64,000 bases of DNA from Bacilli bacterium. GTDB lineage: Bacteria > Bacillota_I > Bacilli_A > RFN20 > CAG-826. The DNA is taken from the NCBI GenBank assembly GCA_017447305.1, contig JAFSNY010000080.1, positions 20,884-84,883 on the forward strand. Direction: 5' to 3'. Shown one piece after another: positions 1 to 64,000 of the stretch. A program made the translations under genes and the position numbers. Every line of letters begins with the position of its first letter. Positions within the stretch are counted from its first letter, which is position 1. A model generated the notes under the pieces. That model was not told where the DNA came from and made no database searches. It saw only the letters and a list, made by a program, of their open reading frames with translations.

Positions 1-341
1 AGAAAATTGGAACAAGCACTCCACCAATTAAAACAAGTGATGGCTGGTTAGTCCTTTATCATGGAGTGTCTACTAAAGATGATGCTTACCGTGTTGGAGC
101 GATTCTTCTCGATTTAAAAGATCCTTCCAAGATTCTTGCGAGAACTAAAGATTTCTTAATGGAACCTGAAGAAGAATATGAGACGAATGGCTATTATAAC
201 GGATGTGTCTTCCCAACCGCGACTGTTCCTAAAGATGGTGATTTATACATCTACTATGGCGCGGGAGATAAAGTTATCTGCTTAGCGACATGTAAAGAAA
301 ATGAACTTCTTAAATATTTAAAGGAGGAATGCCATGAATAA
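1..341 (+). CDS. GH130 family glycoside hydrolase / beta-mannoside phosphorylase, C-terminal part. The gene starts upstream of the window, and the frame is open from nt 3.
   Basis: The translation from nt 3 (KIGTSTPPIKTSDGWLVLYHGVSTKDDAYRVGAILLDLKDPSKILART...IYYGAGDKVICLATCKENELL) matches the conserved C-terminal blade of GH130 phosphorylases. It is in frame with the listed ORF 66..341. Confidence 0.7.
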   Translation, partial: KIGTSTPPIKTSDGWLVLYHGVSTKDDAYRVGAILLDLKDPSKILARTKDFLMEPEEEYETNGYYNGCVFPTATVPKDGDLYIYYGAGDKVICLATCKENELLKYLKEECHE

Positions 342-1623
342 AAAGATTAAATTATTCGTCACCGCAGGATTAATCCTTTCTTCTGTTTCTTTGCTTTCTG
401 TCAAAAGTAATAAAACAGGAATTAAAGCGGTGGAAGGAGAATTATATTACGTTGATTTCTTCAATAATTATTTAAGAGAAGAATTCACTCTTTCTAGTGG
501 GTTTACAGGTCGAGGCAATAATGTCATCTATAAGACCGTTCAAGTCACCAAAGACTCCTTAGTGGATAAGCCAGAAGATCCAACAAGAAGAAATTATGAA
601 TTCCAAGGCTGGTATAAAGAAGAAGCTTGCTTAGAAGCGTGGAACTTTGATACTGACAAGGTCATTAAAAACACGAGAATCTTTGCCAAATGGGGAATCT
701 CTAGCAAAGAAGAGATGGTGGAACCAGAATATACACCTCCATCCACGGTGTTAGAAGAAAGTGCGGAAACTGAATATGTTCTTAATTCCGTTATGAACTT
801 TGTTCCTAATGATTTAGATCAAGTTAAGCTTCCAACAGCAGCATTAGAAAAACTCGAAGCTAATAAAAACGACGTTCTTCCACTAATGGAATATAAAGTC
901 AAAGCTAGCAAGAGCATAACTGCGACATATAACAACAATAAAATCACCATTACATGTGGCGATGAGGAGAGAGTTCTTCAAGTCAAAGATGATAGTGAAA
1001 ACTTAACTCTTTCAACTTCTTCTTATGAAACCAAAGCCAAGAATTATGAGAAAAAGGCTCTAGAAGAAGAAAGCTATCACGTCATGCTTGCTGGATCTTC
1101 CTCAATTGAATTCTGGGAATCTTCTAAAGAAGACTTAGCCCCAATCGTTAGCTATAACCACGGTATTGGTGGCACGACGATTGAAGAATGGGATGAAAAA
1201 CTCAATGCGAGACTTGTTCTCCCATATAAACCAAAGATGGTTGTTTATTACGTTGGTATTAATAACGTTATTAACTCCAAGCAAGATAAAGACACCATTT
1301 GGACAAATCTTAAGAAGTTCTTAGATGACACTCATGAGAGTCTTCCAGACACCAAGGTTCAATATATCTTGATGAATTTAATTCCTAACTACACAAGTTA
1401 TTTCGATACGATTAACGCCGTTAATGATCAAGTCATCGAATATCAAAAGAGCAATGAATCATGGTTGACTCTCATTAATCCAGGACTAGCTTTAGTCAAA
1501 GAAAACGGAGTTCCTAACGCGGCATACTTTAGAACCGATGGTCTCCATCTTTCCTATTACGGATATGTCGTTTGGGGAGAAATCGTTAAAGAATCAATCC
1601 TTAACGGACTTGAGAATATGTAA
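334..1623 (+). CDS. Secreted SGNH/GDSL-family hydrolase, a probable carbohydrate esterase, with an N-terminal signal peptide and a Listeria/Bacteroides-type repeat.
   Basis: The N-terminus MNKKIKLFVTAGLILSSVSLLS looks like a signal peptide. The C-terminal half carries SGNH motifs (MLAGSSS..., GGT, DGLHLS). YEFQGWYKEE...W resembles the Flg_new/InlB-B repeat. The start overlaps the GH130 stop. Confidence 0.7.
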   Translation: MNKKIKLFVTAGLILSSVSLLSVKSNKTGIKAVEGELYYVDFFNNYLREEFTLSSGFTGRGNNVIYKTVQVTKDSLVDKPEDPTRRNYEFQGWYKEEACLEAWNFDTDKVIKNTRIFAKWGISSKEEMVEPEYTPPSTVLEESAETEYVLNSVMNFVPNDLDQVKLPTAALEKLEANKNDVLPLMEYKVKASKSITATYNNNKITITCGDEERVLQVKDDSENLTLSTSSYETKAKNYEKKALEEESYHVMLAGSSSIEFWESSKEDLAPIVSYNHGIGGTTIEEWDEKLNARLVLPYKPKMVVYYVGINNVINSKQDKDTIWTNLKKFLDDTHESLPDTKVQYILMNLIPNYTSYFDTINAVNDQVIEYQKSNESWLTLINPGLALVKENGVPNAAYFRTDGLHLSYYGYVVWGEIVKESILNGLENM

Positions 1624-1625
1624 TT

Positions 1626-2114
1626 ATGTTTTATAGCGTCGATGTGAGTGATGAGTATAAGAAAGCTAAATCTAAATTCCTTAGACATTCTTTAATCTTC
1701 TCACTCATCTTCGCTTTAATCATCATCGGTGATGTCTTACTTGTTTACTTCGCAAGTGAAGACTTCACAGTTAATCTTATTATTTCCATTATTCTCACCA
1801 TTATCTTTGCGTGGGGCGCTATCTATTACTTCGTGAATGTATATGGTGAGATTAATACGAGATATCGTTTCTTCAAAGGTTTTGAAAGCGGAATCAAACC
1901 AATTGAAGAAATTGTATTTCTAAAAAAAGAAGATGAACTCCATTACGTTAACGGATTATATGTTTATCGCTTATACGTTAAATATATTGAAAACCTTAAC
2001 GAAAAAGAGAAAATCATCTATACCTTAGAGCCGAATCTAAAGTATGAAAATGGTGATAAATTAACAATTACCACCTATCAGAGAATCCTTATTCAAGCGG
2101 AGAAACATTCATGA
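1626..2114 (+). CDS. Hypothetical 2-TM membrane protein
   Basis: ORF with two hydrophobic helices (LIFSLIFALIIIGDVLLVYF; LIISIILTIIFAWGAIYYF). It is translationally coupled to its neighbours. Confidence 0.5.
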   Translation: MFYSVDVSDEYKKAKSKFLRHSLIFSLIFALIIIGDVLLVYFASEDFTVNLIISIILTIIFAWGAIYYFVNVYGEINTRYRFFKGFESGIKPIEEIVFLKKEDELHYVNGLYVYRLYVKYIENLNEKEKIIYTLEPNLKYENGDKLTITTYQRILIQAEKHS

Positions 2115-2710
2115 ATACGCTTAGAAAAGAAAGGATTAAGGCCGCATTTAAATATACTTGGCCGTTCTACATTATTTCCGCATTAATCATTGGGTTTGGT
2201 TTAAATTTCATTTTCTCCATTACCCATAAAACACCAGCGTATAAGACTTTAACGGTATTTGTTTCTGGTATTGTTAAAGATCTTAAAGCCTTCAAAAAAG
2301 ACACTCTTGCTAAATATGAGGACAAGGAACTAAAAAGTGTCACTTATATTGAAGCGGATCCATCAGAAGGCACTTATTATACGAAACTATCTGTCGCTGG
2401 TTATAGTTCCGCGGATGTCTTAATCATTCCAGTGTCAAAACTGGAGAATCTCAATCTCTCTGCTTTCGCTTTAGAACTTGAAGATTCGTTAATCAACGAG
2501 TACTGTCCAGGATATACATTCTATAAACAAGAAGAGATTAATTATGGAATTAAACTCGATAAGTCGATAATTGAGGAATATGTCTATTTACCTAGTGAAG
2601 ATTGCTATATGTTCTTAAATGCAACAAGCGTTAATCTTGGTGAATATTCAAAGAAACAAATTAAAGAACACGATGTAGCCTTATGTGTCGCTAAAGACTG
2701 GGGGATGTAA
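2111..2710 (+). CDS. Hypothetical single-TM membrane-anchored protein
   Basis: It has one N-terminal TM (WPFYIISALIIGFGLNFIF). ATGA start/stop overlaps occur with the flanking ORFs. Confidence 0.5.
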   Translation: MNTLRKERIKAAFKYTWPFYIISALIIGFGLNFIFSITHKTPAYKTLTVFVSGIVKDLKAFKKDTLAKYEDKELKSVTYIEADPSEGTYYTKLSVAGYSSADVLIIPVSKLENLNLSAFALELEDSLINEYCPGYTFYKQEEINYGIKLDKSIIEEYVYLPSEDCYMFLNATSVNLGEYSKKQIKEHDVALCVAKDWGM

Positions 2711-3588
2711 TGTTTAAAAGAAAAGAAGAAAAACACATCACAGACAAAGACGTTATGAGAACTCTTCCGCACACTAGAAGAGAAGTGTTTTTCGATTTGC
2801 TTAAACACAGAAAGATGAGTTTATTTGCTTTATCTTGTTTTACCTTCATGTTTTTTATTCCTCTTGCAGTGGATTTAATCTTCTTTAACTTCTTACAAAA
2901 CGTCGCAATTGCGAGTGATAAGACGGACTATTTATTCTCCCTATTTTTCTATGAAATGATTATTTTGATTCCATGTATGGTCATCGGATGTTTGGGGCTT
3001 GCTGGGGCCTTTGAAGTGGCAAAAAACATGGTTTGGCAAGAAGGGACAATGCTCGCGAGTGATTTCTTCCATGGAATTAAGACAACATGGCTTCACGCGT
3101 TGACAAATGGACTAATTCTTGGAGTGATTCTTTCCGCGGGTGTTATTGGCAGTTGTTTCTTACTTATATACCAGCCAGTAAGTTCAATTATCATTGGTGT
3201 TGGAATGGGTGCGATGATTCTCTTCTTCCTATTCTTTGGAATGGCGATTGTGATGAATTACACTCAAGATGCCTATTACCAAAACTCTTATGGAGCGATT
3301 TTAAAAAACTCCTTCCGCTTCATGGGATTATTAAACTGGAGATTACTCGTAATCTTCCTTCTATCTACAGGAGTTGTTGTCACCCTTTGTTTCTTCAATA
3401 TGGTGACATTAATTATCGGAATGGCGTTATTTGCAGTTCTTAATAGTGTAGTGGTTATTCTCTACACCTTAGTGTCCCATTCCGCCTTTGATAAATACAT
3501 TAATATGGATAATTACCCCCACTTGGTCGGAAGGGGTTTATATAAAGTCGAAGATAACGACGAAATAAATAAAGACAAGGAGGCCTAG
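2710..3588 (+). CDS. DUF624/YesL-like polytopic membrane protein
   Basis: There are about 6 TM helices. The N-terminal region (REVFFDLLKHRKMSLFALSCFTFMFFIPLAVDL) is reminiscent of the YesL family, which is often found beside sugar ABC transporters. Its start overlaps the upstream stop by 1 nt. Confidence 0.5.
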   Translation: MFKRKEEKHITDKDVMRTLPHTRREVFFDLLKHRKMSLFALSCFTFMFFIPLAVDLIFFNFLQNVAIASDKTDYLFSLFFYEMIILIPCMVIGCLGLAGAFEVAKNMVWQEGTMLASDFFHGIKTTWLHALTNGLILGVILSAGVIGSCFLLIYQPVSSIIIGVGMGAMILFFLFFGMAIVMNYTQDAYYQNSYGAILKNSFRFMGLLNWRLLVIFLLSTGVVVTLCFFNMVTLIIGMALFAVLNSVVVILYTLVSHSAFDKYINMDNYPHLVGRGLYKVEDNDEINKDKEA

Positions 3589-3592
3589 TTTT

Positions 3593-5476
3593 ATGGCAGA
3601 TGTAACACTACGACATGTTTACAAAGTATATGATGGAGGCGTAAGAGCGGTTAACGACTTTGATCTTGATATTAAAGACAAGGAATTCGTTGTTTTCGTT
3701 GGTCCATCTGGATGTGGTAAATCCACAACTTTAAGGATGATCGCTGGACTTGAAGAAATTACCGCTGGTCAATTATTTATTGATGGTGAATTAATGAATG
3801 AGGTTGAACCAAAAAATAGAGATATCGCGATGGTATTCCAAAGCTACGCTCTATATCCTCATATGACCGTCTATGAAAACATGGCCTTTGGATTAAAACT
3901 AAGACATACACCCAAAGATGAAATCGACCGTCGTGTTAAAGCCGCTGCAGAGATTTTGGAAATTTCCGAACTTCTTTCACGTAAGCCAAAAGCCCTTTCT
4001 GGTGGTCAAAGACAACGTGTTGCTTTAGGTAGAACGATCGTTCGTAATCCAAAAGTCTTCCTTCTTGATGAACCTTTATCTAACTTAGACGCGAAATTAC
4101 GTGTTTCAATGAGAAGTGAAATTACTAAACTCCATGAAAAACTTGAAACGACCTTTATTTATGTTACTCACGACCAAACCGAAGCGATGACGATGGGGAA
4201 TCGTATTGTCGTTATGAAAGATGGATTTATTCAACAAGCTGACACTCCTATCACCTTATTTGAAGATCCATGTAACTTATTTGTCGCGACCTTCCTTGGC
4301 TCTCCTCAAATGAATATTATCGACGCTGAATTATTCATGGATGGAAAAACCCTTAAGGCCAAACTTAATGACTGTGATGATTTAATCGTTTCTTTCCCTG
4401 ATATTAAGGCGAAACAACTCGCTGATAAGAAATATATTGGCGGTAAAGTCCTCTTAGGTATTAGACCAGAACACGTTAGACCTAACGCTGGTAATTTAAA
4501 GACCTATGTCGATGTTGTTGAACATTTAGGAGATGAATCCATCCTTTACACAAAGATGGAAAATAGAAAAGATCAATTCATCATCAAGATGCCATTTAAT
4601 TCGAAGATTCATGCGAATGAGAGCATCAGTGTTGAATTTAATATGGATCATGTTTATTTATTCGACTGCGACACTCATAAAGCGATTATGGGTATCCCAA
4701 ATGAAGATGAAATTCCAGTTACCATTCATAAGAATATGATAACGATAGGGGAACAAGAACTTACTCTTTCTGACGAATTTGTTTCTCACCTTCTCGATAG
4801 CGCATTCGACAAAGAAGTCCACCTTGCGATTAAACCAGATTATGTGACACTTGAAGAAGTTCCTAATTCCTTAAAGATTGAAGCTAAATTAGAATTTGTT
4901 GAACAAAAGACAGACTACCAAGCTTTATATTTCTCCATAAAAGGAATTGAAGGTTACTTTGCGATGAAAATAAGAAATGAAGAACAAATTAAACTTGGAA
5001 GCAAAGTTAATCTCTATCTCCCATATTTAAGACTCACCGTTTATGATGAAGACCACAACAAAGCCTTCTCAAGAGAAGTAGTGCATGAGAATCGTGGTGT
5101 TGCTAATGTCGTTAATAAGAATGGTATGACCATTATTAGAGTCGGCGATTCGACACTTGCTTATCCAGATAATGGTCAATATCCTGATGGTCAATATGAC
5201 ATTATCTTTAAACAAGATAAGTTAATGACAATCTTCTCCAAAAAACTTCTTAAGAAGGGTTATGAGAATCCAGAAATGGATGAACCTCGTAACAGAATCA
5301 AAGTCTCAGCGTATGACGAAGATGTCCTTGGCGATAAGCTTCTTACTTATGTTGAAGTCAAAGGATTTGATAATTATGCATCATTTGTTGTGAACAACAA
5401 TTTCTCCGTTTATAAGATGCCTAAATTTGAATTATTTGTCCCTGCTGATGGATTTATCTTAGAACCAAGAAACTAA
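3593..5476 (+). CDS. MalK/MsmX/UgpC-type sugar ABC transporter ATP-binding protein, with a ~260-aa C-terminal extension (additional TOBE-like repeats).
   Basis: Walker A GPSGCGKST; Q-loop; signature LSGGQRQRVALGR; Walker B FLLDEPLSNLD; H-loop VTHDQ. The canonical MalK regulatory domain ends near aa ~365, and a further ~260 aa follows. Confidence 0.9.
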   Translation: MADVTLRHVYKVYDGGVRAVNDFDLDIKDKEFVVFVGPSGCGKSTTLRMIAGLEEITAGQLFIDGELMNEVEPKNRDIAMVFQSYALYPHMTVYENMAFGLKLRHTPKDEIDRRVKAAAEILEISELLSRKPKALSGGQRQRVALGRTIVRNPKVFLLDEPLSNLDAKLRVSMRSEITKLHEKLETTFIYVTHDQTEAMTMGNRIVVMKDGFIQQADTPITLFEDPCNLFVATFLGSPQMNIIDAELFMDGKTLKAKLNDCDDLIVSFPDIKAKQLADKKYIGGKVLLGIRPEHVRPNAGNLKTYVDVVEHLGDESILYTKMENRKDQFIIKMPFNSKIHANESISVEFNMDHVYLFDCDTHKAIMGIPNEDEIPVTIHKNMITIGEQELTLSDEFVSHLLDSAFDKEVHLAIKPDYVTLEEVPNSLKIEAKLEFVEQKTDYQALYFSIKGIEGYFAMKIRNEEQIKLGSKVNLYLPYLRLTVYDEDHNKAFSREVVHENRGVANVVNKNGMTIIRVGDSTLAYPDNGQYPDGQYDIIFKQDKLMTIFSKKLLKKGYENPEMDEPRNRIKVSAYDEDVLGDKLLTYVEVKGFDNYASFVVNNNFSVYKMPKFELFVPADGFILEPRN

Positions 5477-5478
5477 TC

Positions 5479-6215
5479 CATGAAAAAAGATTTTAATCAT
5501 AATTACTATAAAGATTTATATCTAGACATGTTTCTTCCTGAACAAGAAGAGTTTTTTTACCATCATTCATTTTCATGGTGGTGGATTAGTTGAAGGGGAT
5601 AAGGGAGACGCTCATTTATTTTGCGAACATCTATGCAAGCTTGGTTATGCGGTAGTGAGTGCGAATTATAGTCTAATGCCTAAAGCCAAGTTTCCTGATT
5701 ATTTATATGATGCGGCGAATGCGGTTAAATATGTCATGGATAACATATCTAAGCATGGTAAATCGAGAGGATTTATTATCTCTGGCCAATCCGCGGGAGC
5801 GTGGATCACGTTAATGCTTTGCTTTAATAAAGATTATTTAGAATCTGTTGGTATTAACACCAAGATGATATGTGGCTGGGTGAGTGACGCTGCGCAAACG
5901 ACGAGTCATTTTAACATCTTAAAGATTGAAAAGGATCTTCATCCATGGATTCAAAGAATCGATGAATGTGCTCCTCTATATTATGTTAATGAGAAGACCA
6001 CATTTTCTCGTTTATTACTCCTTGCTTATGAAAACGATTTACCAAACCGTATTGAACAAAACCAATTATTACTATCAACAATAAAGTCGTTTGATAAGGA
6101 CGCTGATGTAGAATTCAAAATACTTAAAGGAAATCACTGTCAAGGCAGTTCAACACTTGACTCTGATGGAGAATTTGAAGTTGTAAAAATCATGGAAGTA
6201 TGGTTGGATAAATAG
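5479..6215 (+). pseudogene. Alpha/beta-hydrolase (esterase/lipase, HGGG type) interrupted by a +1 frameshift in a T7 homopolymer.
   Basis: ATG at 5479 gives MKKDFNHNYYKDLYLDMFLPEQEEFF and then a stop. The +1 frame continues ...TIIHFHGGGLVEGDKGDAHLF...GQSAGAW (oxyanion HGGG plus the GxSxG nucleophile elbow). Deleting one T from gagttttttta (~5543-5553) fuses both into a single ORF. Confidence 0.65.
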
Positions 6216-6221
6216 AAAGAA

Positions 6222-6249
6222 AAAAAGATCATCTCGCGGTGATCTTTTT
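6222..6249. terminator. Bidirectional rho-independent terminator between convergent genes
   Basis: aaaaagatca-tctcgcgg-tgatcttttt forms a ~10-bp stem flanked by A-runs and T-runs. Confidence 0.6.
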
Positions 6250-6273
6250 ACATAAAAATGATAGGTATCTCCA

Positions 6274-7335
6274 TTACTTTCTTGTTTTAAGCTTCTTTTT
6301 AGGCGCCCATTTTTCGACGATACGTGGGTAATATTCTCTCCAAATATTCTTAACGTGTTCTTTGCTGTAATAATCACTGATGACTTTGGAACCTTTGGAA
6401 TATTTTTCGTAATACTTTTTATCGCTGGCGAGCTTTTTGACTTCAGCGTCGAACTCATCAACATTTTTGCCAACCGCATAGCATTCTTGATTTTTGAAAA
6501 GAATCTCTTCATATAAATCTAAATCTCTTAATAAGACTGGTTTATAAGAATTGACCGCTTCAAGAATGGACATTGGGAATAATTCAGATAATGAAGGCAT
6601 AAAGAGCATGTCACATAAATTAAAGATTCCATTCATCTCATCACGCGGGATGATACCGATAAATTTAACGTTCTCAGGTGGATTATCCATAATCGCCTTT
6701 AATTCGTGATAACCATCAGTCATTTTTCCAAAGGAAAAACCACCCGCCCAAACGAAGACTTTATCTGGATTTCTTTTTGACACTTCAATGAAATCTAAAA
6801 CACCTTTTCTTGTTTGAACTTGACCACATCCCATGACAACAAATTTATCTAATGGAATGTCATATTTCTTTCTAAGAGCGTCTCTTTCTTCTTGGCTGAT
6901 TTTATAGAATTTTTCGTGGTCAACAAAGTTAGGAATATAAGTGATATTGTCTTTTTCAATTCCAAGTTCCATTAGTGGTGGAATAAAGGAAGGATTAACA
7001 ACGACGATTTCATCCGCTTTACGATAGGTAGAAATAACGTATTTCTTAAAGATTTTGAAAAATAGTTTTGGCATCTTTAATGAGCCATCAAGAGTGGATG
7101 GAATGAAGTGAACATAAGCGACATTAACGTGACGATTATTAAATCTCGCACGATAGGAAGGGTTGACTGTGTGCATATGATAAATATCGAAATTAGATTT
7201 TCTTGAATTAACTTCAACTTCAAAAATATCATCGCATTCTTTGACTAAAGCGAGTTGTTCGATATACGCACTTGCGACACCTTGTCCGTCAACAGAGGTG
7301 GCTTGAGACAACATATTAATTCTGATTTTTCCCAT
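6274..7335 (-). CDS. GT4-family glycosyltransferase, a candidate diacylglycerol glycosyltransferase or glycolipid synthase
   Basis: It shows the GT-B architecture; the C-terminal half has the EX7E-like region (MPSLSELFPMSILEAVNSYKPVL) typical of GT4 retaining transferases. Confidence 0.7.
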   Translation of the reverse strand: MGKIRINMLSQATSVDGQGVASAYIEQLALVKECDDIFEVEVNSRKSNFDIYHMHTVNPSYRARFNNRHVNVAYVHFIPSTLDGSLKMPKLFFKIFKKYVISTYRKADEIVVVNPSFIPPLMELGIEKDNITYIPNFVDHEKFYKISQEERDALRKKYDIPLDKFVVMGCGQVQTRKGVLDFIEVSKRNPDKVFVWAGGFSFGKMTDGYHELKAIMDNPPENVKFIGIIPRDEMNGIFNLCDMLFMPSLSELFPMSILEAVNSYKPVLLRDLDLYEEILFKNQECYAVGKNVDEFDAEVKKLASDKKYYEKYSKGSKVISDYYSKEHVKNIWREYYPRIVEKWAPKKKLKTRK

Positions 7336-7337
7336 AT

Positions 7338-7625
7338 TTACCTAATACCCATAATCCTTTCCATCTTAAATTGTTTTCTCATAAAGAGAGCAAAACTTAA
7401 TATAAACATGATGATTCCCACGACAAAGGCCATCCCAGATACACCTGCGGAAATAATATTTAATTCCGTTTGATTAAATAAATCTGGATCTTTGATGAAT
7501 TGTCTATAGACGTTATAGACGGTTATTCCTCCACCGAGAGTGAGAAGGATACCAAAGATTAAAAATAGAACCCTAAAGGCCTTATATGCACCTCTACGAC
7601 GTTTCGCTTTGTAATAATCCATCAC
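7338..7625 (-). CDS. Small 2-TM membrane protein (95 aa)
   Basis: Basic N-terminus, two TM helices and a basic C-terminus. It is tightly packed in the glycosyltransferase operon. Confidence 0.5.
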   Translation of the reverse strand: MMDYYKAKRRRGAYKAFRVLFLIFGILLTLGGGITVYNVYRQFIKDPDLFNQTELNIISAGVSGMAFVVGIIMFILSFALFMRKQFKMERIMGIR

Positions 7626-7927
7626 ATATGCTCCATCTTTAATATTTTCTCATTTTTTCTGATGCTTTTCCTTACAATTGTTAAAGCAAGGGTAATCATG
7701 ATACCTCCCATAACAATGGCGAAGAGAGCAAAGCCAAGTAAAAACGCTAATTCTTCCTGGTCAGCGTTACTTGGGTTATCAAATATAATCGCTAAAACAG
7801 CGACAATAACAAAAGCTCCTACAGCGGCAAGAGTGGGTCCAACAATAAGGAATACTCTCTTAAGTATTCTCATATCTCTCACTCTTCTTGAAGCGGTTAA
7901 ATAATCGGTAGAATAAATGTCACCCAT
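7622..7927 (-). CDS. Small 2-TM membrane protein (~101 aa), a paralogue-like partner of the 95-aa protein
   Basis: The start is chosen at MGDIYSTDY..., which avoids overlap with the upstream GT2 gene (the listed ORF extends to 7996). It has the same topology as its 95-aa neighbour. Confidence 0.45.
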   Translation of the reverse strand: MGDIYSTDYLTASRRVRDMRILKRVFLIVGPTLAAVGAFVIVAVLAIIFDNPSNADQEELAFLLGFALFAIVMGGIMITLALTIVRKSIRKNEKILKMEHM

Positions 7928-7928
7928 T

Positions 7929-8954
7929 TTAGTTTCTCTCCGTTCTATACATTTTTCTAAACGCCCAAGATAATAATACATTAAATCCACTAGCAAGAAC
8001 CATTCCTAAAGGAATCGATGCCTGATATGGAAATTTTAATAATGTTATCGAGGAGACGAAAGCAAAACAGAAAAGCATCCTAACCGCAGTGAACAACATT
8101 TCTTTAGCGAGCTTTCTAAATGGGGTTTTAGATCTATAAATCAACGAGGATACAAGGAAATATATCAATGAAACAAGGCTATATAAGAGGATGATAACAG
8201 AGTTATAGAATGTATAACCGATATGATACATATAGAAAAGTGAGCCTAATAGTAGGAAGAAACAAATGATTGATGGAATAGCGTGGATAAAAATAATCGA
8301 TTGGATTCTCACTGTATCCAAAAATGGTGAGAAGTGAGAACGAGAATTTCCATCTAGATAAACCGTTTCAATTGTGACAGTGAAGATTGGGTATTGTTTT
8401 AGTTGGAATGAGGTGATTTGATTCATCTCATATTCATAACGGCTCCCCTTAATCTTCACTAATTCATCAATATAACGGACAGGAAAACCTCTTAATCCAC
8501 ATTGGTCATCAGGGATATATTGTTTGGTTAGAAGCGAACGATCGAATTTAGACCATTCATTACCAAATCTACTTCTAAAAGGAACTTTTCGATTAAAGTG
8601 ACGGACTCCAAACACTAGTTCATCTTTATCTTTTAAGGCTTCATACACTCTAACGATATCTTTAGTGAGGTGCTGTCCATCTCCGTCCGCGGTGATGACA
8701 TATTTCGCTTCAGGAAATAGTTCATGTATTTTACTAAATCCAAGTTTTAACGCTGCGCCTTTACCTTTATTAACAGGTTGCTTTAAATACTTAACTAGAG
8801 GAGCGACCTCATTAAAAATAGAGTCGTATTCTTCGGATGAACCATCATTAACCAAAAGAACGTTAAAACCTTCGTCTAAAGCGCTTTTGACCGTTTGAAT
8901 TAATAAGGTATCCGGTTCATAACTTGGTATCAATATGACCGCATCTTTTTTCAT
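7929..8954 (-). CDS. GT2-family glycosyltransferase with a C-terminal multi-TM anchor (GtrB / polyprenyl-phosphate or processive glycolipid transferase-like)
   Basis: LIPSYEPDTLL...VNDGSSEE...ADGDGQH shows the DXD and GT-A motifs. The C-terminal ~110 aa are hydrophobic. Confidence 0.75.
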   Translation of the reverse strand: MKKDAVILIPSYEPDTLLIQTVKSALDEGFNVLLVNDGSSEEYDSIFNEVAPLVKYLKQPVNKGKGAALKLGFSKIHELFPEAKYVITADGDGQHLTKDIVRVYEALKDKDELVFGVRHFNRKVPFRSRFGNEWSKFDRSLLTKQYIPDDQCGLRGFPVRYIDELVKIKGSRYEYEMNQITSFQLKQYPIFTVTIETVYLDGNSRSHFSPFLDTVRIQSIIFIHAIPSIICFFLLLGSLFYMYHIGYTFYNSVIILLYSLVSLIYFLVSSLIYRSKTPFRKLAKEMLFTAVRMLFCFAFVSSITLLKFPYQASIPLGMVLASGFNVLLSWAFRKMYRTERN

Positions 8955-9037
8955 ACAAAAAGAGTTTACTACTTTTTTTGAAATTCTTCTATATTACGAT
9001 GCGAATATACGCCTGCATATGCTAAAATACATGCGGC

Positions 9038-9679
9038 ATGATTAAAATAAATTTCCTCGGTGATTCGATAACTTATGGCTATGCAGTTAAGGATATGAAT
9101 AACTGTTTTGTTAATATTATCGGAAGAACATTACCTGCGGAAGTAAGAAATTATGGAATAAGTGGGACAAGATTCGCTAAACAAATTGTCCCGTCTTTAT
9201 CTCCTAGCTATGATTTATATTTTGGATCACGTGTCAAAGATATGAATCCTGATGCTAATCTGGTCGTGGTGTTTGGGGGAACAAATGATTTTGGTCATGG
9301 AGACGCTCCAATTGGAAATGATAACGATAGAAGTCCAGATACTTTCTACGGTGGAACTCATCATCTGATAAACGAGTTATTAAAACATTATAAAAAGGAA
9401 CAATTACTATTTGTTTTGCCTCTTCATCGTTTATGGGAAACATGCGTCTATGGAAATGGGGAAAAAGAAGTGGCTTCACTTCCTCTATCTGGTTATGCTT
9501 CAATCATTGAGTCAGTGTGCAAAGAATATGATATTGAGACTCTTGATTATCGAAAAGAGATGGGTGAAGCAATTAATAATCCATATCTTGCAGACGGGCT
9601 CCACCTTAATGATAAAGGGCACATCAAATTTGCGTCTCTTCTCATCGAGGACATCAAACGTAAACTTTTACTGAAATAA
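9038..9679 (+). CDS. SGNH/GDSL hydrolase (esterase)
   Basis: Block I GDSITYG, block III GTNDF and block V DGLHLN are all present. Confidence 0.8.
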   Translation: MIKINFLGDSITYGYAVKDMNNCFVNIIGRTLPAEVRNYGISGTRFAKQIVPSLSPSYDLYFGSRVKDMNPDANLVVVFGGTNDFGHGDAPIGNDNDRSPDTFYGGTHHLINELLKHYKKEQLLFVLPLHRLWETCVYGNGEKEVASLPLSGYASIIESVCKEYDIETLDYRKEMGEAINNPYLADGLHLNDKGHIKFASLLIEDIKRKLLLK

Positions 9680-9735
9680 AAAAACATCAAGCACCTTGCT
9701 TGAATGAGAAAGAATATTTATCTAAAATCTAGTGT

Positions 9736-10635
9736 ATGGAAACTGTTAAATTAAAGGCGAAAACTAAAGATTACATCTGGGGTGGTAATAGATTATTTAA
9801 TTATGGAAAAGTCTCTGACACCGACATCATCGCTGAGTCATGGGAATTATCATTTTTTAAAGATATGGAATCCCTTATCGATTCAGGAAAAGATATAGGT
9901 AAAAAGCTTTCTGATGTTGCTAGTGAAAAAGACCTTGGAAAGAATGTTCAAAAATATCCTTTTTTCCCAGTTTTAATAAAATTAATTGATGCGAATGATA
10001 ATCTATCTGTCCAAGTTCATCCAAGTGATGAATACGCTTTAGAACATGAAAATTCCTATGGAAAAACTGAGATGTGGTATGTCCTTGAAGCAAAAGAAGG
10101 ATCTTTCTTACATGTTGGATTAAACAAAGATGTCACTGAAGAAGAAGTGAGAGAAAGAATCAAAGATAACACAATCATGGATATCATGAATCATATTGAA
10201 GTTAAGCCTGGAGATTGCTTCTTTATTCCAAGTGGAACACTTCATGCGATTGGTAAAGGTGTGATGGTCATCGAGATTCAAGAAAACTCCAATCTTACAT
10301 ATCGTGTTTATGACTATGATCGACGTGATAAAAATAACAATCCACGCGAGCTACATATCGAAAAAGCCTTAAAAGTCATGGATTACAAGAAAGCAAAAAT
10401 CGTCAATATTCAAGATGAAGTTCTTGCGGATTATAAATATTTCAAAGTTAAAAAACTATCAAATCCTTGCGTGATTGAAGCACCTCTAGATTCCTTTGCG
10501 TCCTTTACGATTATCGAAGGTGAAGGAAGAGTTGATGATATCGCATTTAAAAAGGGCGATACATTCTTTGTTCCTGCAGGAAAAGTAGCGAATATAAACG
10601 GAAAGAGTAAAGTAATTCTTACGACAATTAACTAA
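9736..10635 (+). CDS. manA: Mannose-6-phosphate isomerase, class I (Bacillus-type cupin PMI)
   Basis: YIWGG, ESWELS, FFPVLIKLIDANDNLSVQVHP and GKTEMWYVL are motifs of type I PMI. Confidence 0.8.
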   Translation: METVKLKAKTKDYIWGGNRLFNYGKVSDTDIIAESWELSFFKDMESLIDSGKDIGKKLSDVASEKDLGKNVQKYPFFPVLIKLIDANDNLSVQVHPSDEYALEHENSYGKTEMWYVLEAKEGSFLHVGLNKDVTEEEVRERIKDNTIMDIMNHIEVKPGDCFFIPSGTLHAIGKGVMVIEIQENSNLTYRVYDYDRRDKNNNPRELHIEKALKVMDYKKAKIVNIQDEVLADYKYFKVKKLSNPCVIEAPLDSFASFTIIEGEGRVDDIAFKKGDTFFVPAGKVANINGKSKVILTTIN

Positions 10636-10636
10636 T

Positions 10637-11476
10637 ATGGATAAGAAAATATTAACAGTGCAAGATATATCTTGTTATGGTCAGTGCTCGATTACTGTCG
10701 CACTTCCAATTTTAAGCGCGTTAGGTCATGAGACCATTATTCTCCCAACCTCAGTGTTATCAACACATACCTCAGGGTTTAAAAACTTTGTTGTTAAAGA
10801 CCTGACTGATCAGTTTGACGCGATATTAAATCATTGGAAGAAGGAACATATTACTTTTGACTGCTTATATACTGGGTATTTAGGAAGCGAAAATCTTGTT
10901 GAATATATCAAATTTATCAAGGATAACTTTATGAATGAAGGTGCTTCTATCATCATTGATCCAGCGATGGGTGATGAAGGGAAATTATATCCAGCCTTTG
11001 ATTTAAAATATGCAAAGAAGATGCAAGAACTCATCCCTCTTTCTGATATTATCCTTCCTAACGTTACAGAAGCATGTTTCTTAAGCGATACTCCTTACGT
11101 TGAAAAATATGATGAAATATATATCAAAGATTTATTAGTTAAATTAGAAGCAAAAGGATGCAAAAAAATCATCCTCACCGATGTCAGTTTTGAAGAAAAT
11201 ACGACAGGAGTGTATTCATTAATTGATGGAAAGTATAGTTATTACAAACATCAAAAGATTGGTAATGGAATACATGGAACTGGGGATGTTTTCTCCTCAA
11301 CATTCGTCGGTGTATATTTATTAAAGAACGATATTCATCTTGCAATTAAGATGGCTGCTGATTTTGTTTATCGATGTATCGTAAACACCATTGATGATAA
11401 GAGTCATTGGTATGGTGTTAAATTCGAAAAACAAATCAAACATTTACTCAAGGGGATTGAAGATGAAAGTTTATAA
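10637..11476 (+). CDS. pdxK: Pyridoxal/pyridoxamine kinase (PfkB ribokinase superfamily)
   Basis: ILTVQDISCYGQCSITVALPILSALGHE is the N-terminal PdxK/PdxY signature. GTGD lies near the C-terminus. Confidence 0.7.
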   Translation: MDKKILTVQDISCYGQCSITVALPILSALGHETIILPTSVLSTHTSGFKNFVVKDLTDQFDAILNHWKKEHITFDCLYTGYLGSENLVEYIKFIKDNFMNEGASIIIDPAMGDEGKLYPAFDLKYAKKMQELIPLSDIILPNVTEACFLSDTPYVEKYDEIYIKDLLVKLEAKGCKKIILTDVSFEENTTGVYSLIDGKYSYYKHQKIGNGIHGTGDVFSSTFVGVYLLKNDIHLAIKMAADFVYRCIVNTIDDKSHWYGVKFEKQIKHLLKGIEDESL

Positions 11477-12036
11477 ACACATTTATGAAAATATTGGTAA
11501 CACTCCATTAGTGGAACTTACTAATTTAGAAAAAGAATTTAGCTTAAGAGCTAAACTCGTTGCCAAGGTTGAAAGTTTTAACAACCAGCAAAGAAATTTA
11601 CGATGATTTAGATGGTCAAATTGATATCTTTGTATCTGGCGTTGGAACTGGTGGAACAATCAGTGGAGTGGGCAAATATCTTAAGGAAAGAATTCCTAAT
11701 GTTAAGATAGTTGCAGTGGAACCAAAGACATCACCAGTTTTATCAAAAGGCGAATCTGGTAAACATAGAATCCAAGGTATTGGAGCAGGTTTTGTTCCTA
11801 ATACTTTAGATACATCCATCTATGATGAGGTTATTACCATTGATGATGAAGATGCCTTTGAAATGGGCAGGATGTCTGCGAAAAAAGAAGGACCTCTTGT
11901 TGGTATTTCTTCAGGAGCCGCTATTAAAGCAGGACTTATCTTAGCTAGTAGAAAAGAAAACGAAGGAAAAACCATTGTCGTATTTCTTCCAGATACAGGC
12001 GGAAGATATTTATCAACTGCAATGTTTGATAAATAA
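11463..12036 (+). pseudogene. cysK: Cysteine synthase (O-acetylserine sulfhydrylase) remnant with an internal deletion and frame change
   Basis: The N-terminal 41 aa MKVYKHIYENIGNTPLVELTN...KVESFN are CysK-like up to the position before the PLP-binding Lys, then run into a stop. A second frame (11560..12036) encodes the CysK C-terminus (GVGTGGTISG...IQGIGAGFVP...GISSGAA). About 120 aa of the middle are missing. Confidence 0.7.
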
Positions 12037-12116
12037 AATAATAGCCATTTTGGTTTGTAATATTTTGTTAGAAATAATACAATTTAGTTAGCGAATATTC
12101 TTAAGGAGAATTTATT

Positions 12117-12527
12117 ATGGCATGTTTTACTGTTAGTATGATTGGTGCGATTGGTGTTGGCGTTGCAAAACACATCGTCAAACATCACGAAAAGAAGATT
12201 GAACTTCAACATCAAGAACCAAAAGAATATAAATTCGGTTCAGATGTTAAATGGAGCAAAAAACTTTCTTATCTAGAACTTACATTATGGACAGGTTCAT
12301 TCCTTTTAGCAGGTGAACATATCCTTCACGGAGAAGTTGTTCCATATCCACCATTCCTGACAGCGATGAATAGTGCGGAAGATACAATGGAAATGCTTCA
12401 AGAAATGGGTACAGTTGGTGTATTGATGTTCGTGTTACTCGTTGTTGCATGGGCCGTTGGTGTATTGATTGTTGACTTTGTCAAATTCCGTAAACACAAA
12501 GAGATTGTAGCTAAGGAGAATGAATAA
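12117..12527 (+). CDS. Hypothetical membrane protein (136 aa)
   Basis: Clean ORF with hydrophobic segments. Its stop overlaps the start of the next ORF. Confidence 0.45.
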   Translation: MACFTVSMIGAIGVGVAKHIVKHHEKKIELQHQEPKEYKFGSDVKWSKKLSYLELTLWTGSFLLAGEHILHGEVVPYPPFLTAMNSAEDTMEMLQEMGTVGVLMFVLLVVAWAVGVLIVDFVKFRKHKEIVAKENE

Positions 12528-12817
12528 TGTATTTCTTAACAGCTTTAGGCTGCACGATTATCGCTACCCTTTTATGGTTCTTCTTTAGAGATCGCAAGAA
12601 TCTCCATTTAGAGATTTTAGCTATCACTTATGGCGCTGCTACATTAATGTGGTTAGTGGACTGCATATTTTCCGCTGCTGGTGGAGAGGGATTCTTAAGT
12701 TTTGAATTCCCAACCGATGGTTGGATTTCCCTTTGGACTGTCTTAGGTGGAATCTTCATCTGGTTAATCCTAGCCTTTATTCTTAACAATAAAGAGAAAA
12801 CTGCGGTCACTGAATAA
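12527..12817 (+). CDS. Hypothetical 3-TM membrane protein (96 aa)
   Basis: Hydrophobic ORF overlapping the upstream stop (ATAATG). Confidence 0.45.
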   Translation: MYFLTALGCTIIATLLWFFFRDRKNLHLEILAITYGAATLMWLVDCIFSAAGGEGFLSFEFPTDGWISLWTVLGGIFIWLILAFILNNKEKTAVTE

Positions 12818-12914
12818 GATAAATTTATAACCGAAAAAATTGATGCATGAAAATGTATCGATTTTTTATTATCTAAATGAAAGTACAAAAAGAAAGTAAT
12901 AGAATATATGTGAT

Positions 12915-15566
12915 ATGAAAAAGCGTATTATCAATCATCGCCAAGAAGAAGCGCCTCGATATAATCCAACCATCGAAGAAGGACTCGATGAAGAAAAGGT
13001 ACTTGAAAGAGTTAGTAGTGGTTTAGTCAACAAAGCTAAAGACCCCACGAATAAGTCTTATCTTCAAATTGTCTTTGGAAATATTTTCACATTCTTTAAT
13101 ATCCTAATGTTTATCATCGCAGGAGTGCTTGTTTTAGTCGTTGGTAAAAAGGTTGTTACTAACTTATTATTCCTTGTCATCATTCTCTGTAATTTGCTAA
13201 TTGGAACAATTCAAGAATGTAAATCAAAACACACGATTGAAAAGTTAAAACTCTTAAATAACAACAAGAGCAAAGTAAAAAGAGGCGGGAAAGACATAGA
13301 AATTCTTCCAAATGAGATTGTTTTAGATGATGTCATTATCCTTTCTCCTGGAGATCAAATTCCTGTTGATGGAGTTATTCTTGATGATGAAATTGTCGAA
13401 GTCAATGAATCCCTTTTAACTGGTGAGTCAGTTCCTGTAAAGAAAACTAGAGGAGATATGTTATACGCTGGATCGTTTGTTGTTTCAGGAATTAACTATA
13501 TCCGCGCAGATAAGATTGGAAATGACACATATATTCAATCAATTCAAAGCAAAGCAAAATTATCTAAACAACCTAAATCGCATTTGATGATTGCGATTAG
13601 CAAGATTATCCGCGTTATGACACTTATCGCTATCCCATTAGCGTTTGTTGTTTTCTTAAACGAATTCTTACATAACATCTCTAATCCAATCTTAGACACT
13701 AAGACAAATGATATCGCTCCGATGTTCCCAACATATTGGGGACAAGATTCCCAAGTATCTGACGCAGTATTCTATGGTGGAGTCACTATCGCATACATGA
13801 TTCCTTACGGAATGGCTCTTTTAGCATCCGTAGCAATGGCCACGGGTGTTGTTAAATTAGCCCAAAGCAAAACACTTGCGCAAAACCTATATTCTGTCGA
13901 ATCATTATCAAGAGTCAATACTCTTTGTTTAGATAAAACGGGAACATTAACAGATGGAACAATGAGTGTTGAAAGTTACACGATTCTCGATGAGAAAGTT
14001 AAAGATGAAGAATTGTTAAAACTCATCAGTTCATATTTATCCGCTTTTAAAGCCTCTAACCAAACATCCATCGCTTTAACAAATAAGTTTGGTAATGAAA
14101 AAGCGTTTGATTTTGATAAGACTATCCAATTCTCAAGTGCGAGAAAGTATTCCGCGGTGAGATTTAAGGAACGTGGATGGTACGCTTTGGGCGCTCCAGA
14201 ATATCTAACCAAGGATAAGGATGTATTAGGGAAAATCGATGAATTTGCTAAACATGGATTAAGAGTAGTGCTTCTATCCAATATTGATGGAGAATTTGTC
14301 GATGAAGAGAAACTTCCTGAAAAGAGAAATAATGTTGCGATGTTTATCATTCGTGACACAATCCGTCCAGAAGTATACGACACGATGAGATGGTTCCATG
14401 AAAATGATGTCGATATTAAGGTCATCTCTGGCGACAACATTGGAACAGTTAGCTACATTGCTAAGCAATGCGGTATTGAAAACTGGGATAAGGTTATCGA
14501 TATGAGCACGATTACTGATAAAGATGATTTCGAAGAAATCGTCATGAATAATGCGATATTTGGACGTGTCAATCCAGATCAAAAAGCCGATATCATTCAA
14601 GTATTAAAGAAACACGGAAGAATCACTGGTGTCACTGGTGATGGATTAAATGATTTATTAGCCTTCAAACAAGCCGATTGTTCTATCGCTCTCGCTAATG
14701 GTGCGGCAGCGACTAAAAATGTTGCGAGCTTGATTCTTTTAGATAGCAACTTTGCTAATATGAAAGAAGCTGTCTTCCAAGGAAGAAGAGTGGTCAATAA
14801 CATTCAAAGATCATCATCATTATTTGTAATGAAAGACTTCCTCTGGTTATTCATTACCATCCTTCCAATTCTTCTTGGTCTCAACCATGTTATCCAGCCG
14901 ACAGTCATGTCGATTGTTAATATCTTCATTACCGGTATTGCTTCACTCTTTGTTGCCTTAGAGCCAGACAAGACAAGAGTGAAAGGTAACTTCTTCAAGA
15001 ACGTTGTAAGAACCGCGATAATCGCAGGATTTTATATGTTTGTCCCGATTCTTTTAATCATGACATATTTCCTAACTAGTCAGATTATCCAAACGCAGTC
15101 TTATGATTTAAGTCAGATGATGACACAGTTTAATAATGGAGAAATTACTAACCTTGGATGGGTACCTGTCATGAGTTTATGTGTAACCATAGCTGGATTT
15201 ATCATCTTCTTTGATAACTGCCGTCCATTCACTAAATTTAGAAAAATCTTATTTGGCTGTATCTTAGGACTTGTTTTACTTGTCCTATATCTCATTCCTG
15301 AATTCTTCATTGTCAGTGGAACAGAAATGCTTAAAGAAACAGTCGTGGACAGCAAATTAGGTTTACTTAATATCTTCAAATATGAAATAGATCACCTTGG
15401 ACCAAACGCTACTCTAATTCTTTATCGTACGATGTCCTTAGAACAGTGGCTATTCCTCGTAGGATGGCTTCTTGCTGCGTATCCGCTTTATCTATTTAAT
15501 AAGAAGTTCTTTGGAAAACTTATGGATGTGCTTTTATTCTCTCATAGAGAGTATAAGGATGATTAA
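12915..15566 (+). CDS. P-type cation-transporting ATPase (type II, Ca2+/Mg2+-like)
   Basis: Phosphorylation site LCLDKTGTLTDG, hinge TGDGLNDLLAFKQADCSIAL, plus the actuator domain and ~10 TM segments. Confidence 0.9.
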   Translation: MKKRIINHRQEEAPRYNPTIEEGLDEEKVLERVSSGLVNKAKDPTNKSYLQIVFGNIFTFFNILMFIIAGVLVLVVGKKVVTNLLFLVIILCNLLIGTIQECKSKHTIEKLKLLNNNKSKVKRGGKDIEILPNEIVLDDVIILSPGDQIPVDGVILDDEIVEVNESLLTGESVPVKKTRGDMLYAGSFVVSGINYIRADKIGNDTYIQSIQSKAKLSKQPKSHLMIAISKIIRVMTLIAIPLAFVVFLNEFLHNISNPILDTKTNDIAPMFPTYWGQDSQVSDAVFYGGVTIAYMIPYGMALLASVAMATGVVKLAQSKTLAQNLYSVESLSRVNTLCLDKTGTLTDGTMSVESYTILDEKVKDEELLKLISSYLSAFKASNQTSIALTNKFGNEKAFDFDKTIQFSSARKYSAVRFKERGWYALGAPEYLTKDKDVLGKIDEFAKHGLRVVLLSNIDGEFVDEEKLPEKRNNVAMFIIRDTIRPEVYDTMRWFHENDVDIKVISGDNIGTVSYIAKQCGIENWDKVIDMSTITDKDDFEEIVMNNAIFGRVNPDQKADIIQVLKKHGRITGVTGDGLNDLLAFKQADCSIALANGAAATKNVASLILLDSNFANMKEAVFQGRRVVNNIQRSSSLFVMKDFLWLFITILPILLGLNHVIQPTVMSIVNIFITGIASLFVALEPDKTRVKGNFFKNVVRTAIIAGFYMFVPILLIMTYFLTSQIIQTQSYDLSQMMTQFNNGEITNLGWVPVMSLCVTIAGFIIFFDNCRPFTKFRKILFGCILGLVLLVLYLIPEFFIVSGTEMLKETVVDSKLGLLNIFKYEIDHLGPNATLILYRTMSLEQWLFLVGWLLAAYPLYLFNKKFFGKLMDVLLFSHREYKDD

Positions 15567-15661
15567 ATCAAAAACCCAAAATAACTATACGTTTTACATA
15601 GTAAAGATGTAAAATATATATAAGCAATGATCTTTTATAAAATTATTGGAGGATATTTATT

Positions 15662-15925
15662 ATGGCTTTAAGAGACACGAACGCTTTTAGAACGCGCGCG
15701 AAAGATGAACTTTGTAAACTTGAGAAGGATGTATACGGAAGAGATATTACACACGAAGAAGTTGAAATCGTCTTCCTCACATACGTCATGGGCTTCATAA
15801 AAGGAATGTTCGTGGTGGCAAATAATACTTGTGGAAGAATTTATGAAATAAGTTCTAATCCAACAAACGGAAGATTATATATTGATGTCTATAAGAAAGA
15901 TGGATCGAAGGTTATCGCTATTTAA
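15662..15925 (+). CDS. Small hypothetical protein (87 aa)
   Basis: Good RBS (ttggagga) 8 nt upstream. There is no recognisable domain. Confidence 0.45.
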   Translation: MALRDTNAFRTRAKDELCKLEKDVYGRDITHEEVEIVFLTYVMGFIKGMFVVANNTCGRIYEISSNPTNGRLYIDVYKKDGSKVIAI

Positions 15926-16038
15926 GTAAAATAATCCATCTATTAATTAATTGAAGAAAAACTGGTGCTTCCTCACCAGTTTTCTTCATATAATCTAAAA
16001 GATTATGCTATATTATATTTGTGGTTTGGAGGAAGCGT

Positions 16039-17473
16039 TATGAAGAGATTCATTAAAGCATTAACAATACCATTTGTTTTAGGAGCGACATTGTCCTTTT
16101 TTGTTGATTTTGAAAGTAAAGAATTTGTTATCGCTCAAGCTAGTGGCGCGCTTCCCACAACAATATCGTTAAGAGATAATACAGAAACAGAAATTAGGAA
16201 TTATTACAATAACCTTAATTCTCTTGCTGAAAGTGAACTTCAAGGTACAAATCTCTTAAAGAACTTAAAACCAATCCTTTCTAATAACCAAAGAATGTAT
16301 TCATATGATAGAAATAATGGTACAGAAATTTGGCAGTTATATGAAATCATTGATCGCGATTGGGAACTATCTCCTGCAAATGAGATAACCACTGGCACAT
16401 ATGATGAATCGACAAAAACGATTACTGGATATACATATGGAAAAAGCGCCAGTAATCCAGGAGATAATCCATATGTCAGAGCGCTTTATGTTGATCGCTC
16501 AGTAGAAAATCCGATGAAAGCTTGGGGCAACCACAATCAAACATATGGAGGAATCAATAGAGAGCACATATGGCCGAAATCGCATGGTTTTGATGAAGAA
16601 TTAAGTGATTCTGACGGAGCTAGGGGAGACCCAATGCATCTTTGGGCCGCAGATGGATATACCAATAATATTCATAATAATTATTTCTATGGGTATGTTG
16701 ATACTTCAAAAACTTATGTCGACTGCCAAGACAAGATTTCTTATTCCGTGGGCAATTATCTCGGAACATCGAAAACATTAGGAAAAGGCACAGTTTTTGA
16801 ACCTCAAGACTCAGATAAAGGCGATATCGCTCGTGCAGTATTCTACATGGTTGCAAGATATAACAACTACGCAGGCGCAACATCTGGAATTGACGCGAAC
16901 GAGCCAAACCTCATTTTAGAAAATAATCTAGATGGGAATAATGTCACTGGAACATCGACGGCGACCACATCGTTCAGCCTAGGTATTCTTCAAGACTTAC
17001 TTGAATGGAATAAATTAGATCCTGTTGATGACTTTGAAATCCATCGTAATAACTTATTATTCAATAACTATACATTTAATAGAAACCCGTTCATTGATTT
17101 CCCAGAATGGGCAGATTACATTTGGGGAACATCAGAAAATGGTGTTTATGACAACACTAGTAAGGGATTTGCTTCCCCATTAACCGACCCTATAAGCCAA
17201 AACCCATCACCTGAGCCTGGCACTAAAGACGAATCAACTACATCAGAATCAGAAAGCGAGTCAATTGTTCCAATACCAGAACCTCAAGATGAATCACCTA
17301 AATTTGATATGAAAATGATTATCATTATTGGTGCGGTCGTTGTGGCGGTCGTTATCATTTTGATTGTCATCTTTGCTAACGCAAGCAAAAAACAAAAAAA
17401 GAAAATGGTGAAGAGCGCAAAGAAGATTGTTAAAAAATCCTCTTCAAAAAAGAAGAGTTCAAGTAAAAAGTAA
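16039..17473 (+). CDS. Extracellular Endonuclease-I family nuclease with a signal peptide and a C-terminal TM anchor plus a Lys-rich tail
   Basis: REHIWPKSHGF, GDPMHLWAADGYTNNIHNNYFYG and FNRNPFIDFPEWADYIW match the Endonuclease I (EndA/Vvn) motifs. C-terminal IIIIGAVVVAVVIILIVIF is followed by KKQKKK.... The start is preceded by a ggagg RBS. Confidence 0.75.
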
Positions 17474-17478
17474 AAAAA

Positions 17479-17503
17479 GCATTCCCTTTGGGGATGTTTT
17501 TCT
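17479..17503. terminator. Rho-independent terminator between convergent nuclease and TetR genes
   Basis: gcattccc-ttt-ggggatg followed by a T-run. Confidence 0.55.
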
Positions 17504-18098
17504 ATTTAACTAAATCTACGATATTTGTTTTTTTGTAACTATCAACGAAGAGAGTCAAGATATTAGCAAGATCATCAAGGTCGCAGTTTAATTCTCCGTT
17601 AAACCAGGCGCGATAAGTATTTAATATGCCACCGATGATATAGCTAAACGTAATGTTGGCAAGCTTTTCATTTCTTATAAAGACGCCTTCTTCCCTTTTC
17701 ATTTGCTCTCTCATCGTTCTAACTATAACTTCAACAAACGCTGCCGACCCCTTCATCCTGAAAATGGAGTGATAATAATCATCTTTTAGTTTTAATTCCT
17801 TATTAATTCCCGCAAAGAGTTCTGAGGAATTATCCGCGAAAGTCTTGCCTTTAAATTCATTGTGAAGTCTTTCGAAAGAATCAACGATATCCTTAGAAAT
17901 ATGATCTTTAATCTCCCATGTTCCGCGGTAGTGTTTATAAAATGTCGTTCTATTAATTCCTGCGGTGTCACAAAGCTCAGTCACACTAATTTGACTGTAA
18001 TGTTTTTGTGATGAGAGGTTGATGAAAGCATTAACTATCAAGCGCTCTATACGATGATAATTACTATTCTTTTCTTTTACGTTTTTTTCCATAAACAT
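17502..18098 (-). CDS. TetR/AcrR-family transcriptional regulator
   Basis: The HTH region YSQISVTELCDTAGINRTTFYKHY is present. The listed ORF begins at a TTG, and the first ATG (MFMEKN...) is used here. Confidence 0.75.
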   Translation of the reverse strand: MFMEKNVKEKNSNYHRIERLIVNAFINLSSQKHYSQISVTELCDTAGINRTTFYKHYRGTWEIKDHISKDIVDSFERLHNEFKGKTFADNSSELFAGINKELKLKDDYYHSIFRMKGSAAFVEVIVRTMREQMKREEGVFIRNEKLANITFSYIIGGILNTYRAWFNGELNCDLDDLANILTLFVDSYKKTNIVDLVK

Positions 18099-18238
18099 TA
18101 TGTATTTTACAATATTTTCAGTGTGTAGACAAATAAACAAATCGGGTAAAAATGTCTAAATGTTTCATGGTTGTTGATTTTTCTTATTATCTAATTTTTG
18201 TTTTACAACAAACGATAAGTAGATAGAATATATTTACT

Positions 18239-20059
18239 ATGAAAGTAGTGTCAATTTATAAAAAACATCTACCTGCGATGATCTTTGGCCCAATGTTAAA
18301 AATAGTGGAGGCTTTTTTTGATTTGCTTATCCCCCTATTCATGAAGGCTATTATCGATCTCCAAAACTATGCGGTTATCGATGATTTTCCAAATAAGTTA
18401 ACAGGATATATTGCTAAATTTATTAGGAGTTTTAGTCCTTGGGTAAGTGATCGCGCTTTAAGCGATGCGTTGATTGGCGGAACATTCATTTTAGCGATGG
18501 GAATTGTTGGATTCTTAATCACGATGGTTTCACAGTTTATCGCCGCCATTACCTGCGTGAAAGTTGGAACTGAGATTAGAAATACAGCCTATCTCCATAC
18601 GATGAAATTATCTAAACGAGAAAGAGAAAAGATTGGGAATGATAGAATTAACACCATTCTTAATAACGATACTTATCAGGTTCAACAAGGAGTCCTTATT
18701 TTTGTTCGATTAATCATAAGAGCACCTTTAGTCCTTATTGGTGCATTAGTCTTTTCCTTTATTCTTAATGTTTCAATCGGATTTATCTTTGTTATGATTG
18801 TTCCAATCATTTCAGTAATCGTTGTTTTTGTAATGTATCGTTCTTCTAATGCATACACAAGGATCCAAGGAGAAGTAGATAACGTTTCTAGTTATACAAG
18901 AGATGCATTACTTGGTAATAAAGTCATTCATGCCTTTGATAAGAAAGAGGAAGAATCCTCCGAATTTAAAAAAGTTAATAATTCTTATAAATATAGAGCG
19001 ATGAACGCAGTGAGGATTACTTCTTTAGTCAATCCTTTAACATTTGCAATTATCTCTCTAGCGATGATTATGGTTGTCTTCTTTGGCGGAACACCGATGT
19101 TTGATAATCCTGACGCTAGTGCGCTTGCTTCAACCATTATGGCGGAAGTTCAATATCTTGGACAAATTCTCTTTGTTGTTATGCAGTTAAGCAACGTTGT
19201 TTTAATCTTCACTAAAGCGAGAGTGTCACGTCATCGTATTGATTCTCTTCTCATGATTAATCCATCAATTATCGATGATGAAAAAGCGTTAACAAAAGAG
19301 ATAAATAACGGGGAATGTCTATATTCTTTTAATGATGTTTCTTATAAATATGAGGAAAATGGTAACGCGGCAATTAGCAAAATTACTTTTGATATAAAGA
19401 AGGGTCAATCAATTGGATTTATCGGTGGAACCGGATCTGGTAAATCAACATTAATATCTTTATTTAATCGTCTTGATGATATCAGTGATGGAAAGCTTTT
19501 ATATAAAGGAATGGATATTAAAGAATATCGATTAAAGAAACTAAGGGATGAAGTTGGTGTTGTTTCTCAAAAAGCCACTTTATTTAATGGCACAATAAAA
19601 TCTAATTTACAAATTGGAAGGTTCGATGCGAGTGAAGATGAAATGATTCACGCTTTAACTATATCCGATGCATATGAATTTGTTTCTAAATATGACGATG
19701 GAATTAATCATGAAGTAGTGGACCAAGGAAAGAACTATTCTGGCGGCCAAAGACAAAGATTATCCATCGCAAGAGCGTTACTTAAAAAAAGAGAAGTTAT
19801 CATCTTTGATGATTCAACCTCCGCATTAGATTTATTAACGGAAAAAAGAGTGAGAGAAAATATCGATAAAGAATATCAAGATATGACAAAGATTATCGTC
19901 TCTCAACGTATTTCCTCAGTGATGAATTGTGACGAGATTTATTTGTTAAATAAAGGACAAATAATCGCTAGGGGAAGTCACAACGAATTATTAAAGTTAT
20001 CTCCTGTGTATAAAGAGATTTACGAAAGCCAAATCGCTAAGGAGGGTGCTTCATTATGA
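18239..20059 (+). CDS. ABC exporter, fused permease-ATPase, subunit 1 of a heterodimeric pair
   Basis: 6-TM domain followed by Walker A GGTGSGKST, signature YSGGQRQRLSIARA and Walker B IIFDDSTSALD. Confidence 0.9.
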   Translation: MKVVSIYKKHLPAMIFGPMLKIVEAFFDLLIPLFMKAIIDLQNYAVIDDFPNKLTGYIAKFIRSFSPWVSDRALSDALIGGTFILAMGIVGFLITMVSQFIAAITCVKVGTEIRNTAYLHTMKLSKREREKIGNDRINTILNNDTYQVQQGVLIFVRLIIRAPLVLIGALVFSFILNVSIGFIFVMIVPIISVIVVFVMYRSSNAYTRIQGEVDNVSSYTRDALLGNKVIHAFDKKEEESSEFKKVNNSYKYRAMNAVRITSLVNPLTFAIISLAMIMVVFFGGTPMFDNPDASALASTIMAEVQYLGQILFVVMQLSNVVLIFTKARVSRHRIDSLLMINPSIIDDEKALTKEINNGECLYSFNDVSYKYEENGNAAISKITFDIKKGQSIGFIGGTGSGKSTLISLFNRLDDISDGKLLYKGMDIKEYRLKKLRDEVGVVSQKATLFNGTIKSNLQIGRFDASEDEMIHALTISDAYEFVSKYDDGINHEVVDQGKNYSGGQRQRLSIARALLKKREVIIFDDSTSALDLLTEKRVRENIDKEYQDMTKIIVSQRISSVMNCDEIYLLNKGQIIARGSHNELLKLSPVYKEIYESQIAKEGASL

Positions 20060-21786
20060 ACAAAGCCTTCTTAAAGCGTTATGTATTCATCTACAAGAAA
20101 GACATCGCTCTTATTTGTCTTTTCGTTGTTTTATTCCTAATCTCTCAACTATCCCAGCCATTCATTATTGGTAACATGCTCGACCACGCTTTGATGAACG
20201 ACAAGCAAACATTCGTCATTGAGATGGTTGTTTTAGCGACATTATCTCTTGTTGGAGTATTTTCTAACTTTGCCTTTGAATATTTATCTGGTGTGATTAC
20301 ACAAAAGGTTATTTATCAAGTTAGAGAAGATATATTTAGAAAATATAATTCCATTTCTATTGAGAAAATGAATCAATATTCATTAGGTGATTTATTACAA
20401 CTTGAAATTAATGATATGGAAAATGTTTCAAATGGAATATTTGCCTTATTTAAATCATTCTTAGAAGGAATAATTGCGATTTTAGTCACAATTATCATCA
20501 TGCTTTATATCAACTGGCTACTTGCTTTAGGTGTCATTCTTCTCACCCCATTAAGCGTTATTATGTCTCGCTTTGTTGGTAAATTCTCGCATACATATTT
20601 CAAGAAACAGAGTAAACTCCAAGCTGAACTTAATTCCATCTCAGTGGAAGCTATCTCTAATGGTGATATTCTCAGTTCATTTAACTATGAAGAAGAAAGC
20701 ATTAAGAAATACATCGCTAAGGATGAAGAATTATCAAAAGAAGCGAAAATCGCACAGTTTTCTGCCTCTTGGATCAATCCATCCACTCGTTTAGTTAATA
20801 ATACGATTTATGCAATTATCGGTATCGCAGGAATCATCATGATTTCATATTCATCAAATAATGTTTTAATCTCACTACTTGCGATAATGAGTGTTGGAAA
20901 ACTTTCATCCTTCCTCTCATATACATCTCAATATTCCAAACCATTTAATGATATTTCTTCGATTATTGGAGAATATGAAGCAATGAAGGCTTCAATTGAT
21001 AGAATGATGAAATTCTTAAATGAAGAAGATGATGTTGATGAAGGTGATAAAACACTCAATAATCTATCATCTATTATCTTTGATAATGTTTCATTCTCTT
21101 ATGATAAGAACAAAACACTAATCGAAGGATTTAACACTAATATTTCATCTGGCATGAAAGTTGCGATTGTTGGGCCAACAGGCGCGGGCAAGACCACTCT
21201 TATCAACCTATTGATGAGATTCTATGATCCTGATTCTGGAATCATCAAATATAACGATATCAATGGAAAAGAAATTAAAAAGTCTTCTTTAAGAAGTAAT
21301 TTTGGTATGGTTCTTCAAGAGACATGGATATTTAAGGGGACGATTTTAGAAAACGTCCGTTATGCGAAAAGAAATGCTACTAACCAAAAAGTTATCGAAG
21401 CGTGTCAACGCGCGCATTTGGACGAATTTGTTTCTTCCTTACCACAAGGATATGAAACAGTTATTTCTTCAAACGACGGTTTATCCGAAGGACAAAGACA
21501 AATGATCTCTATCGCAAGAGTGATGCTCGCTAATCCAAGCATTATTCTTTTAGATGAAGCAACTAGTAACGTTGATACAAGAACAGAGAAATTAATTATC
21601 AATTCCTTCGACAATATGACCAAGGGCAAAACATCAATTGTCATCGCTCATCGATTATCAACGATCGTTAACGCTGATATGATTCTTGTTTTGAAAGATG
21701 GTAATGTCATTGAACAAGGAAATCACGAACAACTACTTAAGAAAAAAGGTTTCTACTATTCAATGTACATTTCCCAGTTTAAATAG
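20056..21786 (+). CDS. ABC exporter, fused permease-ATPase, subunit 2 of a heterodimeric pair
   Basis: Walker A GPTGAGKTT, signature LSEGQRQMISIARV and Walker B ILLDEATSNVD. It overlaps the upstream gene by 4 nt. Confidence 0.9.
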   Translation: MNKAFLKRYVFIYKKDIALICLFVVLFLISQLSQPFIIGNMLDHALMNDKQTFVIEMVVLATLSLVGVFSNFAFEYLSGVITQKVIYQVREDIFRKYNSISIEKMNQYSLGDLLQLEINDMENVSNGIFALFKSFLEGIIAILVTIIIMLYINWLLALGVILLTPLSVIMSRFVGKFSHTYFKKQSKLQAELNSISVEAISNGDILSSFNYEEESIKKYIAKDEELSKEAKIAQFSASWINPSTRLVNNTIYAIIGIAGIIMISYSSNNVLISLLAIMSVGKLSSFLSYTSQYSKPFNDISSIIGEYEAMKASIDRMMKFLNEEDDVDEGDKTLNNLSSIIFDNVSFSYDKNKTLIEGFNTNISSGMKVAIVGPTGAGKTTLINLLMRFYDPDSGIIKYNDINGKEIKKSSLRSNFGMVLQETWIFKGTILENVRYAKRNATNQKVIEACQRAHLDEFVSSLPQGYETVISSNDGLSEGQRQMISIARVMLANPSIILLDEATSNVDTRTEKLIINSFDNMTKGKTSIVIAHRLSTIVNADMILVLKDGNVIEQGNHEQLLKKKGFYYSMYISQFK

Positions 21787-21836
21787 CAATCTAATGGAGA
21801 TACATGCATTTATTTTCAAAAGGAGTGAATGAAAAA

Positions 21837-22424
21837 ATGAAGAAAATTATCTATGTTAACGCGATTATTCGTAAAGATGAATCAAGAACCAAAAGACTCA
21901 TCGATAACATTCTAAATGGAGTGAAAGATGAGGCTGAACTTATCGAAATTAATCTTAATGATTTAGATTTAACTCCATACAATGAAATTTCATATGACGA
22001 TAAAGTACAAAATGGAACCCCAGATCTTTTCTTTAATTATTCAAAGCTTATTGCTGAGAGTGATGGTTTAGTTATTGCTTCTCCGTTTTGGGATATGTCC
22101 TTCCCTTCACTTTTAAAATCATTCCTTGAGAAAATTTCATTATTTGATGTCATGTTTATCAGCGATGATAAGAAATGCATTGGTATCGCTAAATGTCCAT
22201 TCATGTATTATGTGACCACTAGAGGTATGGATATCCATGATGGTGATGAATTAGAACAAGGAACCCCATACCTTAAAGCGTTATGTTGGCTTTGGGGAAT
22301 CAAAAAGTTTGATGTTACATCATGTTCTAACTTCGATTACATAGGTGAAGATGCAATTAATAAAGAGATTGACAGAAAGAGCGTTGAAGGCATTAAAAAA
22401 CTTAAAAAACTTCTTGAGAATTAA
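21837..22424 (+). CDS. Flavodoxin-like NAD(P)H-dependent FMN oxidoreductase (azoreductase/quinone reductase-like)
   Basis: The start at MKKIIYVNA follows an aaggag RBS. ASPFWDMSFPSLLKSFLEKI resembles the AzoR/flavodoxin-like-fold family. Confidence 0.55.
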   Translation: MKKIIYVNAIIRKDESRTKRLIDNILNGVKDEAELIEINLNDLDLTPYNEISYDDKVQNGTPDLFFNYSKLIAESDGLVIASPFWDMSFPSLLKSFLEKISLFDVMFISDDKKCIGIAKCPFMYYVTTRGMDIHDGDELEQGTPYLKALCWLWGIKKFDVTSCSNFDYIGEDAINKEIDRKSVEGIKKLKKLLEN

Positions 22425-22497
22425 TCGACTCTTTCTAATCTTTACTATTTCATATACAATACAATAAAGGGCTACCTTATTAATAAGGAGTGAACTT

Positions 22498-24342
22498 ATG
22501 TCTGACGATATCTTACTTCAACCATTAAAAGCATATAACACTGTGTACCGCGAAAAGTTCAAAGAAACAGCGGAACTCTTTTTCGAAGAACTCAAAAATA
22601 AAGCTGGCACTGATGTTGAACTTAATAAAGAAACAATTAAAAGATTGAAACAAGAACAAGCCGCGAGAGCGCTTCTTGCTAAGAAGAGAAATTCGCAAAA
22701 AGGTCTTAAAGGTTTTGTCATTTTTCTCATCATTCTCTTCTTTATTGCTTCTATCGCGATGGTTATCGTTGGACCAGTTCTTAAGAAGATTCCATATCTA
22801 CCTGCAATATTATCCGCGGTTGGCGCGGTTATTGTCGCAGTTGGATTCATTATCATCGTTGTTAAGATTCTTAACACGAGAATTAAGAAACTAGATGAGG
22901 AAATTGCTAAAAGGGATGCAGCAATAGCGGAATTAACCGAAGAAGCTAAACGTCAAATGGCGTCCCTCAATTCCCTATATGACTGGAATATGGCAGCATC
23001 TGTTTTCACCAGCGTTATTCCATTAACTCAATTAGATCGTATTTTCGATTCAAAGAAACACGCTTTAATGGTGCAAAAATATGGTCTTGATGGAACTAGT
23101 AATCCAGATATCTCCGCTTTATATGTTCAGTCTGGTTCTATCTTAGGAAACCCATTCCTTGTTCAAAGAGCCAAAGTCCATAAGATTATTGATAAGACAT
23201 ACACTGGTAGCTTAACAATTACGTGGACAACCATTTCTCATGACTCTAAGGGTAATTCTTATACGGTCACCCATTCTCAAACTTTAGTGGCCACTGTGAC
23301 AAGACCTGCTCCTGATTATCATCATGAAACAACACTTATCTTTGCTAATCCAGCCGCTCCTGATTTAGTGTTTTCTCGTAAGCCTCAAGGCATGACTGGC
23401 AAAAATGAAAAACAAATCTTTAAATTTGTTAGAGATCAAGAAAAAGAAATTGCTAAACTCGCTGAAAAGTCCATCTCTAGAGGTGGCAACTTCACTCCTT
23501 TGGCAAACTCTGAATTCGAAGCTTTATTCCATGCATGGAATCGTAATCATGAGCAACAATTTAGATTATTGTTCACCCCATTAGCTCAACAAAATGAAGT
23601 TGAGTTAGTAACAAAAACAGATGGATTTGGCGATGACTTTAGTTTCTATAAACATAAGATGATAAATGAAATCGTCTCTAGACATAGTCAAGCTATCGAT
23701 TATAGTGGTAACCCACTTGACTATATTGATATCGATTATGAAGCTGCGAAGCGTAAATTTGTTAATTACTGTATCTTATTCTGCAGTGGTTTATATTTCG
23801 ATTTAGCGCCTCTACTTTCTATTCCTTTATATCAACAAACCAAATCTCTTGAGTTCATCTACGGAGATGACACTCCTGAAAACTATTCATACTATGAGCA
23901 CGAATCGATGGCGAATTCCTTTGATCCAAGGATATTCGCTCACGAAGATACAACAACCGACGTTATTCTTAAGACTTCTTGTATTAGAAAAGATGGGAAG
24001 GCTGATAAGGTTAATGTCACAGCTTATTCTTATCGTGGAGAACCTAGAGTTACCTTCGTTCCAAAACTTGGAGGAGATGGGAGAACTCATAACGTTCCTG
24101 TTCACTGGACCGAATATATTCCAGTTGAAAAAGAATCGACCATGGAAGTTGCTGATACAAGCGCATCAAGGTTTGATTTTAACGATAAAATAAGGAATAA
24201 TGGTTTTGACGAGTTCATCAGAAGATATGCTACTGGTGGCGCATACTCGTTTAGACGCGGTCTACTCGCTATTTTTGGTGGGGAATCATATAGTTCCTCG
24301 TCCGATAGTGAATTAGACGGTTACTTCCGTAAGGAAGAATAA
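22498..24342 (+). CDS. Large hypothetical membrane protein (614 aa) with an N-terminal coiled-coil, two TM helices and a large C-terminal domain
   Basis: Strong RBS (aaggagtg). The TM pair is FVIFLIILFFIASIAMVIV / LPAILSAVGAVIVAVGFIIIVV. There is no recognisable domain. Confidence 0.55.
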   Translation: MSDDILLQPLKAYNTVYREKFKETAELFFEELKNKAGTDVELNKETIKRLKQEQAARALLAKKRNSQKGLKGFVIFLIILFFIASIAMVIVGPVLKKIPYLPAILSAVGAVIVAVGFIIIVVKILNTRIKKLDEEIAKRDAAIAELTEEAKRQMASLNSLYDWNMAASVFTSVIPLTQLDRIFDSKKHALMVQKYGLDGTSNPDISALYVQSGSILGNPFLVQRAKVHKIIDKTYTGSLTITWTTISHDSKGNSYTVTHSQTLVATVTRPAPDYHHETTLIFANPAAPDLVFSRKPQGMTGKNEKQIFKFVRDQEKEIAKLAEKSISRGGNFTPLANSEFEALFHAWNRNHEQQFRLLFTPLAQQNEVELVTKTDGFGDDFSFYKHKMINEIVSRHSQAIDYSGNPLDYIDIDYEAAKRKFVNYCILFCSGLYFDLAPLLSIPLYQQTKSLEFIYGDDTPENYSYYEHESMANSFDPRIFAHEDTTTDVILKTSCIRKDGKADKVNVTAYSYRGEPRVTFVPKLGGDGRTHNVPVHWTEYIPVEKESTMEVADTSASRFDFNDKIRNNGFDEFIRRYATGGAYSFRRGLLAIFGGESYSSSSDSELDGYFRKEE

Positions 24343-24364
24343 ATATTTAGTCGGAGGAAATTTT

Positions 24365-25042
24365 ATGGCTAATGAATTAGACGAACTAGATGAATCGCTA
24401 GTTAATAAGGAAGGACGCGAAACCCACGTCATCGAAAAACAAATCCCAGTTAAGGTTGGCCCAGGTAGCACTGTTTTCCAAATCATGCTTTGGGTTCTCG
24501 GAATCATTCCAGGACTTATCTTCCTCATCATGAAGATTAAAGCGCAAAACTATCTCAGAGGTTTACAACAAAAGATCAACCACAATGCATCACAAATTGA
24601 TAACTACATCGAACAACGTGTTGTTATTCTTCAAAACGTTGCAGCTTTACTTGATAAAGCCGTCGATTTAGATAAAGACACCATGACAAAAGTCGCAAAA
24701 TATCGTGGTGGTGGTAGAGCGGATGCTGATGCTGAACGTAGTGAAATCGGAAGCGCTGTCGAATCAATTTCTAGAACCATCAATGTTGCTTTCGAAGCTT
24801 ATCCAGATTTAAAGGCTCACAAAGAAATCGCGGATGCTATGCAACAAAACTCTTATTTACAAAAAGAGATTACTGCTGCTAGAGAAATCTATAACGATAC
24901 CGTTTTACTTTGGAACCAAGAAATTTTCAAATGGCCAACAAAGATGATCGTTGCCGCCAAAGCTGGATACACAAGCCGTATTCCATTCTCAACCTCTCAA
25001 GAGATTAAGGATAGAAACAGAAGCGAAGTATTCTTCAAATAA
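24365..25042 (+). CDS. lemA: LemA-family protein
   Basis: N-terminal TM; AYPDLKAHKEIADAMQQNSYLQKEITAAREIYNDTVLLWNQEIFKWPTKMIVAAKAGY matches the conserved LemA core. Confidence 0.75.
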   Translation: MANELDELDESLVNKEGRETHVIEKQIPVKVGPGSTVFQIMLWVLGIIPGLIFLIMKIKAQNYLRGLQQKINHNASQIDNYIEQRVVILQNVAALLDKAVDLDKDTMTKVAKYRGGGRADADAERSEIGSAVESISRTINVAFEAYPDLKAHKEIADAMQQNSYLQKEITAAREIYNDTVLLWNQEIFKWPTKMIVAAKAGYTSRIPFSTSQEIKDRNRSEVFFK

Positions 25043-25060
25043 TCAAAAAACAATGAAACG

Positions 25061-25088
25061 AAAATCCTGGGCGACCAGGATTTTTATT
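25061..25088 (+). terminator. Rho-independent terminator after lemA
   Basis: aaatcctgg-gcga-ccaggattt followed by TTTTATTT. Confidence 0.7.
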
Positions 25089-25140
25089 TGTTAAATACAA
25101 ATATCATTGTAAAATAAAGACGTCTCTAGGAGGAATTTAT

Positions 25141-26301
25141 ATGCCAGACATCAAGGAAAGAGTGAGCCAACTCTTCAAAGAAAAATTTGAAAAAGAACCA
25201 CAAGAAATCTTTTCCTGTGGAGGTCGCTTTGAAATATTAGGTAATCATACTGACCACAACCATGGTTTATGTTTAGCGGCGACTTGTAATTTATCAATCA
25301 CCGCAGCGGTAAGTAGAAGAGATGATAATATCATCCACTTTGAATCAGTTGGATATTCTCCATTTGAAATCAATCTTGATGAACTTGATGTTAAAGAAGA
25401 AGAAAAGAATTCCTCACCAGGACTTGCTAGAGGTATTGCCTTTTATTTAAAAGAACATGGTTATAAATATGGTGGATTTAATGCGATATCAGAATCTACG
25501 ATTTTTCCAGGCGCTGGTGTCTCTTCAAGTGCTGCGTTTGAATTATTAGTCGCGGAAATCTATAACTACTTCTATAACCACGATAGAATTGAAAAAATGG
25601 TCCTTTGTAAAGCAGGACAATATGCAGAGAACAATTATTTTGGTAAAAAGTCTGGTCTTTTAGACCAAATTGGTGTGGGATATGGAAATATTGTCGCTAT
25701 CGACTTTAAAGACATCGAAAAGCCAGTTGTTGAGCAAGTTAAATTCCCATTTGAACATTTACATTTCGTTATCGTTAATACTGGTGGAAGTCACGCTGAA
25801 CTTAGCGATTTATATTCTGCAATTCCACAAGATATGTATAACGCCGCAAAGATAATGGGCCATAACTTCTTAAGAGAAGGAACCTTAGAAGAACTTGAAG
25901 AAAAGGTTCATGATATGTCAGTCATGGAGTTTAAACGCGCTCTCCATTTCTATCAAGAAAATAAGAGAGTGGAACTTGCTCTTCAAGCCATTAGAGAACA
26001 AGATGAAGAAACATTCCTTTCTTGCATCAATGAATCATGTATTTCTTCCACAAATAATTTGAGAAACATGATGGTGGGAGATAAGCGCGAAGGATCACCT
26101 CTTGAAGCATGTGAATTAGCCTTAAAAGTCATGGAAGGGCACGGTGCTGCTAAAATCAATGGCGGAGGATTCGCTGGAAGCATCATCTGTGTTGTTCCAA
26201 CCGATTTTCTAGAAACATTTATCACCCAAATGGGAGATAAATATGGAATTGATAATGTCAAAGAAGTATTTGTAAGAAAAACTGGACCAATCGCTGAATG
26301 A
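25141..26301 (+). CDS. galK: Galactokinase-family GHMP kinase
   Basis: GGRFEILGNHTDHNHGLCLAA is the galactokinase signature; PGAGVSSSAAFE is the GHMP ATP-binding motif. Confidence 0.8.
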   Translation: MPDIKERVSQLFKEKFEKEPQEIFSCGGRFEILGNHTDHNHGLCLAATCNLSITAAVSRRDDNIIHFESVGYSPFEINLDELDVKEEEKNSSPGLARGIAFYLKEHGYKYGGFNAISESTIFPGAGVSSSAAFELLVAEIYNYFYNHDRIEKMVLCKAGQYAENNYFGKKSGLLDQIGVGYGNIVAIDFKDIEKPVVEQVKFPFEHLHFVIVNTGGSHAELSDLYSAIPQDMYNAAKIMGHNFLREGTLEELEEKVHDMSVMEFKRALHFYQENKRVELALQAIREQDEETFLSCINESCISSTNNLRNMMVGDKREGSPLEACELALKVMEGHGAAKINGGGFAGSIICVVPTDFLETFITQMGDKYGIDNVKEVFVRKTGPIAE

Positions 26302-26371
26302 TATTAAATCATTGAATTTCCGCCTCTTTTGACTAAAATAGATAATATATTAACCAAAATTTGAGGCAAAT

Positions 26372-26608
26372 ATGACCGCGATATCAATCAAAAAAGACAC
26401 TCCATTAAAAATAAAAATCGCTATTCGACTTAGAACGATTCGTCGAAAGAAAAAAGTATCACAAGAACAATTATGGTTGCTCTCTAGCGTTTCGCTAGGA
26501 TCGATCAAAAGATTTGAAAGAACAGGAGATATCTCTCTAGATTCATTAATCAAAATTGCTACTGCGTTAGATCAACTCGATAGCGTTGAACAATTATTCA
26601 AAAAATAA
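26372..26608 (+). CDS. XRE-family helix-turn-helix transcriptional regulator (78 aa)
   Basis: IRLRTIRRKKKVSQEQLWLLSSVSLGSIKRFERTGD is a typical Cro/C1 HTH. Confidence 0.65.
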   Translation: MTAISIKKDTPLKIKIAIRLRTIRRKKKVSQEQLWLLSSVSLGSIKRFERTGDISLDSLIKIATALDQLDSVEQLFKK

Positions 26609-26616
26609 TATTTAAA

Positions 26617-26643
26617 AAATCTCACACTTGTTGAGATTTTTTC
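26617..26643 (+). terminator. Rho-independent terminator
   Basis: atctca-cacttgt-tgagat followed by TTTTTTC. Confidence 0.6.
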
Positions 26644-26649
26644 TTGATA

Positions 26650-26697
26650 CAATCAATGGTTGATTGAAATAAGATAAACTTATGGTAAAATCATACG
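26650..26697 (+). promoter_or_regulatory. Putative sigma-A promoter with an overlapping perfect inverted repeat (operator candidate) upstream of the second ABC exporter pair
   Basis: IR caatcaa-tgg-ttgattg (26650-26666). TTGAAA -35, a 16-nt spacer and an extended -10 tgGTAAAAT ending at ~26690. Confidence 0.45.
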
Positions 26698-26707
26698 TAA
26701 TAAACTT

Positions 26708-28498
26708 ATGATTTTTAACAAATACATCAACAAATACTACCTCAAATACATATTGTTCTTCGCAATAGGTGTTTTTGCTTTGATTATGGTGGATATCGTT
26801 CAAACACAGATTCCAAAGTTTTTAGGGCAAATTGTTGATAATATTGACGCTCTTTCAAATGATATGAGTGAACTATGGAAAATCATCAGAATGATGATGC
26901 TTTACACTGGCTTGATGTTTGTTGGAAGAGTCGCGTGGAGATTATCAATTTTCCGCGCAAGTACAGGAATTGAAGCTAATCTTCGTAAGGAAATGTTTGA
27001 AAAATCAGAGAGATTACCAACCTCTTTCTACCATGACACGAAAGTAGGAACGATTATGTCGTGGTTCACTAATGATATTGAAACCATTGGTGAATTCTAT
27101 GGATGGGGAACAATCATGCTGGTTGATGCTTTCTTCCTCTCTGTTATCGTTGTCGTTCAAATGATTATGAACGTTGATATTTATTTAACACTTATTGCTT
27201 TAGCGCCAATTCTGTTAATTGTTATCTGGGGCGCTCTTGTAGAAAAATACATGTCAATCAAATGGGAAGAAAGACAAAAAGCCTATGATGATTTATATGA
27301 CTTCGCTCAAGAAAACTTCACTGGTATTAGAGTTATCAAAGCTTTCGTTAAAGAAACAAAAGAAATTCATGCTTTTGCTAAAGTTGCTAAGAGAAATAAA
27401 GACGTCAATATTACTTTCGCTAGAGTCTCAATTCTTTTCGATGTTTTAATCGAATTAATTATCGCTATAGAATTTGCTTGTATCTTAGGTTTCGGTGGAT
27501 GGTTTGCTTTTAATTTTGCAATGGGAACTCCTGTTCTTATTTGGGGTCACCAAGTTGATTTAAGTATTGGTAAATTAATGGAATTCGTTGGATATATCGA
27601 TATCTTAATTTGGCCAATGATTGCTTTGGGTCAAATTGTCACAATGCGTTCAAGAGCGAAAACATCACTTAAACGTATCGCAAACTTCTTAGACACTCCA
27701 GAAGATGTTAAGAGTCCGAAAGACGCGATAGTATTACAAAATGTTAAAGGTAAAATTACCTTCAATCATTTCTCATTTAAATATCCAAGCAATGAATACG
27801 ATTCATTGACCGATGTTTCCTTAACAATTAATCCTGGTGAAAAGGTTGGTATTGTCGGGAAGATTGGCTGCGGTAAAACAACATTAGTCAATTCCTTATT
27901 ACGTTTATATAACATTGAAGAGAACACTATTCTCATCGACGATGTTGATTTGATGAAATGTGACATCACTTCATTAAGACAAAATATTGCATACGCTCCT
28001 CAAGATAATTTCTTATTCTCAGATAAAATTACCAACAATATTGGATTCTCATCTTCAGATCCAAGTGAAGAAGATGTTATTGAGGCCGCTAAATTTGCGG
28101 ATGTTCATGATAATATCGTTGAATTCCCTGATGGCTATAACACTGTGTCTGGTGAAAGAGGCGTCACCCTTTCTGGTGGACAAAAGCAAAGAATATCTAT
28201 TGCACGTGCTTACTTTAAGAAAGCACCAATCCTTATATTAGATGACTCTGTTAGTGCGGTTGATGTCAAAACAGAGGAAGTAATTCTCAAAAATATTATG
28301 GAGAAACGTCAAGGATTAACAACTTTAGTTGTTGCGTCCCGCGTTTCCACCATTATGCATATGGATAAAATCATCGTTTTAAACGAAGGTAAACTTGAAG
28401 CTTTTGGAACCCATAAAGAGCTTTTAGAAACCTCTGAAGTTTATAACAGAATGGTCTATCTCCAAGAACTCGAAGCTGAAGTGGAGGGAGGTAAGTAA
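26708..28498 (+). CDS. ABC exporter, fused permease-ATPase, subunit 1 of the second heterodimeric pair
   Basis: TM domain; Walker A GKIGCGKTT; signature LSGGQKQRISIARA; Walker B LILDDSVSAVD. Confidence 0.9.
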   Translation: MIFNKYINKYYLKYILFFAIGVFALIMVDIVQTQIPKFLGQIVDNIDALSNDMSELWKIIRMMMLYTGLMFVGRVAWRLSIFRASTGIEANLRKEMFEKSERLPTSFYHDTKVGTIMSWFTNDIETIGEFYGWGTIMLVDAFFLSVIVVVQMIMNVDIYLTLIALAPILLIVIWGALVEKYMSIKWEERQKAYDDLYDFAQENFTGIRVIKAFVKETKEIHAFAKVAKRNKDVNITFARVSILFDVLIELIIAIEFACILGFGGWFAFNFAMGTPVLIWGHQVDLSIGKLMEFVGYIDILIWPMIALGQIVTMRSRAKTSLKRIANFLDTPEDVKSPKDAIVLQNVKGKITFNHFSFKYPSNEYDSLTDVSLTINPGEKVGIVGKIGCGKTTLVNSLLRLYNIEENTILIDDVDLMKCDITSLRQNIAYAPQDNFLFSDKITNNIGFSSSDPSEEDVIEAAKFADVHDNIVEFPDGYNTVSGERGVTLSGGQKQRISIARAYFKKAPILILDDSVSAVDVKTEEVILKNIMEKRQGLTTLVVASRVSTIMHMDKIIVLNEGKLEAFGTHKELLETSEVYNRMVYLQELEAEVEGGK

Positions 28499-28499
28499 T

Positions 28500-30275
28500 A
28501 TGGCGCAAGCGCAAGACTTAGATAAATTACGTGGCGATCATAAAATGAAACTTTCCCAAATCTTAAAGAGATCTTGGAAGTATGTAAAAAAAGAAGTGTG
28601 GTGGTTGCTTCTTTCCTTATTCTTCATCACTGTCTGTGTTGGTATTGATGTTGTTTTACCAAGATTAACTATGTTATTTGTCGATTATTTCGATGCCTTA
28701 ACGGCGAATTCAACATTCTCCATCCTTTTAGGAATTGTTATTGGCTATATTGGGTTATCACTTGCAAACCAAGTAATCATGTATTTCCAATCAATGATTC
28801 TTCAAAAAGCAGGCCAAAGAATTGTCTACGCTTTAAGAATGGAAGTGTTTGAGCATATTGAAAGAATGTCACAAAACCAATTCAATGAAATGCCGGTTGG
28901 TTCATTAGTGACTCGTGTTGCCAACTATACTGCGTCAATGAGTGATTTATTCACTGATGTTTTAGTTATTCTCATCAGAGACTTCTTAACTGCGGTTATC
29001 GTCTTTATCATCATGCTCTTCCTATCAATAAAATTATCATTATTCCTTCTCGCGTTTACTCTCGTCGCAGGAGTCATTTCTTATGTCTTCGGGCATATCG
29101 TTGGAAAGATTTTTAGACGCGAAAGACAATATATTTCTGACTTAAATACTTTCTTAAGTGAGAATTTATCAGGTATGAAAATCATCCAAGTTTTCAACCA
29201 AGAAAGACGTAAACAAAAAGAGTTTGATGAAAAGAACTGGAGACTTAGAAGAGCGAGATATAACGTTATCATGGCCTTTGCTTTCTATCGACCAACGATT
29301 AATCTTCTTTACTATGGATCGATCGCGACAACATTCGGTGTTGGCTTATCGCTTTCACTTACCAGTGCGGAAATCGTTGGATTCTATTTATATTTATCTA
29401 AATTCTTTAACCCAATTCAAAACATCGCCGACCAAGTTAATAAGATTCAAAGAGCGATTACAGCTTGTGAAAGATTATATAATCTTATGGATGTCGCTCC
29501 TGAAGTATTAGATAAGGAAGATGCGATTGAAATCGAACACTTCAAAGGCAAAATCGAATTTAAAAATGTTTGGTTTGCTTATGAAGAAGAAAACTGGATT
29601 TTAAAAGATGTTTCCTTTGTCATTAATCCAAAAGAAACTGTAGCGTTTGTTGGTGCGACAGGCGCGGGGAAGACAACGATTTTATCGTTGATTGTTAGAA
29701 ACTATGAGATTCAAAAAGGTCAAATCCTCATCGATGATGTAGATATTACCCATATTAAAGTTGAATCAATTAGAAAGTCAGTGGGGCAAATGCTTCAAGA
29801 TGTTTTCCTCTTCTCAGGAAATATCCGTAATAACATCACCTTGCATGATGATGATATTAGCGATGAACAAATTAACGCTGCGTGCGATTATGTCAACGCC
29901 TCTCATTTCATCAATACTCTTCCAAATAAACTTGATGAAGAAGTAATTGAAAGAGGAGAGAACTTCTCTGCTGGCCAAAGACAATTGCTTAGCTTTGCTA
30001 GATGTGTTGTCCATTCTCCAGAAATCTTGATTCTTGACGAAGCCACCGCGAATATTGACACTGAAACCGAAGTTGTTATTCAAGACTCATTAGAGAAGAT
30101 TAAAAACATTGGAACAATGCTAGTGGTCGCACACCGTTTATCAACAATTCAGCATTCCGACAATATCATTGTTTTACAAAACGGAGAAATAATTGAACAA
30201 GGTAATCACCAACAATTATTAAAGAAGCGCGGTCATTACTATAAACTTTATCAACTACAGTTCGAAGATAAATAA
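28500..30275 (+). CDS. ABC exporter, fused permease-ATPase, subunit 2 of the second heterodimeric pair
   Basis: Walker A GATGAGKTT; signature FSAGQRQLLSFARC; Walker B LILDEATANID. Confidence 0.9.
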   Translation: MAQAQDLDKLRGDHKMKLSQILKRSWKYVKKEVWWLLLSLFFITVCVGIDVVLPRLTMLFVDYFDALTANSTFSILLGIVIGYIGLSLANQVIMYFQSMILQKAGQRIVYALRMEVFEHIERMSQNQFNEMPVGSLVTRVANYTASMSDLFTDVLVILIRDFLTAVIVFIIMLFLSIKLSLFLLAFTLVAGVISYVFGHIVGKIFRRERQYISDLNTFLSENLSGMKIIQVFNQERRKQKEFDEKNWRLRRARYNVIMAFAFYRPTINLLYYGSIATTFGVGLSLSLTSAEIVGFYLYLSKFFNPIQNIADQVNKIQRAITACERLYNLMDVAPEVLDKEDAIEIEHFKGKIEFKNVWFAYEEENWILKDVSFVINPKETVAFVGATGAGKTTILSLIVRNYEIQKGQILIDDVDITHIKVESIRKSVGQMLQDVFLFSGNIRNNITLHDDDISDEQINAACDYVNASHFINTLPNKLDEEVIERGENFSAGQRQLLSFARCVVHSPEILILDEATANIDTETEVVIQDSLEKIKNIGTMLVVAHRLSTIQHSDNIIVLQNGEIIEQGNHQQLLKKRGHYYKLYQLQFEDK

Positions 30276-30381
30276 GGATAAATCTTTTTAAAAAAGATTT
30301 ATTTCTCAAAATAATTTACGAATAACAGAAGATTTCTATTTAAAAATAGAATATAATTGAAATGAACTTAGGAGGATACGT

Positions 30382-30873
30382 ATGAAATCATTAGTTGTTT
30401 ATTTTTCTAGAGATGGAAAAGCCGCTGCTGTGTCAGGCAAAAGCAAAACCCAAATTCTTGCTGAGAAAGTCCAAGAATTAACTGGTTCCGACATCTATAA
30501 AATCGTTCCAGTTGAACCATATTCTCAAGATGATATGGAATGTGATAGAAGAGCCAAAGAAGAAAGCCAAACAAACGCTAAACCAGCCATCAGTGGAGCT
30601 CTTCCAGATGTCAGTGGTTATGAACTAATCTATTTGGGATTCCCTAACTGGTATCGTAGCTTCCCTAGAATTATCGGAACATTCCTCGATAGTGTTGATT
30701 TAAAAGGTAAGATTATTAAACCATTCTGCACGAATGAAGAAGGCGGATTTGGTATTGGTGAATTAGAACTCAAAGGAAGAGCTAAAGGCGCGACACTTAA
30801 AAATGGCTTCTCCTGTAAGAGTGAAGATGTCCTTGGCTGTGATGAAAGACTTAAGGCTTGGCTAATGAAATAA
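30382..30873 (+). CDS. Flavodoxin
   Basis: MKSLVVYFSRDGK... is a flavodoxin-like N-terminus; size 163 aa. Confidence 0.65.
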   Translation: MKSLVVYFSRDGKAAAVSGKSKTQILAEKVQELTGSDIYKIVPVEPYSQDDMECDRRAKEESQTNAKPAISGALPDVSGYELIYLGFPNWYRSFPRIIGTFLDSVDLKGKIIKPFCTNEEGGFGIGELELKGRAKGATLKNGFSCKSEDVLGCDERLKAWLMK

Positions 30874-30884
30874 TGGAGATACAT

Positions 30885-32042
30885 ATGAAAAAAGTTAAAA
30901 ATGATGTCTTTTATGTTGGCGTTAATGATCACCAATTAGATCTCTTTGAAGGCCATTATATCGTTCCTAATGGAATGGCCTACAACTCCTATGTTATCCT
31001 CGATGACAAAGTTGCCGTAATGGACTCTATTGAAGCTCATTTCTTTGATGAGTGGTTGGGGAATATTAAAGAAGTAATCAAAGACAGGAAAGTTGATTAT
31101 CTTGTTGTGCATCATATGGAGCCAGATCATTCCGCGAATATCAAAAACTTCCTAGAAGTATATCCAGATACGACTGTAGTGGCTTCAATGCAAGCGTTCA
31201 AAATGATGTCACAATTCTTCCCAGGATTTGAACCAAAGAATAAGTTAATTGTCAAAGAAAGAGACATTTTACCCTTAGGTAAACATCAACTTAGATTTAT
31301 TGGCGCCCCGATGATTCACTGGCCAGAAGTTATGTTCTCTTATCTAGAAGAGGAAAATATTCTTTTCAGCGCTGATGCCTTTGGTAAATTTGGCGCATTA
31401 GATGTTGAGGAAGAATGGGCTTGTGAAGCAAGAAGATATTATTTTGGTATCGTTGGTAAATTTGGTGTTCAAGTTCAAGCAGTGCTAAAGAAACTTGCTC
31501 CCTATAAAATAGATATTATTTGTCCTCTCCATGGTCCAATCCTTGATAAAGACTTAGATTGCTATCTAAATTTATATAATATTTGGTCATCCTATGGAGT
31601 GGAAAAAGAAGGCGTCGCTATATTCTATACTTCAGTATATGGCCACACCAAAGAAGCCGTTTTATTGCTTCAAGAAGAACTCCTAAAACTTGGATGTGAA
31701 CATGTTGCAGTTAACGACTTAGCAAGAGAAGATATGGCGGAATGTGTTGAAGATGCATTTAAATATGGAAGAATCGTTCTTGCTACAACGACATTCAATA
31801 TGCAAATCTTCCCATATATGAATGAATTCATTAATTCCTTAGTTGAACGTAACTACCAAAATAAAACCATCGGATTTATTGAAAATGGTAGCTGGGCTCC
31901 AGCAGCGGGAAAAGTAATGAAGGAAAAACTTCAAGAATTAAAGAATATTACATATGTTGAACCAATGGTGAAAATCCTCAGTGCGGTTAACGATAAAAAC
32001 AAAGAAGAAATCAAAGAGCTCGCTAAAGCGATGCTTAAATAA
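30885..32042 (+). CDS. fprA: FprA-family flavodiiron protein (A-type flavoprotein; O2/NO reductase)
   Basis: N-terminal metallo-beta-lactamase domain with HHMEPDHSAN, plus a C-terminal flavodoxin domain. The start at MKKVKND follows a ggaga RBS. Confidence 0.8.
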   Translation: MKKVKNDVFYVGVNDHQLDLFEGHYIVPNGMAYNSYVILDDKVAVMDSIEAHFFDEWLGNIKEVIKDRKVDYLVVHHMEPDHSANIKNFLEVYPDTTVVASMQAFKMMSQFFPGFEPKNKLIVKERDILPLGKHQLRFIGAPMIHWPEVMFSYLEEENILFSADAFGKFGALDVEEEWACEARRYYFGIVGKFGVQVQAVLKKLAPYKIDIICPLHGPILDKDLDCYLNLYNIWSSYGVEKEGVAIFYTSVYGHTKEAVLLLQEELLKLGCEHVAVNDLAREDMAECVEDAFKYGRIVLATTTFNMQIFPYMNEFINSLVERNYQNKTIGFIENGSWAPAAGKVMKEKLQELKNITYVEPMVKILSAVNDKNKEEIKELAKAMLK

Positions 32043-32060
32043 ACTAGGAGGAATAATGTT

Positions 32061-32522
32061 ATGGATTCAAGAATTTCAATCGTTATTAAGATCGCTAAAG
32101 CCCTCAATGAAAAGAATGTTAAATGGGCTATTGGCGGATCGGTTTTACTATATTTAAAAGGAATCGTCTTTAGCTTTAATGATTTAGACATCATGATTGA
32201 TGGTGAAGATGTAGAAAAAGCTAGGGAAGCTTTAAAAGCTATTGGCGAATATCATCCAAGCGATCGCAAATCAGATGCCAAAATCTTTGAAGAATTCACA
32301 GTTGATGGACTTGATATTGATGTTATCTCTGGTTTAGTTATTACCGCATACGGAAATACATATGATTGTTCTTTCAAAAATGAAGGAGTGGAACATATGG
32401 AAATCGATGGTGTGAATCTTCCACTTGATTCCTTAGATGCTTGGTATGAGATTTATTCATTGCAAGGAAGAGTGGAAAAGGCTCGTTATATTAAAGACTA
32501 CCAACTCTATCATAAAAAGTAA
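32061..32522 (+). CDS. Nucleotidyltransferase-fold protein (Lnu/ANT-like small NTase)
   Basis: WAIGGSVLLYLKG...FNDLDIMID shows the G[SG]...D.D NTase signature. Size 153 aa. Confidence 0.45.
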   Translation: MDSRISIVIKIAKALNEKNVKWAIGGSVLLYLKGIVFSFNDLDIMIDGEDVEKAREALKAIGEYHPSDRKSDAKIFEEFTVDGLDIDVISGLVITAYGNTYDCSFKNEGVEHMEIDGVNLPLDSLDAWYEIYSLQGRVEKARYIKDYQLYHKK

Positions 32523-32584
32523 TTCCGTTTTGGAATGCATATAAAAAATCGACTTTTTCAAGCCGATTTTTGTTTGTCTAAATA

Positions 32585-34513
32585 TTATCCGATAGCGGCT
32601 AGAACGATGGTTAATTCACGAACGGTTAATTCACCATATTTTGTTCTGCCATTTAATTCAACGCCAGCGTTTTCAAGTGCGACAACCCCAGCGGCTGGAA
32701 TTGTTTTATTCAAGAATGCATCATCTACAACAAGGAGGCCGGCATCTTTTAATGTGGAAAGGTTTTCGTTTTTAGTGTGTTCTTCGAAGTTAGTAACAAC
32801 ATCCGCCATACCTTCGCCGATAGTGTATGACTCATAATATTCTTTATTTGGATCTTCTCCATACTTAACATCTTTACCGGATAAATGAACGCTTCCTGGA
32901 GTTAACAAGAATTTCCAAACGGACTTCATCGTCCAATCATCGCGGTCATCAGACAATGGATCTTTAGTAAAGATATCATCTTCAAAGGCGTCGACGATTT
33001 TTAATTTTTTAACAGCTTTTCCTAAGTCTGAAATCTTTTCATCTTTATCCAAGTATTTGAAGAGACCAGAATCATCGGTAATAAGTGCGCCGATAGTCAT
33101 TTCTTTGAAGGCTGTATCAATTTGACTAATGTTGTAATTACTTAAGTAATTATATAAGGATTCGTTGCCATCAAGGCTATCCTTATCAATGATGTCTTTG
33201 AATGATAAGTTATTAACAGCGCTAGCGAGTTGATTAATTGGGGAATCAGCAACAAGGCTTAAAATCTTGTTTCCCTCTGTATCAATAAATTTATTGAGTG
33301 GTAATGTTTCAATTTCAGTTTTAAGGTTACCGATTTGAATGTCTGCGATAGAAGAAAGGATTTTAGAAGCGCCTAATCCATCATCACCAAGAACTTGTCT
33401 AATTGTTAAAGAATTGATTTTGTCTTGGTTTTTAAGATCGGAAATAAGCCAATCTTTAACGCTTTCAAGGAAGGTATTACCTGCAGGAATTTCACCAATT
33501 GCTTGTTCAATAGTCAAACCATTAATCTTTGCAGAAAGTTTATCTTTGTCCTTAAATTCCGAGATAGTTAAGTCTTTAAGAGCGTAGAGAATGGAGTTAG
33601 ATGGATTAACTTCTCCGAATAATTCTTCAATGGTTAAACTATTAATTCCATCATCACTAATTAACTTGCTAATGGTCCAATCTCTGATTGCGTATAAAAA
33701 TGTATTATCTGGATCAACTTCACCAATTAAATCTTCGACAGTTAAAGTGTTATAAAGTTTATCTTTATCCTTAAGGTCTTTCATTGACCAGTCTTTAATT
33801 GAGTAAAGCAAAGTGTTTTCTGAACTAATGTCACCCATGACTTGGGAGATAGTCAAACTATCAAGTTTGCTTTCATCTTTGAAATCTTCTAAACCCCAAT
33901 CCGCGATAGCGTTAAGAAGTTCATCATTAGGATCGATGTCGCCAAGAACATCTCGGAATTTCATTTGATTGATAATGTCATCGAAAAATCCTTCGGTCAT
34001 GAAGTCGGTGATTGTGTATGGGTCTTCATAATTGTATTCACCATTTTCATCTTTTGGGAAGAGGAAGAGTTTTAAAACTGCGTCAGAATAACGATCGGCG
34101 CCAATCATTGCAGCGATGGTAGCGTTATCTTTAAGGTTTTGAACCATCCAATCGCCGAGTTCTTCAAACTTAATCTTATATAGTTCTTCTTTTGGCCAAG
34201 AGTATCCGATTTGTTCTTCAAACATCTTATTGATTTCATCAACAAGCATATCGACCATTGGAGAAATTCTTGAAAGACCTCCAAGAGTGTCAATGTCATC
34301 ATTTTCGTTTGTCGCGATTGTTTTGATGATTTCAACAATGCTCTTACTTTCATATTCGTCTGTGAAGATATCTTGATTTGCCCAGTTATCAATATCGCTT
34401 CCTTTGATGATAAAACCCGCTGCAGCGATGCCACCAACGACCCCGCCTAAGCCTATAAAGATACCAAGTAATGTGAACAATAAATATCGCCACCAATAAT
34501 GTTTTTTACCCAT
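32585..34513 (-). CDS. N-terminally membrane-anchored protein carrying five tandem ~37-aa repeats
   Basis: The start is taken at MGKKHYWW after a ggagggg RBS. TM LLFTLLGIFIGLGGVVGGIAAAGFII. The repeat consensus is roughly L(L/Y)xAIxDWxIxxLKDKDKLNSLTIEELIGEVxPxNT, repeated 5 times over aa ~205-392. Confidence 0.6.
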   Translation of the reverse strand: MGKKHYWWRYLLFTLLGIFIGLGGVVGGIAAAGFIIKGSDIDNWANQDIFTDEYESKSIVEIIKTIATNENDDIDTLGGLSRISPMVDMLVDEINKMFEEQIGYSWPKEELYKIKFEELGDWMVQNLKDNATIAAMIGADRYSDAVLKLFLFPKDENGEYNYEDPYTITDFMTEGFFDDIINQMKFRDVLGDIDPNDELLNAIADWGLEDFKDESKLDSLTISQVMGDISSENTLLYSIKDWSMKDLKDKDKLYNTLTVEDLIGEVDPDNTFLYAIRDWTISKLISDDGINSLTIEELFGEVNPSNSILYALKDLTISEFKDKDKLSAKINGLTIEQAIGEIPAGNTFLESVKDWLISDLKNQDKINSLTIRQVLGDDGLGASKILSSIADIQIGNLKTEIETLPLNKFIDTEGNKILSLVADSPINQLASAVNNLSFKDIIDKDSLDGNESLYNYLSNYNISQIDTAFKEMTIGALITDDSGLFKYLDKDEKISDLGKAVKKLKIVDAFEDDIFTKDPLSDDRDDWTMKSVWKFLLTPGSVHLSGKDVKYGEDPNKEYYESYTIGEGMADVVTNFEEHTKNENLSTLKDAGLLVVDDAFLNKTIPAAGVVALENAGVELNGRTKYGELTVRELTIVLAAIG

Positions 34514-34659
34514 AATAATCCCCTCCAAAAACAAGGTTTTTTCTATGCAATATTATATACACAAACATATTTACTATTAATGCATTTTTATTCCAAATAA
34601 AAAAATTATTCAAAGAATAATCTTTTCAATTTTCATCGATTAAATCATCGTTCATTATC

Positions 34660-35313
34660 TCATTTTCGAATGAAATAATGCTCGATATCTAAGACGGAAT
34701 CTACAGTTGGACAATCGAAATGATATTCCTTCATTTCTTCTTTGGTTCGATATCCATATGTCACCAATAAAACATCAATATTGGAATTCTTCGCGGTTTC
34801 ATAATCAACATTCGTATCACCTATGTAGCAAGCTTCATCATTGCCAATTTTTAATTCATTCAAAACACGATTGACCATATCAGGATTTGGTTTTTTATTT
34901 AGTGTAGGAACATCACCTTGAATCATGTCAAAAATACCCGGAAAATAATGTGTAATTAAGTTGCTGGTTACCTCATGAATTTTGTTACTGACCACAGCGA
35001 GTTTATACCCGTGTTTTTTCAAATTGGTGAGGGTATGTAGCATGTTTTCGTATGGAATTGTGTTATCGAGATAGTGAGAGAAATAGTGTTTTCTAAACGT
35101 AGAAAGGACATCTTTATAATTTGGATTATCCATCCCGTTTTCAATGCACCTAGAAATAAGAACGGCAACCCCATTTCCTATTGCTTTTCTAACGAATTCC
35201 TTGCTTTTATTTTCGTAACCAAAAACTGTTAATGCATGATTAACAGCATTGGCTAAATCATCTAGTGTATTAAGCACAGTACCATCTAAATCAAAGATTA
35301 ATAGTTTTTTCAT
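34660..35313 (-). CDS. HAD-family hydrolase (phosphoglycolate-phosphatase-like)
   Basis: MKKLLIFDLDGTVLNT is the DxDGT motif I. The size is typical of HAD-IA. Confidence 0.75.
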   Translation of the reverse strand: MKKLLIFDLDGTVLNTLDDLANAVNHALTVFGYENKSKEFVRKAIGNGVAVLISRCIENGMDNPNYKDVLSTFRKHYFSHYLDNTIPYENMLHTLTNLKKHGYKLAVVSNKIHEVTSNLITHYFPGIFDMIQGDVPTLNKKPNPDMVNRVLNELKIGNDEACYIGDTNVDYETAKNSNIDVLLVTYGYRTKEEMKEYHFDCPTVDSVLDIEHYFIRK

Positions 35314-36038
35314 GATATCTTTTTGATAACTTCGATAACATCTTCATCGAAGACTAAGTCACACTCACTATCGTAAGCAGTTCTACCTTTGTTAATCAAA
35401 ACTAAGGAACTACCTTTAAAATAGCGGACATATCCTGCAGCAGGATACACTCTTAAGGATGTACCAATAACAATCATGACATCAGCGGTCATAATTGCGG
35501 ATAAAGCGTATTCAACAGTGAGGTTATCAAGGCCTTCTTCGTATAAAACAACATCAGGTTTGATAATTCCCCCACATTTATCACATCTTGGAGTGCCTTT
35601 CTTTTTCATTATTTGATCGAGAGTATAAAAAGCATTACAGTCCATACAATAATTGCGATGGACGCTTCCATGTAGTTCATAAACTCTCTTTGAACCTGCG
35701 GCTTGATGTAAATTATCGATATTTTGGGTGACAACAGTGACGTTTTTCCCTTGTTTTTCTAAATCAGCAAAATAAAGATGCGCTAAATTAGGCTTAGCCT
35801 CTGGGTAGCACATCTTTTCTTTATAGAATTCAAAGAATTCATCAGGATAAGCCATGAAAAAAGAGTGGGAGATAATTTCTTCAGGGGAATACCCTGTTTT
35901 TGTTTTTTCTGAATATAAACCAGAAGCGCTTCTAAAATCAGGGATGCCAGATGGAACGGAGATGCCCGCTCCTGTAAAGACGACTATTGATCTTGCGTTT
36001 TTAATAACTGATTTTAGTTTTGCATACTTCTCATCCAT
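35310..36038 (-). CDS. cobB: NAD-dependent protein deacylase (Sir2/CobB)
   Basis: GAGISVPSGIPDFRSASGLY is the Sir2 Rossmann motif; the zinc ribbon is CMDC...CDKCGG. Confidence 0.8.
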   Translation of the reverse strand: MDEKYAKLKSVIKNARSIVVFTGAGISVPSGIPDFRSASGLYSEKTKTGYSPEEIISHSFFMAYPDEFFEFYKEKMCYPEAKPNLAHLYFADLEKQGKNVTVVTQNIDNLHQAAGSKRVYELHGSVHRNYCMDCNAFYTLDQIMKKKGTPRCDKCGGIIKPDVVLYEEGLDNLTVEYALSAIMTADVMIVIGTSLRVYPAAGYVRYFKGSSLVLINKGRTAYDSECDLVFDEDVIEVIKKIS

Positions 36039-36039
36039 A

Positions 36040-36654
36040 TTATTCCTCTTGATTAACGGTTTCGCTCTTTACATATAGTTTATCACCGATATCATCTCCG
36101 ATGTCGGTTTTTCTTAAGACATGTTTAATAACGAAAGTAATACTTGGGGATAGAATAATTGTCGTTATAATCTCAACGAGGAAGTTGATTCCGACCAATC
36201 CGATGAGGAATGCTATATAATTTCCGCTAATTCCTAAGCCTTCTTTAAAAACGGTGAAGGCAAAAATAGAGAAGATAAATGTATTGATAACAGGAACGAT
36301 TAACGAACAAATAATCATTCCAGGAACTAAGCTCTTTCCCTTAAATAATTTGAATAACCATCCAGCGATAAAACCAGCAAGTCCCGTCTTCACTACACAA
36401 GTGACAACCGTCCAAAATGGTGAGATAGCGATAAACGCTGCGGATCCTGGTAAAACAGATAATCCATTCACGACACCTAATAAAAGACCGGACCATGGTC
36501 CGTATAATATTGCGCCAATTGCGATAGGTATAAGCGATAAATTGAGTGTCACCCCAGTGATTGGGATGAAATTAGCAATCATTTGAAATATGAAGATTAA
36601 GGCGGCAAGCATTGCGGTGCCTACCATCTTCTTAGTAAGTTTTCTCTTATCCAT
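36040..36654 (-). CDS. ECF-transporter S component-like polytopic membrane protein (vitamin uptake)
   Basis: 6 TM in ~204 aa, with an N-terminus MDKRKLTKKMVGTAMLAALIFIF typical of S components. It overlaps the cobB start. Confidence 0.45.
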   Translation of the reverse strand: MDKRKLTKKMVGTAMLAALIFIFQMIANFIPITGVTLNLSLIPIAIGAILYGPWSGLLLGVVNGLSVLPGSAAFIAISPFWTVVTCVVKTGLAGFIAGWLFKLFKGKSLVPGMIICSLIVPVINTFIFSIFAFTVFKEGLGISGNYIAFLIGLVGINFLVEIITTIILSPSITFVIKHVLRKTDIGDDIGDKLYVKSETVNQEE

Positions 36655-36776
36655 TTTGTCCTCCCTCTAGGCCTCATATGAGGTCCCATAAGAAACATAA
36701 CTATTATATATAAATATAATGAAAAATAAACAAAGAAATTGATATAATATTGATAGTTAAAAAGTGAGGAAAACAT

Positions 36777-37145
36777 ATGCAATTTTTTAAATGCAAACAC
36801 TGTGGAAAAATTATCGCCATTGTCAAAGGATGTCCATGTCCAACTATTTGCTGTGGTGAACCAATGGAAGAACTAGTTGCAAACACTCAAGAAGCATCTT
36901 TTGAAAAACATATTCCTGTTGTCACCGTTAAAGACAATATCGTCCATGTTGAAGTAGGTTCGACATTGCACCCAATGCTTGAAGCTCATTTCATCGAATG
37001 GATTGCTCTTCAAACAAAAAATGGCAATCAAAGAAAAGTTTTAAAACCAGGTGACGCTCCTGTTGCAGACTTCGCGCTTCTCCCAGGTGATGAGGTTGTT
37101 GCCTGCTATGCTTATTGCAATCTCCATGGTCTTTGGAAAGCATAA
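36777..37145 (+). CDS. dfx: Desulfoferrodoxin (2Fe superoxide reductase)
   Basis: The N-terminal desulforedoxin Cys cluster is CKHCGKII...CPCPTICCGEP; the SOR centre is EKHIPVV, H...H, C..H (CNLHGLW). Confidence 0.8.
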   Translation: MQFFKCKHCGKIIAIVKGCPCPTICCGEPMEELVANTQEASFEKHIPVVTVKDNIVHVEVGSTLHPMLEAHFIEWIALQTKNGNQRKVLKPGDAPVADFALLPGDEVVACYAYCNLHGLWKA

Positions 37146-37162
37146 AATTATATAAACTTATA

Positions 37163-37187
37163 AGCGAGGTGAAAACCTCGTTTTTTT
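37163..37187 (+). terminator. Rho-independent terminator after dfx
   Basis: gcgagg-tgaaaa-cctcg followed by TTTTTTTG. Confidence 0.75.
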
Positions 37188-37313
37188 GTGTTTTTTAATC
37201 TTTTATTTTTTAAGTAGATAATTTATAATATAGACAAGTTCAGAAAGTATTGATTAAAGCAAAGTCTAATTAGGGTCTAGATTTTTGCTGCGGTCAATAG
37301 AACAGTCATAATT

Positions 37314-37372
37314 TAATCCCACCAGCTTAAAGTTTCATAGTCTTTTTTCTCCTTGTATGGTGGGATTTTTTG
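37314..37372 (+). terminator. Long-loop hairpin followed by a T-run (second terminator-like or attenuator-like structure upstream of ldh)
   Basis: atcccacca ... tggtgggat forms a 9-bp stem with a ~33-nt loop, followed by TTTTTTG. Confidence 0.4.
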
Positions 37373-37390
37373 TTGCCTATAAGTTATATT

Positions 37391-37432
37391 ACATTGAAAC
37401 AATGTAGAATCTTTTATGATATAATGAGGGAA
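37391..37432 (+). promoter_or_regulatory. Putative ldh promoter (extended -10) with a perfect palindrome over the -35 region
   Basis: Palindrome ACATTGaaaCAATGT (37391-37405). TTGAAA ... TGaTATAAT (37417-37425). RBS ggaggga before the ATG at 37451. Confidence 0.5.
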
Positions 37433-37450
37433 TGATATAGGAGGGATCTT

Positions 37451-38392
37451 ATGATTAATAGGAAAATTGCAATTATCGGTGATGGCGCGGTCGGATCATC
37501 AATCGCCTTCGCTTTAACGCTTAGCGACCTCGTTAGTGAGATTGTTATTATCGATATTAACAAGGCTAAAGTAGAAGGAGATGTCCTTGATTTAAACCAT
37601 AGCATGTCCTTGACTCACCCAAAGAAAATTATCGCAGGAGAATATAAGGATATCGAGAACGCGAAAGTCATTGTCTTGGCTTGTGGAGTGGGTCAAAGAG
37701 AAGGTGAAACAAGAATTCAACTATTAGAAAGAAATAAGAGGGTATTCGATTCAGTTATTGACTCAATGAAACCATATATCCATAAAGAAGCAATTGTTTT
37801 AGTTGTTTCTAATCCTGTCGACATCTTGTCCTATTACACATCTACAAAATTAAATCTTCCTAAATCACAAGTCTTTGGTAGCGGAACAGTGTTGGACACT
37901 GCAAGATTAAAATATCTTCTTTCCGCGGATACAGGAATTGATCCAAGAAATATCCACGCTTATGTTATTGGAGAACATGGCGATAGTGAAATCGCAGCCT
38001 TTTCAGTTACATCTATCGCTGGACTTTCGATTGAGAAATTCTGCGAAGGATGTAAGAGATGTAAAGGATTTAAGGAACGTGGGTTCGCTGCGATGCAAGA
38101 TGATGTTAGACATGCAGCTTATGAAATAATTCAAAAGAAGGGAGCGACATATTATGGTATTGCCGCTTCAACAAAAAGAATTATCCAAGCTATCTTAAAC
38201 AATGAACATAGTGTCCTCACCATTTCGACATATCTCGAAAATGAATTTAATGGAAAGGTAAATGATGTTTATTTATCTTTACCAGTTGTTGTTGGTAGTA
38301 TGGGTGTTGAAAGAATTATTCGCCCAGAATATAGTAAAGAAGAAGTTGAAGGACTGGTGAAGTCCGCAGAAATCTTAAAACAAAATAGATAA
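37451..38392 (+). CDS. ldh: L-lactate dehydrogenase
   Basis: KIAIIGDGAVGSS (NAD-binding), VVSNPVD, and the substrate-binding region IGEHGDSE are all present. Confidence 0.9.
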   Translation: MINRKIAIIGDGAVGSSIAFALTLSDLVSEIVIIDINKAKVEGDVLDLNHSMSLTHPKKIIAGEYKDIENAKVIVLACGVGQREGETRIQLLERNKRVFDSVIDSMKPYIHKEAIVLVVSNPVDILSYYTSTKLNLPKSQVFGSGTVLDTARLKYLLSADTGIDPRNIHAYVIGEHGDSEIAAFSVTSIAGLSIEKFCEGCKRCKGFKERGFAAMQDDVRHAAYEIIQKKGATYYGIAASTKRIIQAILNNEHSVLTISTYLENEFNGKVNDVYLSLPVVVGSMGVERIIRPEYSKEEVEGLVKSAEILKQNR

Positions 38393-38436
38393 TTTATTGC
38401 TTCTTCATGATATAATCATGCTAAGGTCATAATAAA

Positions 38437-38964
38437 ATGGATAAAAAAGAAAAATGTATTAAAAGCAATGTCATATATAAAGGGAAGATTCTCACTTTAA
38501 ACTGTGACGATGTTTTATGCTCTAACGGGGAAGAAACCAAAAGAGAAATCATCCATCATCGTGGAGGGGTTTGTATCCTTGCGGAAGTTGACGGGAAAAT
38601 TGCTTTTGTTAAACAATATCGTTATGCCTATGGAGAAGAAGTATTAGAACTTCCTGCAGGAAAAATAGAAGAAGGGGAAAATCCATATGATTCCGCGTTA
38701 AGAGAACTAACTGAAGAAGTTGGATTAGTCGCGGAAAGACTCGAGGATTATGGAGTGATGTATCCAAGTCCAGGATACACGAATGAAAAGATTCATCTTT
38801 ATGTTGCGACAGGATTAAAACACGGAGAGCAACATTTCGATTCTGACGAAGTCCTTGATGTTGAATATTTATCACATGATGTAATCAAAAAATATCTCAA
38901 AGATAACACAATAAAGGATGCAAAAACGATTTGTTTGTTGTATAAATACTTTGGAAATAAGTAG
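38437..38964 (+). CDS. nudF: NUDIX hydrolase (ADP-ribose pyrophosphatase-like)
   Basis: Nudix box GKIEEGENPYDSALRELTEEVGL. Confidence 0.8.
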   Translation: MDKKEKCIKSNVIYKGKILTLNCDDVLCSNGEETKREIIHHRGGVCILAEVDGKIAFVKQYRYAYGEEVLELPAGKIEEGENPYDSALRELTEEVGLVAERLEDYGVMYPSPGYTNEKIHLYVATGLKHGEQHFDSDEVLDVEYLSHDVIKKYLKDNTIKDAKTICLLYKYFGNK

Positions 38965-38977
38965 GAGTTTATAAGAA

Positions 38978-39883
38978 ATGAAACTAGTAATTCTCGCTGC
39001 TGGAATGGGATCGCGTTTCGGTGGACTAAAACAAATGGAACCAATGGATGAATATGGAAACTTCATTCTTGATTATTCCATCTATGATGCAATAAGAGCC
39101 GGATTTGACAGTGTTGTTTTCATTATTAAAAGAGAACACCTCGATATCTTTAGAGAAACAATTGGCAAACGTGTAGAACCATTAATTAAAACGGAATATG
39201 CTTTCCAAGAATTAACAGATTTACCAAAACCATATGTCTGCCCAAAAGATCGTGAAAAACCATGGGGCACCGCGCATGCTATTTTAGCGGCCCGTGACCT
39301 TATCGATGATGATTTCATTATCATCAACGGTGATGACTATTATGGAAAAGAAACATATGAAGTCGCCACAGAATATTTAAGAAGCCTCAAACCAGGTAGC
39401 GAAGGAAGATACGCAAACGTCGCATTTAGAGTGTCTAATACACTTGCAGAAAATGGTTCAGTAAAACGTGGTATTTGCTTCTATGATGGAAGTAGATTAT
39501 TAACTAAGATGATTGAATCAAGCGTTGAAAGAAAAGAGAATGGCGATATCATCGCGACACCTCTTGATACAAATCTTGAACCATTCAAATGCGATCCAAA
39601 TCAACTCGTCTCCATGAACTTATTTATCTTCACAAAAGATATCATTCAAAAGTTAATGGAAAAATTCCCTGAATTCTTAAAAGATAATGTTAATAATTCA
39701 AAAGCTGAATATCTTATTCCTGAAGTTGTCAGCCAACTCGTTAATGGCGGTAAGGCTTCCCTTGAACTTCTCGAAACCCCATCAGTGTGGTATGGAGTGA
39801 CATATCGTGAAGATAAACCAGCGGTTGTCAAAGCTTTGAAAGCTTTAACTGATAAAGGGTTATACAAAAAAGGCTTATATTAG
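38978..39883 (+). CDS. Sugar-phosphate nucleotidyltransferase (LicC/IspD-like NTP-transferase fold)
   Basis: MKLVILAAGMGSRFG is a glycine-rich NTP-binding loop; INGDDYY is present. Confidence 0.6.
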   Translation: MKLVILAAGMGSRFGGLKQMEPMDEYGNFILDYSIYDAIRAGFDSVVFIIKREHLDIFRETIGKRVEPLIKTEYAFQELTDLPKPYVCPKDREKPWGTAHAILAARDLIDDDFIIINGDDYYGKETYEVATEYLRSLKPGSEGRYANVAFRVSNTLAENGSVKRGICFYDGSRLLTKMIESSVERKENGDIIATPLDTNLEPFKCDPNQLVSMNLFIFTKDIIQKLMEKFPEFLKDNVNNSKAEYLIPEVVSQLVNGGKASLELLETPSVWYGVTYREDKPAVVKALKALTDKGLYKKGLY

Positions 39884-39984
39884 AAATAAGAACAATTAAC
39901 AAAAAAGGCATCGTTGATGTCTTTTTTTCATGTTGAATAAAAATATATTTACTATAAAATATATATGCACGGAAAGTATAAATT

Positions 39985-42309
39985 ATGAAAAAGAAATTAT
40001 TAATCCTTTTACCGCTTATTTTCTTAACTCTTTCTGCATGTAATAAACAAAAACCTACATCAGAATCCGAAGAAAAAAGCGAATCTTTAACTAGCAGTGA
40101 AGTGTCCGCTCCTGAAGAAGAGTCTCCAATTGAGAGCGTTGAATCGTTTGCTGATAGTGAAGAATCTGAAACCCATCCATTTGAACCAGAAGAATCAGAA
40201 TCAGAAGAAAGCTTAATTTCAAGTGAAGAAAGCACAATCGAAAGCGAAGAAGAGAGTGTTATTCCTTCCGAAGAAGAGAGTGTTCCACCTCAAGAATCAG
40301 AAGAAGAATCAATCTTTGAATCAGAAGAAGAAAGCATCCTTCCAAGTGAAGCAGAATCTCAAGAAGAATCCATTCCTGTTGAAGAATCTTCTGCAGAAGA
40401 AGTTAGTGAATCTATTGTTGAATCAGAAACTGAAATTGTTTCAGAAGAAGAGTCTGAAATAGAAAGCGAAACTGAAATTTATACTGATTCCAGTGAGTCC
40501 GGAGAAGAGAGTCTGCTTCCTTCTGAAGAGGAATCAATTGCTGAATCTGAAGAAGAAAGTGAAATCATCTCTGAAGAAGAAAGCGAAAGCGAACAACCAG
40601 TTTATGAAAAAGGTCTAGAAGGCGACCCAATTAGAACTGACGCTGTCGCTCAAGATTATTATAAAAATATTTCAAGCACCGCGACTGGCGATAGTCTCGC
40701 TAGTGCTTTATATACACTCGTAAATAAGAATAGATGCACAACCGGATATGGCTCACTTTGGAGTTATTATCCATACTGTGACGCTGATCCAGACAATCCA
40801 TCTAGCAATAAGGTCATCGCGTTCTACCGTGGTACCCCATCAGATTCTGGTTCAATGAATAAAGAACATGTTTGGCCAAATTCTCGTGGAGGAAACCTTG
40901 TTGAGGGTGACCCACATATGACTAGACCAACATTAACGAGTGATAACTCTTCACGTGGCAACTCATTCTATGTTGAAGGTAGATGCTCAACTCAAGATGG
41001 ATGGGATCCAAAAGAAGATGGATTAAATGAGAATTTCCGTGGTGATTCCGCTAGAATTATTTTCTATGCCGCTATTGCAAAATATGGTGAACTTACACTT
41101 GTTGACAAAACAAACGACACTACTAGTAACTATACAATGGGTAAATTATATGACCTCATTAAATGGAATTTTGAATACCCGATTAGCAAATATGAAATTT
41201 TAAGAAATGAAGTTCTTTCTGGTGAAAGAAGCGTTAAAGGATCTAATTATCACTTTAATAGAAATCCATTCATCGATGATAGAACTCTTCCATGTAAGAT
41301 TTGGGGCAATACAAATAGTAATATCAGCGCGCTTTGTCAGATGCATATGCAAAGAAAAGCCCCTACCCAAATTCATTTGAATAAAACATCATTAACTTTA
41401 GGTTTAGAGGAACAATATAAATTAGAAGTAGAATCCGTATCTCCTGCTGATGCATTCACTGGTGTCACTTGGTCAACAAGTGATGATAGTGTTGTCACTG
41501 TTGATGATATAGGAAATATTAAAGCTATTGACCAGGGAGTTGCCACAATCATTGCAACATCAGAGGTTGATAAGAAAATCACCGCGACATGTACTGTTAC
41601 TGTTAAAGCAGAAGATGTCGCTCTTACAAAAATTACTGTTACTTCATCTTTACCTTTAAAGGTAGGATCTACTGGAAAAATTGATGTTGCATACACCCCG
41701 TCCAACGTTTATCCTCGTCCAACATTATCTTTCAGCATCGATGATGATAGTGTCGCTACAGTTGATAATAATGGTGTTGTTACAGGAGTTAGTGAAGGTT
41801 CAGCGGTTGTTACCGTCGAAGCGAAACAAAACGACATTACACGATATGGAAGCTGCGACGTTACTGTCGTTAATAACACAACATTTAAGAAAGTTACAAG
41901 CAATCAAACGAACTGGGAGGGACAATATTTAATTGTTAATGAATCTAATTCCAAAGCGTTTGATTCGTCCGCTTCATCGATTGATAGCAGCGCGAATGCG
42001 ATAAGCGTCTCGATAAGCAATAATGAGATTCAAATGACTGACAAGTTATTAGCGGCGTTAGTTGTGGTTGAGAAGAGTGGGAATAACTACATTATGAAGA
42101 CATCCACTGGATTAACCATTTCTAACAGCAGCAAAAATATTATCACTACCGCTGGAGGAACTACCACAACAACGTTTACAATGAGTGGAACCAATGTAAA
42201 TATCGCTAGTGGAAGTGATTATCTAATTAAATACAATTCAAGTGCGTCAATGTTTAGGTACTACAACACTTCAACTATGCAGAACGTCCAAATGTACAAA
42301 CTTGTTTAA
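39985..42309 (+). CDS. Lipoprotein: an acidic Ser/Glu-repeat linker, an Endonuclease-I family nuclease domain, two Big_2 (Ig-like) domains and a C-terminal domain
   Basis: Lipobox LTLSAC. About 190 aa of SEEES/ESEEE low complexity. NKEHVWPNSRGG, GDPHMTRPTLTSDNSSRGNSFY and FNRNPFIDD are Endonuclease I motifs. VTWSTSDDSVVTVDD...ATIIATS is Big_2. Confidence 0.75.
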   Translation: MKKKLLILLPLIFLTLSACNKQKPTSESEEKSESLTSSEVSAPEEESPIESVESFADSEESETHPFEPEESESEESLISSEESTIESEEESVIPSEEESVPPQESEEESIFESEEESILPSEAESQEESIPVEESSAEEVSESIVESETEIVSEEESEIESETEIYTDSSESGEESLLPSEEESIAESEEESEIISEEESESEQPVYEKGLEGDPIRTDAVAQDYYKNISSTATGDSLASALYTLVNKNRCTTGYGSLWSYYPYCDADPDNPSSNKVIAFYRGTPSDSGSMNKEHVWPNSRGGNLVEGDPHMTRPTLTSDNSSRGNSFYVEGRCSTQDGWDPKEDGLNENFRGDSARIIFYAAIAKYGELTLVDKTNDTTSNYTMGKLYDLIKWNFEYPISKYEILRNEVLSGERSVKGSNYHFNRNPFIDDRTLPCKIWGNTNSNISALCQMHMQRKAPTQIHLNKTSLTLGLEEQYKLEVESVSPADAFTGVTWSTSDDSVVTVDDIGNIKAIDQGVATIIATSEVDKKITATCTVTVKAEDVALTKITVTSSLPLKVGSTGKIDVAYTPSNVYPRPTLSFSIDDDSVATVDNNGVVTGVSEGSAVVTVEAKQNDITRYGSCDVTVVNNTTFKKVTSNQTNWEGQYLIVNESNSKAFDSSASSIDSSANAISVSISNNEIQMTDKLLAALVVVEKSGNNYIMKTSTGLTISNSSKNIITTAGGTTTTTFTMSGTNVNIASGSDYLIKYNSSASMFRYYNTSTMQNVQMYKLV

Positions 42310-42456
42310 AAAGAAGCGGGATATCATATAGTTTTCTTATAAAAATAACACTGAGAGTAAGAATAATCTTGCTCTCTTTTTAATCCAAAAGTTTTTTCTT
42401 TCTTTAATAGAAATGAAAAAAATAGTATAATGCATTCATAAAGCGGAGGACTATAT

Positions 42457-43203
42457 ATGCATAAATTAGTCTTAATTAGACACGGCGAGTCAGAGTGGAA
42501 TAAACTCAATTTATTTACTGGCTGGACTGATGTTGAACTTAGTGAAAAAGGCGTTGAAGAAGCACATCGCGCTGGTAAAGTGCTTAGAGAAAACGGATAT
42601 GACTTTGATGTCGTTCACACCTCATTATTAAAAAGAGCCATTCATACAATGAATAATGTTTTGTTTGAACTCGATAGAGAATGGCTTCCAGTTTATAAGT
42701 CATGGAGACTAAATGAACGTCATTATGGCGCTCTCCAAGGACTTAACAAAGCTGAAACAGCGGCCAAATATGGAGAAGACCAAGTTAAGGTTTGGCGTCG
42801 TTCCTATGATGTACCACCACCAGCACTTGAAAAAGATGATCCAAGAAACCCAGCTCTTCAAGATCAATTCCGTGAAGTAGATCCAAAAGATCTTCCATTA
42901 TGTGAATCACTTGAATTAACTGTTAGAAGAGCGGTTCCATACTTCGAAGAAGTAATTAAACCAGAAATGGAAGCAGGGAAACGCGTTTTAGTGGTCGCTC
43001 ATGGTAACTCACTTCGCGCTCTCGTTAAATACTTCGATAACATGAAGGATGAAGACATCGTTGGTGTTAACATTCCTACTGGTGTTCCACTAGTGTATGA
43101 ATTTGATGACAATATGAAAGCCGTCAACCATTACTACTTAATGGACGAAGAAGAACTCAAAAAACAAATGGACGCTGTTGCCAATCAAGGCAAAGCAAAA
43201 TAA
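42457..43203 (+). CDS. gpmA: 2,3-bisphosphoglycerate-dependent phosphoglycerate mutase
   Basis: [29 protein letters not shown] contains the catalytic RHGE motif; size 248 aa. Confidence 0.9.
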
Positions 43204-43222
43204 AACCTAAATCATTCATGAA

Positions 43223-43250
43223 AAGCGGTATCAACGATATCGCTTTTTTT
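43223..43250 (+). terminator. Rho-independent terminator after gpmA
   Basis: gcggtatc-aac-gatatcgc followed by TTTTTTTC. Confidence 0.7.
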
Positions 43251-43288
43251 CTATGTATTTGAATTTTTATGCTATTATGTATGCACGT

Positions 43289-45307
43289 ATGAAAAAGATT
43301 TATTGTTTGCTACTACTACCATTCCTTCTCAGCGCTTGTGCTCTCAATAGAAGAACACCAACGAGTGAGGAGTCATCAAATCAGAGTGAACCTGTTTCCG
43401 AAAGTAAAGAAGAAAGCGAATTAGAGTCTATTTCAGAAGAGGAGTCTGAAATGGAAACAGAAAGCTCACACGCATTCACCCAACCATCCGAAGAAGAATC
43501 TAAAGAAACTTCAACTGAAACGTATAGTTCGGAAGAAGAAATAGAAAGTGAATTGGATTCTCCTGAGATTATAAGTGAAGAAGAATCAATTCCAGCGGAA
43601 GAATCTTCTCTAGAAGAAAGCGAAGCTGAAGATCTATCAGAATCTGAAGCAGAAGAAGAATCTGTTGAGCCTTCCGAAGAAGAAAGCATTCTCCCTAGTG
43701 AGGAAGAATCTGAAGAAGAGAGCGCCCTTCCAAGTGAAGAAGAAAGTGTTGTTGCTTCCGAAGAAGAATCCGTAATTGAGTCTGAAGAAGAGATTGACTA
43801 CCCATATTTAAGTGGAGATAAGCTTCTTTTAAATCCTTATGGTGATTATGTCACAACCACCAAAGAATCAAGTTCATTACCTGGTTTATATAGTGATTTA
43901 TGCAAAACAGTGAAATCTAGCACGAACGGAGTGTTACAGTCCGTCTATCAAAAAGGATTAGTGGAATTCTTTAATTACGAGAATAAAGTCGATATTAAGT
44001 TAAATATTTCTAGAGATACTCTCGAAGATCTTCAATATGATCACGAAACAAATAACAAAGAATCGTTTAGAGCATGCTCCATCGACATCACTTACTTAGA
44101 TATGACCTTCCATTATGAAGAAGTCGGTATTAGACAAAAAGGTAATACATCACGTGGCTCTATCCTTAATGGTGATGGAGTTAATTCTCGTCACTATAAA
44201 CTTTCATTTGAAGAAACCTTTGATGATGAATATGTCGATGATCCAAAGGTTTGGGTTGATGATGAGGCCTACGAATATCGTAAAGATCGTGACTTCTTTG
44301 GATTAAGTAAGATTGATTTCAGATGGAATCGTAACGCTGATGCGACATACATGAAAGAATACTACGCCTTTGAAATGTATCGTGGCAACGGTAATCTTGC
44401 TGCAAGAACAAATCCAGTTCATTTCATGATGGATGTTGATGGTGAAGTTTTAAATCATGGTGTTTATCTCGCGGTTGAAACTATTACTAAGAGTTTTATC
44501 AAACGTAACTTTGTTAAATCGGCAAGAAATGGTGATTTATACAAATTATCATGGGGAAGTGGACAAGGAGCGAAATTTAATCCTGTTAACGACGACTTCT
44601 TCGGTGTTGAAACACAATATCGAAATGATAATTCTTTCTGGCAACGTAGTTACACCTATGAGTTAAAGACAAATAAAGACACTAGCACCCATGAAGCAAT
44701 TAAAACATTTATTTCCGTACTTAATGAACAACATGGTAACACTGCTTATGAATTCGCTAATCAATATATGAATTATCAGCAATTCCTCACTTATGCATCA
44801 ATCAGTTATTTATTAGGCGATCCAGATGATTTAAGAAGCAATTATAACAACGCTTATATCTATTTCACTGGTGACACTAATCAAATGTATATCATCCCAA
44901 TTGATAATGACCGTGTTCTAGGCGCGAGTGGTGATGGAGGCAATCCAACCGGACATCATGGTGCGCTTTGCAAACCATTTGATAAAGCAACTGGTTATGG
45001 AGGAGAAAATGATTCCAATTTATTTAATAAATTAATTTTCTCAACTAATTCCACAACCATCCGTCCAGAATATATCACCCGTATTGGCGAAATTATCGAT
45101 GATGGGTGGATGAGTATTGATAAATTCCGCGAGTATTATGAAGCTTTCTACGCTCATTACAAGGATGACATCAATCTTTCAAGTAAGGTTCATGGTCAAT
45201 ACGTTGAATTTTCAATTAATGAATCAACAGACATTTATAGCAATCAAAATTTAAGTGCTGAAACATATATGAACACTAAAGTTCAAACATATAACGATAA
45301 CAAATAG
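43289..45307 (+). CDS. Lipoprotein with an acidic Ser/Glu-repeat linker and a CotH-like (atypical kinase fold) domain
   Basis: Start MKKIYCLLLLPFLLSAC (lipobox LSAC). SEEES repeats run over aa ~30-170. YYAFEMYRGNGNLAARTNPVHFMMDVDGEVLNHGVYLAVETITKSFIKRNF...GDLYKLSWG resembles the CotH family. Confidence 0.6.
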   Translation: MKKIYCLLLLPFLLSACALNRRTPTSEESSNQSEPVSESKEESELESISEEESEMETESSHAFTQPSEEESKETSTETYSSEEEIESELDSPEIISEEESIPAEESSLEESEAEDLSESEAEEESVEPSEEESILPSEEESEEESALPSEEESVVASEEESVIESEEEIDYPYLSGDKLLLNPYGDYVTTTKESSSLPGLYSDLCKTVKSSTNGVLQSVYQKGLVEFFNYENKVDIKLNISRDTLEDLQYDHETNNKESFRACSIDITYLDMTFHYEEVGIRQKGNTSRGSILNGDGVNSRHYKLSFEETFDDEYVDDPKVWVDDEAYEYRKDRDFFGLSKIDFRWNRNADATYMKEYYAFEMYRGNGNLAARTNPVHFMMDVDGEVLNHGVYLAVETITKSFIKRNFVKSARNGDLYKLSWGSGQGAKFNPVNDDFFGVETQYRNDNSFWQRSYTYELKTNKDTSTHEAIKTFISVLNEQHGNTAYEFANQYMNYQQFLTYASISYLLGDPDDLRSNYNNAYIYFTGDTNQMYIIPIDNDRVLGASGDGGNPTGHHGALCKPFDKATGYGGENDSNLFNKLIFSTNSTTIRPEYITRIGEIIDDGWMSIDKFREYYEAFYAHYKDDINLSSKVHGQYVEFSINESTDIYSNQNLSAETYMNTKVQTYNDNK

Positions 45308-45312
45308 TAAAA

Positions 45313-46134
45313 ATGGGTAGAAAAGTAGGAGCGTTTGAAAAAAGAATCCACGAAGTGGACCTCATTAGAGGTATTTTGATTCTAATCGTTATTCTCGATC
45401 ATCTTTTCTATTTCCTTAAAACTAATAACCTGGCATGGTATGACCAAACAGGAGCAGAATTCTTTAACGGCATTTACCGCGTTACAAACTTCTATTGGAC
45501 TAGCCAAACAAGAGAAGTAATTAGACAAATTGTCTTATTCTTCTTTGTCTTTATTTCTGGTGTTTCTTGTTCTTTCTCAAGAAATAACTGGAAAAGAGCA
45601 GCGAAAATGATTGTTGTTTGGGGTGTATTAAGTGTTGTCACTAATATTGGTGACCGTTTATTTAACGGCGGTATTGGTGGATGGATTATCGATTTTAATG
45701 TTATCGGTGTCCTTGCTTGGTCTGTTCTTATTTATTGTTTCATGCAGAATTGTTCTTGGAAAGGATTAACCGCGGCAGGATTAATATGTTTCCTTGTTAC
45801 GGTTTTAGTTATTTATCCAATCCCAGCTTCTATTAGAAATCAGATTTATCTTCCTTCAATGTGGGCTCCTGCTTCACTTGTGAGACCAGCAATTGAAGGT
45901 GCGACAGGGCCAAAGGGAGACTGGATGCCTCTCTTCCCGTATATTTGTTACTTCTTCATGGGGGCGGTAGCGGCAAGATTTATCTATAAAGATAAGAAAT
46001 CATTATTTAAGAGACATGAATGGGAAAGATGGATTTGCTTCACTGGAAGAAATACCATCTGGGTTTATTTATTACATGAACCAATCCTTCTAGGTATTTT
46101 TGCCTTATTAGGACTTATTATTGTTGGAGCATAA
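45313..46134 (+). CDS. Polytopic membrane protein (DUF1624/acyltransferase-3-like)
   Basis: EVDLIRGILILIVILDH is an N-terminal motif typical of DUF1624/HGSNAT-like proteins. It has about 8 TM. Confidence 0.5.
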   Translation: MGRKVGAFEKRIHEVDLIRGILILIVILDHLFYFLKTNNLAWYDQTGAEFFNGIYRVTNFYWTSQTREVIRQIVLFFFVFISGVSCSFSRNNWKRAAKMIVVWGVLSVVTNIGDRLFNGGIGGWIIDFNVIGVLAWSVLIYCFMQNCSWKGLTAAGLICFLVTVLVIYPIPASIRNQIYLPSMWAPASLVRPAIEGATGPKGDWMPLFPYICYFFMGAVAARFIYKDKKSLFKRHEWERWICFTGRNTIWVYLLHEPILLGIFALLGLIIVGA

Positions 46135-46138
46135 TCAA

Positions 46139-47800
46139 ATGTTAGATTTAAAAGGAAAAACGATGTATGAAGCGCTTTTAGAGAGTGCGAACGACTTCCC
46201 TAATGGTACGGCAATTTATTACCAAGGGAAGAAGATTTCTTTTAGAAACTTAATTAGACGCATCGACCGTATGGCGGATATTTTATATAATCGTCTTGAT
46301 ATCAAAAGAAATGATGTTGTTTTAATCGCCCAACCTAATATCCCTGACACTTTAGTTATTTTCTACGCTGCAAACAAGATTGGGGCAATCTCTAACTTTG
46401 TTCACCCATTTACCCCGTTTAACCAAGTTCGAGTCATCATGCAAAAAACAAATACGAAAGTCGCCTTCCTCTTTGAACAAAGAATCGCTAAAGAGGTTGA
46501 TCGTTATCGTAAATTAGTGGATAAAATCTATGTCACAAGAATCGAAGATGATTTACCTTTAGCGCAAAAGATTATCTACCATAGTTTTTATAACAACAAA
46601 ATTAGAAAAAAACTTGGAAAGTGGAGAGGTAAGTTCCCTGGATTTAAATATGTCAAAGATTTAAAACCAACAGGCAAAGGCTCACCATTTGTCAAAGGAA
46701 ACGATAAAGAAACATCAATTCTCCTTCATAGTGGATCAACCACCGGAGATCCAAAAACCATATGCTTATCATCGTGGAATTTCAATTTCCTTTCCGAAAG
46801 AGCGTGTGATTTCTTATCTTGTGAACCTGAGTTCATTAGAGGAAAAGGTATGCTTTCTGTTCTTCCATCATTCCATGGTTTTGGTTTATGTATGACCATG
46901 CATGCACCTATGGTAAATCGTTTTGCCTCCATCTTAATGCCTAAGTTTAGCGCGGAAGGCACAGCGAAGATTATGAAACGTATTAAAGTCGCTTCTATCT
47001 GTGGTGTTCCAACCATGTATGAGAATTTATTAAAATGCGATAAATTCACAAAGAGTAAACATCTTAAAGATTTATATGTTTGTTTCTGTGGCGGAGATAC
47101 AATGCCTATTTCTTTAAAAGAAAGATGGGATAAAGCGATGAAAGAAAATGGCTCTAACTGTCAAATCTTTGAAGGATATGGACTTACTGAGGCGGTATGT
47201 GTTAACGCCGTTAATACATATTCCGCGAATAGAGTTGGCTCATTTGGTAAAGCTGCGAGAGACGTAACTTTTAGAATTGTTGATGAAAAAGGTAATGAAG
47301 TTCCTAGAGGCACTATCGGGGAAGTAACATTAAAATCTGAAGCGATGATGAACGGATATTTTAAGGATCCAGAAAATACAAAGAAAGCCATTGTTGATGG
47401 GTGGCTATATACTGGAGACTTAGGTTATATGGACAAAGATGACTTTATTTTCTTTAAGCAAAGAAAAAAGAGAGTTGTTAAAGTCTCTGGTGTTGGTATC
47501 TTCCCAACTGAAATAGAAAGATTAGTGGAAACCGTTCCTGGTGTTGAAGCTGTCTGCGCGATTCGCATTCCTGACGAAAGACTCCAAAGCGCGATAAAAC
47601 TTTTAGTGGTCGCGAAATACTTTGATGAGGAAGGAATGAAGGAAGCGATTATGGATACTTGCTCAAAATATCTAATTCGTTGGGCAATGCCGAAAGAAAT
47701 TGAATTTAGAGATTCTCTCCCTCTCACTCAGCTTGGAAAAGTAGACTTTAGAAAACTGCAAGAAGAGGAAGACGAAAAAAGAGGAATATCTAAAAAGTAA
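46139..47800 (+). CDS. AMP-dependent synthetase/ligase (acyl-CoA synthetase family)
   Basis: AMP-binding motifs LHSGSTTGDPKT (box I), YGLTE, YTGDLGY and KVSG. The start may instead be the ATG at 46163, which is preceded by aaaggaaaa. Confidence 0.8.
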   Translation: MLDLKGKTMYEALLESANDFPNGTAIYYQGKKISFRNLIRRIDRMADILYNRLDIKRNDVVLIAQPNIPDTLVIFYAANKIGAISNFVHPFTPFNQVRVIMQKTNTKVAFLFEQRIAKEVDRYRKLVDKIYVTRIEDDLPLAQKIIYHSFYNNKIRKKLGKWRGKFPGFKYVKDLKPTGKGSPFVKGNDKETSILLHSGSTTGDPKTICLSSWNFNFLSERACDFLSCEPEFIRGKGMLSVLPSFHGFGLCMTMHAPMVNRFASILMPKFSAEGTAKIMKRIKVASICGVPTMYENLLKCDKFTKSKHLKDLYVCFCGGDTMPISLKERWDKAMKENGSNCQIFEGYGLTEAVCVNAVNTYSANRVGSFGKAARDVTFRIVDEKGNEVPRGTIGEVTLKSEAMMNGYFKDPENTKKAIVDGWLYTGDLGYMDKDDFIFFKQRKKRVVKVSGVGIFPTEIERLVETVPGVEAVCAIRIPDERLQSAIKLLVVAKYFDEEGMKEAIMDTCSKYLIRWAMPKEIEFRDSLPLTQLGKVDFRKLQEEEDEKRGISKK

Positions 47801-47827
47801 TGGAGATAACATATAGTTTTCTCTAAA

Positions 47828-47911
47828 TGCGATCGTGGCGGAATTGGTATACGCGCTAGCCTCAGAAACTAGTGACTTAGTCATGGAAGTTCAAATCTTC
47901 TCGGTCGCACC
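47828..47911 (+). tRNA. tRNA-Leu (anticodon CAG), type II with a long variable arm
   Basis: Acceptor GCGATCG/CGGTCGC; D-arm with GG; anticodon loop CTCAGAA; variable hairpin TGACTTAGTCA; T-arm GGAAG-TTCAAAT-CTTCT; 3' ACCA. There is one C·A mismatch closing the anticodon stem. Confidence 0.75.
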
Positions 47912-48064
47912 AAAAAGGTAGAATTGGTTCAACATAAAAGTGTCGAACCTTTTTTGTATTATGAACTAACATAAATATTTTTAAAAACTCGGATGCAAAA
48001 AAACTAAGAAATATTTTACATTTGCCCCCAAATGTACTAAAATACATTTAGGAGATTTATTGAT

Positions 48065-48451
48065 ATGTTCAATCAGCAAGAATACATTAATGGTTTTATC
48101 AAAGATAAATATAAGACATTAAAAATACGAATTAGAAAAGATAATAAATTGCTTATTTATAAACTTTCTAGTGTTGACAACATCAATAGATATGTTGTTT
48201 CTTTGATATTGGATGATATCTACAAGAATCGTTCATATAAATTTATTAATAACGAAATAAAAATAGATTTCGAATTGTCGAAAACAATGAAAAATCTCGT
48301 TGAAGAAGCTGAAATCGCTGATATCTTGGAAGATTACGGCTTATATATGAATCTTGCAGACGCTATTGATTCTCAAGGAAAAAAAGAAGTTGCGCATCAT
48401 TTATTGAGAGAAAGTCAATGGAAAAAACTAACTAAGAGGTATTGCTTATGA
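48065..48451 (+). CDS. Small hypothetical protein (128 aa), a candidate partner/antitoxin (HipS-like?) of the downstream HipA-like kinase
   Basis: Its stop overlaps the kinase start by 10 nt (ATGATAAAGATGA). It has no HTH. Confidence 0.5.
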   Translation: MFNQQEYINGFIKDKYKTLKIRIRKDNKLLIYKLSSVDNINRYVVSLILDDIYKNRSYKFINNEIKIDFELSKTMKNLVEEAEIADILEDYGLYMNLADAIDSQGKKEVAHHLLRESQWKKLTKRYCL

Positions 48452-49392
48452 TAAAGATGATAGATTTTTCTAATTGCAAATTGAGTTCGAGAAACCTTGA
48501 ATATGGTGGAAGAGCTGGAGAAAAGAAGGGTATTTTTTATAATAACGAGTTTTGGTTTTTAAAATTTCCAAAGAGTACCTCTGGAATGAATGATATCAAA
48601 GGATTGTCCTATGCAACATCTCCTTTAAGTGAATATATAGGCAGTCATATATATCAAATTCTTGGATATGATGTCCACAAAACTCTTTTGGGTATTTGTT
48701 TTGATGGGAAAAGATACAAGGTTGTTTGCGCTTGTAAAGATTTTATTAAAGATGACAAAACCGAATTGCTAATCCCATACACCGCTTTAAGAAATGACAC
48801 AAACCCAGAGGTAATGGGCCGAGATGAAGAATCATCATTGTCTGCATCAAATATTAATGAGATTATTTTTCAACTCGACCACAACACGGTTTTGAAAAAT
48901 ATAAAAAATGCGAAAGAAAGATTTTGGGATGTTGTTCTCATTGATATGCTCATTAATAACAATGATAGAAACGAAGATAATTGGGGAGTTATCAAAGATA
49001 AAACTAACAGCACATATCGTCTATCACCAATTTATGATTGCGGCAATTGCTTTTATGGAAAGACTAGCGAAGAAAGAATTTTAGAAATACTCTCTGATGA
49101 AGCTAGATTGTTAAGCAGTGCCTTAAATGGAATAACAGCTTACGAGGACGATGAAGAAAAAAGAATTAGAAATGAAGATATCGTTAAATTGAATAATGGA
49201 GAACTCCGCAATTCTATTTATAGAGTTTATACTCTATTTTCAAACAAAATGGGCGAAATCACAAATTTTATTAACGAAATACCAGAATCTTATCAAAATG
49301 TTGTTGTGATGAGCAGTCAAAGGAAAAAATACTATATTAAAACAATTATGATTAGGTTGGAAAAGATATTGTTTCCATGCGTTACAAAATAA
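48442..49392 (+). CDS. Short HipA-homologous Ser/Thr kinase (HipT/CtkA-like, lacking the HipA N-terminal subdomain)
   Basis: The Gly-rich loop YGGRAGEKKG resembles HipA VAGAQEKT. The catalytic/Mg motif DMLINNNDRNEDNWGVIKDKTNSTYRLSPIYDCG resembles HipA ...DGHAKNFS...LTPFYD. It is 316 aa, against ~440 for HipA. Confidence 0.65.
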   Translation: MLMIKMIDFSNCKLSSRNLEYGGRAGEKKGIFYNNEFWFLKFPKSTSGMNDIKGLSYATSPLSEYIGSHIYQILGYDVHKTLLGICFDGKRYKVVCACKDFIKDDKTELLIPYTALRNDTNPEVMGRDEESSLSASNINEIIFQLDHNTVLKNIKNAKERFWDVVLIDMLINNNDRNEDNWGVIKDKTNSTYRLSPIYDCGNCFYGKTSEERILEILSDEARLLSSALNGITAYEDDEEKRIRNEDIVKLNNGELRNSIYRVYTLFSNKMGEITNFINEIPESYQNVVVMSSQRKKYYIKTIMIRLEKILFPCVTK

Positions 49393-49452
49393 AAAGTGTT
49401 CCACAACTTTCTACATTTAAAACCCACGTTATTTATTTAAATCGAATCAACT

Positions 49453-50265
49453 CTAATGGCTTTTTTTCTTTGAAAGAAGAATCTTTTTAATTACCCAGTT
49501 TTGGAATTTCTTTGGAGTGATGTTAAGCATTATTAAAAGCGGATTGCGATTAATCTTATATACATATCTTGGTTTCTTCTTAATGAGTATTTTATAAACG
49601 AGATTAGCAATCTTCTCTGGGGGTATTTTCTTATTTTCAACACTATCGACGATACTCTTAAACTTTTCTGCGTTATATTTATATAATTCCGTATTCTTTG
49701 TGAACTCATCAAGACGAGAAGTGGAGACATCTAATAATGACGTGTTGACCGCGCCTGGTCTAATGACCACGACTTGTTTATTGAGCAATTGAAGTTCCAT
49801 TCTTAATGAATAAGCATATTTTTCAATCGTGGATTTTGTTATCGCATAAAGCCCAGTGAATGGCAAAGGATCTAATGGAGCGAGTTCGCTAGAAATCATG
49901 ATGACTTTTCCTCTCTCCTTTAGCATATGAACAAACACTTTATTTAATCGATATATCGCGAAGACATTTATATCAAAGATTTTCATGAAATCTTCTTCAC
50001 TAATTTCGATAAGTGAATTTAGATCATAAATCCCCGCGGTGTTTATAATCGCATCTATCTCTTTTGTAACTTCATTAACTTTATCAAAAGCTTCCAATAT
50101 GGAATTAGAGTCTCTTAAGTTTGTCTTAATGAAAATGAGATTATCAATCTCTTCACTAACTGGCTTGATGTCTAAACCAAAAACTGTGTAGCCATCTTTG
50201 GTTAATCGCTTCGCTATTGCAAGGCCCATTCCACCAGATACACCGGATAGAACAACATATTTCAT
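49453..50265 (-). CDS. Short-chain dehydrogenase/reductase (SDR)
   Basis: MKYVVLSGVSGGMGLAIAKRL is the TGxxxGxG-type cofactor motif, and YAITKSTIE is the YxxxK active site. Confidence 0.8.
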   Translation of the reverse strand: MKYVVLSGVSGGMGLAIAKRLTKDGYTVFGLDIKPVSEEIDNLIFIKTNLRDSNSILEAFDKVNEVTKEIDAIINTAGIYDLNSLIEISEEDFMKIFDINVFAIYRLNKVFVHMLKERGKVIMISSELAPLDPLPFTGLYAITKSTIEKYAYSLRMELQLLNKQVVVIRPGAVNTSLLDVSTSRLDEFTKNTELYKYNAEKFKSIVDSVENKKIPPEKIANLVYKILIKKKPRYVYKINRNPLLIMLNITPKKFQNWVIKKILLSKKKSH

Positions 50266-50275
50266 TAATTAATTA

Positions 50276-51304
50276 CTACCACCTATTTTTAACCATCTCA
50301 GCAAATCCGATGAGATTATCGATTAAGTATGTTTTTCCATCGACTTTTATCTCACCTCTAAAGTAGCCAAAGACTTGATGCTGATTACTTTGAATGATTA
50401 ATGCATTCGTGTTGGAGTGTCGATCAATAATTGGACGGAATAATAAATCAACACTTCCGTCTTTACTTTTAATTTCCCATTCTTCAAGGAATTTTGGTTT
50501 ATCTTTTAAATCTTTTGGAATAATAAATTCAATATCTTCTAACTTATAGGCTTCTTTATCGAAGAAGAACATATTTTCTGACGCTGCTGAGGTATCACCA
50601 AAACCATATCCTAAGTTAAAACCAATACGATGACCGTCATATGTATAAGCGTTTAAGCTAGACCAATACCAAGTGTTGGAATAAGTCCAAACGCCTCTTC
50701 CCCAGTCTAAAACTCCTAATGTTTCATCTTTCTTAAATTGATGGAACTGTTTCCCTAATTTAAAGAAGCCTTTAGCTTTTAGTAAGTTGATCTTTTGATT
50801 GTAATAGAAATGTTTTTTCTTTAAGAAAGGAGTAGCGATAACCATCGATTTATTTAATGTGTTCTCCAAGGTAATATCGCAGTCAAAATCTTCTCCCTTT
50901 CTCACGTTCTTCATATGACACACTAAACGTCTTTTTCCGTTTTTGTTAGAGAAATACATTGAGTATTTTCTTCCTTCACAAAAGACGTCACCATCCGCAG
51001 AAGATGAGGGGAATTTAATTTCACCAAAGGTGAGCCAACGCATATGCGATTTAGTTACTTCTTTTTGCTTTTGATAATCGATGACAGAGACAGAAACAAG
51101 ACCCATATATGAGTTATCATCAATGGTTAAAGCAACACCGAATTCTTTATCTCCGATGTAGTAATAATCCCATTCTTTAATTCTTATTTTTAAACCTTTA
51201 ATGGCTTTTCGATTATATTCTTTAACAAGTTCAAAAGCGTATCCTGCTTCATTGAGATTTCCCTTCTCATCAAGCAAAGGACCACGTGAAAGTAGATGTT
51301 GCAT
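50276..51304 (-). CDS. Hypothetical protein, DUF2804-like
   Basis: 342 aa, soluble, with a WDYYYIGD motif; it is homology-poor. Confidence 0.4.
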   Translation of the reverse strand: MQHLLSRGPLLDEKGNLNEAGYAFELVKEYNRKAIKGLKIRIKEWDYYYIGDKEFGVALTIDDNSYMGLVSVSVIDYQKQKEVTKSHMRWLTFGEIKFPSSSADGDVFCEGRKYSMYFSNKNGKRRLVCHMKNVRKGEDFDCDITLENTLNKSMVIATPFLKKKHFYYNQKINLLKAKGFFKLGKQFHQFKKDETLGVLDWGRGVWTYSNTWYWSSLNAYTYDGHRIGFNLGYGFGDTSAASENMFFFDKEAYKLEDIEFIIPKDLKDKPKFLEEWEIKSKDGSVDLLFRPIIDRHSNTNALIIQSNQHQVFGYFRGEIKVDGKTYLIDNLIGFAEMVKNRW

Positions 51305-51400
51305 ACGCTATATTCTCCTTTTTCACTAATATTATATATTCATTTACAAATGTATCTAATGATAATATTCGATGAAACGTGTAAAATAATCTTGCAATAT

Positions 51401-51478
51401 GCGCCTGTAGCTCAGTTGGATTAGAGCATAACCCCCCGAAGGTTAGAGTCACACGTTCAAGTCGTGCCAGGCGCTCCA
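51401..51478 (+). tRNA. tRNA-Arg (anticodon CCG), with atypical C33
   Basis: Acceptor GCGCCTG/CAGGCGC; D-arm GCTC-AGTTGGATTA-GAGC; anticodon stem TAACC/GGTTA with loop CCCCGAA; T-loop TTCAAGT; 3' TCCA. Confidence 0.6.
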
Positions 51479-51529
51479 AAAGATAATTCGAATGCATTTA
51501 AAATATATATCAAAGAGGGATTAAGAATC

Positions 51530-53026
51530 ATGAGCAGACAAGAATTTAAAGATTTAGTATTCTATGAGATTTACCCAACTTCTTTTTATGACTCTAATAA
51601 TGATGGAATTGGAGACTTAAAAGGAATCGAATTAAAACTAGATTATGTTAAAGAATTAGGATGTAACGCAATTTGGTTAAATCCATTCTTTAAATCCCCA
51701 TTTTTCGATGGCGGATATGACGTTGAAGATTTCTTTGATGTCGATCCTCGATTTGGCAATATCGAAGATTTTAAATCCCTCATTAAAACCGCTCATGAAA
51801 AAGGAATCAAAATCATCCTTGATTTAGTCGCAGGACATGCCTCAATAAAAAATAAAGAATTCCAAAAAAGTACAGAGCCAAAAAGAAATGAATATTCTGA
51901 TTTATTTGTCTGGAATGATTCGGTATGGGAATGGAACCCAAATTTCCGTTTAATGGCGGGTATCTATCAAAGAAGTGGTGCGTTCCTCGTTAATTTCTTC
52001 GCACATCAACCAGCATTTAATTACGGATTTAATATCATTGATCGCCCATGGCAAATGTCTTATGAAGATCCAAGAACATATCAAGCAAGAGAATACATGC
52101 TTAAAGTCATGAGACATTGGCTAGGGTTAGGCGCGGATGGCTTTAGAGTCGATATGGCGGACTCCCTTGTCAAAAACGATAACGAAAAAGATGCAACCAT
52201 CAAAGTATGGAAATGTATGTTCTCAATTATCAGAAAAGAATATCCAAATGCATATTTCGTTTCCGAATGGTCCAACCCTTCCAGAGCGTTAGAAGCTGGT
52301 TTTGACGCTGACTTTGTCTTAGACCACTGGGATAACTTCTATCATCACATGGTCAGAAGTAATGAAAACACGAGAGGCAAATCACTCTTGAATGGTAGCG
52401 ATGATTTCGAATATGTCATTAAAGATATGAAATATCGCTTTGAAGAAGCAAATAAGCATGATGCTTATATCGCTCTTATCAGTGGTAATCATGACACTCC
52501 TAGAATTGCAGATTCATTAGATTTAAATAGACTGAAAATGTTCTATCTCTATCAATTAAGTATGCCAGGCACTCCATTCATTTATTATGGTGATGAATTA
52601 ATGATGAAAACAATGCCTCTAGATTCTAAAGATGGCGGTTATCAAAGAACTGGTGTTCGTATCCCGATGGTGTGGAATAACCAAGATAAATATCATGGAT
52701 TCTCGAACACTAAAGGAGAAACATATTTACCATTTTACGATGTAAATAAAGTTTCAGTGGAAGACGCGATTAAAGACGAGGAATCTCTGTATAATTTCAT
52801 CAAGCGTTTAATCGCTCTTAGAAAAGAAAATAGCGGACTACGTACATCAAATTTAGCGATAAAAGAAGATAAAAAGGTCATTGAAATCACTCGTGGAGAT
52901 AATCTCAAAGTTGTCCTCAATTTATCAAATAATGACTATAAGGTTGAAGGTAACATTTTAATTGCGTCCCAAGATGTTAAAGACAATCTTCTCCCTTCAT
53001 TCTCAGGTGCGATTATTAAGCAATAA
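51530..53026 (+). CDS. GH13 alpha-glucosidase (oligo-1,6-glucosidase / alpha-phosphotrehalase-like)
   Basis: VFYEIYPTSFYDSNNDGIGDLKGI, LGCNAIWLNPFFKSP, GYDVEDFFDVDPRFG, GFRVDMAD, EW and GNHD are the conserved GH13 regions I-IV. The start at MSRQEF follows an aaagaggga RBS; the listed ORF start lies inside the tRNA. Confidence 0.85.
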   Translation: MSRQEFKDLVFYEIYPTSFYDSNNDGIGDLKGIELKLDYVKELGCNAIWLNPFFKSPFFDGGYDVEDFFDVDPRFGNIEDFKSLIKTAHEKGIKIILDLVAGHASIKNKEFQKSTEPKRNEYSDLFVWNDSVWEWNPNFRLMAGIYQRSGAFLVNFFAHQPAFNYGFNIIDRPWQMSYEDPRTYQAREYMLKVMRHWLGLGADGFRVDMADSLVKNDNEKDATIKVWKCMFSIIRKEYPNAYFVSEWSNPSRALEAGFDADFVLDHWDNFYHHMVRSNENTRGKSLLNGSDDFEYVIKDMKYRFEEANKHDAYIALISGNHDTPRIADSLDLNRLKMFYLYQLSMPGTPFIYYGDELMMKTMPLDSKDGGYQRTGVRIPMVWNNQDKYHGFSNTKGETYLPFYDVNKVSVEDAIKDEESLYNFIKRLIALRKENSGLRTSNLAIKEDKKVIEITRGDNLKVVLNLSNNDYKVEGNILIASQDVKDNLLPSFSGAIIKQ

Positions 53027-53072
53027 TAAATCTTTTATTTTCACGGATAAATCATTATAATTAACTCGCTAC

Positions 53073-53160
53073 GCTCGAGTGGCGAAACTAGGTAGACGCA
53101 GTAGACTCAAAATCTACCGATAGTGATATCATACCGGTTCGATTCCGGTCTCGAGCACCA
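53073..53160 (+). tRNA. tRNA-Leu (anticodon CAA), type II
   Basis: Perfect acceptor GCTCGAG/CTCGAGC; anticodon stem GTAGA/TCTAC with loop CTCAAAA; 15-nt variable arm; T-arm ACCGG-TTCGATT-CCGGT; 3' ACCA. Confidence 0.85.
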
Positions 53161-53678
53161 AATTAAATAGTACCCCTTTTTCTGGATGAAACACTTCAGA
53201 GAGAGGGATTTTTTGTTCGCAAAAAATCATTAATAAACGTGGCTGCAAAATAAAATATCTGGGTGTCAATACGTAGTATTGAGTTAGCACTCGCACGCGT
53301 AGAGTGCTTGCAAGAAGAAGAAGATATACTCCTATTATGTGAATTTCGGAAATCCATGTAATGGATAGTCGTTGATGGTCAAGACGACTTAGACATGGAA
53401 TGAGATTTCCGAGGTTACTGTAAGGAAAGTTACGTTTAGAAAATGAATGCATGATTTTCTATCAATATGATTCTCCTTACGTCAGTGAATTAGCATTTGT
53501 CCAATTGGTGGACACAAAAAATCGCTAATAAGCTGACAAACAACATACTAATTGAGTAGTCCGTGTGTGATGAAATGGGATTCACAAAAAACACGAGATG
53601 AAAGATTAGCTTACTTCATGTTGTTCATATACCGCACAGTTAACGTTACTGGCGGATAAAGGAAAGGAGATTTTTTAT

Positions 53679-56366
53679 ATGAACAAATTATTAACAAAGA
53701 TTGTCGGTGTGACATTGGGTCTCACTATGGCAATCGGTGTGGGTGTTGCTGTTGGAAACAGAACCAATACAAGAATAGCAAAGGCCGATACGTATACTGG
53801 TACGGTAAACATGGGGTCTGGATATTGGAACCCAAGAGATAAATGGTCTACGCCTTCTTCGCCAGCAGTGGATACGTTCACTGATAATTTGGGAAACACT
53901 TGGACGTGTACTTATAGTTTTAGCACTTATGGTGGAAGCGCGAATGCGTCATTTATTCAATTTGGTACAAGCTCAAACCCTGCAAGTAGTGTAGTCTTTA
54001 CAACCACACTCTCAAGTTCACAAACCATCAGTGCCTTTTCAACCAAAGTTGGTGGGTATTCTGGTACTGCAGGTACAATCAATTTGAAGGTTGGGTCAAC
54101 CGTTGTTGGAACTGGATCATTTAATACAACCAGTGATGTAACCGTCAATGCCTCAAATACTACTGAGACAGGAACTGTGCTGACCGTTCAACTTCTTCCA
54201 TCAGCAAAAGGAATTAAAGTATATAATTTTTCTTATACTTATAGTACTGGTGCTGCAGATAGTATCACAGAAAAAGCTGCTTCTTTTGACGTTTACAATG
54301 GTGAAACATTAACATTAAGTACCTGCGTAACAACAACTGGAAGTGGTGCGCTTTCTTTTAGCGCCAATACTACTTCTTATGGCACAATCACTGCCGGAGT
54401 CTTTACTGCATCTGCTGTTGGAGGACCAACAACTATTACTGCAACAAAAGGCTCGGCGTCAACCACTTTTACAATTTGTGTTTTAGATTTACCAACATAT
54501 TCTAAGGTTACATCTACAGCTAACTTAACTCCTGGGTCTGAATTGATCCTTATTTATGATGGAACAAACGGAACGCTCGCAGCTAATGCTAAGAGTGGTA
54601 CTTTCTTGACCACAACATCTGTAACGATTTCTACCAATACAATCAAAACACGTTCTGCGTTAGTTTTTACTTTAGGCGGAACAAGCGGTGCTTGGACATT
54701 AAAAAATGGAGATGATTACTATGGTGTTTCATCAGCTAGTTCCAACAAATTAGCTACAAAAGCCACAGAACCAATTGCCTCTGATACTGGTTATTTATGG
54801 ACCATCTCGTTTAGTTCTAACAAGCTTGTTATGGCAACGAAATTAGGTGGCGGAAACCTTCAATTTAATTATAATGGTGGAACTAACCCTCGAATCACAA
54901 ACTATACCAGTGTGCAAGAAGATTCACTATATATGTTTGCAATTTTGGCTCCACAAGTCACCCCATCAGTTTCATCAGCTACAATTTACACACCAAATGC
55001 ACCAACTGCCGTTGAAGTAACCTTATCCTATAAGAATATTACTCCAGGAAGTGGAACCGCTGTGACTTCAAGTGATGTTTCGGTTATTCCTGTTGCAAAT
55101 TGCGTTTTCACAAATGAATATCAAACATTAACCATTAGTCAAAATAGTGTAACTGGTTCATCAACAATTACAGTTAACGCTACTGATGGTAGTCAAAATT
55201 GTAGTTGCACAATTGCAATTACGGTTGCTAACAATGCTGCAACATTATCAAGCATTAGTATCACAACCGCTCCAACCAACACAACTTTCTATGTTGGCAA
55301 TAAATTAGATTTAAGTGGAATGGTTGTTAAAGCATCTTGGAGTAGTGGAGATCCAACTGACGTCACTGAAGATTGTGTTATTTATCTTGGCGATGGAACT
55401 GGATCCGCTTATGACGATGAAGCATTAGTAGCTGAGAACGATCTTGTAACAATTAAGTACACATTTAGCGGAACTACAAAATCAACAACTCAAGCAATTT
55501 CTGTTGTTGCGTTCCCATACTCAGTCGCTTCTTCAATTAATGGTGGCGATAAAGTAATAATTGCTGCTGGAACAAGATATTTACAATCCATTGGTGATAT
55601 TAATAAAAAAACCGTTGGAATAGCAGCTGATTTCGGCAATGGTATCTACCCATCAACCGATAATACATACACCATTGTCGCTGGGAGTTCCGACGGAACA
55701 GTCGCATTCAAGCAAGGAGCTAATTATTTAAGCTTCTCGGGTAGCGACAACCAATTATTAACTTCTACCACATTGAATGCTGAATCATCATGGACTGTTA
55801 GCATCACAACAAATATTGCAACTATCACAAACGTTGCCTCTGATACGAGAATAATTAAATATGCCAATGGTGATAGATTTGCTGCATATGATAACGCTAC
55901 CGCAACAACAGTTCAATTATGGAAATTGAATGGTGCTTCTGGACAATCTGCAGCAGAAGATTTTGCTGACGATTTCAAAGAATACATCGTCGACAATATT
56001 TGTGCTGTCAATGATGCATCATTTGATACAGACATGGCTGAATTCTGGGAATTAGAAGCAGAAACATATGCAAGTTTAAGCAGTGAAGCAAAAGCTTACA
56101 TCGCTTCTAAATCAGCTAACGCATCTGGCGACAAAGTCGAAAAGATGCTTGCTGAATACAACCACATTTATGGTGTATATGGAACATCGCTCAGTTTGAG
56201 CAACTTCTTATCCAGAGTTGAAGCAGTTAAAGCCTCTAACTCCATCGGACCTGCTATTAATGCTTCCCAAGGTTCATCCACAACTACTTTAGTTATTATT
56301 CTTTCTATCGTCGGTTTCATTACCGTCGGTGGTTACTTCTTAATTAGAAGACGTAAAGAAAACTAA
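53679..56366 (+). CDS. Large Thr/Ser/Gly-rich surface protein (895 aa) with a signal peptide, Ig-like beta-repeat regions and a C-terminal TM anchor (no LPXTG)
   Basis: Signal peptide MNKLLTKIVGVTLGLTMAIGVGVAVG. Repeated T/S/G-rich blocks. The C-terminus is LVIILSIVGFITVGGYFLIRRRKEN. An RBS (aggaga) precedes it. Confidence 0.7.
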   Translation: MNKLLTKIVGVTLGLTMAIGVGVAVGNRTNTRIAKADTYTGTVNMGSGYWNPRDKWSTPSSPAVDTFTDNLGNTWTCTYSFSTYGGSANASFIQFGTSSNPASSVVFTTTLSSSQTISAFSTKVGGYSGTAGTINLKVGSTVVGTGSFNTTSDVTVNASNTTETGTVLTVQLLPSAKGIKVYNFSYTYSTGAADSITEKAASFDVYNGETLTLSTCVTTTGSGALSFSANTTSYGTITAGVFTASAVGGPTTITATKGSASTTFTICVLDLPTYSKVTSTANLTPGSELILIYDGTNGTLAANAKSGTFLTTTSVTISTNTIKTRSALVFTLGGTSGAWTLKNGDDYYGVSSASSNKLATKATEPIASDTGYLWTISFSSNKLVMATKLGGGNLQFNYNGGTNPRITNYTSVQEDSLYMFAILAPQVTPSVSSATIYTPNAPTAVEVTLSYKNITPGSGTAVTSSDVSVIPVANCVFTNEYQTLTISQNSVTGSSTITVNATDGSQNCSCTIAITVANNAATLSSISITTAPTNTTFYVGNKLDLSGMVVKASWSSGDPTDVTEDCVIYLGDGTGSAYDDEALVAENDLVTIKYTFSGTTKSTTQAISVVAFPYSVASSINGGDKVIIAAGTRYLQSIGDINKKTVGIAADFGNGIYPSTDNTYTIVAGSSDGTVAFKQGANYLSFSGSDNQLLTSTTLNAESSWTVSITTNIATITNVASDTRIIKYANGDRFAAYDNATATTVQLWKLNGASGQSAAEDFADDFKEYIVDNICAVNDASFDTDMAEFWELEAETYASLSSEAKAYIASKSANASGDKVEKMLAEYNHIYGVYGTSLSLSNFLSRVEAVKASNSIGPAINASQGSSTTTLVIILSIVGFITVGGYFLIRRRKEN

Positions 56367-56383
56367 TAAACATTTATAGGATT

Positions 56384-56420
56384 AACCCAGATAGGAATTG
56401 ACCACCCTCTGGGTTCTTCC
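56384..56420 (+). terminator. Hairpin (terminator-like) after the surface-protein gene
   Basis: aacccaga-(16 nt)-tctgggtt; the T-run is weak (ttcttcctttat). Confidence 0.4.
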
Positions 56421-56811
56421 TTTATGGGTTCTCGATTAGAACCTATAAGGGAGGAGAATCATCCTCTACACACTATAGCTACATATGCATCCACTCTAGG
56501 AGTGATTAGTTATTGTGTGTTGGACTTTCCGTTGAGAGGCTTCCTTCTTTAAGGACTTTATGTCCAGCCAGTATACGGATTGAGATCTCAAAAGGATCAT
56601 TTAATGAATAAGACCTACTCCATTCATTAATTCCATGGCTATCTTGTTATCTAATTTCTCAACTTTCTGCGATAAAAGAAGATAGTTTGAAAAGTCACAT
56701 TCCATTGACAGTACTGACCATACCTAGGAATGTGGCTTTTTATATCTATAATCAGTTAGTTTTCTATTCAACTAACTTTATATTTAATCAATAAAAAGTT
56801 ATCATATATCC

Positions 56812-57903
56812 ATGAATATTAATTCCTACATTCGTAAGTTTGGACAGAAGAGTTTTGAAGAATTAAGCTTCAATGATATCGATGCTTTAATTTTAGCGGA
56901 GCTTTCATATATCGACATCGATACGCTTTTTGAAGAAGGACAAACAGAGATATGTATCAATGATATCGATATTAAAAACGCGAAGAAATCCACGTTTTCT
57001 AGCAGTGTTGATGCCTTATATAACAAGACAATGCTTAAGAACATGATTAACTCTGTTCGTTACAAAGATTTAGTTATTAAAGATGTCATTAGGAAGTATT
57101 CTATCAAGGATATCAATCAGTTTTATGCTTTAAATGTCGTTTTTCCTAATGGTGATTGTTATCTTTCTTATCGAGGAACAGATATCACTTTAATTGGCTG
57201 GAAAGAAGATTTTCTCATTACATATCAGAAAACGATGTTATCGCAGATACAAGCATTAGAGTATGCGGATGAAGTATTATGTAAATCTGACTGTAGATTT
57301 TATCTAGGTGGTCACTCCAAAGGTGGAAACCTCGCTTTCTACACCGCTTTGAATTTAGGGAAGAAATACGAAGATCGATTAATCCTCGCTTATTCTTTTG
57401 ATGGACCAGGATTTAGAGATGGAATAACAGACTTTGTATCCTATGAAAAAGTTATCGATAAGATGATTAAATATCGTACATACAATGATGTTATTGGAGC
57501 GTTCTTCAATAACATGACTAGATATAAAGTTGTCCACTCAACAGGCCTTCTTTTTGGGGGGCATGACCCTTTCTTTTGGCAAATAAATGGTACGAAGGGC
57601 CAGTTCATGTATGCGAAAGATATCTCTGCTCCTTCAAAGAAATACTCCGCGCGTTTTATGGCGTGGCTGAATTCTTTATCTTATGATGACCGCGCTTTAA
57701 CAACTGATGCCTTTTTCGAAATGATAAAAGAAAACGAGACAGTCTATGATCTTTTAAAAAACTTTGGAAAGAACGTCGCATTTAGAAAGAAATCACTAAG
57801 TAGATATAGTGAAAACGAAAGAACAAGATTAAAAATTATTATTAAAACGCTACTTAAATATCTTTTTTCTTCAAAAAACCTAATCGAGAAGAAAAATGAT
57901 TAA
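56812..57903 (+). CDS. Mbeg1-like / DUF2974 alpha/beta-hydrolase (lipase class-3-like)
   Basis: YRGTDITLIGWKEDFLITYQ and LGGHSKGGNLAFYTA are hallmark DUF2974/Mbeg1 motifs. Confidence 0.7.
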   Translation: MNINSYIRKFGQKSFEELSFNDIDALILAELSYIDIDTLFEEGQTEICINDIDIKNAKKSTFSSSVDALYNKTMLKNMINSVRYKDLVIKDVIRKYSIKDINQFYALNVVFPNGDCYLSYRGTDITLIGWKEDFLITYQKTMLSQIQALEYADEVLCKSDCRFYLGGHSKGGNLAFYTALNLGKKYEDRLILAYSFDGPGFRDGITDFVSYEKVIDKMIKYRTYNDVIGAFFNNMTRYKVVHSTGLLFGGHDPFFWQINGTKGQFMYAKDISAPSKKYSARFMAWLNSLSYDDRALTTDAFFEMIKENETVYDLLKNFGKNVAFRKKSLSRYSENERTRLKIIIKTLLKYLFSSKNLIEKKND

Positions 57904-57959
57904 GAAAAGACACTTTAAATTGAATTATTTAAACAAATCTTTATAATAATGTTTGCAAT

Positions 57960-58035
57960 GGGTCCATAGCTCATCTGGAAGAGCGCATCGTTCGCAACGA
58001 TGAGGTGGCGAGTTCGAGCCTCGTTGGATCCACCA
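57960..58035 (+). tRNA. tRNA-Ala (anticodon CGC)
   Basis: Acceptor GGGTCCA/TGGATCC with the G3·U70 alanine identity pair; D-arm GCTC-ATCTGGAA-GAGC; anticodon stem CATCG/CGATG with loop TTCGCAA; T-loop TTCGAGC; 3' ACCA. Confidence 0.85.
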
Positions 58036-58198
58036 AATAACACACAATTGTAGTTGGCCAAAGTCGCTTATCCAAAAATGTCCAAAGTTGACTACTTAGA
58101 TAATGGTGGTGCAGAAACCCCAAAATTGCTCACTCTTCTGAGTGGGTTTTGGTTTTTTAAGGGGTGTTTTTTTGTTATGAAACATTATCAAATTAATT

Positions 58199-58441
58199 AT
58201 GTATAATGAAAATATCAATAAGGGAATAAAAATAGCGAGTGATTTAGGAAAAAGCTGTAAGCTTAAAAAGATAAAAATTAATTATCCAAATGGTGATGTT
58301 TATGAAGGAATGGGCGCTGCCTATTATAATCCACCGTACGAACCTCATGGAATAGGTCGATATTATCAAAGTCTAGTGGAATTACTTTCGAAGCAGACTG
58401 GGAGTGGAGAAGAGGACCAGACTTTAAATCGATACGAATAA
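58199..58441 (+). CDS. Small MORN-repeat-like hypothetical protein (80 aa); possibly the 5' part of a disrupted gene
   Basis: YPNGDVYEGMGAAYY is MORN-like. The ORF ends at TAA TAA, and another frame continues downstream. Confidence 0.35.
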   Translation: MYNENINKGIKIASDLGKSCKLKKIKINYPNGDVYEGMGAAYYNPPYEPHGIGRYYQSLVELLSKQTGSGEEDQTLNRYE

Positions 58442-58443
58442 TA

Positions 58444-58809
58444 AATAAGCCATTAGGAAAATCGTTTGTTATTTTACAGGTTTACGCTGGTGAGATTTAT
58501 GGCGATTTAGTTCATCTTGATATAATCGAGGCAAAAGAAGGAGAATACGCCTTTAAAGATTTGCCATCTATCATCTTAGAACCACATAGTTGGTCTAATT
58601 ACTTATTTAGAATTAAAAAAGTTACCGATAATGAATTAACGTTTGATTTTGTTGGCCCTAAAGTTGACCATGGTAAATTCATCGATTTTGTAGCCCCTAG
58701 AGGCGAATCCAAAAAATATGAGTCCACATTTTCTTCAACAATCATTTGGGACCATGGTAATGAGTATGATGTCACACAAAGCGCCAAGATAGAAATATTA
58801 TATTTCTAG
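58444..58809 (+). CDS. Hypothetical ORF (listed with a TTG start at 58561; the open frame extends back to 58444)
   Basis: The frame is open from just after the upstream stop and lacks an ATG. It may be a -1-shifted continuation of the preceding ORF. Confidence 0.3.
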   Translation, partial: NKPLGKSFVILQVYAGEIYGDLVHLDIIEAKEGEYAFKDLPSIILEPHSWSNYLFRIKKVTDNELTFDFVGPKVDHGKFIDFVAPRGESKKYESTFSSTIIWDHGNEYDVTQSAKIEILYF

Positions 58810-58934
58810 GTTAGCTTTTATTCAGCATCGTTAGGAATAAATTCGACATACTTTTCTAGATATTGATGATATTGCTCATCATTTTCTAGTTCGTAATCGT
58901 TAAATAAGTATTTATATAAATCGTTAATTAAAAT

Positions 58935-58996
58935 CAAATAAAAAAACTAGAATTGGCTTCTATGTTTTATAGGTTTGCCTTTTCTAGTTTTTTAAT
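58935..58996. terminator. Long hairpin (bidirectional terminator-like) downstream of the SBP gene
   Basis: aaaaactagaa-(ggcttctatgttttataggtttgcc)-ttctagttttt. Confidence 0.5.
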
Positions 58997-59001
58997 GCTT
59001 A

Positions 59002-60276
59002 TTAATCTGGGAATTCGCCGAATTTAGCAATAGCTTCGTCGATAGTTAATGGGTTTTCTAAAGCGATGATTGAATCGCCCGCTTTTCTAACTTGCTTATC
59101 AGCCCAATCGGACAATCCAATTTGAGATGGGGTGAAGCAACGTTCTTGCTTAAGTTTTCCAAATCCTGCAAACAATCCATCTAAGGACATCTTTTTACAA
59201 GGGGATGTCATACGTTTATCATTGTTCATCTTGTTTAATTCGGTAGTGGAGACGATGAATCTCATGAATTCATTGGCCATATCGAGTTTAGTACTTTTCT
59301 TATTAACGGAGAAGCATAATTCGACTGTGTTATACATATATCCACCCTCATCGGTGGTTGGAACAGGGGCAAAACTATATTTGAATAATGGTAACTTGTT
59401 ACCATGTTCGTCTTTGGGTTCTCTTTTTTCTGTGCCGGAGAAGGTGTTGCCTTTGGCAAGCATCATTGCAACATCACCCTCGAAGAATCTCTTAATGGTT
59501 GCATCATAGTCATCTTTGATGGCTGCGCATGCTTCAAGATCGACGTAGTCGTGGGACATGAATTCATTTAACATAGTTAAACTTGGTCTCATGTATTCTC
59601 CAGCGGATTTATCTTTGCTGTTTAATTTGTCAACTTTTTCTTGATCGCCAAGGATAGATGCGCAGAAATGAGGGAAGAAAATTGGATAAACAATCATGCT
59701 GTTATGTGCGAGCATTGGATAAATGCCATCCATTTCTTGGAATTTGTCACAAGCGGTAATTAATTCGTTATATGTTTCAGGAATTTTAATATTATTGTTC
59801 TTAAAGAGATCCTCGTTGACCATCATTCCATATGTTGCGGTAAAGATAGGAACATACGGAACTTTTCCGTTCGCATCCCTATAAATATATGCATCTTTGA
59901 TGCAATCTAAATTAATATCTAGATCTTCCGTTGCTAAATCTTCAGTGTATTCATCGTATAAAGAGAAATCTAAAGATGAATATGTGAAGAAGATATCTGG
60001 TGGGGTATCTCCTGATAAAGTGGTAATCAAATTCTTTTTGTGGCTTGGGTCACAAACGTAATTAATTTCAACGTTTGGATAATATTTTTGGAATCTTGCT
60101 ACTGCAAAATCTAGGGCTTCAAAGTTACTATAATGTCCCCTTACTTCTAATTCCATCTCAATATTTGTGTCTAGTCTTGGCTTAAAAGCTCTTTCACCAT
60201 TATTGTTTCCACATGAGGTAAAAGACATCGTCATAAACATTGACATTGAAAGCATTAATAATCTTTTCATACGCAT
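59002..60276 (-). CDS. Extracellular solute-binding lipoprotein (family 1 sugar ABC SBP)
   Basis: Lipobox MSFTSCGNN. ~424 aa with a carbohydrate-SBP-like fold and composition. Confidence 0.7.
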   Translation of the reverse strand: MRMKRLLMLSMSMFMTMSFTSCGNNNGERAFKPRLDTNIEMELEVRGHYSNFEALDFAVARFQKYYPNVEINYVCDPSHKKNLITTLSGDTPPDIFFTYSSLDFSLYDEYTEDLATEDLDINLDCIKDAYIYRDANGKVPYVPIFTATYGMMVNEDLFKNNNIKIPETYNELITACDKFQEMDGIYPMLAHNSMIVYPIFFPHFCASILGDQEKVDKLNSKDKSAGEYMRPSLTMLNEFMSHDYVDLEACAAIKDDYDATIKRFFEGDVAMMLAKGNTFSGTEKREPKDEHGNKLPLFKYSFAPVPTTDEGGYMYNTVELCFSVNKKSTKLDMANEFMRFIVSTTELNKMNNDKRMTSPCKKMSLDGLFAGFGKLKQERCFTPSQIGLSDWADKQVRKAGDSIIALENPLTIDEAIAKFGEFPD

Positions 60277-60347
60277 ACCTCTCTTTGCCTCTAATATATG
60301 ATATTTGTCATTTATATGAAAGATTTTGTGTTAGAATAACAACAAAG

Positions 60348-62891
60348 ATGAAAGACCAAAGAAAGAACAAACTGACAACACTTTTGATTGTTGCTATTAA
60401 CGTTATTTTCGTCATTGGTTTATTTTTCGCGGAATTCCAATATATTTCTTCGACTAGAAGACAAACCATCGATAGAAACGAACAGAGTTTTAAAAACACC
60501 AATGTCTCTCTCGTTAGCATGACCAATAATTATCTAGTTGGAGAAAGAAACTTATGCCGATCATGGTCTAATTATCTAAATAACGATGTTCAAACAATGG
60601 AGGACGCCATTGATTTTGTTAGAACTGCTATTACCGATACTGATGTCATGGGTCATATTGTTTACAAAACAAAAACAAAATTGACTGGATACTCGACAAA
60701 AGCAAGTTCTTCTAACCCATCAGATTTTAGAGTTGATTATAGTTCAATTAGCTCATTAGTTTTCACTTCTGAAGAATCGGGTGTTAGAGTTTCCTCTTCC
60801 TATATCAATCCAATTAATGGATCCCCATCAATTGCTTTTTATAACGACATCAAATTAAAAGACCCAGATGATAATTCACAAGAAGTTGATGCTTATTTAC
60901 TCCGTGTAGTTTTAAGAGATAATTTCAAGCAAAGATGGACATTCCCAAGTGGTTCTTTTAAAAATCTTCAAGTTACACTTATTGATAAGGATGGTAACTA
61001 TATCATCTCCGGAAAATCATTTAGAGGCTCCAACTTTTTTGCATTTTATAGGTCCTATAACAAAGCAAATGATGAAACGATTGCGAATTTAAAACAAGAA
61101 GTTACCACAAACAGTGGAATTATGAAGATGTTTAATGCGGTTGGAGAAGAATGTTACATCGCTTATTCTCATCTCTCTAGCCCTGTTGATTGGATTATTC
61201 TTACTTATACCCCCGCAAGTGATATCACATCCGTTCCAACGGACTGGTTGCTTATTTCAATTTTGGCCATTGGGTTAGTAGCGTTATTTATTATCGACCT
61301 TTCATTCTTGCTCAAACTTAATAAAAACTTAGTGGAAACCGCAAAGGTTGCCGATAGCGCCAACAAAGCTAAAACAGATTTCTTAAGTACGATGTCTCAT
61401 GATATTAGAACCCCAATCAATGCGATTATTGGCTTTACCGCTTTAGCGAAGAATGAGCAAAACAACCCAACATCCACCCAAGACTCACTTAAAAAGATTG
61501 AACTTGCAAGCAATCATCTTTTGACATTGATTAATGACATCTTAGATTTATCTAAGATTGAAAGCGGAGCAATCAATATCAATTATATTGATTTCTCTAT
61601 TGTGGATATATTTGAAAACTTGTTAAATATTTCTCAACCAATGGTGAAATCAAAAAATATCAATTTCTCATTTAGAGTACATAACTGTGATAACGAATGG
61701 TTGTTTGCAGACAAACTCAGACTTAGTCAAATATTCACCAATCTATCAAGCAACGCCTTGAAATACACACCTGAAAACGGCAATGTCTTTATCGACGTTG
61801 AAGAACAACCAAGTGACAAAGAAGGATATGTAAAACTTATCTATAGAGTGCAAGACACTGGTATTGGTATGTCTCAAGAATTTGTAGATAGAATGTATGA
61901 ACCATTCTCTAGAGCGACTGATAGTAGAGTTAATTCCATTCAAGGCACCGGCCTAGGTTTAGCTATCACCAAACGTATGGTGGATATCATGGGTGGGACA
62001 ATTGACTGTCAAAGTGAATTAGGTAAAGGAACAACCTTCACGGTAACACTTGATATCAAGATTGCCGAACGAGAAGATGAAAAACTTAGCCTTCCAGAAA
62101 CTAATATTCTCCTTGTTGATAGTGACGATGCGATTCTCGAATCAGCCTCTAATACTTTAATTTCCCTAGGAGCGAAAGTGGATATTGCTTCAAGTGGAAA
62201 AGATGCCTTAGAAAAAGCTAAGGATAATCAATATCGTGTTGTCATTACTAATTACAAATTAACGGATATGAGTGGTCTTGATTTAATTAAAGAAATTAAG
62301 AAGATTTCTCATGGTGAATTAGATGTTTTAATGTCTACGTACGATTGGTCGGATGTTGAAAAAGAATCAAAAGATGAAAATATCACCGACTTAATCTTTA
62401 AGCCATTCTTTAGAAGCGTCCTTTATGAAAAGATTATTGAAGTCGTTAATCCTGAACTTAAGAGTAGTGTTGTCAAAGAAGAAGAAACCTATTTCAACGA
62501 TATTAACGTATTAGTTACTGAAGATAATGAAATTAACTGGGAGATTATTTCCTCGCTCCTAGAGATGTATGGAGTTACCAGTGAACGTGCGGAAAATGGT
62601 AAAGTTGCTCTTAATTTATTAGAAGACGCTAATAATGATGGTAAATGGGATATCGTCTTCATGGATATTCAAATGCCGGTTATGAACGGACTTGATGCGA
62701 CGAGAGCGATTCGTAAGATTGATAGAGAATATACGAAGAATGTTCCAATTATCGCGATGACCGCGGATGCTTTCTCAGAGAACGTCATCGAATGTTTAAA
62801 CGCTGGCATGAACGGACATATTGCAAAACCAATCGATATTAATCTTGTCCTTAATGAGATTAGAAAAATACACGCAAAGAAGAACAAATAA
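60348..62891 (+). CDS. Hybrid sensor histidine kinase: extracytoplasmic sensor domain between 2 TMs, HisKA, HATPase_c and two C-terminal receiver domains
   Basis: The H-box is FLSTMSHDIRTPINAIIGF; the N, G1 and G2 boxes are NLSSNALKYTPENGNV...DTGIGM...GTGLGLAI. REC1 is ILLVDSDD..., and REC2 is VLVTEDNEIN...DIVFMDIQMPVMNG...K. The start at MKDQRKNK (ATG 60348) is preferred over the listed 60240. Confidence 0.85.
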   Translation: MKDQRKNKLTTLLIVAINVIFVIGLFFAEFQYISSTRRQTIDRNEQSFKNTNVSLVSMTNNYLVGERNLCRSWSNYLNNDVQTMEDAIDFVRTAITDTDVMGHIVYKTKTKLTGYSTKASSSNPSDFRVDYSSISSLVFTSEESGVRVSSSYINPINGSPSIAFYNDIKLKDPDDNSQEVDAYLLRVVLRDNFKQRWTFPSGSFKNLQVTLIDKDGNYIISGKSFRGSNFFAFYRSYNKANDETIANLKQEVTTNSGIMKMFNAVGEECYIAYSHLSSPVDWIILTYTPASDITSVPTDWLLISILAIGLVALFIIDLSFLLKLNKNLVETAKVADSANKAKTDFLSTMSHDIRTPINAIIGFTALAKNEQNNPTSTQDSLKKIELASNHLLTLINDILDLSKIESGAININYIDFSIVDIFENLLNISQPMVKSKNINFSFRVHNCDNEWLFADKLRLSQIFTNLSSNALKYTPENGNVFIDVEEQPSDKEGYVKLIYRVQDTGIGMSQEFVDRMYEPFSRATDSRVNSIQGTGLGLAITKRMVDIMGGTIDCQSELGKGTTFTVTLDIKIAEREDEKLSLPETNILLVDSDDAILESASNTLISLGAKVDIASSGKDALEKAKDNQYRVVITNYKLTDMSGLDLIKEIKKISHGELDVLMSTYDWSDVEKESKDENITDLIFKPFFRSVLYEKIIEVVNPELKSSVVKEEETYFNDINVLVTEDNEINWEIISSLLEMYGVTSERAENGKVALNLLEDANNDGKWDIVFMDIQMPVMNGLDATRAIRKIDREYTKNVPIIAMTADAFSENVIECLNAGMNGHIAKPIDINLVLNEIRKIHAKKNK

Positions 62892-62893
62892 TT

Positions 62894-64000
62894 ATGAAAA
62901 CAGATGTTAGAAGAGAAAAAGAACTCGAAATTAAAAAGACCATCCTCATTGTCGAAGATGATGAAATTAATGGTGACATCCTCGCCTCTTTTTTAGAACA
63001 TGACTTCTATCTTCTCCGTGCGTACAACGGAAAAGAATGCTTAGAAATCTTAAATAGAGACGACAGAATGATTGATTTAGTTCTTCTTGATATTTTCATG
63101 CCAATAATGAATGGATATGAGGTTCTTCACGAAAGACAATATAATCCAAAACTAAAAAGAATCCCGTTTATCGTCATGACCGCGGAAGCAAAGATTGAAG
63201 AAGAATGCTTCCACCTCGGAGTTAATGATTTTATCAAAAAACCATATGATAACCCCGATATTATTGTCGCAAGAATCAAAAGGATGATTGAACTCTATGA
63301 AGATAGAAGCATCATCAAAGAAGTTAAAAGAGATAAGCTGACTAATCTCTATTCAATGGAGTTCTTCAAGAAGTACTGCGCGCAGTTCAACTTAAGACAC
63401 CCAAAGATTAAGAAAGATTTGTTAGCGATTAACATTACACGCTTCCATTTGTTGAATGAACTATATGGACGTGATTATGCTGACGAGATCTTAAAAGATA
63501 TTGCTGATTCAATTAAGAATTTCGTGAGACAAAATGAAGGAATTGCCGCTCGCGCTAGTGGAGATAATTTCTATATCTACTGTCATCACCAAGATGATTA
63601 TTCAGAATTCTTTAATAACGTCATCGAACACGTTAAAGGGTTAACACATGTGAATATTGTTCACGTTCGTGTCGGTATTTATCCAAATGTTAATCCAAAT
63701 ATGGATATCGATATTGTCATCGGCAGAGCGATGGCAGCCTCTTTAATAGTTAAAGAAGATGTTAATAAGATCTTTGCTGTTTATGACGAATCTTCAGAAG
63801 AACAAGTTCATTTTAATGAGCATCTCATCAATTCATTTGAAGATTCGATTAAAAACAAAGATTTCAAAGTCTTCTTCCAGCCAAAATACAATATTCAAGG
63901 AGAAAGAAATAGACTTGCTTCAGCGGAAGCTTTAGTGAGATGGTTCCATCCAAAATATGGAATGATTTCTCCTGGTATTTTCATTCCATTATTTGAGAAG
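62894..64000 (+). CDS. Response regulator REC-GGDEF(degenerate)-EAL; it runs off the 3' end of the window
   Basis: REC is KTILIVEDDEING...DLVLLDIFMPIMNG...K. The GGDEF-like region has RASGDNF instead of RxGGDEF. The EAL domain starts at AEALVRWFHPKYGMISPGIFIPLFE. Confidence 0.8.
   Translation, partial: MKTDVRREKELEIKKTILIVEDDEINGDILASFLEHDFYLLRAYNGKECLEILNRDDRMIDLVLLDIFMPIMNGYEVLHERQYNPKLKRIPFIVMTAEAKIEEECFHLGVNDFIKKPYDNPDIIVARIKRMIELYEDRSIIKEVKRDKLTNLYSMEFFKKYCAQFNLRHPKIKKDLLAINITRFHLLNELYGRDYADEILKDIADSIKNFVRQNEGIAARASGDNFYIYCHHQDDYSEFFNNVIEHVKGLTHVNIVHVRVGIYPNVNPNMDIDIVIGRAMAASLIVKEDVNKIFAVYDESSEEQVHFNEHLINSFEDSIKNKDFKVFFQPKYNIQGERNRLASAEALVRWFHPKYGMISPGIFIPLFEK

Follow-up and report, generated by a model that had tools for sequence, protein, structure and literature searches.

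CotH of Bacillus is a protein serine kinase, distantly related to Fam20C, that polyphosphorylates the serine-rich repeats of CotB and CotG, and the B. subtilis enzyme is inactivated by mutation of D228 and D251 (PMC7821199). Extracellular CotH proteins are already known from cellulosomes (PMC12774918, PMC12484212), where their function is acknowledged to be undefined (PMC6083626, PMC12774918, PMC12484212), and in streptococci, clostridia and bifidobacteria CotH genes adjoin Pel polysaccharide loci that include a polyphosphate polymerase (PMC7112168). M. pneumoniae Mpn133 is a membrane nuclease that serves nucleotide scavenging, with a Glu/Lys/Ser-rich (EKS) region that is dispensable for catalysis (PMC12115388). 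Here we analysed a 64-kb stretch of DNA (the window) from an uncultured gut Bacilli bacterium, in which two lipoprotein genes lie either side of gpmA, as a preliminary description of the locus had correctly recognised. We interpret them, with moderate confidence, as encoding two unrelated stalked surface enzymes, an extracellular nuclease and a glycan-linked phosphoryl-transfer enzyme of the CotH family, flanking a housekeeping gene. The locus is laid out as follows:

39933..39960, + strand: promoter-like site TTGAAT-16-TAAAAT, 5' of the nuclease gene (consensus scan only)
39985-42309, + strand: nuclease lipoprotein ORF, 774 aa, boundaries exact
42353..42376, + strand: terminator-like hairpin, 3' of the nuclease gene
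42404-42431: gpmA's own promoter-like site
42457..43203, + strand: gpmA, 2,3-bisphosphoglycerate-dependent phosphoglycerate mutase (NCBIfam NF010713, 415.6 bits, cut-off 305)
43220-43248: gpmA's terminator
43253-45307, + strand: CotH lipoprotein ORF, 684 aa, boundaries exact
45313..46134, + strand: membrane acyltransferase (Pfam HGSNAT_cat / Acyl_transf_3), starting 5 nt past the CotH stop
46121..47800, + strand: AMP-forming acyl-CoA ligase-like gene (Pfam AMP-binding), overlapping the 3' end of the acyltransferase gene
51464..53026, + strand: GH13 alpha-glucosidase/TreS-like gene, cytoplasmic-type

Terminator-like hairpins bound each gene, that of the preceding gene sitting immediately 5' of the promoter-like site of the nuclease gene, and gpmA shares no system with the lipoprotein genes around it. 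None separates the CotH and acyltransferase genes, which with their 5-nt gap are therefore probably co-transcribed, together with the acyl-CoA ligase gene; the latter matches NCBIfam fatty-acid-CoA ligase subfamilies, all below their cut-offs. This CotH-acyltransferase-ligase order is conserved in the three closest relatives, L001 (a strain 95% identical in DNA), L003 and L004; L001 and L003, but not L004, also have the nuclease, gpmA and CotH genes in this order. In both lipoproteins the signal peptide shows an n-region, an h-region and the lipobox LSAC, after which comes the long Ser/Glu linker reported previously, measured here at 160-190 residues. They had been termed paralogous, a word that applies at most to the style of their linkers, BLASTP having found no similarity between the two proteins past the signal peptide. 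A third lipoprotein of the window, at 60276(-), lacks a Ser/Glu tract. The nuclease comprises:

39985..40041, + strand: signal peptide MKKKLLILLPLIFLTLSAC, lipobox LSAC, Cys19 (translation and motif scan)
40042..40620, + strand: acidic Ser/Glu-rich stalk, about residues 20-212, of degenerate SEEESxxP-like 8-residue units
40684..41280, + strand: Endonuclease I domain, residues 234-432 (Pfam PF04231 Endonuclease_1, 57.9 bits, cut-off 25)
41362..41844, + strand: pair of Ig-like domains of the Big_2 family, spanning about residues 460-620 (two stretches matched by Pfam PF02368, E=8e-16)
41872..42306, + strand: C-terminal beta-trefoil domain, residues 630-774

The fusion of Endonuclease I to two Big_2 domains recognised earlier is thus upheld by Pfam. 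Homologues retain the motifs NKEHVWP and NRNPFID, and the Big_2 region matches PDB entries for the Ig-like repeats found in phage fibre and Hoc proteins. To these we add the beta-trefoil domain, which had been missed and has no Pfam match; among the nuclease homologues retrieved, 43 have it. Held by its N-terminal Cys, the enzyme would carry its Endonuclease-I-type domain on the stalk, with a pair of Ig-like spacers and then a putative beta-trefoil binding module C-terminal to it, and most likely breaks down extracellular nucleic acid (DNA/RNA) for nucleotide scavenging. The window also encodes a second Endonuclease_1 paralogue (15965-17473), whose anchor is instead a transmembrane helix at the C-terminus, preceded by a short SESESES stalk. 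The features of the CotH lipoprotein are:

43289..43339, + strand: probable true start M13 and signal peptide MKKIYCLLLLPFLLSAC, with lipidation at Cys29 (684-aa numbering)
43340..43819, + strand: acidic Ser/Glu-rich stalk, about residues 30-189
43820..45304, + strand: CotH kinase-fold domain, residues 190-684 (Pfam CotH PF08757, 73.2 bits, cut-off 23.8)
44825-44827: catalytic-loop Asp, D525
44903-44911: metal-binding Asp residues, D551 and D553

M13 (43289) is likely the true start of this gene and agrees with the 672-aa NCBI model MBR0295570.1. The CotH assignment and kinase fold proposed earlier both hold: in addition to the Pfam match, the domain has a profile match to B. cereus CotH 5JD9 (E=4.8e-11), and its AF2 model (pLDDT 95.3) matches 5JD9 in Foldseek (E=1.6e-15, TM 0.72). 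When aligned with 5JD9, D525 and D551 fall on its 'NFD' and 'WDYD' aspartates, a pair spaced by 23 residues, just as D228 and D251 are in B. subtilis CotH. Residues N530, N532 and N533 are also conserved. Neither catalytic Asp varies among 60 or among 76 diverse homologues, and the catalytic-loop Asn residues and a GIRxKGNxS motif are invariant in homologues 28-65% identical to the window protein, which argues for retained catalysis and marks it, as judged from sequence, as a catalytically intact member of its subfamily.

A surface-exposed CotH lipoprotein had been considered unusual in a bacterium taken to be wall-less, a view that does not survive comparison within this lineage: quite apart from cellulosomal CotH, at least 365 species encode a relative, among them Acholeplasma laidlawii and Clostridia that do have walls, and nearly all of these proteins have a lipobox. 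As to the presumed lack of a wall, the related orders show a mixture of wall states (PMC10868615). A lipobox and variable linker are present at nearly all of 86 loci and in 55 of 76 non-redundant representatives, the linker composition depending on lineage (T-, N-, G-, P- or K-rich, or Big_2 domains, instead of Ser/Glu tracts). Many members have a SusE/F-like C-terminal module (63/86 loci, 42/120 top homologues, 17/76 representatives) with profile matches to BT3088 (1.6e-9), SusF (2.4e-7) and an amylase (1.5e-4); others are fused to CBM26, PUD or X25 starch modules, and two of the 76 representatives have dockerins. GH13, CUT1 sugar ABC transporter or GlgB-like genes adjoin the CotH gene at 33 of 83 loci, a raw count, the 19 GlgB-adjacent loci probably representing one Clostridia lineage. 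No starch-binding module or adjacent GH13 or transporter gene was found for the CotH proteins of the window, L001, L003 and L004. The window GH13 gene, 6 kb from the CotH gene, is homologous to the GH13 neighbours of relatives' CotH genes and 42% identical to the one directly downstream of CotH in L026. Of the glycan or polyphosphate kinase activity suggested previously, the glycan half gains support from these starch modules and neighbours, and the polyphosphate half does not, with no Pel, polyphosphate polymerase, DUF4956 or DUF4832 genes either around the window gene or at any of the 83 related loci. The preliminary description is therefore borne out in part as observation and partly supported as interpretation.

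The CotH enzyme belongs to a large lipoprotein subfamily that spans gut Bacilli, Mollicutes-like lineages and Clostridia. Many of the subfamily's members are, we propose, steered to alpha-glucans by their fused starch-binding modules, and are encoded beside genes for alpha-glucoside/maltodextrin uptake. Based on these subfamily traits, the window protein, likewise anchored by its N-terminal Cys, would most likely carry out a surface phosphoryl-transfer-type reaction on or alongside incoming or surface glycan, presumably drawing on an extracellular phosphate donor. For the window protein the alpha-glucan link is carried over by analogy from relatives 45-53% identical. It is an unreported lead, and the starch modules and sugar-uptake neighbours of the relatives provide a testable clue to the role of secreted CotH proteins.

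A non-catalytic CotH domain, serving in adhesion or as a structural module in the way suggested for the CotH invasins of Mucorales and for cellulosomal CotH, would suit a surface-exposed protein on a long stalk whose relatives bear binding modules, and reviews consider that cellulosomal CotH may be structural components (PMC12484212). We find it unlikely, however, given the invariance of both Asp, the catalytic-loop Asn and GIRxKGNxS at 28-65% identity, and binding in the relatives comes from separate CBMs rather than from the CotH domain itself.

Improbable too is a surface protein kinase that phosphorylates its own Ser-rich acidic stalk and that of the nuclease at Fam20C-like S-x-E sites, or else host or other proteins. 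ATP is scarce outside cells, making a surface kinase reaction of the classical type problematic and the supply of ATP doubtful. The active site is intact, 19 of 48 nuclease and 18 of 38 CotH linker serines lie in S-x-E context and the two Ser/Glu-stalked genes adjoin in two genomes, all of which would fit such a kinase, but the nuclease is no longer adjacent at 57% identity and the differing linker composition of the relatives indicates that a Ser/Glu substrate is not conserved with the enzyme. The Ser kinase activity of CotH and its distant kinship to Fam20C also speak for this possibility, yet its known substrates are basic (Ser/Lys/Arg) rather than acidic repeats (PMC7821199).

The stalks themselves are strongly acidic (73 E, 48 S and net charge -71 for nuclease residues 19-212; 59 E, 38 S and -58 for CotH residues 29-190), presumably disordered to judge from composition, and the only Ser/Glu tracts of this kind in the window. 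Their DNA had been described as near-identical repeats with potential for recombination or length variation, which we could not substantiate. The two tracts share no exact run longer than 14 nt, and their best blastn segment extends over 77 nt at 79% identity. Identity within the repeat families is 60-88%, and Tandem Repeats Finder returned two-copy imperfect arrays only. Coinciding peptide motifs use 90 identical codons against 84-89 expected from codon usage (P=0.13), with all six Ser codons in mixed use, so that composition and codon usage suffice to explain the similarity, and the degeneracy of the DNA implies a low recombination potential. That the tracts are contingency repeats, in which recombination or slippage varies stalk length or swaps sequence between genes, is very unlikely and largely refuted by the short shared run, chance codon identity and near-constant lengths. 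In its favour are peptides present in both linkers, such as SEEESILPSE, one 6-residue indel with local divergence between the nuclease linkers of L001 and the window, and slightly faster divergence of linkers than of globular parts between two strains (89% vs 94% and 96% vs 98% identity). However, the CotH linker is of equal length in L001 (156/162 residues identical), the product of the CotH gene has 684 aa in all variants on record (the NCBI model merely begins at M13), and the nuclease has just two recorded forms, of 774 and 780 aa. Linkers are much shorter in a 65% identical relative. We suggest that each stalk is a lineage-specific (species-specific) expansion of the short low-complexity post-lipobox linker common to almost all relatives and would act as a spacer keeping its enzyme off the membrane, rather than as a recombination or phase-variation device; the two lipoproteins are ordinary surface enzymes on an expanded stalk.

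Descent from sporulating Bacilli (PMC10868615) and the family name and fold of a spore-coat kinase might suggest a relic of spore-coat machinery, which is scarcely credible in view of the lipoprotein export signal, only 15% identity to B. cereus CotH, the lack of cotB- or cotG-like neighbours at examined loci, the presence of the subfamily in non-sporulating A. laidlawii, and the strong conservation and starch-binding fusions that point to an active, different role.

Compared with the Bacillus spore-coat kinase (PF08757; 5JD9/5JDA), the window protein shares the Pfam family, the atypical kinase fold and the catalytic and metal-binding Asp, but is 15% identical, about 140 residues larger and without CotB or CotG partners, and is exported and lipid-anchored whereas Bacillus CotH acts in the mother-cell cytoplasm. 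Cellulosomal CotH (C. thermocellum CseP/Cthe_0044, R. cellulolyticum Ccel_1101, anaerobic-fungal CotH-dockerins) likewise represents extracellular CotH recruited to polysaccharide-degrading machinery; the window protein differs in its anchorage by lipid and stalk rather than dockerin, in relatives whose modules (SusE/F-like, CBM26, PUD, X25) direct them to starch instead of a plant-cell-wall cellulosome, and in having no CBM of its own. Pel-linked CotH resembles the subfamily in its non-sporulating hosts and extracellular polysaccharide association (PMC7112168), but its characteristic partner genes are missing from the window and related loci. Mpn133 and the window nuclease are both lipoprotein nucleases with a charged low-complexity region from a reduced-genome Bacilli-derived lineage; Mpn133 is of thermonuclease (SNase) type with an internal 39-residue EKS tract, whereas the window enzyme is of Endonuclease I type with a purely acidic tract of ~190 residues that directly follows its lipid anchor, and it also has Big_2 and beta-trefoil domains. 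Finally, SusE/SusF-type glycan-binding proteins are, like the CotH subfamily, cell-surface lipoproteins whose genes adjoin sugar-uptake and GH13 genes, and their SusF and BT3088 starch-/dextran-binding domains are homologous to the C-terminal module of many CotH members, a module absent from the window protein; Sus proteins, however, belong to the Bacteroidota outer membrane and have no enzyme domain, whereas in the CotH subfamily the module is borne on a kinase-fold enzyme of monoderm lineages.

Two lipoproteins with Ser/Glu-rich low-complexity stalks, a nuclease and a CotH protein, flank gpmA, and both open reading frames lie exactly where the preliminary description had put them. The genes considered here are:

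15965-17473, + strand: second Endonuclease_1 paralogue, 502 aa as listed from GTG, with a likely internal start at MKRFIK...
39985-42309: acidic-stalk lipoprotein nuclease, 774 aa
42457-43203: gpmA (NCBIfam NF010713, 415.6 bits against a cut-off of 305)
43253-45307: acidic-stalk CotH lipoprotein, 684 aa
51464-53026: GH13 gene of the window, its product 42% identical to the GH13 adjacent to CotH in L026, a related locus in another genome

On balance we favour a reading in which these are two independent lipid-anchored enzymes carried on polyanionic spacer stalks, a scavenging nuclease and a catalytically competent CotH enzyme from a subfamily involved in alpha-glucan acquisition. At the N-terminus of each protein a basic n-region and a hydrophobic core precede an LSAC lipobox; the CotH protein probably starts at M13 (43289), as in the NCBI model MBR0295570.1 (672 aa). 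The segments MKKKLLILLPLIFLTLSAC and MKKIYCLLLLPFLLSAC each display the features by which lipoproteins were recognized (positively charged n-region, hydrophobic h-region and lipobox [LVI][ASTVI][GAS]C), the lipobox is kept in homologues, and we predict that both proteins are bacterial lipoproteins and Lgt/Lsp substrates. After the lipidated cysteine the nuclease stalk runs for 194 residues (73 E, 48 S, net charge -71) and that of the CotH protein for 162 (59 E, 38 S, net charge -58). No further S/E tract of this kind occurs elsewhere in the 64-kb window, and the third lipoprotein in it, a solute-binding protein at 60276(-), is without one. A terminator-like hairpin stands 3' of the upstream gene, of the nuclease gene and of gpmA. 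Only two copies of the 8-mer TATGCACG exist in the window, at 39964-39971 and 43280-43287 (+), each a few bases past a -10-like element and just 5' of the start codon of a stalked lipoprotein; a pair of copies anywhere in the window is common enough by chance (30 of 100 shuffles), and what is odd is where they lie. The CotH gene has an extended -10-like element, TGcTATTAT, with only ~10 nt left before ATG 43289, and lacks a Shine-Dalgarno sequence, so the mRNA may be leaderless. Three open reading frames within or antisense to the linkers, 39828-40235 (-), 40223-40462 (+) and 43381-43689 (-), have Ser- or Lys-rich translations and are by-products of the GAA/TCN-rich coding repeats rather than genes.

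Pfam models upheld the domain assignments made earlier (Endonuclease_1, two Big_2 and CotH). In the nuclease, Endonuclease_1 (PF04231) scores 57.9 bits against a cut-off of 25 over residues 234-432, and the two Big_2 domains lie C-terminal to it. The motifs NKEHVWP and NRNPFID, of which EHVWP and NRNPFID are presumably catalytic as in the Vvn/EndA family, are kept in every nuclease homologue read. A C-terminal beta-trefoil, its fold recognized from structure prediction alone, accompanies the nuclease in 43 retrieved homologues; Pfam (E up to 10) returned no match for this C-terminus or for the N-terminal part of the CotH protein, and NCBIfam none anywhere along the nuclease. The protein would scavenge nucleic acids, with the Ig-like domains as spacers and the trefoil as a binding module. 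A standard feature of reduced-genome Bacilli is a surface nuclease that scavenges nucleotides. The Mpn133 nuclease of M. pneumoniae also bears a Glu/Lys/Ser-rich tract (PMC12115388). The second Endonuclease_1 protein (15965-17473) starts with a signal sequence and ends in a Lys-rich tail, and a short acidic 'TSESESESIVPIPEPQDES' stalk leads into the C-terminal TM helix that anchors it; its stalk style is that of the lipoprotein nuclease, its anchoring topology the opposite. At 334-1623 (+) another surface or secreted enzyme is encoded, in which a GDSL lipase/acylhydrolase domain is joined to a Listeria-Bacteroides repeat (Flg_new).

The CotH assignment was confirmed at the level of both family and fold. 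PF08757 matches residues 295-650 with 73.2 bits, well above the curated cut-off of 23.8, and the AlphaFold (AF2) model (pLDDT 95.3) shows the atypical protein-kinase-like fold known from B. cereus CotH. A single-sequence phmmer search of the PDB with the CotH domain found nothing; a 60-sequence profile retrieved B. cereus CotH (5JD9, E=4.8e-11), and Foldseek matched the model to 5JD9 and 5JDA (E=1.6e-15, TM (target) 0.72), with HipA- and CtkA-type kinases far weaker. The profile alignment pairs GDPDD...N.NN and IPIDNDR of the window protein with 'NFDGFVHN' and 'PWDYD' of 5JD9, placing D525 and D551 (684-aa numbering) on the 'NFD' and 'WDYD' aspartates at a spacing of 23 residues, equal to that of D228-D251 in B. 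subtilis CotH, where D228 is catalytic, D251 binds metal and substitution inactivates the kinase (PMC7821199). Both aspartates are invariant in 60 homologues (28-65% identical) and in 76 representatives of 50%-identity clusters, and the motifs GIRxKGNxS, GDLYK and LKTNK are conserved as strongly. We therefore assign the window protein to the CotH family with an active site that, judged by its sequence, appears intact. It would perform phosphoryl transfer to a glycan or protein acceptor, from a donor that would have to be available outside the cell. A role as a non-catalytic adhesin is improbable given the invariance of the active site.

A CotH-like lipoprotein had been thought unusual for a wall-less bacterium; relatives in at least 365 species, found by a pattern scan of one genome per species, make it normal for these lineages. 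Among these species are Acholeplasma laidlawii, many Anaeroplasmataceae, and Clostridia (Oscillospiraceae, Faecousia, Lachnospiraceae). The gut MAGs in which relatives were met derive from rumen, reindeer, roe deer, chicken and human samples and bear the labels Anaeroplasmataceae, Acholeplasmatales, Mollicutes or Erysipelotrichaceae. An exhaustive HMMER search of 1.84 billion cluster representatives returned 152 of them at E<=1e-30, rising to 828 at E<=1e-3. As to the wall itself, no peptidoglycan-synthesis family is among the Pfam matches listed for 40 other window ORFs, 64 kb being too short to decide, and the candidate orders hold both wall-less and walled species (PMC10868615). TGA serves as a stop codon (5 of 46 ORFs), which rules out a mycoplasma with genetic code 4.

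Nearly all of the 86 loci read begin with a lipobox and a low-complexity linker of 20-120 residues that is T/S/G-rich, N-rich, P/E/K-rich or S/E-rich depending on lineage and is sometimes replaced by Big_2 domains; a lipobox-like motif is present in 55 of the 76 non-redundant representatives. For this reason the S/E stalk of the window appears to be a species-specific, expanded version of a generic spacer, and its style is common to three surface proteins of the genome. CotH is a relative of Fam20C that polyphosphorylates repeats rich in serine (PMC7821199), which could make the window enzyme a protein kinase acting on the S-x-E-rich stalks themselves; we regard this as unlikely because stalk composition is not conserved along with the enzyme. 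Reduced-genome gut Bacilli would display enzymes by means of a lipid anchor and a long polyanionic stalk, the composition of which is a lineage-level 'style' and not a recombination device.

The DNA of the two linkers had been described as near-identical repeats in paralogous genes, with potential for recombination or length variation, but 40.0-40.7 and 43.3-43.85 kb share no exact run longer than 14 nt, blastn aligns at best 77 nt with 79% identity, the repeat families are 60-88% identical, and Tandem Repeats Finder yields only imperfect two-copy arrays with periods of 24 and 36. Shared DNA ancestry was weighed against peptide composition at 165 positions with coinciding 8-residue peptide windows, where 90 codons are identical against 89 expected from codon usage and 84 +/- 5 by permutation (P=0.13). 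With codon identity at chance level, the likeness of the linkers is an outcome of GAA-rich coding of an S/E peptide, and the linker serines use all six codons roughly evenly. The negative permutation test speaks against recent gene conversion between the linkers, and DNA-repeat recombination between the genes loses its basis in linker DNA that is degenerate and matches in codons only as often as chance predicts. Nor did paralogy hold, as BLASTP between the proteins matches only 'SAC..PTSE' at the signal-peptide cleavage site and finds nothing in the globular parts past the signal peptide.

MBR0295568.1 matches the nuclease at 100% identity, MBR0295570.1 represents the cluster that holds the CotH gene, and both accessions belong to a 'Bacilli bacterium' MAG. 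Over 10.6 kb, the DNA of strain L001 is 95.3% identical to that of the window; its CotH protein is of equal length with 156 of 162 linker residues identical, and its nuclease has 780 aa rather than 774 owing to a single 6-residue indel at a place where the linker has diverged locally. On record are nucleases of 774 or 780 aa and CotH proteins always of 684 aa (672 if modelled from M13), so that the expected variation in repeat copy number amounts to one 18-nt indel in the nuclease gene and none in the CotH gene. Contingency loci, phase- or length-variable, are defined by near-perfect tandem DNA repeats and unit-wise length polymorphism between strains; the degenerate repeats and lone indel found here largely refute this explanation of the S/E tracts, which we consider very unlikely. 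The sole break in the L001 alignment is 47913-49469, beside tRNA-Leu(CAG) (47829-47912), where the window has an ORF of 316 aa (48442-49392) and L001 an AAA_14/DUF4143 ATPase gene; this is a strain-variable insertion spot next to a tRNA gene.

Least probable of all, and largely refuted, is a relic of sporulation: spore-coat CotH in the strict sense resides in the mother-cell cytoplasm and is encoded together with cotB and cotG by a sporulating organism, and the window protein is exported with a lipoprotein signal peptide, is only 15% identical to the Bacillus enzyme, and has gpmA, an acyltransferase and an acyl-CoA ligase but neither cotB nor cotG among its neighbours.

An HGSNAT_cat/Acyl_transf_3 membrane acyltransferase gene starts 5 nt past CotH with no terminator-like hairpin between, and itself overlaps an AMP-forming acyl-CoA ligase-like gene. 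Related locus L003 (65% protein identity) keeps the whole order of NUDIX, NTP-transferase, nuclease, gpmA, CotH, acyltransferase and acyl-CoA ligase with linkers of only ~50-90 residues. In L004 (57% identity) the nuclease and gpmA are gone from the neighbourhood and CotH, acyltransferase and ligase are still together, the trio being preserved down to this level. Acyl_transf_3 and HGSNAT enzymes acylate extracytoplasmic glycans, and together with the conserved trio this suggests that CotH has its functional partner in a glycan, incoming or at the surface, and not in the nuclease.

We define a starch-targeted CotH lipoprotein subfamily as those proteins with a CotH domain orthologous to that of members bearing SusE/F-like, CBM26, PUD or X25 modules. 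The window domain is 45-53% identical over 98-100% to the domains of CBM-bearing homologues (P0043, P0028, P0050 and others), and this predicted orthology places the protein in the subfamily. It stops at the end of the CotH domain with no starch-binding module of its own, and no GH13 or sugar-transporter gene is adjacent, the nearest GH13 being the one 6 kb downstream; its nearest relatives are likewise without starch modules and such adjacency. About 100 extra C-terminal residues (YY.RG..N.W...FK[IV]...WYG...N[IV]..G.Y) are present in 63 of 86 loci. This SusE/F-like C-terminal module also occurs in 42 of the 120 top homologues and 17 of the 76 non-redundant representatives, and a profile of 22 such segments matched in the PDB the dextran-binding lipoprotein BT3088 (E=1.6e-9), SusF (2.4e-7) and an alpha-amylase (1.5e-4); individual members match Pfam SusF_SusE, CBM53, X25 and AMPK1_CBM. 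CBM26 exceeds its cut-off in P0050, L039, L052 (twice), L054 and L064 and in six of the 76 representatives, PUD is fused in P0074 and X25 in one representative, the sole other targeting module being a dockerin (2/76).

GH13 lies directly 3' of CotH or in the same gene string in six loci of different lineages (L007, L024, L026, L033, L053, L059), in ten CotH is flanked by a CUT1-type sugar ABC transporter that is usually accompanied by its binding lipoprotein, and a GlgB-like gene lies 5' in 19 Clostridia loci, giving at least one of these neighbours in 33 of 83 loci, a raw count in which many loci are phylogenetically clustered. In those 19 Clostridia MAGs (L030-L083) the gene string is fixed and comprises the GlgB-like gene, an Fe-S aldo/keto reductase (opposite strand), an ArsB/NhaD-type permease (14 loci) and CotH, followed on the opposite strand by a hexapeptide-repeat protein and an HTH-fused phosphoglucomutase/GlmM-like gene (17 loci each), which ties CotH to sugar-phosphate metabolism. 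In nine loci, among them L013, L014, L015, L019, L022 and L023 (Anaeroplasmataceae), a conserved ~247-aa lipoprotein, 'lipo247', is encoded immediately upstream of CotH, between it and the gene for an ABC-transporter sugar-binding lipoprotein, and could belong to that surface system as well. Pel or polyphosphate genes, with which CotH has been associated (PMC7112168), were found neither near the window gene nor at the 83 related loci examined.

Secreted CotH-domain proteins are abundant in bacterial and anaerobic-fungal cellulosomes and gut Firmicutes, and reviews from 2025 still regard their role as unclear (PMC12774918, PMC12484212). Within the literature collection searched, no relevant paper was found on CotH with starch or starch-binding or with Mollicutes-type lineages. 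One doubtful but specific possibility is that the lipoprotein subfamily is an extracellular glycan kinase or phosphotransferase that modifies alpha-glucans (starch, glycogen) at the surface, opening them for uptake; the CBM-less stalked enzyme of the window species would then join the presumably co-transcribed membrane acyltransferase in modifying a glycan, either incoming or at the surface. If true, this would assign a function to secreted CotH proteins, cellulosomal ones included, and the pairing of repeated starch-specific modules and alpha-glucoside uptake loci with an intact kinase active site makes it a testable lead. The locus is ordinary and the lead specific: the genes add to families already known (CotH, Endonuclease I, Big_2, beta-trefoil) and are auto-annotated as such, and the nuclease, linkers and gpmA are otherwise ordinary. 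The departure from kinds already described lies in the lipoprotein CotH subfamily, whose targeting is starch-specific and which is an uncharacterized variant of extracellular CotH proteins. As an alpha-glucan kinase it would be a bacterial counterpart of the plant glucan-water dikinase, or of Fam20B and POMK, the glycan kinases of the secretory pathway.

Follow-up and report, generated by a model that had tools for sequence, protein, structure and literature searches.

Kinases of the HipA type are the textbook example of persistence toxins. The described kinase nearest to the one examined here is CtkA, the Ser/Thr kinase JHP0940 (PDB 3AKJ) encoded on the tfs3 ICE of H. pylori. CtkA is described as an effector that is delivered by a T4SS and acts on the host cell (PMC5536186, PMC7366825), and ctkA occupies a slot for ICE cargo that elsewhere holds AbiEii/AbiEi-like or Fic genes (PMC12443045). 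Ten Hip organisations have been published (Gerdes et al. 2021, PMC8262856), and the clade-XI short Hip kinases HipG, HipI, HipJ and HipM are described with the partners HipR, HipN, HipS and HipP (PMC8262856). A further candidate system, PDC-M03, combines a HipA-like kinase with a HIRAN protein (PMC13245101).

We analyzed a pair of overlapping genes, ORF-A and a kinase gene, in a 64,000-nucleotide stretch of DNA from a Bacilli bacterium (the window). The window kinase shares with CtkA whole-length homology, a short core-kinase build, a Gly-rich loop close to the N-terminus, and its catalytic and Mg-binding blocks. It differs in lacking the H. pylori-specific C-terminal tail, in its catalytic loop (DRNEDN versus DRHNGN in CtkA), and in being translationally coupled to a predicted ribbon-helix-helix (RHH)/three-helix partner, whereas no partner gene is reported for CtkA. 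As in hipBST of E. coli O127 and Legionella, a short kinase without N-subdomain 1 is preceded by a small gene directly upstream in the operon, and DNA binding is supplied apart from the kinase; in the window, however, the DNA-binding element is a predicted RHH fused to the partner and not a separate HTH protein. The clade-XI Hip kinases and PDC-M03 likewise have core-only kinases of ~280-320 aa in bicistronic operons, but the clade-XI partners, for the most part encoded downstream, are Stl/HTH, HipS-HIRAN, HipS or resolvase-like proteins, and none combines an RHH with a three-helix domain. The layout also resembles RHH type II systems (RelBE, ParDE, DinJ-YafQ, VapBC with RHH VapB, and FitAB): an N-terminal RHH with a C-terminal toxin-binding part, an antitoxin gene placed first, overlapping genes and a palindromic operator in the promoter, as far as these can be predicted here. 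The toxins of those systems are RNases or gyrase poisons, whereas the candidate toxin here is a protein kinase, and the C-terminal domain of its partner is a folded module in its own right. The S. pyogenes kinase 'SP-TyK', from a paper citing CtkA, is an unrelated UbK/TsaE-type kinase and was set aside.

The locus and its two genes

Computation places the features of the locus as listed in Table 1. Both ORF-A and the kinase gene are real genes: 656 and 979 homologues, respectively, are found in databases and an alignment of 27 ORF-A sequences has a mean column identity of 78%. The kinase ORF is listed from a TTG at 48442 to 49392, and a preliminary description had accordingly given an overlap of 10 nt with the 128-aa ORF. 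The ORF and the overlap exist, but the overlap is most likely 4 nt: the ATG at 48448 overlaps the TGA stop of ORF-A as ATGA and lies 8 nt 3' of an AAGAGG motif, and related loci keep the ATGA overlap together with AGGAG(A/G)T within the conserved 'RRY' codons of ORF-A. This Shine-Dalgarno spacing and conservation make 48448 (314 aa) the most likely true start; gene callers in public assemblies begin at the next ATG, 48457 (311 aa). A terminator scan 3' of the kinase gene gave nothing convincing. The only signal in base composition is a modest GC dip, 28-33% versus 35-37%.

Table 1. Features of the two-gene module and its upstream region (window coordinates)
Feature	Position	Strand	Remarks
tRNA-Leu(CAG)	47829-47912	+	ARAGORN; neighbouring context, outside the module
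Putative sigma-70-type promoter	48015-48043	+	-35 TTTACA 48015-48020; 17-nt spacer; -10 TAAAAT 48038-48043
Operator-like dyad TACATTTG-cccc-CAAATGTA	48017-48036	.	between -35 and -10
Third half-site TACATTTAGG	48043-48052		inverted repeats I6 and I4 found here with the dyad
ORF-A Shine-Dalgarno AGGAG	48050-48054	+	10 nt ahead of ATG; sequence reading
ORF-A	48065-48451	+	128 aa, ATG start; antitoxin-like partner, two domains; ORF list
ORF-A N-domain, residues 1-55	48065-48229	+	predicted RHH DNA-binding domain behind an N-terminal helix
ORF-A C-domain, residues 55-128	48227-48448	+	three-helix domain; conserved kinase partner
Kinase Shine-Dalgarno AAGAGG	48434-48439	+	inside codons of the ORF-A C-terminal tail; sequence reading
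Kinase gene	48448-49392	+	314 aa, likeliest start; CtkA-family (HipA-superfamily) Ser/Thr kinase
Gly-rich (P-loop-like) motif YGGRAGEKKG	48502-48531	+	kinase residues 19-28
Catalytic block DMLINNNDRNEDNWG	48943-48987	+	residues 166-180; catalytic Asp173, metal-binding Asn178
Mg-binding block SPIYDCG	49024-49044	+	residues 193-199; DxG = DFG counterpart

A tRNA-Leu(CAG) gene lies 152 nt upstream of ORF-A, which had suggested an insertion context. The adjacency is real, but no att-like direct repeat flanks the module, no integrase is found among its annotated neighbours, and none of 14 related loci has a tRNA within 4-6 kb, save for an unrelated tRNA-Glu 3.2 kb off in one of them (L006). For lack of a repeat, of an integrase and of tRNAs at the relatives, we reject tRNA-Leu as the integration site; its proximity is incidental.

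The kinase

The HipA kinase motifs noted earlier in the kinase are borne out by its relatives, which all keep the Gly-rich loop, the ATP-binding lysine (K39), the catalytic Asp-x4-Asn and the DxG motif. Alignment A2 covers 29-100% identity, and in it residues G21, G24, K26, K39, D166, N171, D173, R174, N178, W179, G180, P194, D197 and G199 are invariant down to ~29% identity. The putative Ser/Thr kinase has kept all residues for ATP binding and catalysis.

Similarity to CtkA is strong, both in a phmmer comparison with 3akj (E 2.2e-37, residues 4-295 against 3-281) and in a profile search (E 4.2e-99, 1-313 against 1-293). The catalytic block DMLINNNDRNEDNWG aligns with DTLLGNFDRHNGNWG of CtkA, and SPIYDCG with APIFDCG; the NCBI name for the window protein is 'CtkA family protein'. 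With the Gly-rich loop beginning at residue 19 and the alignment to CtkA running end to end, the HipA N-subdomain is absent, as had been proposed. Pfam HipA_C (PF07804) gives a real match confined to residues 121-201 (E 6.9e-6), whose 26.3 bits fall below the gathering score of 30.5; precomputed annotation records PF07804 in many kinase homologues and flags it as 'weak' for the window protein. The sub-threshold score therefore places the kinase in the HipA superfamily, not among canonical HipA_C members. By sequence, then, it is a full-length CtkA homologue within this superfamily that lacks the HipA N-subdomain. The PADLOC model PDC-M03A (PDLC04340) also matches it over its full length (E 3e-26). 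Matches of the kinase profile to the HipT chains 7ab3 and 7ab4 are limited to 39 residues over the catalytic loop (E 0.45), and the kinase is not a member of the HipT clade.

The partner protein and its putative operator

The two halves of ORF-A have independent homologues in profile searches, and the C-domain also occurs as a stand-alone protein. The predicted RHH fold of the N-terminal half resembles VapB, RelB, ParD, DinJ and MazE. The C-domain comprises helices at residues 73-87, 91-110 and 116-126, with AlphaFold2 pLDDT values of 75-93; its fold is a generic one, from which no mechanism can be read. The C-domain matches no family in Pfam, NCBIfam, PHROG, PADLOC or PDB, and ORF-A as a whole, stand-alone N- or C-domain proteins and distant partners likewise match no family in Pfam, NCBIfam, PADLOC or PHROGs. 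ORF-A and its stand-alone relatives match no PDC-M03B or HIRAN model. The partner looks like an antitoxin-like, small DNA-binding protein not previously described.

No ORF for an HTH HipB protein lies between the tRNA and ORF-A as a first cistron. The earlier statement that HipB is missing is thus correct for an HTH gene, but functionally misleading, because residues ~1-55 of ORF-A carry a predicted RHH DNA-binding domain that faces a conserved operator-like dyad. The putative promoter is the best promoter-like match of the region (10/12), and its TTTACA...TATAAT arrangement is kept 5' of ORF-A homologues. Since the region as a whole has no more promoter-like sites than shuffled controls, it is conservation that supports the promoter. 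The dyad has the core ACATTTG-N4-CAAATGT: in 12 loci the half-sites ACAT(T/A)TG and CA(A/T)ATG are invariant, with variation in the 4-nt centre and in the flanks. At one locus (L020) both half-sites are altered symmetrically, and the dyad is retained in loci that are otherwise unrelated. We infer that the dyad is an operator for autoregulation by ORF-A.

Linkage, partner exchange and decay of the pair

To follow the pair across genomes, we took the 80 best kinase loci from a scan of a genome collection, one species genome each and with no Helicobacter among them, and detected partners with an iterated C-domain HMM. An ORF with the C-domain adjoins the kinase on the same strand in 60 of these 80 genomes, directly upstream in 44 and directly downstream in 15, with a Fic-like gene in between in the remaining one; the 15 loci of downstream order belong to a Lachnospiraceae clade. 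The partner occurs in exactly one copy per locus. A recognisable partner is missing in about a quarter (17/77) of the kinase loci not cut by a contig end. All 12 IMG/VR contigs contain the partner, and the module is also found on a Treponema plasmid, a phage-collection contig and a Campylobacter fetus plasmid (L012), where a kinase close to CtkA has the partner. Of 54 metagenome loci chosen by the partner and collected with a narrow C-domain alignment, 36 have a kinase ORF that begins at the partner stop or overlaps it. The suggestion that the upstream ORF might be a new partner is thereby upheld: it is a genuine gene, linked to the kinase across genome, viral and partner-chosen loci. The neighbourhoods of the module are unrelated to one another, it sits at a different place in each genome examined, and its distribution is patchy over several phyla, plasmids and viral contigs; the host organisms are bacteria of the gut or rumen. 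Two neighbouring genes on one strand, coupled in translation, thus recur as a pair in unrelated contexts.

The pair also shows exchange and decay. Some kinases have partners with an HTH in place of the RHH (L011, P0340) or without any DNA-binding domain, and one has an AbiEi-like partner instead (L010). Conversely, the partner is followed by an MNT-like or AbiEii-like nucleotidyltransferase gene at two loci (L116, L136), stands intact beside a truncated kinase at others (L132, L133, L142-145, L158, L159), and is an orphan at one (L128). We count these truncated kinases, the orphan partner and the partner swaps in favour of an evolution in the style of toxin-antitoxin systems.

Interpretation

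The module is best read as a type II toxin-antitoxin or abortive-infection system with autoregulation that lies beyond the ten published Hip organisations. More specifically, the two genes probably form an operon that is complete in itself, controls its own expression and belongs to the type II toxin-antitoxin systems. A single promoter would drive ORF-A and then, by translational coupling through the ATGA overlap and the Shine-Dalgarno in the last ORF-A codons, the kinase. An ORF-A dimer would bind the dyad through its N-terminal RHH and repress the operon, and the C-terminal three-helix domain would bind the kinase and hold it inactive. If ORF-A were lost, degraded or titrated, as through mobile-element loss, stress or phage infection, the freed kinase would phosphorylate an essential cellular protein and arrest growth; the precedent of HipA and HipT suggests that this target may belong to the translation machinery. 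The exchange of ctkA with AbiEii/AbiEi-like and Fic genes in its ICE slot in H. pylori (PMC12443045) also speaks for the toxin-antitoxin reading. Several observations count against it. Both proteins are unusually conserved in the clade (68-80% identity, hundreds of metagenome variants), which a non-toxic housekeeping role would explain as well; CtkA, the only characterised relative, is described as a host effector and not as a toxin; about a quarter of the uncut kinase loci lack a recognisable partner; and the generic fold of the C-domain offers no mechanism.

The pair might serve primarily in anti-phage abortive infection, a phage product releasing or activating the kinase and thereby shutting down the cell; the mechanism would be that of a toxin-antitoxin system and the role defence. 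This reading is rather unlikely as it stands, though it draws on several lines of evidence: the match of the kinase to the PDC-M03A models of a candidate defence kinase, the occurrence of the module on prophage-like and viral contigs, the exchange of partners with genes of the AbiEi, AbiEii, MNT and Fic types, which are frequent in defence contexts, and the suggestion by Gerdes et al. that phages activate related short Hip kinases (PMC8262856). Against it, the PDC systems are themselves candidates only, and the neighbours of the module in the window are metabolic genes and not a defence island. Membership in PDC-M03 itself is rejected, because the kinase provides component A, but the required second component is a HIRAN protein (PMC13245101), which is missing here.

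The conservation of both proteins in the clade and the position of the locus among ordinary chromosomal genes are what would be expected if the kinase were a non-toxic regulatory kinase that the lineage uses for its own signalling, with ORF-A as a transcription-factor or regulatory subunit and possibly its substrate. We regard this as improbable: the changing genomic position, the patchiness over phyla, plasmids and viral contigs, the reversed gene order in one clade and the kinase pseudogenes next to intact partners are traits of a selfish or accessory module, not of core signalling.

There is very little probability that the kinase is secreted and directed at the host, as described for CtkA of H. 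pylori, with ORF-A as an export chaperone or regulator. The full-length CtkA homology and the gut or rumen hosts agree with such a role, but the kinase sequence reads without a signal-peptide-like N-terminus, no type IV secretion genes are found among the annotated neighbours, and the partner has a predicted DNA-binding fold. Moreover, the proposed T4SS signal, a C-terminal tail, is reportedly specific to H. pylori (PMC5536186), and the alignment between CtkA and the window protein ends at about residue 281-295 of 325. Least credible of all is the HipBST-like split system of the preliminary description, in which ORF-A would be a separate HipA N-subdomain 1 capping the kinase as HipS does: the kinase without N-subdomain and the small gene directly upstream recall hipBST, but a HipS-like partner is rejected on both the fold of ORF-A, a three-helix bundle in a protein predicted to be all-helical save for the short extended segment of the RHH, and its sequence, and the kinase itself is only marginally similar to HipT.

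As for novelty, the earlier claim of an undescribed HipA-family variant holds for the arrangement, which is not among the ten Hip organisations (PMC8262856), but not for the kinase, whose family already bears the name CtkA. As a toxin-antitoxin operon, the module would extend these organisations with an antitoxin domain missed by Pfam, NCBIfam, PHROGs and PADLOC. It also ties the virulence-associated CtkA of H. pylori, which studies have so far treated solely as an effector directed at the host, to a family whose genomic behaviour is like that of toxin-antitoxin or defence modules, and this link points to a target and a role within bacteria. We suggest, tentatively and with somewhat more doubt than confidence, that CtkA-family kinases as a whole, H. 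pylori CtkA included, are the toxins of a widespread, unrecognised toxin-antitoxin/abortive-infection family, an eleventh Hip organisation with a three-helix antitoxin. If so, the three-helix domain would be a new antitoxin domain, alone or fused to RHH/HTH modules, swappable with AbiEi-like antitoxins and found also beside nucleotidyltransferase-type genes, and the 'cell-translocating' effector CtkA would be an exapted toxin of a toxin-antitoxin system carried as ICE cargo. The system is directly testable because of its conserved operator-like dyad, its two-domain partner and its compact operon; gut and rumen bacteria and the mobile elements they carry commonly have the pair.

Gene layout and tRNA context

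Both overlapping reading frames that the preliminary description placed after tRNA-Leu(CAG) are present. Their contig is part of a metagenome-assembled "Bacilli bacterium", with relatives in rumen and gut MAGs labelled Anaeroplasmataceae, Acholeplasmatales and Bacillales. In the mechanical ORF list the kinase begins at TTG 48442, and public gene calls start it at ATG 48457 (311 aa). We take the start to be ATG 48448, because this codon overlaps the stop of ORF-A, the small upstream partner gene, as ATGA and follows AAGAGG by 8 nt, and the ATGA overlap recurs in related loci, where the Shine-Dalgarno sequence AGGAG lies within the codons of the partner's conserved C-terminal "RRY".

Features of the module and its upstream region (window positions)
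Feature	Position	Length or sequence	Remark
tRNA-Leu(CAG)	47829-47912		152 nt before ORF-A
Promoter-like site	48015-48043	TTTACA, 17-nt spacer, TAAAAT	upstream of ORF-A
Perfect dyad	48017-48036	TACATTTG-cccc-CAAATGTA	inside promoter-like site, between -35 and -10
Third half-site	48043-48052
ORF-A	48065-48451	128 aa	ORF list
Kinase ORF	48448-49392	314 aa	start chosen: ATG 48448

The adjacency to tRNA-Leu is real but appears incidental. Its proposed role as an insertion site is not borne out: the module has no flanking direct repeat of the tRNA 3' end, no integrase lies near it, and at none of 14 related loci does a tRNA adjoin the module. The dip in GC content at the module is modest.

The kinase belongs to the CtkA family

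The Pfam HipA_C model, suggested earlier as a check, does match kinase residues 121-201, but at 26.3 bits, below the threshold of 30.5; an NCBIfam scan of the kinase returned nothing relevant. Among PDB sequences, H. pylori CtkA (3akj) aligns end to end with the kinase (E 2.2e-37), and a profile built from eight kinase relatives reaches CtkA with E 4.2e-99 and HipT of hipBST with just E 0.45, in the catalytic loop only. The PADLOC PDC-M03A models match over the full length (E 3e-26), and in NCBI the protein already bears the name "CtkA family protein"; its family is a known, named one. Invariant in a kinase alignment whose identities fall as low as about 29% are G21, G24 and K26 of the Gly-rich loop, K39, residues D166, N171, D173, R174, N178, W179 and G180 of the catalytic block, and D197 and G199 of the DxG block; by these residues the window protein is very probably an active kinase. 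CtkA carries DRHNGN where the clade of the window kinase has DRNEDN. The Gly-rich loop starts at residue 19, and therefore the HipA N-subdomain is absent, as had been noticed.

The partner consists of two modules

ORF-A has no family match in Pfam, NCBIfam, PADLOC or PHROG. It has 656 homologues in the database, the best 120 of which share 68-100% identity and are nearly all 128-142 aa long. Homologues found by searching its profile against 1.8 billion cluster representatives divide the protein in two. Relatives of residues 1-55 (the N-domain) occur as separate proteins of about 60 aa and, in P0389, fused to a nucleotidyltransferase domain (Pfam NTP_transf_2). Relatives of residues 55-128 (the C-domain) form many separate proteins of 70-76 aa and are fused to an HTH in P0340, to a ParE-like domain in P0252 and to other N-termini elsewhere. 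AlphaFold2 models the N-domain confidently from a diverse alignment (pLDDT 91.7), with a helix at 4-15, an extended segment at 16-27 and helices at 28-36 and 40-56; its profile has a weak in-register match to the Arc repressor (E 0.69; "nvNaYIlnLI" against "SVNSYIYQLV"). ORF-A is a predicted ribbon-helix-helix (RHH) plus three-helix protein, not the HipS-like partner first proposed. The HipB gene reported missing does not mean that DNA binding is missing, since that function is predicted within ORF-A itself.

The RHH fusion is limited to the close clade, whose partners measure 128-157 aa. Elsewhere most partners stand alone (70-100 aa), and no third gene accompanies them consistently. At one related locus (L077, 2290-2604) the ORF upstream of the kinase has the RHH-type N-domain alone ("...AKYNREKMVQRVVRFSPNERDLLDHLDAQPNKAGYLKSLIREDM..."), with no recognisable three-helix domain. 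A stand-alone RHH-type protein, P0290 (63 aa, "MULTISPECIES: hypothetical protein [Bacillota]"; L093-L098, 3001-3192), is encoded inside a prophage, with terminase and HNH genes on one side and a block of small early-type genes on the other.

Kinase and partner are linked

A scan of one genome per species showed a kinase relative in at least 529 genomes; we kept the best 80 loci and searched these with an iterated HMM of the C-domain. Sixty contain exactly one C-domain ORF, always kinase-adjacent and on the same strand. In 44 loci it lies directly upstream, its stop no more than about 60 nt from the kinase start and in many cases overlapping it; in 15, all from one Lachnospiraceae clade, it lies directly downstream, reversing the gene order; in one (L039) a Fic-like gene stands between the two. 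The HMM found no C-domain ORF in the other 20, three of which are cut by contig ends. On long contigs the module neighbourhoods are unrelated to each other. Two plasmids also have the partner ahead of the kinase: pTB1 of Treponema bryantii, and one from Campylobacter fetus in which a Fic gene comes after the kinase. So do a phage-collection contig, whose partner has an HTH, and 12 of 12 IMG/VR contigs. In the reverse test, on 54 metagenome loci selected by the C-domain, a kinase ORF begins at the partner's stop in 36 (at least eight of them with a kinase reduced to a truncated fragment); the remaining 18 include contig ends, the orphan L128 and the loci with a nucleotidyltransferase gene described below.

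In L132, L133, L142-L145, L158 and L159 the partner gene is intact but only a fragment of the kinase comes after it (77 or 166 aa, for example, in L132-L145), so that kinases appear to decay where partners persist. L128 holds an orphan full-length ORF-A homologue without a kinase. Downstream genes also change. An MNT-like nucleotidyltransferase follows the three-helix partner in L116, L118, L119, L131, L160 and L162; L116 has essentially the same partner as L117, which carries the kinase. In L136 we recognised an AbiEii-like nucleotidyltransferase there by reading its sequence. Conversely, the kinase on a Megamonas plasmid (L010) is preceded by a partner that is AbiEi-like (PADLOC E 7e-59). 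Fic-family and VbhA- or AbiEi-like antitoxin genes lie directly beside CtkA-type kinases in L012 (C. fetus plasmid pCfviMP1, 3956-4771), L039 (about 3127-3960) and L010 (1520-3001), echoing the alternation of ctkA with Fic and AbiEii/AbiEi-like genes in the cargo slot of the H. pylori tfs3 ICE (PMC12443045).

An operator-like dyad and the probable function

The dyad arrangement of the window recurs in 11 other loci with an N-domain partner (L004, L006, L008, L013, L015-L020 and L022), where it precedes the partner gene by 30-50 nt and the flanking DNA is otherwise unrelated. Its conserved form is ACATTTG-N4-CAAATGT: across all 12 loci the half-sites ACAT(T/A)TG and CA(A/T)ATG are invariant while the four centre bases vary, and in L020 both arms are changed symmetrically (ACATATG...CATATGT). 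Judged by its sequence, the dyad looks like the operator of a dimeric repressor, and ORF-A would be the candidate to bind it.

The exchange of partners, the reversal of gene order and the decay of kinases next to intact partners are what toxin-antitoxin modules typically show. We consider an autoregulated toxin-antitoxin or abortive-infection module the most likely function, with moderate confidence.

Comparison with known systems

Ten Hip kinase organisations have been defined, in which the short core kinases HipG, HipI, HipJ and HipM have Stl/HTH, HipS-HIRAN, HipS or resolvase-like partners; unlike ORF-A, none of the partners is an RHH plus three-helix protein, and CtkA is not mentioned (Gerdes et al. 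2021, PMC8262856). PADLOC system PDC-M03 was ruled out, as it pairs a HipA-like kinase with a HIRAN protein. In the CtkA literature the kinase is treated as an effector that depends on a T4SS and is directed at the host; its gene occupies a variable cargo slot of the tfs3 ICE, and no partner gene is described. In the literature searched, "CtkA" and "HipA" occur together in just one, unrelated paper. Both the partner family and the way the module is organised appear to be new. The initial interpretation stands for the short CtkA-like kinase of the HipA superfamily, its linked upstream partner and the undescribed arrangement, but not for HipS, the lack of DNA binding or the tRNA insertion.

Other features of the region

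Window positions 43253-45307 encode a predicted lipoprotein of 684 aa. Its N-terminal region is long, acidic, rich in Ser and Glu and of low complexity, and a CotH domain comes after it (from the Pfam annotation of locus L001). Directly upstream of the tRNA lies an AMP-binding ligase gene (L001 7683-9344, window 46121-47800); in L002 (7673-9344), from the same strain in another sample, it appears as two pieces with products of 422 and 123 aa, owing either to a frameshift or to misassembly. The mechanical alpha-amylase ORF (51464-53026) starts at GTG 51464, inside tRNA-Arg(CCG) (51401-51478); public gene calls give 498 aa, and the real start is therefore about 66 nt downstream. A second tRNA-Leu(CAA) follows this ORF at 53073-53160.

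What the first reader, a model, noticed from the sequence alone, without database searches (positions are those of the whole stretch)
53161..53678. 518-bp non-coding region rich in nested hairpins between tRNA-Leu(CAA) and the surface-protein gene
No credible ORF is present; the listed minus-strand ORF 53129-53452 overlaps the tRNA and lacks support. The region contains several strong dyads. One is gcactc-gcacgcgta-gagtgc at 53287-53307. Another is a ~65-nt compound stem-loop at 53346-53410, cggaaatccatg...catgg-aatga-gatttccg, that encloses an inner gtcgt...acgac hairpin. A third is an AT-rich near-palindrome around 53440-53460. This is a candidate sRNA, a long structured 5' leader, or a regulatory element controlling the adhesin-like gene.
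Basis: seen in the sequence. Interest (0 to 1): 0.5.

Follow-up and report, generated by a model that had tools for sequence, protein, structure and literature searches.

The report
Three-layer control region of surface-protein gene
The "hairpin-rich spacer" is the conserved control region of a variable surface-protein gene in an uncultured ruminant-gut bacterium: a heat-shock-type operator fused to a promoter whose spacing is set by a trinucleotide repeat, followed by a ~340-nt structured mRNA leader found in no RNA database.

Summary
All three dyads exist, no ORF is credible, and the 460 nt fold far better than shuffles (z -5.5).

The pieces are of different kinds. After the tRNA-Leu terminator come three DNA-level features:
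- An AT-rich palindrome at 53266-53282.
- A CIRCE-type inverted repeat at 53284-53310. It reads TTAGCACTC-N9-GAGTGCTTG, 16 of 18 matches to the HrcA operator consensus. Its right arm supplies the -35 box.
- An (AAG)4 repeat that fills the promoter spacer.

Homologous modules lie upstream of related surface-protein genes in other metagenomes. There the design is CIRCE, then TTGCTT or TTGATT, then (CTT)6-8, then TATAAT. Spacers are 17 nt or 20 nt depending on repeat number. A same-species allele carries (AAG)6, which gives TTGCAA-17-TATACT. The window's (AAG)4 allele gives 11 or 19 nt.

Downstream, 53338-53678 is a conserved 5' UTR. Two hairpins with (near-)invariant loops show compensatory changes. 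A conserved UUGUUCAUA pairs with the start codon, and a UCUCC motif can pair with the Shine-Dalgarno sequence. Rfam has no match.

Best reading: an HrcA-repressible, phase-variable promoter plus a translation-occluding leader. It is not an sRNA. I rate it a new variant of known kinds, of moderate interest.

The parts
53073..53160 (+). tRNA-Leu(CAA). Context: the upstream boundary of the region.
   Evidence: ARAGORN and Rfam tRNA at 54.7 bits.
53174..53217 (+). Intrinsic terminator that ends the tRNA transcript: a 13-bp stem followed by ATTTTTTGTT.
   Evidence: The same element is found in the same-species allele L011.
53207..53228 (.). A/T inverted repeat GATTTTTTG-TTCG-CAAAAAATC, which contains the conserved box GCRAAAAATCA. 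Its role is unknown.
   Evidence: Read from the sequence. A self-match is seen. A related box follows a terminator-like T-run in L005, L007, L022 and L030.
53266..53282 (.). Perfect AT-rich palindrome TCAATAC-GTA-GTATTGA, ending 1 nt before the CIRCE-like repeat. Its role is unknown; it may be a second operator.
   Evidence: All 9 homologous promoters have a perfect 7-10 bp palindrome with a 3-nt loop at exactly this position, in 5 different sequences. Shuffles reach the observed stem length in 2 to 67 of 2000 trials.
53284..53310 (.). CIRCE-type inverted repeat TTAGCACTC-GCACGCGTA-GAGTGCTTG, a putative HrcA operator that overlaps the -35 box.
   Evidence: - It is the only match in 64 kb at up to 3 mismatches. 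It has 2 mismatches, and 0.01 matches are expected by chance.
- The consensus is taken from PMC3842655.
- The arms are conserved and the N9 spacer is free in homologues.
- The same pattern retrieves genuine chaperonin CIRCE elements, including one upstream of a Cpn60 gene in L010.
53308..53313 (+). -35 box TTGCAA. Its TTG is the end of the CIRCE right arm.
   Evidence: Scored as the first hexamer of a promoter-like site in the (AAG)6 allele L011. The homologous TTGATT-17-TATAAT in L007 scores 10/12.
53312..53323 (.). (AAG)4 trinucleotide repeat that fills the promoter spacer.
   Evidence: - Window: (AAG)4.
- Same-species allele L011: (AAG)6.
- Homologues: (CTT)6, (CTT)7 or (CTT)8.

Several contigs end or start in or next to the tract.
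53325..53338 (+). Two candidate -10 boxes: TATACT (53325-53330) and TATTAT (53333-53338).
   Evidence: - With (AAG)4 the spacers are 11 nt and 19 nt. No plus-strand promoter-like site is scored inside the intergenic region; the only plus-strand sites lie at 53000-53027, upstream of the tRNA, and inside the coding sequence.
- With (AAG)6 the spacer to TATACT is 17 nt and the site is scored.
53338..53678 (+). Conserved structured 5' UTR (leader) of the surface-protein mRNA, about 340 nt.
   Evidence: - An nhmmer profile finds one copy per locus in 16 loci, with E from 1e-98 to 1e-27, plus L031 and L033.
- Covariance model R1 matches 53338-53485 at 93 bits.
- Rfam gives no match.
53347..53411 (+). 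P1 compound stem-loop. The outer helix is CGGAAATC/GATTTCCG. The apical hairpin is 53368-53388, and its loop holds the near-invariant UGGUCA(A) at 53376-53382.
   Evidence: - Apical hairpin: 96.9% of cells paired, and 6 of 7 pairs show changes on both sides.
- Every homologue folded on its own gives the same architecture, with different outer-helix sequences.
53437..53461 (+). P2 hairpin TAGAAAAT-GAATGCATG-ATTTTCTA. The loop carries a 6-nt palindrome: AUGCAU here, GUGCAC in the full-length homologues.
   Evidence: 90.2% of cells paired, and 3 pairs show changes on both sides.
53471..53479 (+). Anti-SD-like motif UUCUCCUUA, complementary to AAGGAGA of the ribosome-binding site.
   Evidence: - The UCUC core is invariant in alignment A1, and A2 shows only two invariant columns in this motif.
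- In 5 of 12 homologues the MFE pairs this motif with the SD.
- In the window's MFE it pairs instead with the upstream SD-like GUAAGGA at 53420-53426.
53481..53537 (+). P3 nested helices: GUCAG/CUGAC, UUAGC/GCUAA and UGUCCA/UGGACA.
   Evidence: RNAalifold pairs 170-183 with 213-225, several with compensatory changes. This is also the best-conserved block against L005.
53621..53631 (+). Anti-AUG motif UUGUUCAUAUA.
   Evidence: - It is perfectly complementary to 53676-53686 over 11 bp, -10.4 kcal/mol.
- The motif TTRTTCATA is conserved in all 15 leaders, including the distant L032 paralogues.
- The 9 core pairs are kept in 13 to 15 of 15 sequences, with one clean GC/AU covariation, 8 against 7.
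- The helix has mean pair probability 0.83 in the window.
53632..53655 (+). P5 hairpin CCGCACAGT-TAACGTT-ACTGGCGG, immediately upstream of the SD.
   Evidence: Present in the MFE. Hairpins with different sequences sit at the same place in homologues (sequences; pairings worked out by hand).
53664..53686 (+). Translation initiation region: SD AAGGAGA (53664-53670), AUG at 53679, and the segment UAUAUGAACAA (53676-53686) that pairs with the anti-AUG motif.
   Evidence: In the window the AUG has an unpaired probability of 0.04 and the SD 0.88.
53679..56366 (+). The regulated gene: an 895-aa surface protein with an N-terminal signal peptide (MNKLLTKIVGVTLGLTMAIGVGVAV...AKA) and a C-terminal membrane anchor (...VGGYFLIRRRKEN).
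   Evidence: Translation. There is no Pfam hit. The homologue family shares both termini.

Best explanation
The region is the complete cis-regulatory module of a variable surface-protein gene. It works at three levels.

**1. Repressor control.** A sigma-70-type promoter has its -35 box (TTGCAA) built into the right arm of a CIRCE-type inverted repeat. HrcA, the heat-shock repressor that recognises TTAGCACTC-N9-GAGTGCTAA, would therefore block RNA polymerase in unstressed cells. This step is inferred.

**2. Phase variation.** The -35/-10 spacer is a trinucleotide repeat, (AAG)n here and (CTT)n in relatives.
- Slipped-strand mispairing would change the spacing in 3-nt steps and switch the promoter between a functional 17-nt spacing and non-functional spacings.
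- The polymorphism and the geometry are shown. The switching itself is inferred.
- The window carries (AAG)4, which gives 11 nt to TATACT or 19 nt to TATTAT, so it is probably a low or OFF allele.
- A same-species metagenomic allele with (AAG)6 gives the 17-nt ON geometry.

**3. Leader RNA.** Transcription would start at about 53338 and produce a ~340-nt conserved 5' UTR.
- Its 5'-terminal compound hairpin P1 probably stabilises the mRNA. This is inferred.
- Two conserved single-stranded motifs can close the translation start. UUGUUCAUAUA pairs with the AUG region, and UCUCCUU can pair with the Shine-Dalgarno sequence.
- Translation would then be low by default and need melting, by heat or by a factor. 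This is inferred from predicted folds.
For: **CIRCE-type repeat.**
- It is the single match in the window, with 2 mismatches and 0.01 expected by chance. The consensus is from PMC3842655.
- A metagenome scan with its pattern returned true chaperonin operators. One lies 125 nt upstream of a Cpn60 gene and has the same -35 overlap.
- The arms are nearly invariant (one mismatch, in L030) and the N9 spacer varies in the homologues found independently through protein homology: L005, L007 and L030, plus the right arm of L028.

**Promoter.**
- TTGATT-17-TATAAT scores 10/12 in L007, and TTGCAA-17-TATACT is scored in L011.
- Read by eye from the sequences, a promoter-like hexamer pair lies just upstream of P1 also in relatives that lack CIRCE and the repeat: L024, L027 and L006.

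**Repeat.**
- Counts are 4 against 6 AAG units between same-species alleles, and 6, 7 or 8 CTT units among relatives, giving 17-nt or 20-nt spacers.
- A (CT)9 spacer occurs in a distant paralogue.
- Contigs break at the tract.
- Spacer-repeat phase variation is an established mechanism (PMC3899988). GAA repeats control the vlhA surface genes of a mollicute (PMC6258824).

**Leader.**
- It is conserved in 18 loci.
- Of the 21 modelled pairs, 82.7% of cells are paired, against 64.7% in shuffles (0 of 500 as high) and 40-54% in slid controls. Fourteen pairs change on both sides.
- The AUG-sequestering helix is conserved in 14 of 15 leaders, with one mismatch in the fifteenth.
- In predicted MFE structures the AUG is paired to the anti-AUG motif in 6 of 12 homologues and the SD to UCUCYCC in 5 of 12.
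- No terminator lies inside the leader.
Against: **HrcA link.**
- No hrcA gene and no chaperone CIRCE could be examined in this organism. Only 64 kb is held, and its only CIRCE-like site is this one.
- Five of the ten CIRCE-bearing homologues were retrieved with a pattern that required the arms, so they do not count as evidence of conservation.

**Promoter and repeat.**
- The -35 boxes are weak. TTGCTT matches the consensus in only 3 of 6 positions.
- Only one true same-locus comparison of repeat number exists (window against L011). Three other assemblies all carry (AAG)4.
- Four units is a short tract for frequent slippage.
- Contig breaks may be assembler artefacts.

**Leader.**
- The AUG helix rests mostly on invariant columns. 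Shuffles reach the observed pairing in 20 of 500 trials.
- Duplexes of 10 bp or more between a start region and its upstream 110 nt occur in 7 of 49 genes of this AT-rich window when G-U pairs are allowed.
- The outer P1 helix aligned poorly in the covariance-model alignment, at 64% paired.

**No expression data.** No transcript data of any kind are available.
Confidence: 0.6

Rival explanations
1. The leader is only a passive mRNA-stabilising or high-expression 5' UTR, as described for S-layer genes of Gram-positive bacteria. The CIRCE-like repeat and the trinucleotide tract would then be evolutionary leftovers with no regulatory role.
For: - A stable hairpin sits a few nucleotides from the inferred 5' end in every homologue.
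- The gene encodes a large surface protein.
- Relatives L024, L027 and L006 keep the leader without CIRCE or a long repeat.
- My own knowledge, not checked here: S-layer mRNAs carry long stabilising leaders.
Against: - The CIRCE arms are nearly invariant (one mismatch, in L030) while the 9-nt spacer and the flanks vary. That points to selection on the arms.
- The repeat sits exactly between the -35 and -10 boxes, and most alleles give exactly 17 nt.
- The conserved single-stranded motifs complementary to the AUG and the SD are not needed for stabilisation.
Confidence: 0.15
2. The leader is a ligand- or protein-binding riboregulator of a new class, riboswitch-like. The (near-)invariant loops UGGUCA(A) and GUGCAC would be the sensor, and the anti-SD and anti-AUG segments the expression platform.
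For: - The loop sequences are invariant or nearly so, on top of covarying stems.
- Each TIR-complementary motif has an alternative partner in the predictions. The anti-SD motif pairs with the upstream SD-like GUAAGGA or with the SD, and the anti-AUG motif pairs with upstream ACAACAU or with the AUG.
- There is no Rfam match.
Against: - The conserved nucleotides lie in hairpin loops, not in a multi-helix junction as is typical of riboswitch aptamers.
- The middle of the leader (P3 and P4) is mosaic and variable among homologues.
- No metabolic gene is associated with it.
- Only about 8 independent lineages are available.
Confidence: 0.12
3. The conservation is kept at the DNA level. The conserved 5' module (leader plus signal-peptide codons) and the conserved 3' flank would serve as homology arms or recombination sites for exchanging variable surface-protein cassettes, as in mycoplasma vsp, vpma and vsa loci.
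For: - Very different ectodomains share near-identical leaders, signal peptides and C-terminal anchors.
- The 3' flank is also conserved.
- The L023 leader is mosaic: its 5' part resembles L016 and its middle resembles the window and L005.
- Two contigs stop at exactly 53283.
- The module lies next to tRNA genes in two loci and is absent from the syntenic site of a relative.
Against: - Recombination arms do not explain compensatory base-pair changes in P1, P2 and P3.
- They do not explain the complementarity to the AUG.
- No recombinase gene was seen next to the locus in the window. Only selected ORFs were annotated.
- This reading is compatible with the best explanation as an additional role, not as a replacement for it.
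Confidence: 0.08
4. An independent small RNA gene lies between the tRNA and the surface-protein gene.
For: The region has strong structure and no ORF.
Against: - No terminator-like site lies between 53218 and 53678, nor in the L007 leader.
- The conserved structure extends into the SD and AUG.
- The distance from the P1 loop to the AUG is conserved at 296-322 nt in all homologues.
- The element always accompanies a gene of this family.
Confidence: 0.05

Closest known systems
CIRCE/HrcA operators of groESL and dnaK operons (class I heat-shock regulation in Bacillota and many other bacteria)
   Same: - It is an inverted repeat TTAGCACTC-N9-GAGTGCT.., with exact 9-nt spacing and 16 of 18 consensus positions (PMC3842655).
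- It lies inside the promoter.
- The same overlap with the -35 box is seen at a metagenomic Cpn60 gene.
   Different: - The downstream gene is a surface protein, not a chaperone.
- The last two bases of the right arm are TG instead of AA.
- It is combined with a repeat-filled spacer.
- HrcA binding is untested.
Phase-variable promoters with a simple-sequence repeat between the -35 and -10 boxes (H. influenzae hifA/hifB TA repeats, N. meningitidis porA poly-G, M. hyorhinis vlp)
   Same: - The repeat tract occupies the spacer, so unit gain or loss changes the -35/-10 distance (PMC3899988).
- The gene encodes a surface protein.
- Alleles with different unit numbers exist.
   Different: - The unit is a trinucleotide, so each step is 3 nt.
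- The host is an uncultured gut commensal lineage, not a classical pathogen.
- Switching has not been observed directly.
Mycoplasma gallisepticum vlhA (pMGA) GAA-repeat control
   Same: - The repeat motif is the same, (GAA)n, which equals (AAG)n and (CTT)n.
- It lies in the 5' non-coding region of a multigene family of variable surface proteins in a low-GC, Bacilli-related organism.
- The unit number varies among orthologues (PMC6258824).
   Different: - In vlhA the tract lies about 40 nt upstream of the transcription start, and exactly 12 units are needed. Here it lies between the -35 and -10 boxes with 4 to 8 units.
- No protein homology to VlhA was found.
- vlhA has no CIRCE and no long conserved leader reported.
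N. meningitidis nadA: a repeat tract combined with the NadR repressor
   Same: It combines a stochastic repeat-length switch with a deterministic repressor that binds next to the tract (PMC2791445, abstract).
   Different: - The repeat (TAAA) and its position differ: the nadA tract is upstream of the core promoter.
- The repressor family differs.
- nadA has no structured leader.
Translation-occluding 5' UTRs and RNA thermometers (for example Listeria prfA, ROSE, fourU), cited from my own knowledge
   Same: A leader segment base-pairs with the SD or the AUG. The AUG duplex is A/U-rich (11 bp with 2 G-C pairs) and could melt with temperature. This fits the heat-shock logic of CIRCE.
   Different: - No sequence or structure match to ROSE, fourU or any other Rfam family.
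- The leader is much longer, about 340 nt with at least 5 helices.
- It has two separate occluding motifs.
- Temperature dependence is untested.

Membership tests
CIRCE / HrcA operator | Inverted repeat TTAGCACTC-N9-GAGTGCTAA | tested here: met
   53284-53310 matches with 2 mismatches, both in the last two positions. It is the only match in 64 kb, with 0.01 expected by chance. The consensus is from PMC3842655.
CIRCE / HrcA operator | Located in the promoter or 5' region of the regulated operon | tested here: met
   Its right arm supplies the TTG of the -35 box. The same arrangement is seen at a Cpn60 gene in L010.
CIRCE / HrcA operator | Regulated genes are class I chaperones (groESL, dnaK operon) | tested here: not met
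   The downstream gene is an 895-aa surface protein with no chaperone domain.
CIRCE / HrcA operator | The genome encodes HrcA, and HrcA binds the site | not testable with these tools
   No other CIRCE-like site occurs in the window, and the ORFs I annotated are not HrcA. The rest of the MAG could not be fetched.
SSR-mediated phase-variable promoter | Simple-sequence repeat inside or next to the core promoter, so that unit number sets the promoter geometry | tested here: met
   (AAG)4 at 53312-53323 lies between TTGCAA and TATACT or TATTAT. In relatives (CTT)6-8 lies between TTGCTT or TTGATT and TATAAT.
SSR-mediated phase-variable promoter | Unit number differs between otherwise near-identical alleles | tested here: inconclusive
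   - There is one same-locus pair: the window with 4 units against L011 with 6, at about 93% flank identity.
- Three other assemblies all carry 4 units.
- Related genes carry 6, 7 or 8 units.
- Contigs break at the tract.
- Read-level heterogeneity could not be examined.
SSR-mediated phase-variable promoter | Expression switches ON and OFF with unit number | not testable with these tools
   Only geometry is available. A promoter-like site is scored for the 6-unit allele and not for the 4-unit allele.
M. gallisepticum vlhA GAA system | GAA tract about 40 nt upstream of the transcription start, 12 units needed for ON, VlhA lipoprotein family | tested here: not met
   The tract lies in the spacer and has 4 to 8 units. 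The protein has no lipobox and no Pfam hit. The comparison data are from PMC6258824.
Any described RNA family (Rfam 15, including riboswitches, T-box, ROSE and fourU thermometers, ROOL, GOLLD, OLE) | Covariance-model match | tested here: not met
   - No match at gathering score in the window.
- At E<=10 in 52900-53900, nothing inside the region beyond three far-sub-threshold chance hits to eukaryotic snoRNA and lncRNA models.
- No match at E<=1 in five homologous loci.
Conserved structured cis-regulatory 5' UTR (generic) | Conserved in relatives, at a fixed position relative to the gene, with compensatory base-pair changes | tested here: met
   - One copy per locus, always upstream of a family member.
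- The distance from the P1 loop to the AUG is 296-322 nt.
- Fourteen of 21 modelled pairs change on both sides, and 0 of 500 shuffles reach the observed covariation score.

The most novel reading that the evidence does not exclude
The ~340-nt leader is a new class of cis-regulatory RNA that locks translation twice. An anti-SD motif and an anti-AUG motif would pair with the initiation region in a pseudoknot-like arrangement. The lock would open in response to heat or to a specific factor that recognises the conserved UGGUCA(A) and GUGCAC loops.

Together with the HrcA/CIRCE operator and the repeat-length switch, this would give uncultured, probably mollicute-like, gut Bacilli a three-layer programme for their variable surface proteins: stochastic, stress-responsive and post-transcriptional. 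That would extend CIRCE control beyond chaperones to host-interface proteins.
Probability: 0.25. Interest if true: 0.75.

Novelty: new variant of a known kind. Interest (0 to 1): 0.55.

Why it matters
If this is right, three things follow.
- Phase variation of surface proteins through promoter-spacer repeats is best known from pathogens. Here it would also be used by uncultured commensal Bacilli of the ruminant gut.
- The heat-shock repressor HrcA would have been recruited to control a host-interface protein.
- A conserved, undescribed structured leader would join the catalogue of bacterial cis-regulatory RNAs.

The module is compact and precisely delimited. Each layer can therefore be tested with reporter fusions and read-level analysis of existing metagenomes.

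Tried and rejected
**Searches that found nothing.**
- Rfam at gathering score on the whole window, at E<=10 on the region, and at E<=1 on five homologous loci: only tRNAs and noise.
- Blastn of the region against the window: it is not repeated.
- Scans of viral contigs with two motifs: no hits, or chance hits only.

**Coding potential.**
- Small ORFs of 20-35 aa exist, but none was called in the homologous leaders.
- The minus-strand ORF 53129-53452 has no Pfam hit and overlaps the tRNA.

**Synteny.**
- The search for related loci on genome contigs with the neighbouring amylase gave one relative, L004. It lacks tRNA-Leu, the region and the gene.
- Synteny was therefore useless, and homologues had to be reached through the surface protein itself.

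**Computations that failed or were weak.**
- The first two sliding-window z-score scripts timed out.
- MAFFT alignments misplace the window's outer P1 helix and its 3' half, so the outer helix scores poorly.
- I looked for pairing between the UGGUCAA loop and the P2 region, and for an inversion relating (AAG)n to (CTT)n. Neither was convincing.
- I considered an upstream promoter (the TTGACA box in L005-type loci) that would transcribe CIRCE into the RNA. No acceptable -10 box follows it.

**Limits reached.**
- HrcA presence in the MAG could not be checked.
- The last look-up of encoding contigs gave no new repeat alleles. It gave only two contigs that stop at 53283.
Full report
**1. Check of the observation**

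- An intrinsic terminator for the tRNA lies at 53174-53217.
- The remaining ~460 nt fold to -131.6 kcal/mol against -99.9 +/- 5.7 for dinucleotide shuffles. That is z -5.5, with 0 of 100 shuffles as good. The z-score is the same on the other strand.
- Random 460-nt windows of the same genome mostly give z between +0.6 and -3.7.
- Two other long intergenic regions are also highly structured: 56367-56811 and 12528-12914.
- The minus-strand ORF 53129-53452 overlaps the tRNA and has no Pfam hit. No gene was called in the equivalent regions of homologous loci.
- Rfam finds only tRNAs.
- The region is single-copy in the window.

**2. Source organism and relatives**

The ORF product is identical to a protein of a ruminant-gut MAG labelled 'Bacilli bacterium'. 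Other assemblies of the same species are identical across the region.

The nearest genome found through the neighbouring amylase gene is L004, at 74% identity. It lacks tRNA-Leu, the region and the gene.

Homologues came from two routes.
- The first route was protein homology to the surface protein: loci L005, L006, L007, L024-L033.
- The second route was one metagenome scan with the dyad pattern.

All these genes encode large proteins that share the N-terminal signal peptide MNKL(L/F)TKI...G(V/I)GVA and a C-terminal membrane anchor ...IGGYFF(L/I)(K/R)(K/R)R(K/Q)E(N/Q). Their ectodomains are very different. Each is preceded by 400-750 nt of non-coding DNA that is homologous to the window's region.

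**3. The first dyad is a CIRCE-type operator**

Positions 53284-53310 read TTAGCACTC-GCACGCGTA-GAGTGCTTG. This matches the HrcA operator consensus TTAGCACTC-N9-GAGTGCTAA (PMC3842655) at 16 of 18 positions with exact spacing.
- It is the only such site in 64 kb, with 0.01 expected by chance.
- The metagenome scan with AGTTAGCACTC-N9-GAGTGCTTG returned two kinds of hit:
  - elements in unrelated organisms, several with a second canonical CIRCE close by, including one 125 nt upstream of a Cpn60 gene (L010);
  - further copies of the surface-protein module (L011, L015, L016, L022, L023).
- In the homologues found independently of that pattern (L005, L007, L030, and the right arm of L028) the arms are nearly invariant (one mismatch, in L030) while the nine central bases differ freely. 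That is the signature of a protein-recognised operator, not of an RNA hairpin.
- Immediately 5' of CIRCE, with a 1-nt gap in all nine promoters, lies a perfect 7-10 bp AT-rich palindrome with a 3-nt loop. Its sequence differs among lineages. Its role is unknown.

**4. The promoter and its repeat**

In the relatives the right CIRCE arm runs into TTGCTT or TTGATT, then a (CTT)n tract, then TATAAT (TAAAAT in L022, TAGAAT in L030).
- The scan tool scores TTGATT-17-TATAAT at 10/12 in L007.
- The spacer is 17 nt in L005, L007, L016, L022 and L030. It is 20 nt in L023 and L028, which carry one more CTT unit.

The window's lineage has TTGCAA, then (AAG)n, then ATATACT.
- The window and three other assemblies carry four units. 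That puts TATACT at 11 nt and TATTAT at 19 nt, and no promoter-like site is scored on the plus strand inside the intergenic region.
- The same-species allele L011 carries six units, and TTGCAA-17-TATACT is scored.

Other observations bear on this.
- A more distant cousin, L032, has TTGATT-(CT)9-TATGAT in front of one of three paralogous genes.
- Several contigs end or begin in or beside the tract: L015, L028, L029, L031 and L003. L035 and L036 stop at 53283. This is what within-sample length heterogeneity would produce, but it could also be an assembler artefact.
- Relatives without CIRCE or a long repeat (L024, L027, L006) still have, by my reading of the sequences, a promoter-like hexamer pair just upstream of the first leader hairpin. 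This supports the promoter assignment.

Repeat tracts in the -35/-10 spacer are an established mechanism of phase variation (PMC3899988). GAA repeats control the vlhA surface-protein genes of Mycoplasma gallisepticum, though from a position upstream of the promoter (PMC6258824).

**5. The rest is a conserved structured 5' UTR**

An nhmmer profile finds exactly one copy per locus, always directly upstream of a family member. The distance from the first hairpin loop to the AUG is 296-322 nt in all of them.

Evidence for individual helices:
- RNAalifold predicts helices with compensatory changes.
- I built covariance model R1 for the 5' domain. It matches 14 loci at 78-142 bits.
- On the resulting alignment, which is fitted to the model, 82.7% of cells are paired, against 64.7% in shuffles (0 of 500 as high) and 40-54% when partners are slid. 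Fourteen of 21 pairs change on both sides.
- The apical hairpin of P1 (53368-53388) is 96.9% paired, with 6 of 7 pairs compensatory. It presents a near-invariant UGGUCA(A) loop.
It presents a palindromic hexamer: AUGCAU here, GUGCAC in the full-length homologues.
- The outer helix of P1 aligned poorly (64% paired). It is nonetheless present, with different sequences, when each homologue is folded alone.
- P3 (53481-53537) is supported.
- No terminator lies inside the leader, and no Rfam family matches it in six loci.

**6. Occlusion of the translation start**

The conserved motif TTRTTCATA (window 53621-53631, UUGUUCAUAUA) is complementary to the start-codon region (53676-53686, UAUAUGAACAA).
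- The duplex is 11 perfect pairs here.
- It is 8-12 pairs in 14 of 15 leaders, including the distant L032 paralogues. The fifteenth has one mismatch.
- On alignment A6 the nine core pairs are kept in 13 to 15 of 15 sequences.
- The G/A difference in the motif matches the AAC/AAT difference in the second codon without exception: GC in 8 sequences, AU in 7.

The statistics are weak, because most columns are invariant. Shuffles reach the observed pairing in 20 of 500 trials. Duplexes of 10 bp or more, with G-U pairs allowed, also occur upstream of 7 of 49 genes in this AT-rich window. The argument therefore rests on conservation of position across lineages, not on duplex length.

A second conserved motif, UCUC(U)CC (window 53471-53479), is complementary to the SD AAGGAGA.
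- In predicted MFE structures of leader plus 30 nt of coding sequence, the AUG is paired to the first motif in 6 of 12 homologues. In the window the helix has pair probability 0.83 and the AUG has unpaired probability 0.04.
- The SD is paired to the second motif in 5 of 12.
- The two interactions cross, so they could coexist only as a pseudoknot.
- Both predict a default-closed initiation region. What opens it is unknown.
- The A/U-rich AUG duplex and the CIRCE operator make heat a natural candidate. This is inference.

**7. Verdict**

The region is not an sRNA gene. It is a composite control module for a variable surface-protein gene, made of:
- a putative HrcA operator;
- a promoter whose spacer is a polymorphic trinucleotide repeat, with the window probably carrying a low or OFF allele;
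- a new, conserved, structured leader that can sequester the start codon and the SD.

Each layer has precedents. The combination, the use of CIRCE in front of a non-chaperone surface gene, and the leader RNA itself are not described in the sources I could search. I rate it a new variant of known kinds, of moderate interest.

The main gaps are the absence of any expression data, of the organism's hrcA, and of read-level repeat counts.

Noticed in passing
window 56367-56811: The intergenic region 3' of the surface-protein gene is also strongly structured (-127 against -92 kcal/mol, z about -5.3). Stretches within its first ~130 nt (query positions 19-128, including a long hairpin CCTTTATGGGTTC...GAACCTATAAGG) are conserved 3' of homologous genes in L006, L030 and L007. 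The gene therefore has conserved 5' and 3' flanks around a variable body.
   Followed up: partly
window 12528-12914: A 387-nt intergenic region upstream of a P-type ATPase gene (12915-15566) folds much better than shuffles (z about -4.7). It has no Rfam match and no similarity to any fetched locus. It may be another uncharacterised leader.
   Followed up: no
window 53266-53282 and the same position in L005, L007, L011, L015, L016, L022, L023, L030: A perfect AT-rich palindrome with a 3-nt loop ends exactly 1 nt before CIRCE in all nine promoters. It occurs in five different sequences, so the symmetry is kept while the sequence changes. L006, which lacks CIRCE, has a similar palindrome about 23 nt (roughly one CIRCE length) upstream of its -35 box.
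   Followed up: partly
L035 and L036 (both end at window 53283); L003 (starts at window 53316); L028, L029, L031 (start in the CTT tract); L015 (ends in it): Metagenomic contigs repeatedly break at the CIRCE and repeat junction. Two assemblies stop at the identical base just before CIRCE. This could reflect length heterogeneity, an alternative junction or an assembler artefact.
   Followed up: partly
L032 1212-1607: L032 comes from a higher-GC cousin organism. One of three paralogous MNKK... surface-protein genes there has a promoter TTGATT-(CT)9-TATGAT. The other two have the same boxes with a non-repetitive 17-nt spacer. All three leaders keep the TTGTTCATA (or TTGTTCCTA) motif.
   Followed up: partly
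L005 1-450, L007 118-780, L030 324-701, L032 4144-4722: Small genes lie next to the control module in four loci, and three of them (L007, L030, L032) carry faint or weak NUMOD1 / I-HmuI-like DNA-binding domain hits. No such gene was noticed next to the window's copy.
   Followed up: no
window 47829-47912, 51401-51478, 53073-53160, 57960-58035; L004 1265-1658: - Four singleton tRNA genes are scattered over 10 kb. All have C at the wobble position: Leu-CAG, Arg-CCG, Leu-CAA and Ala-CGC.
- The relative L004 has a tmRNA gene where the window has tRNA-Arg, and it lacks tRNA-Leu and the surface gene.
- The module in L015 also follows a tRNA.
- Together these suggest tRNA-linked insertion of the cassette.
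   Followed up: no
window 53679-54250 (N-terminal ~150-190 aa of the protein): The N-terminal domain (...GNTWT...SF...QFG(S/T)SS.PA.S..FTTTL...KGIK.Y..SYTY) is shared with many proteins that end in a ...GLYIVNGKK(V/I)(V/I)IK tail. By my own recognition, not tested, that tail is typical of Bacteroidota type IX secretion substrates. This hints at inter-phylum sharing of a surface domain in gut bacteria.
   Followed up: no
window 48065-49392: A weak, sub-threshold HipA_C match (26.3 bits, below the 30.5 cut-off) at 48442-49392 is preceded by an overlapping 128-aa ORF with no Pfam hit. This may be a toxin-antitoxin pair.
   Followed up: no
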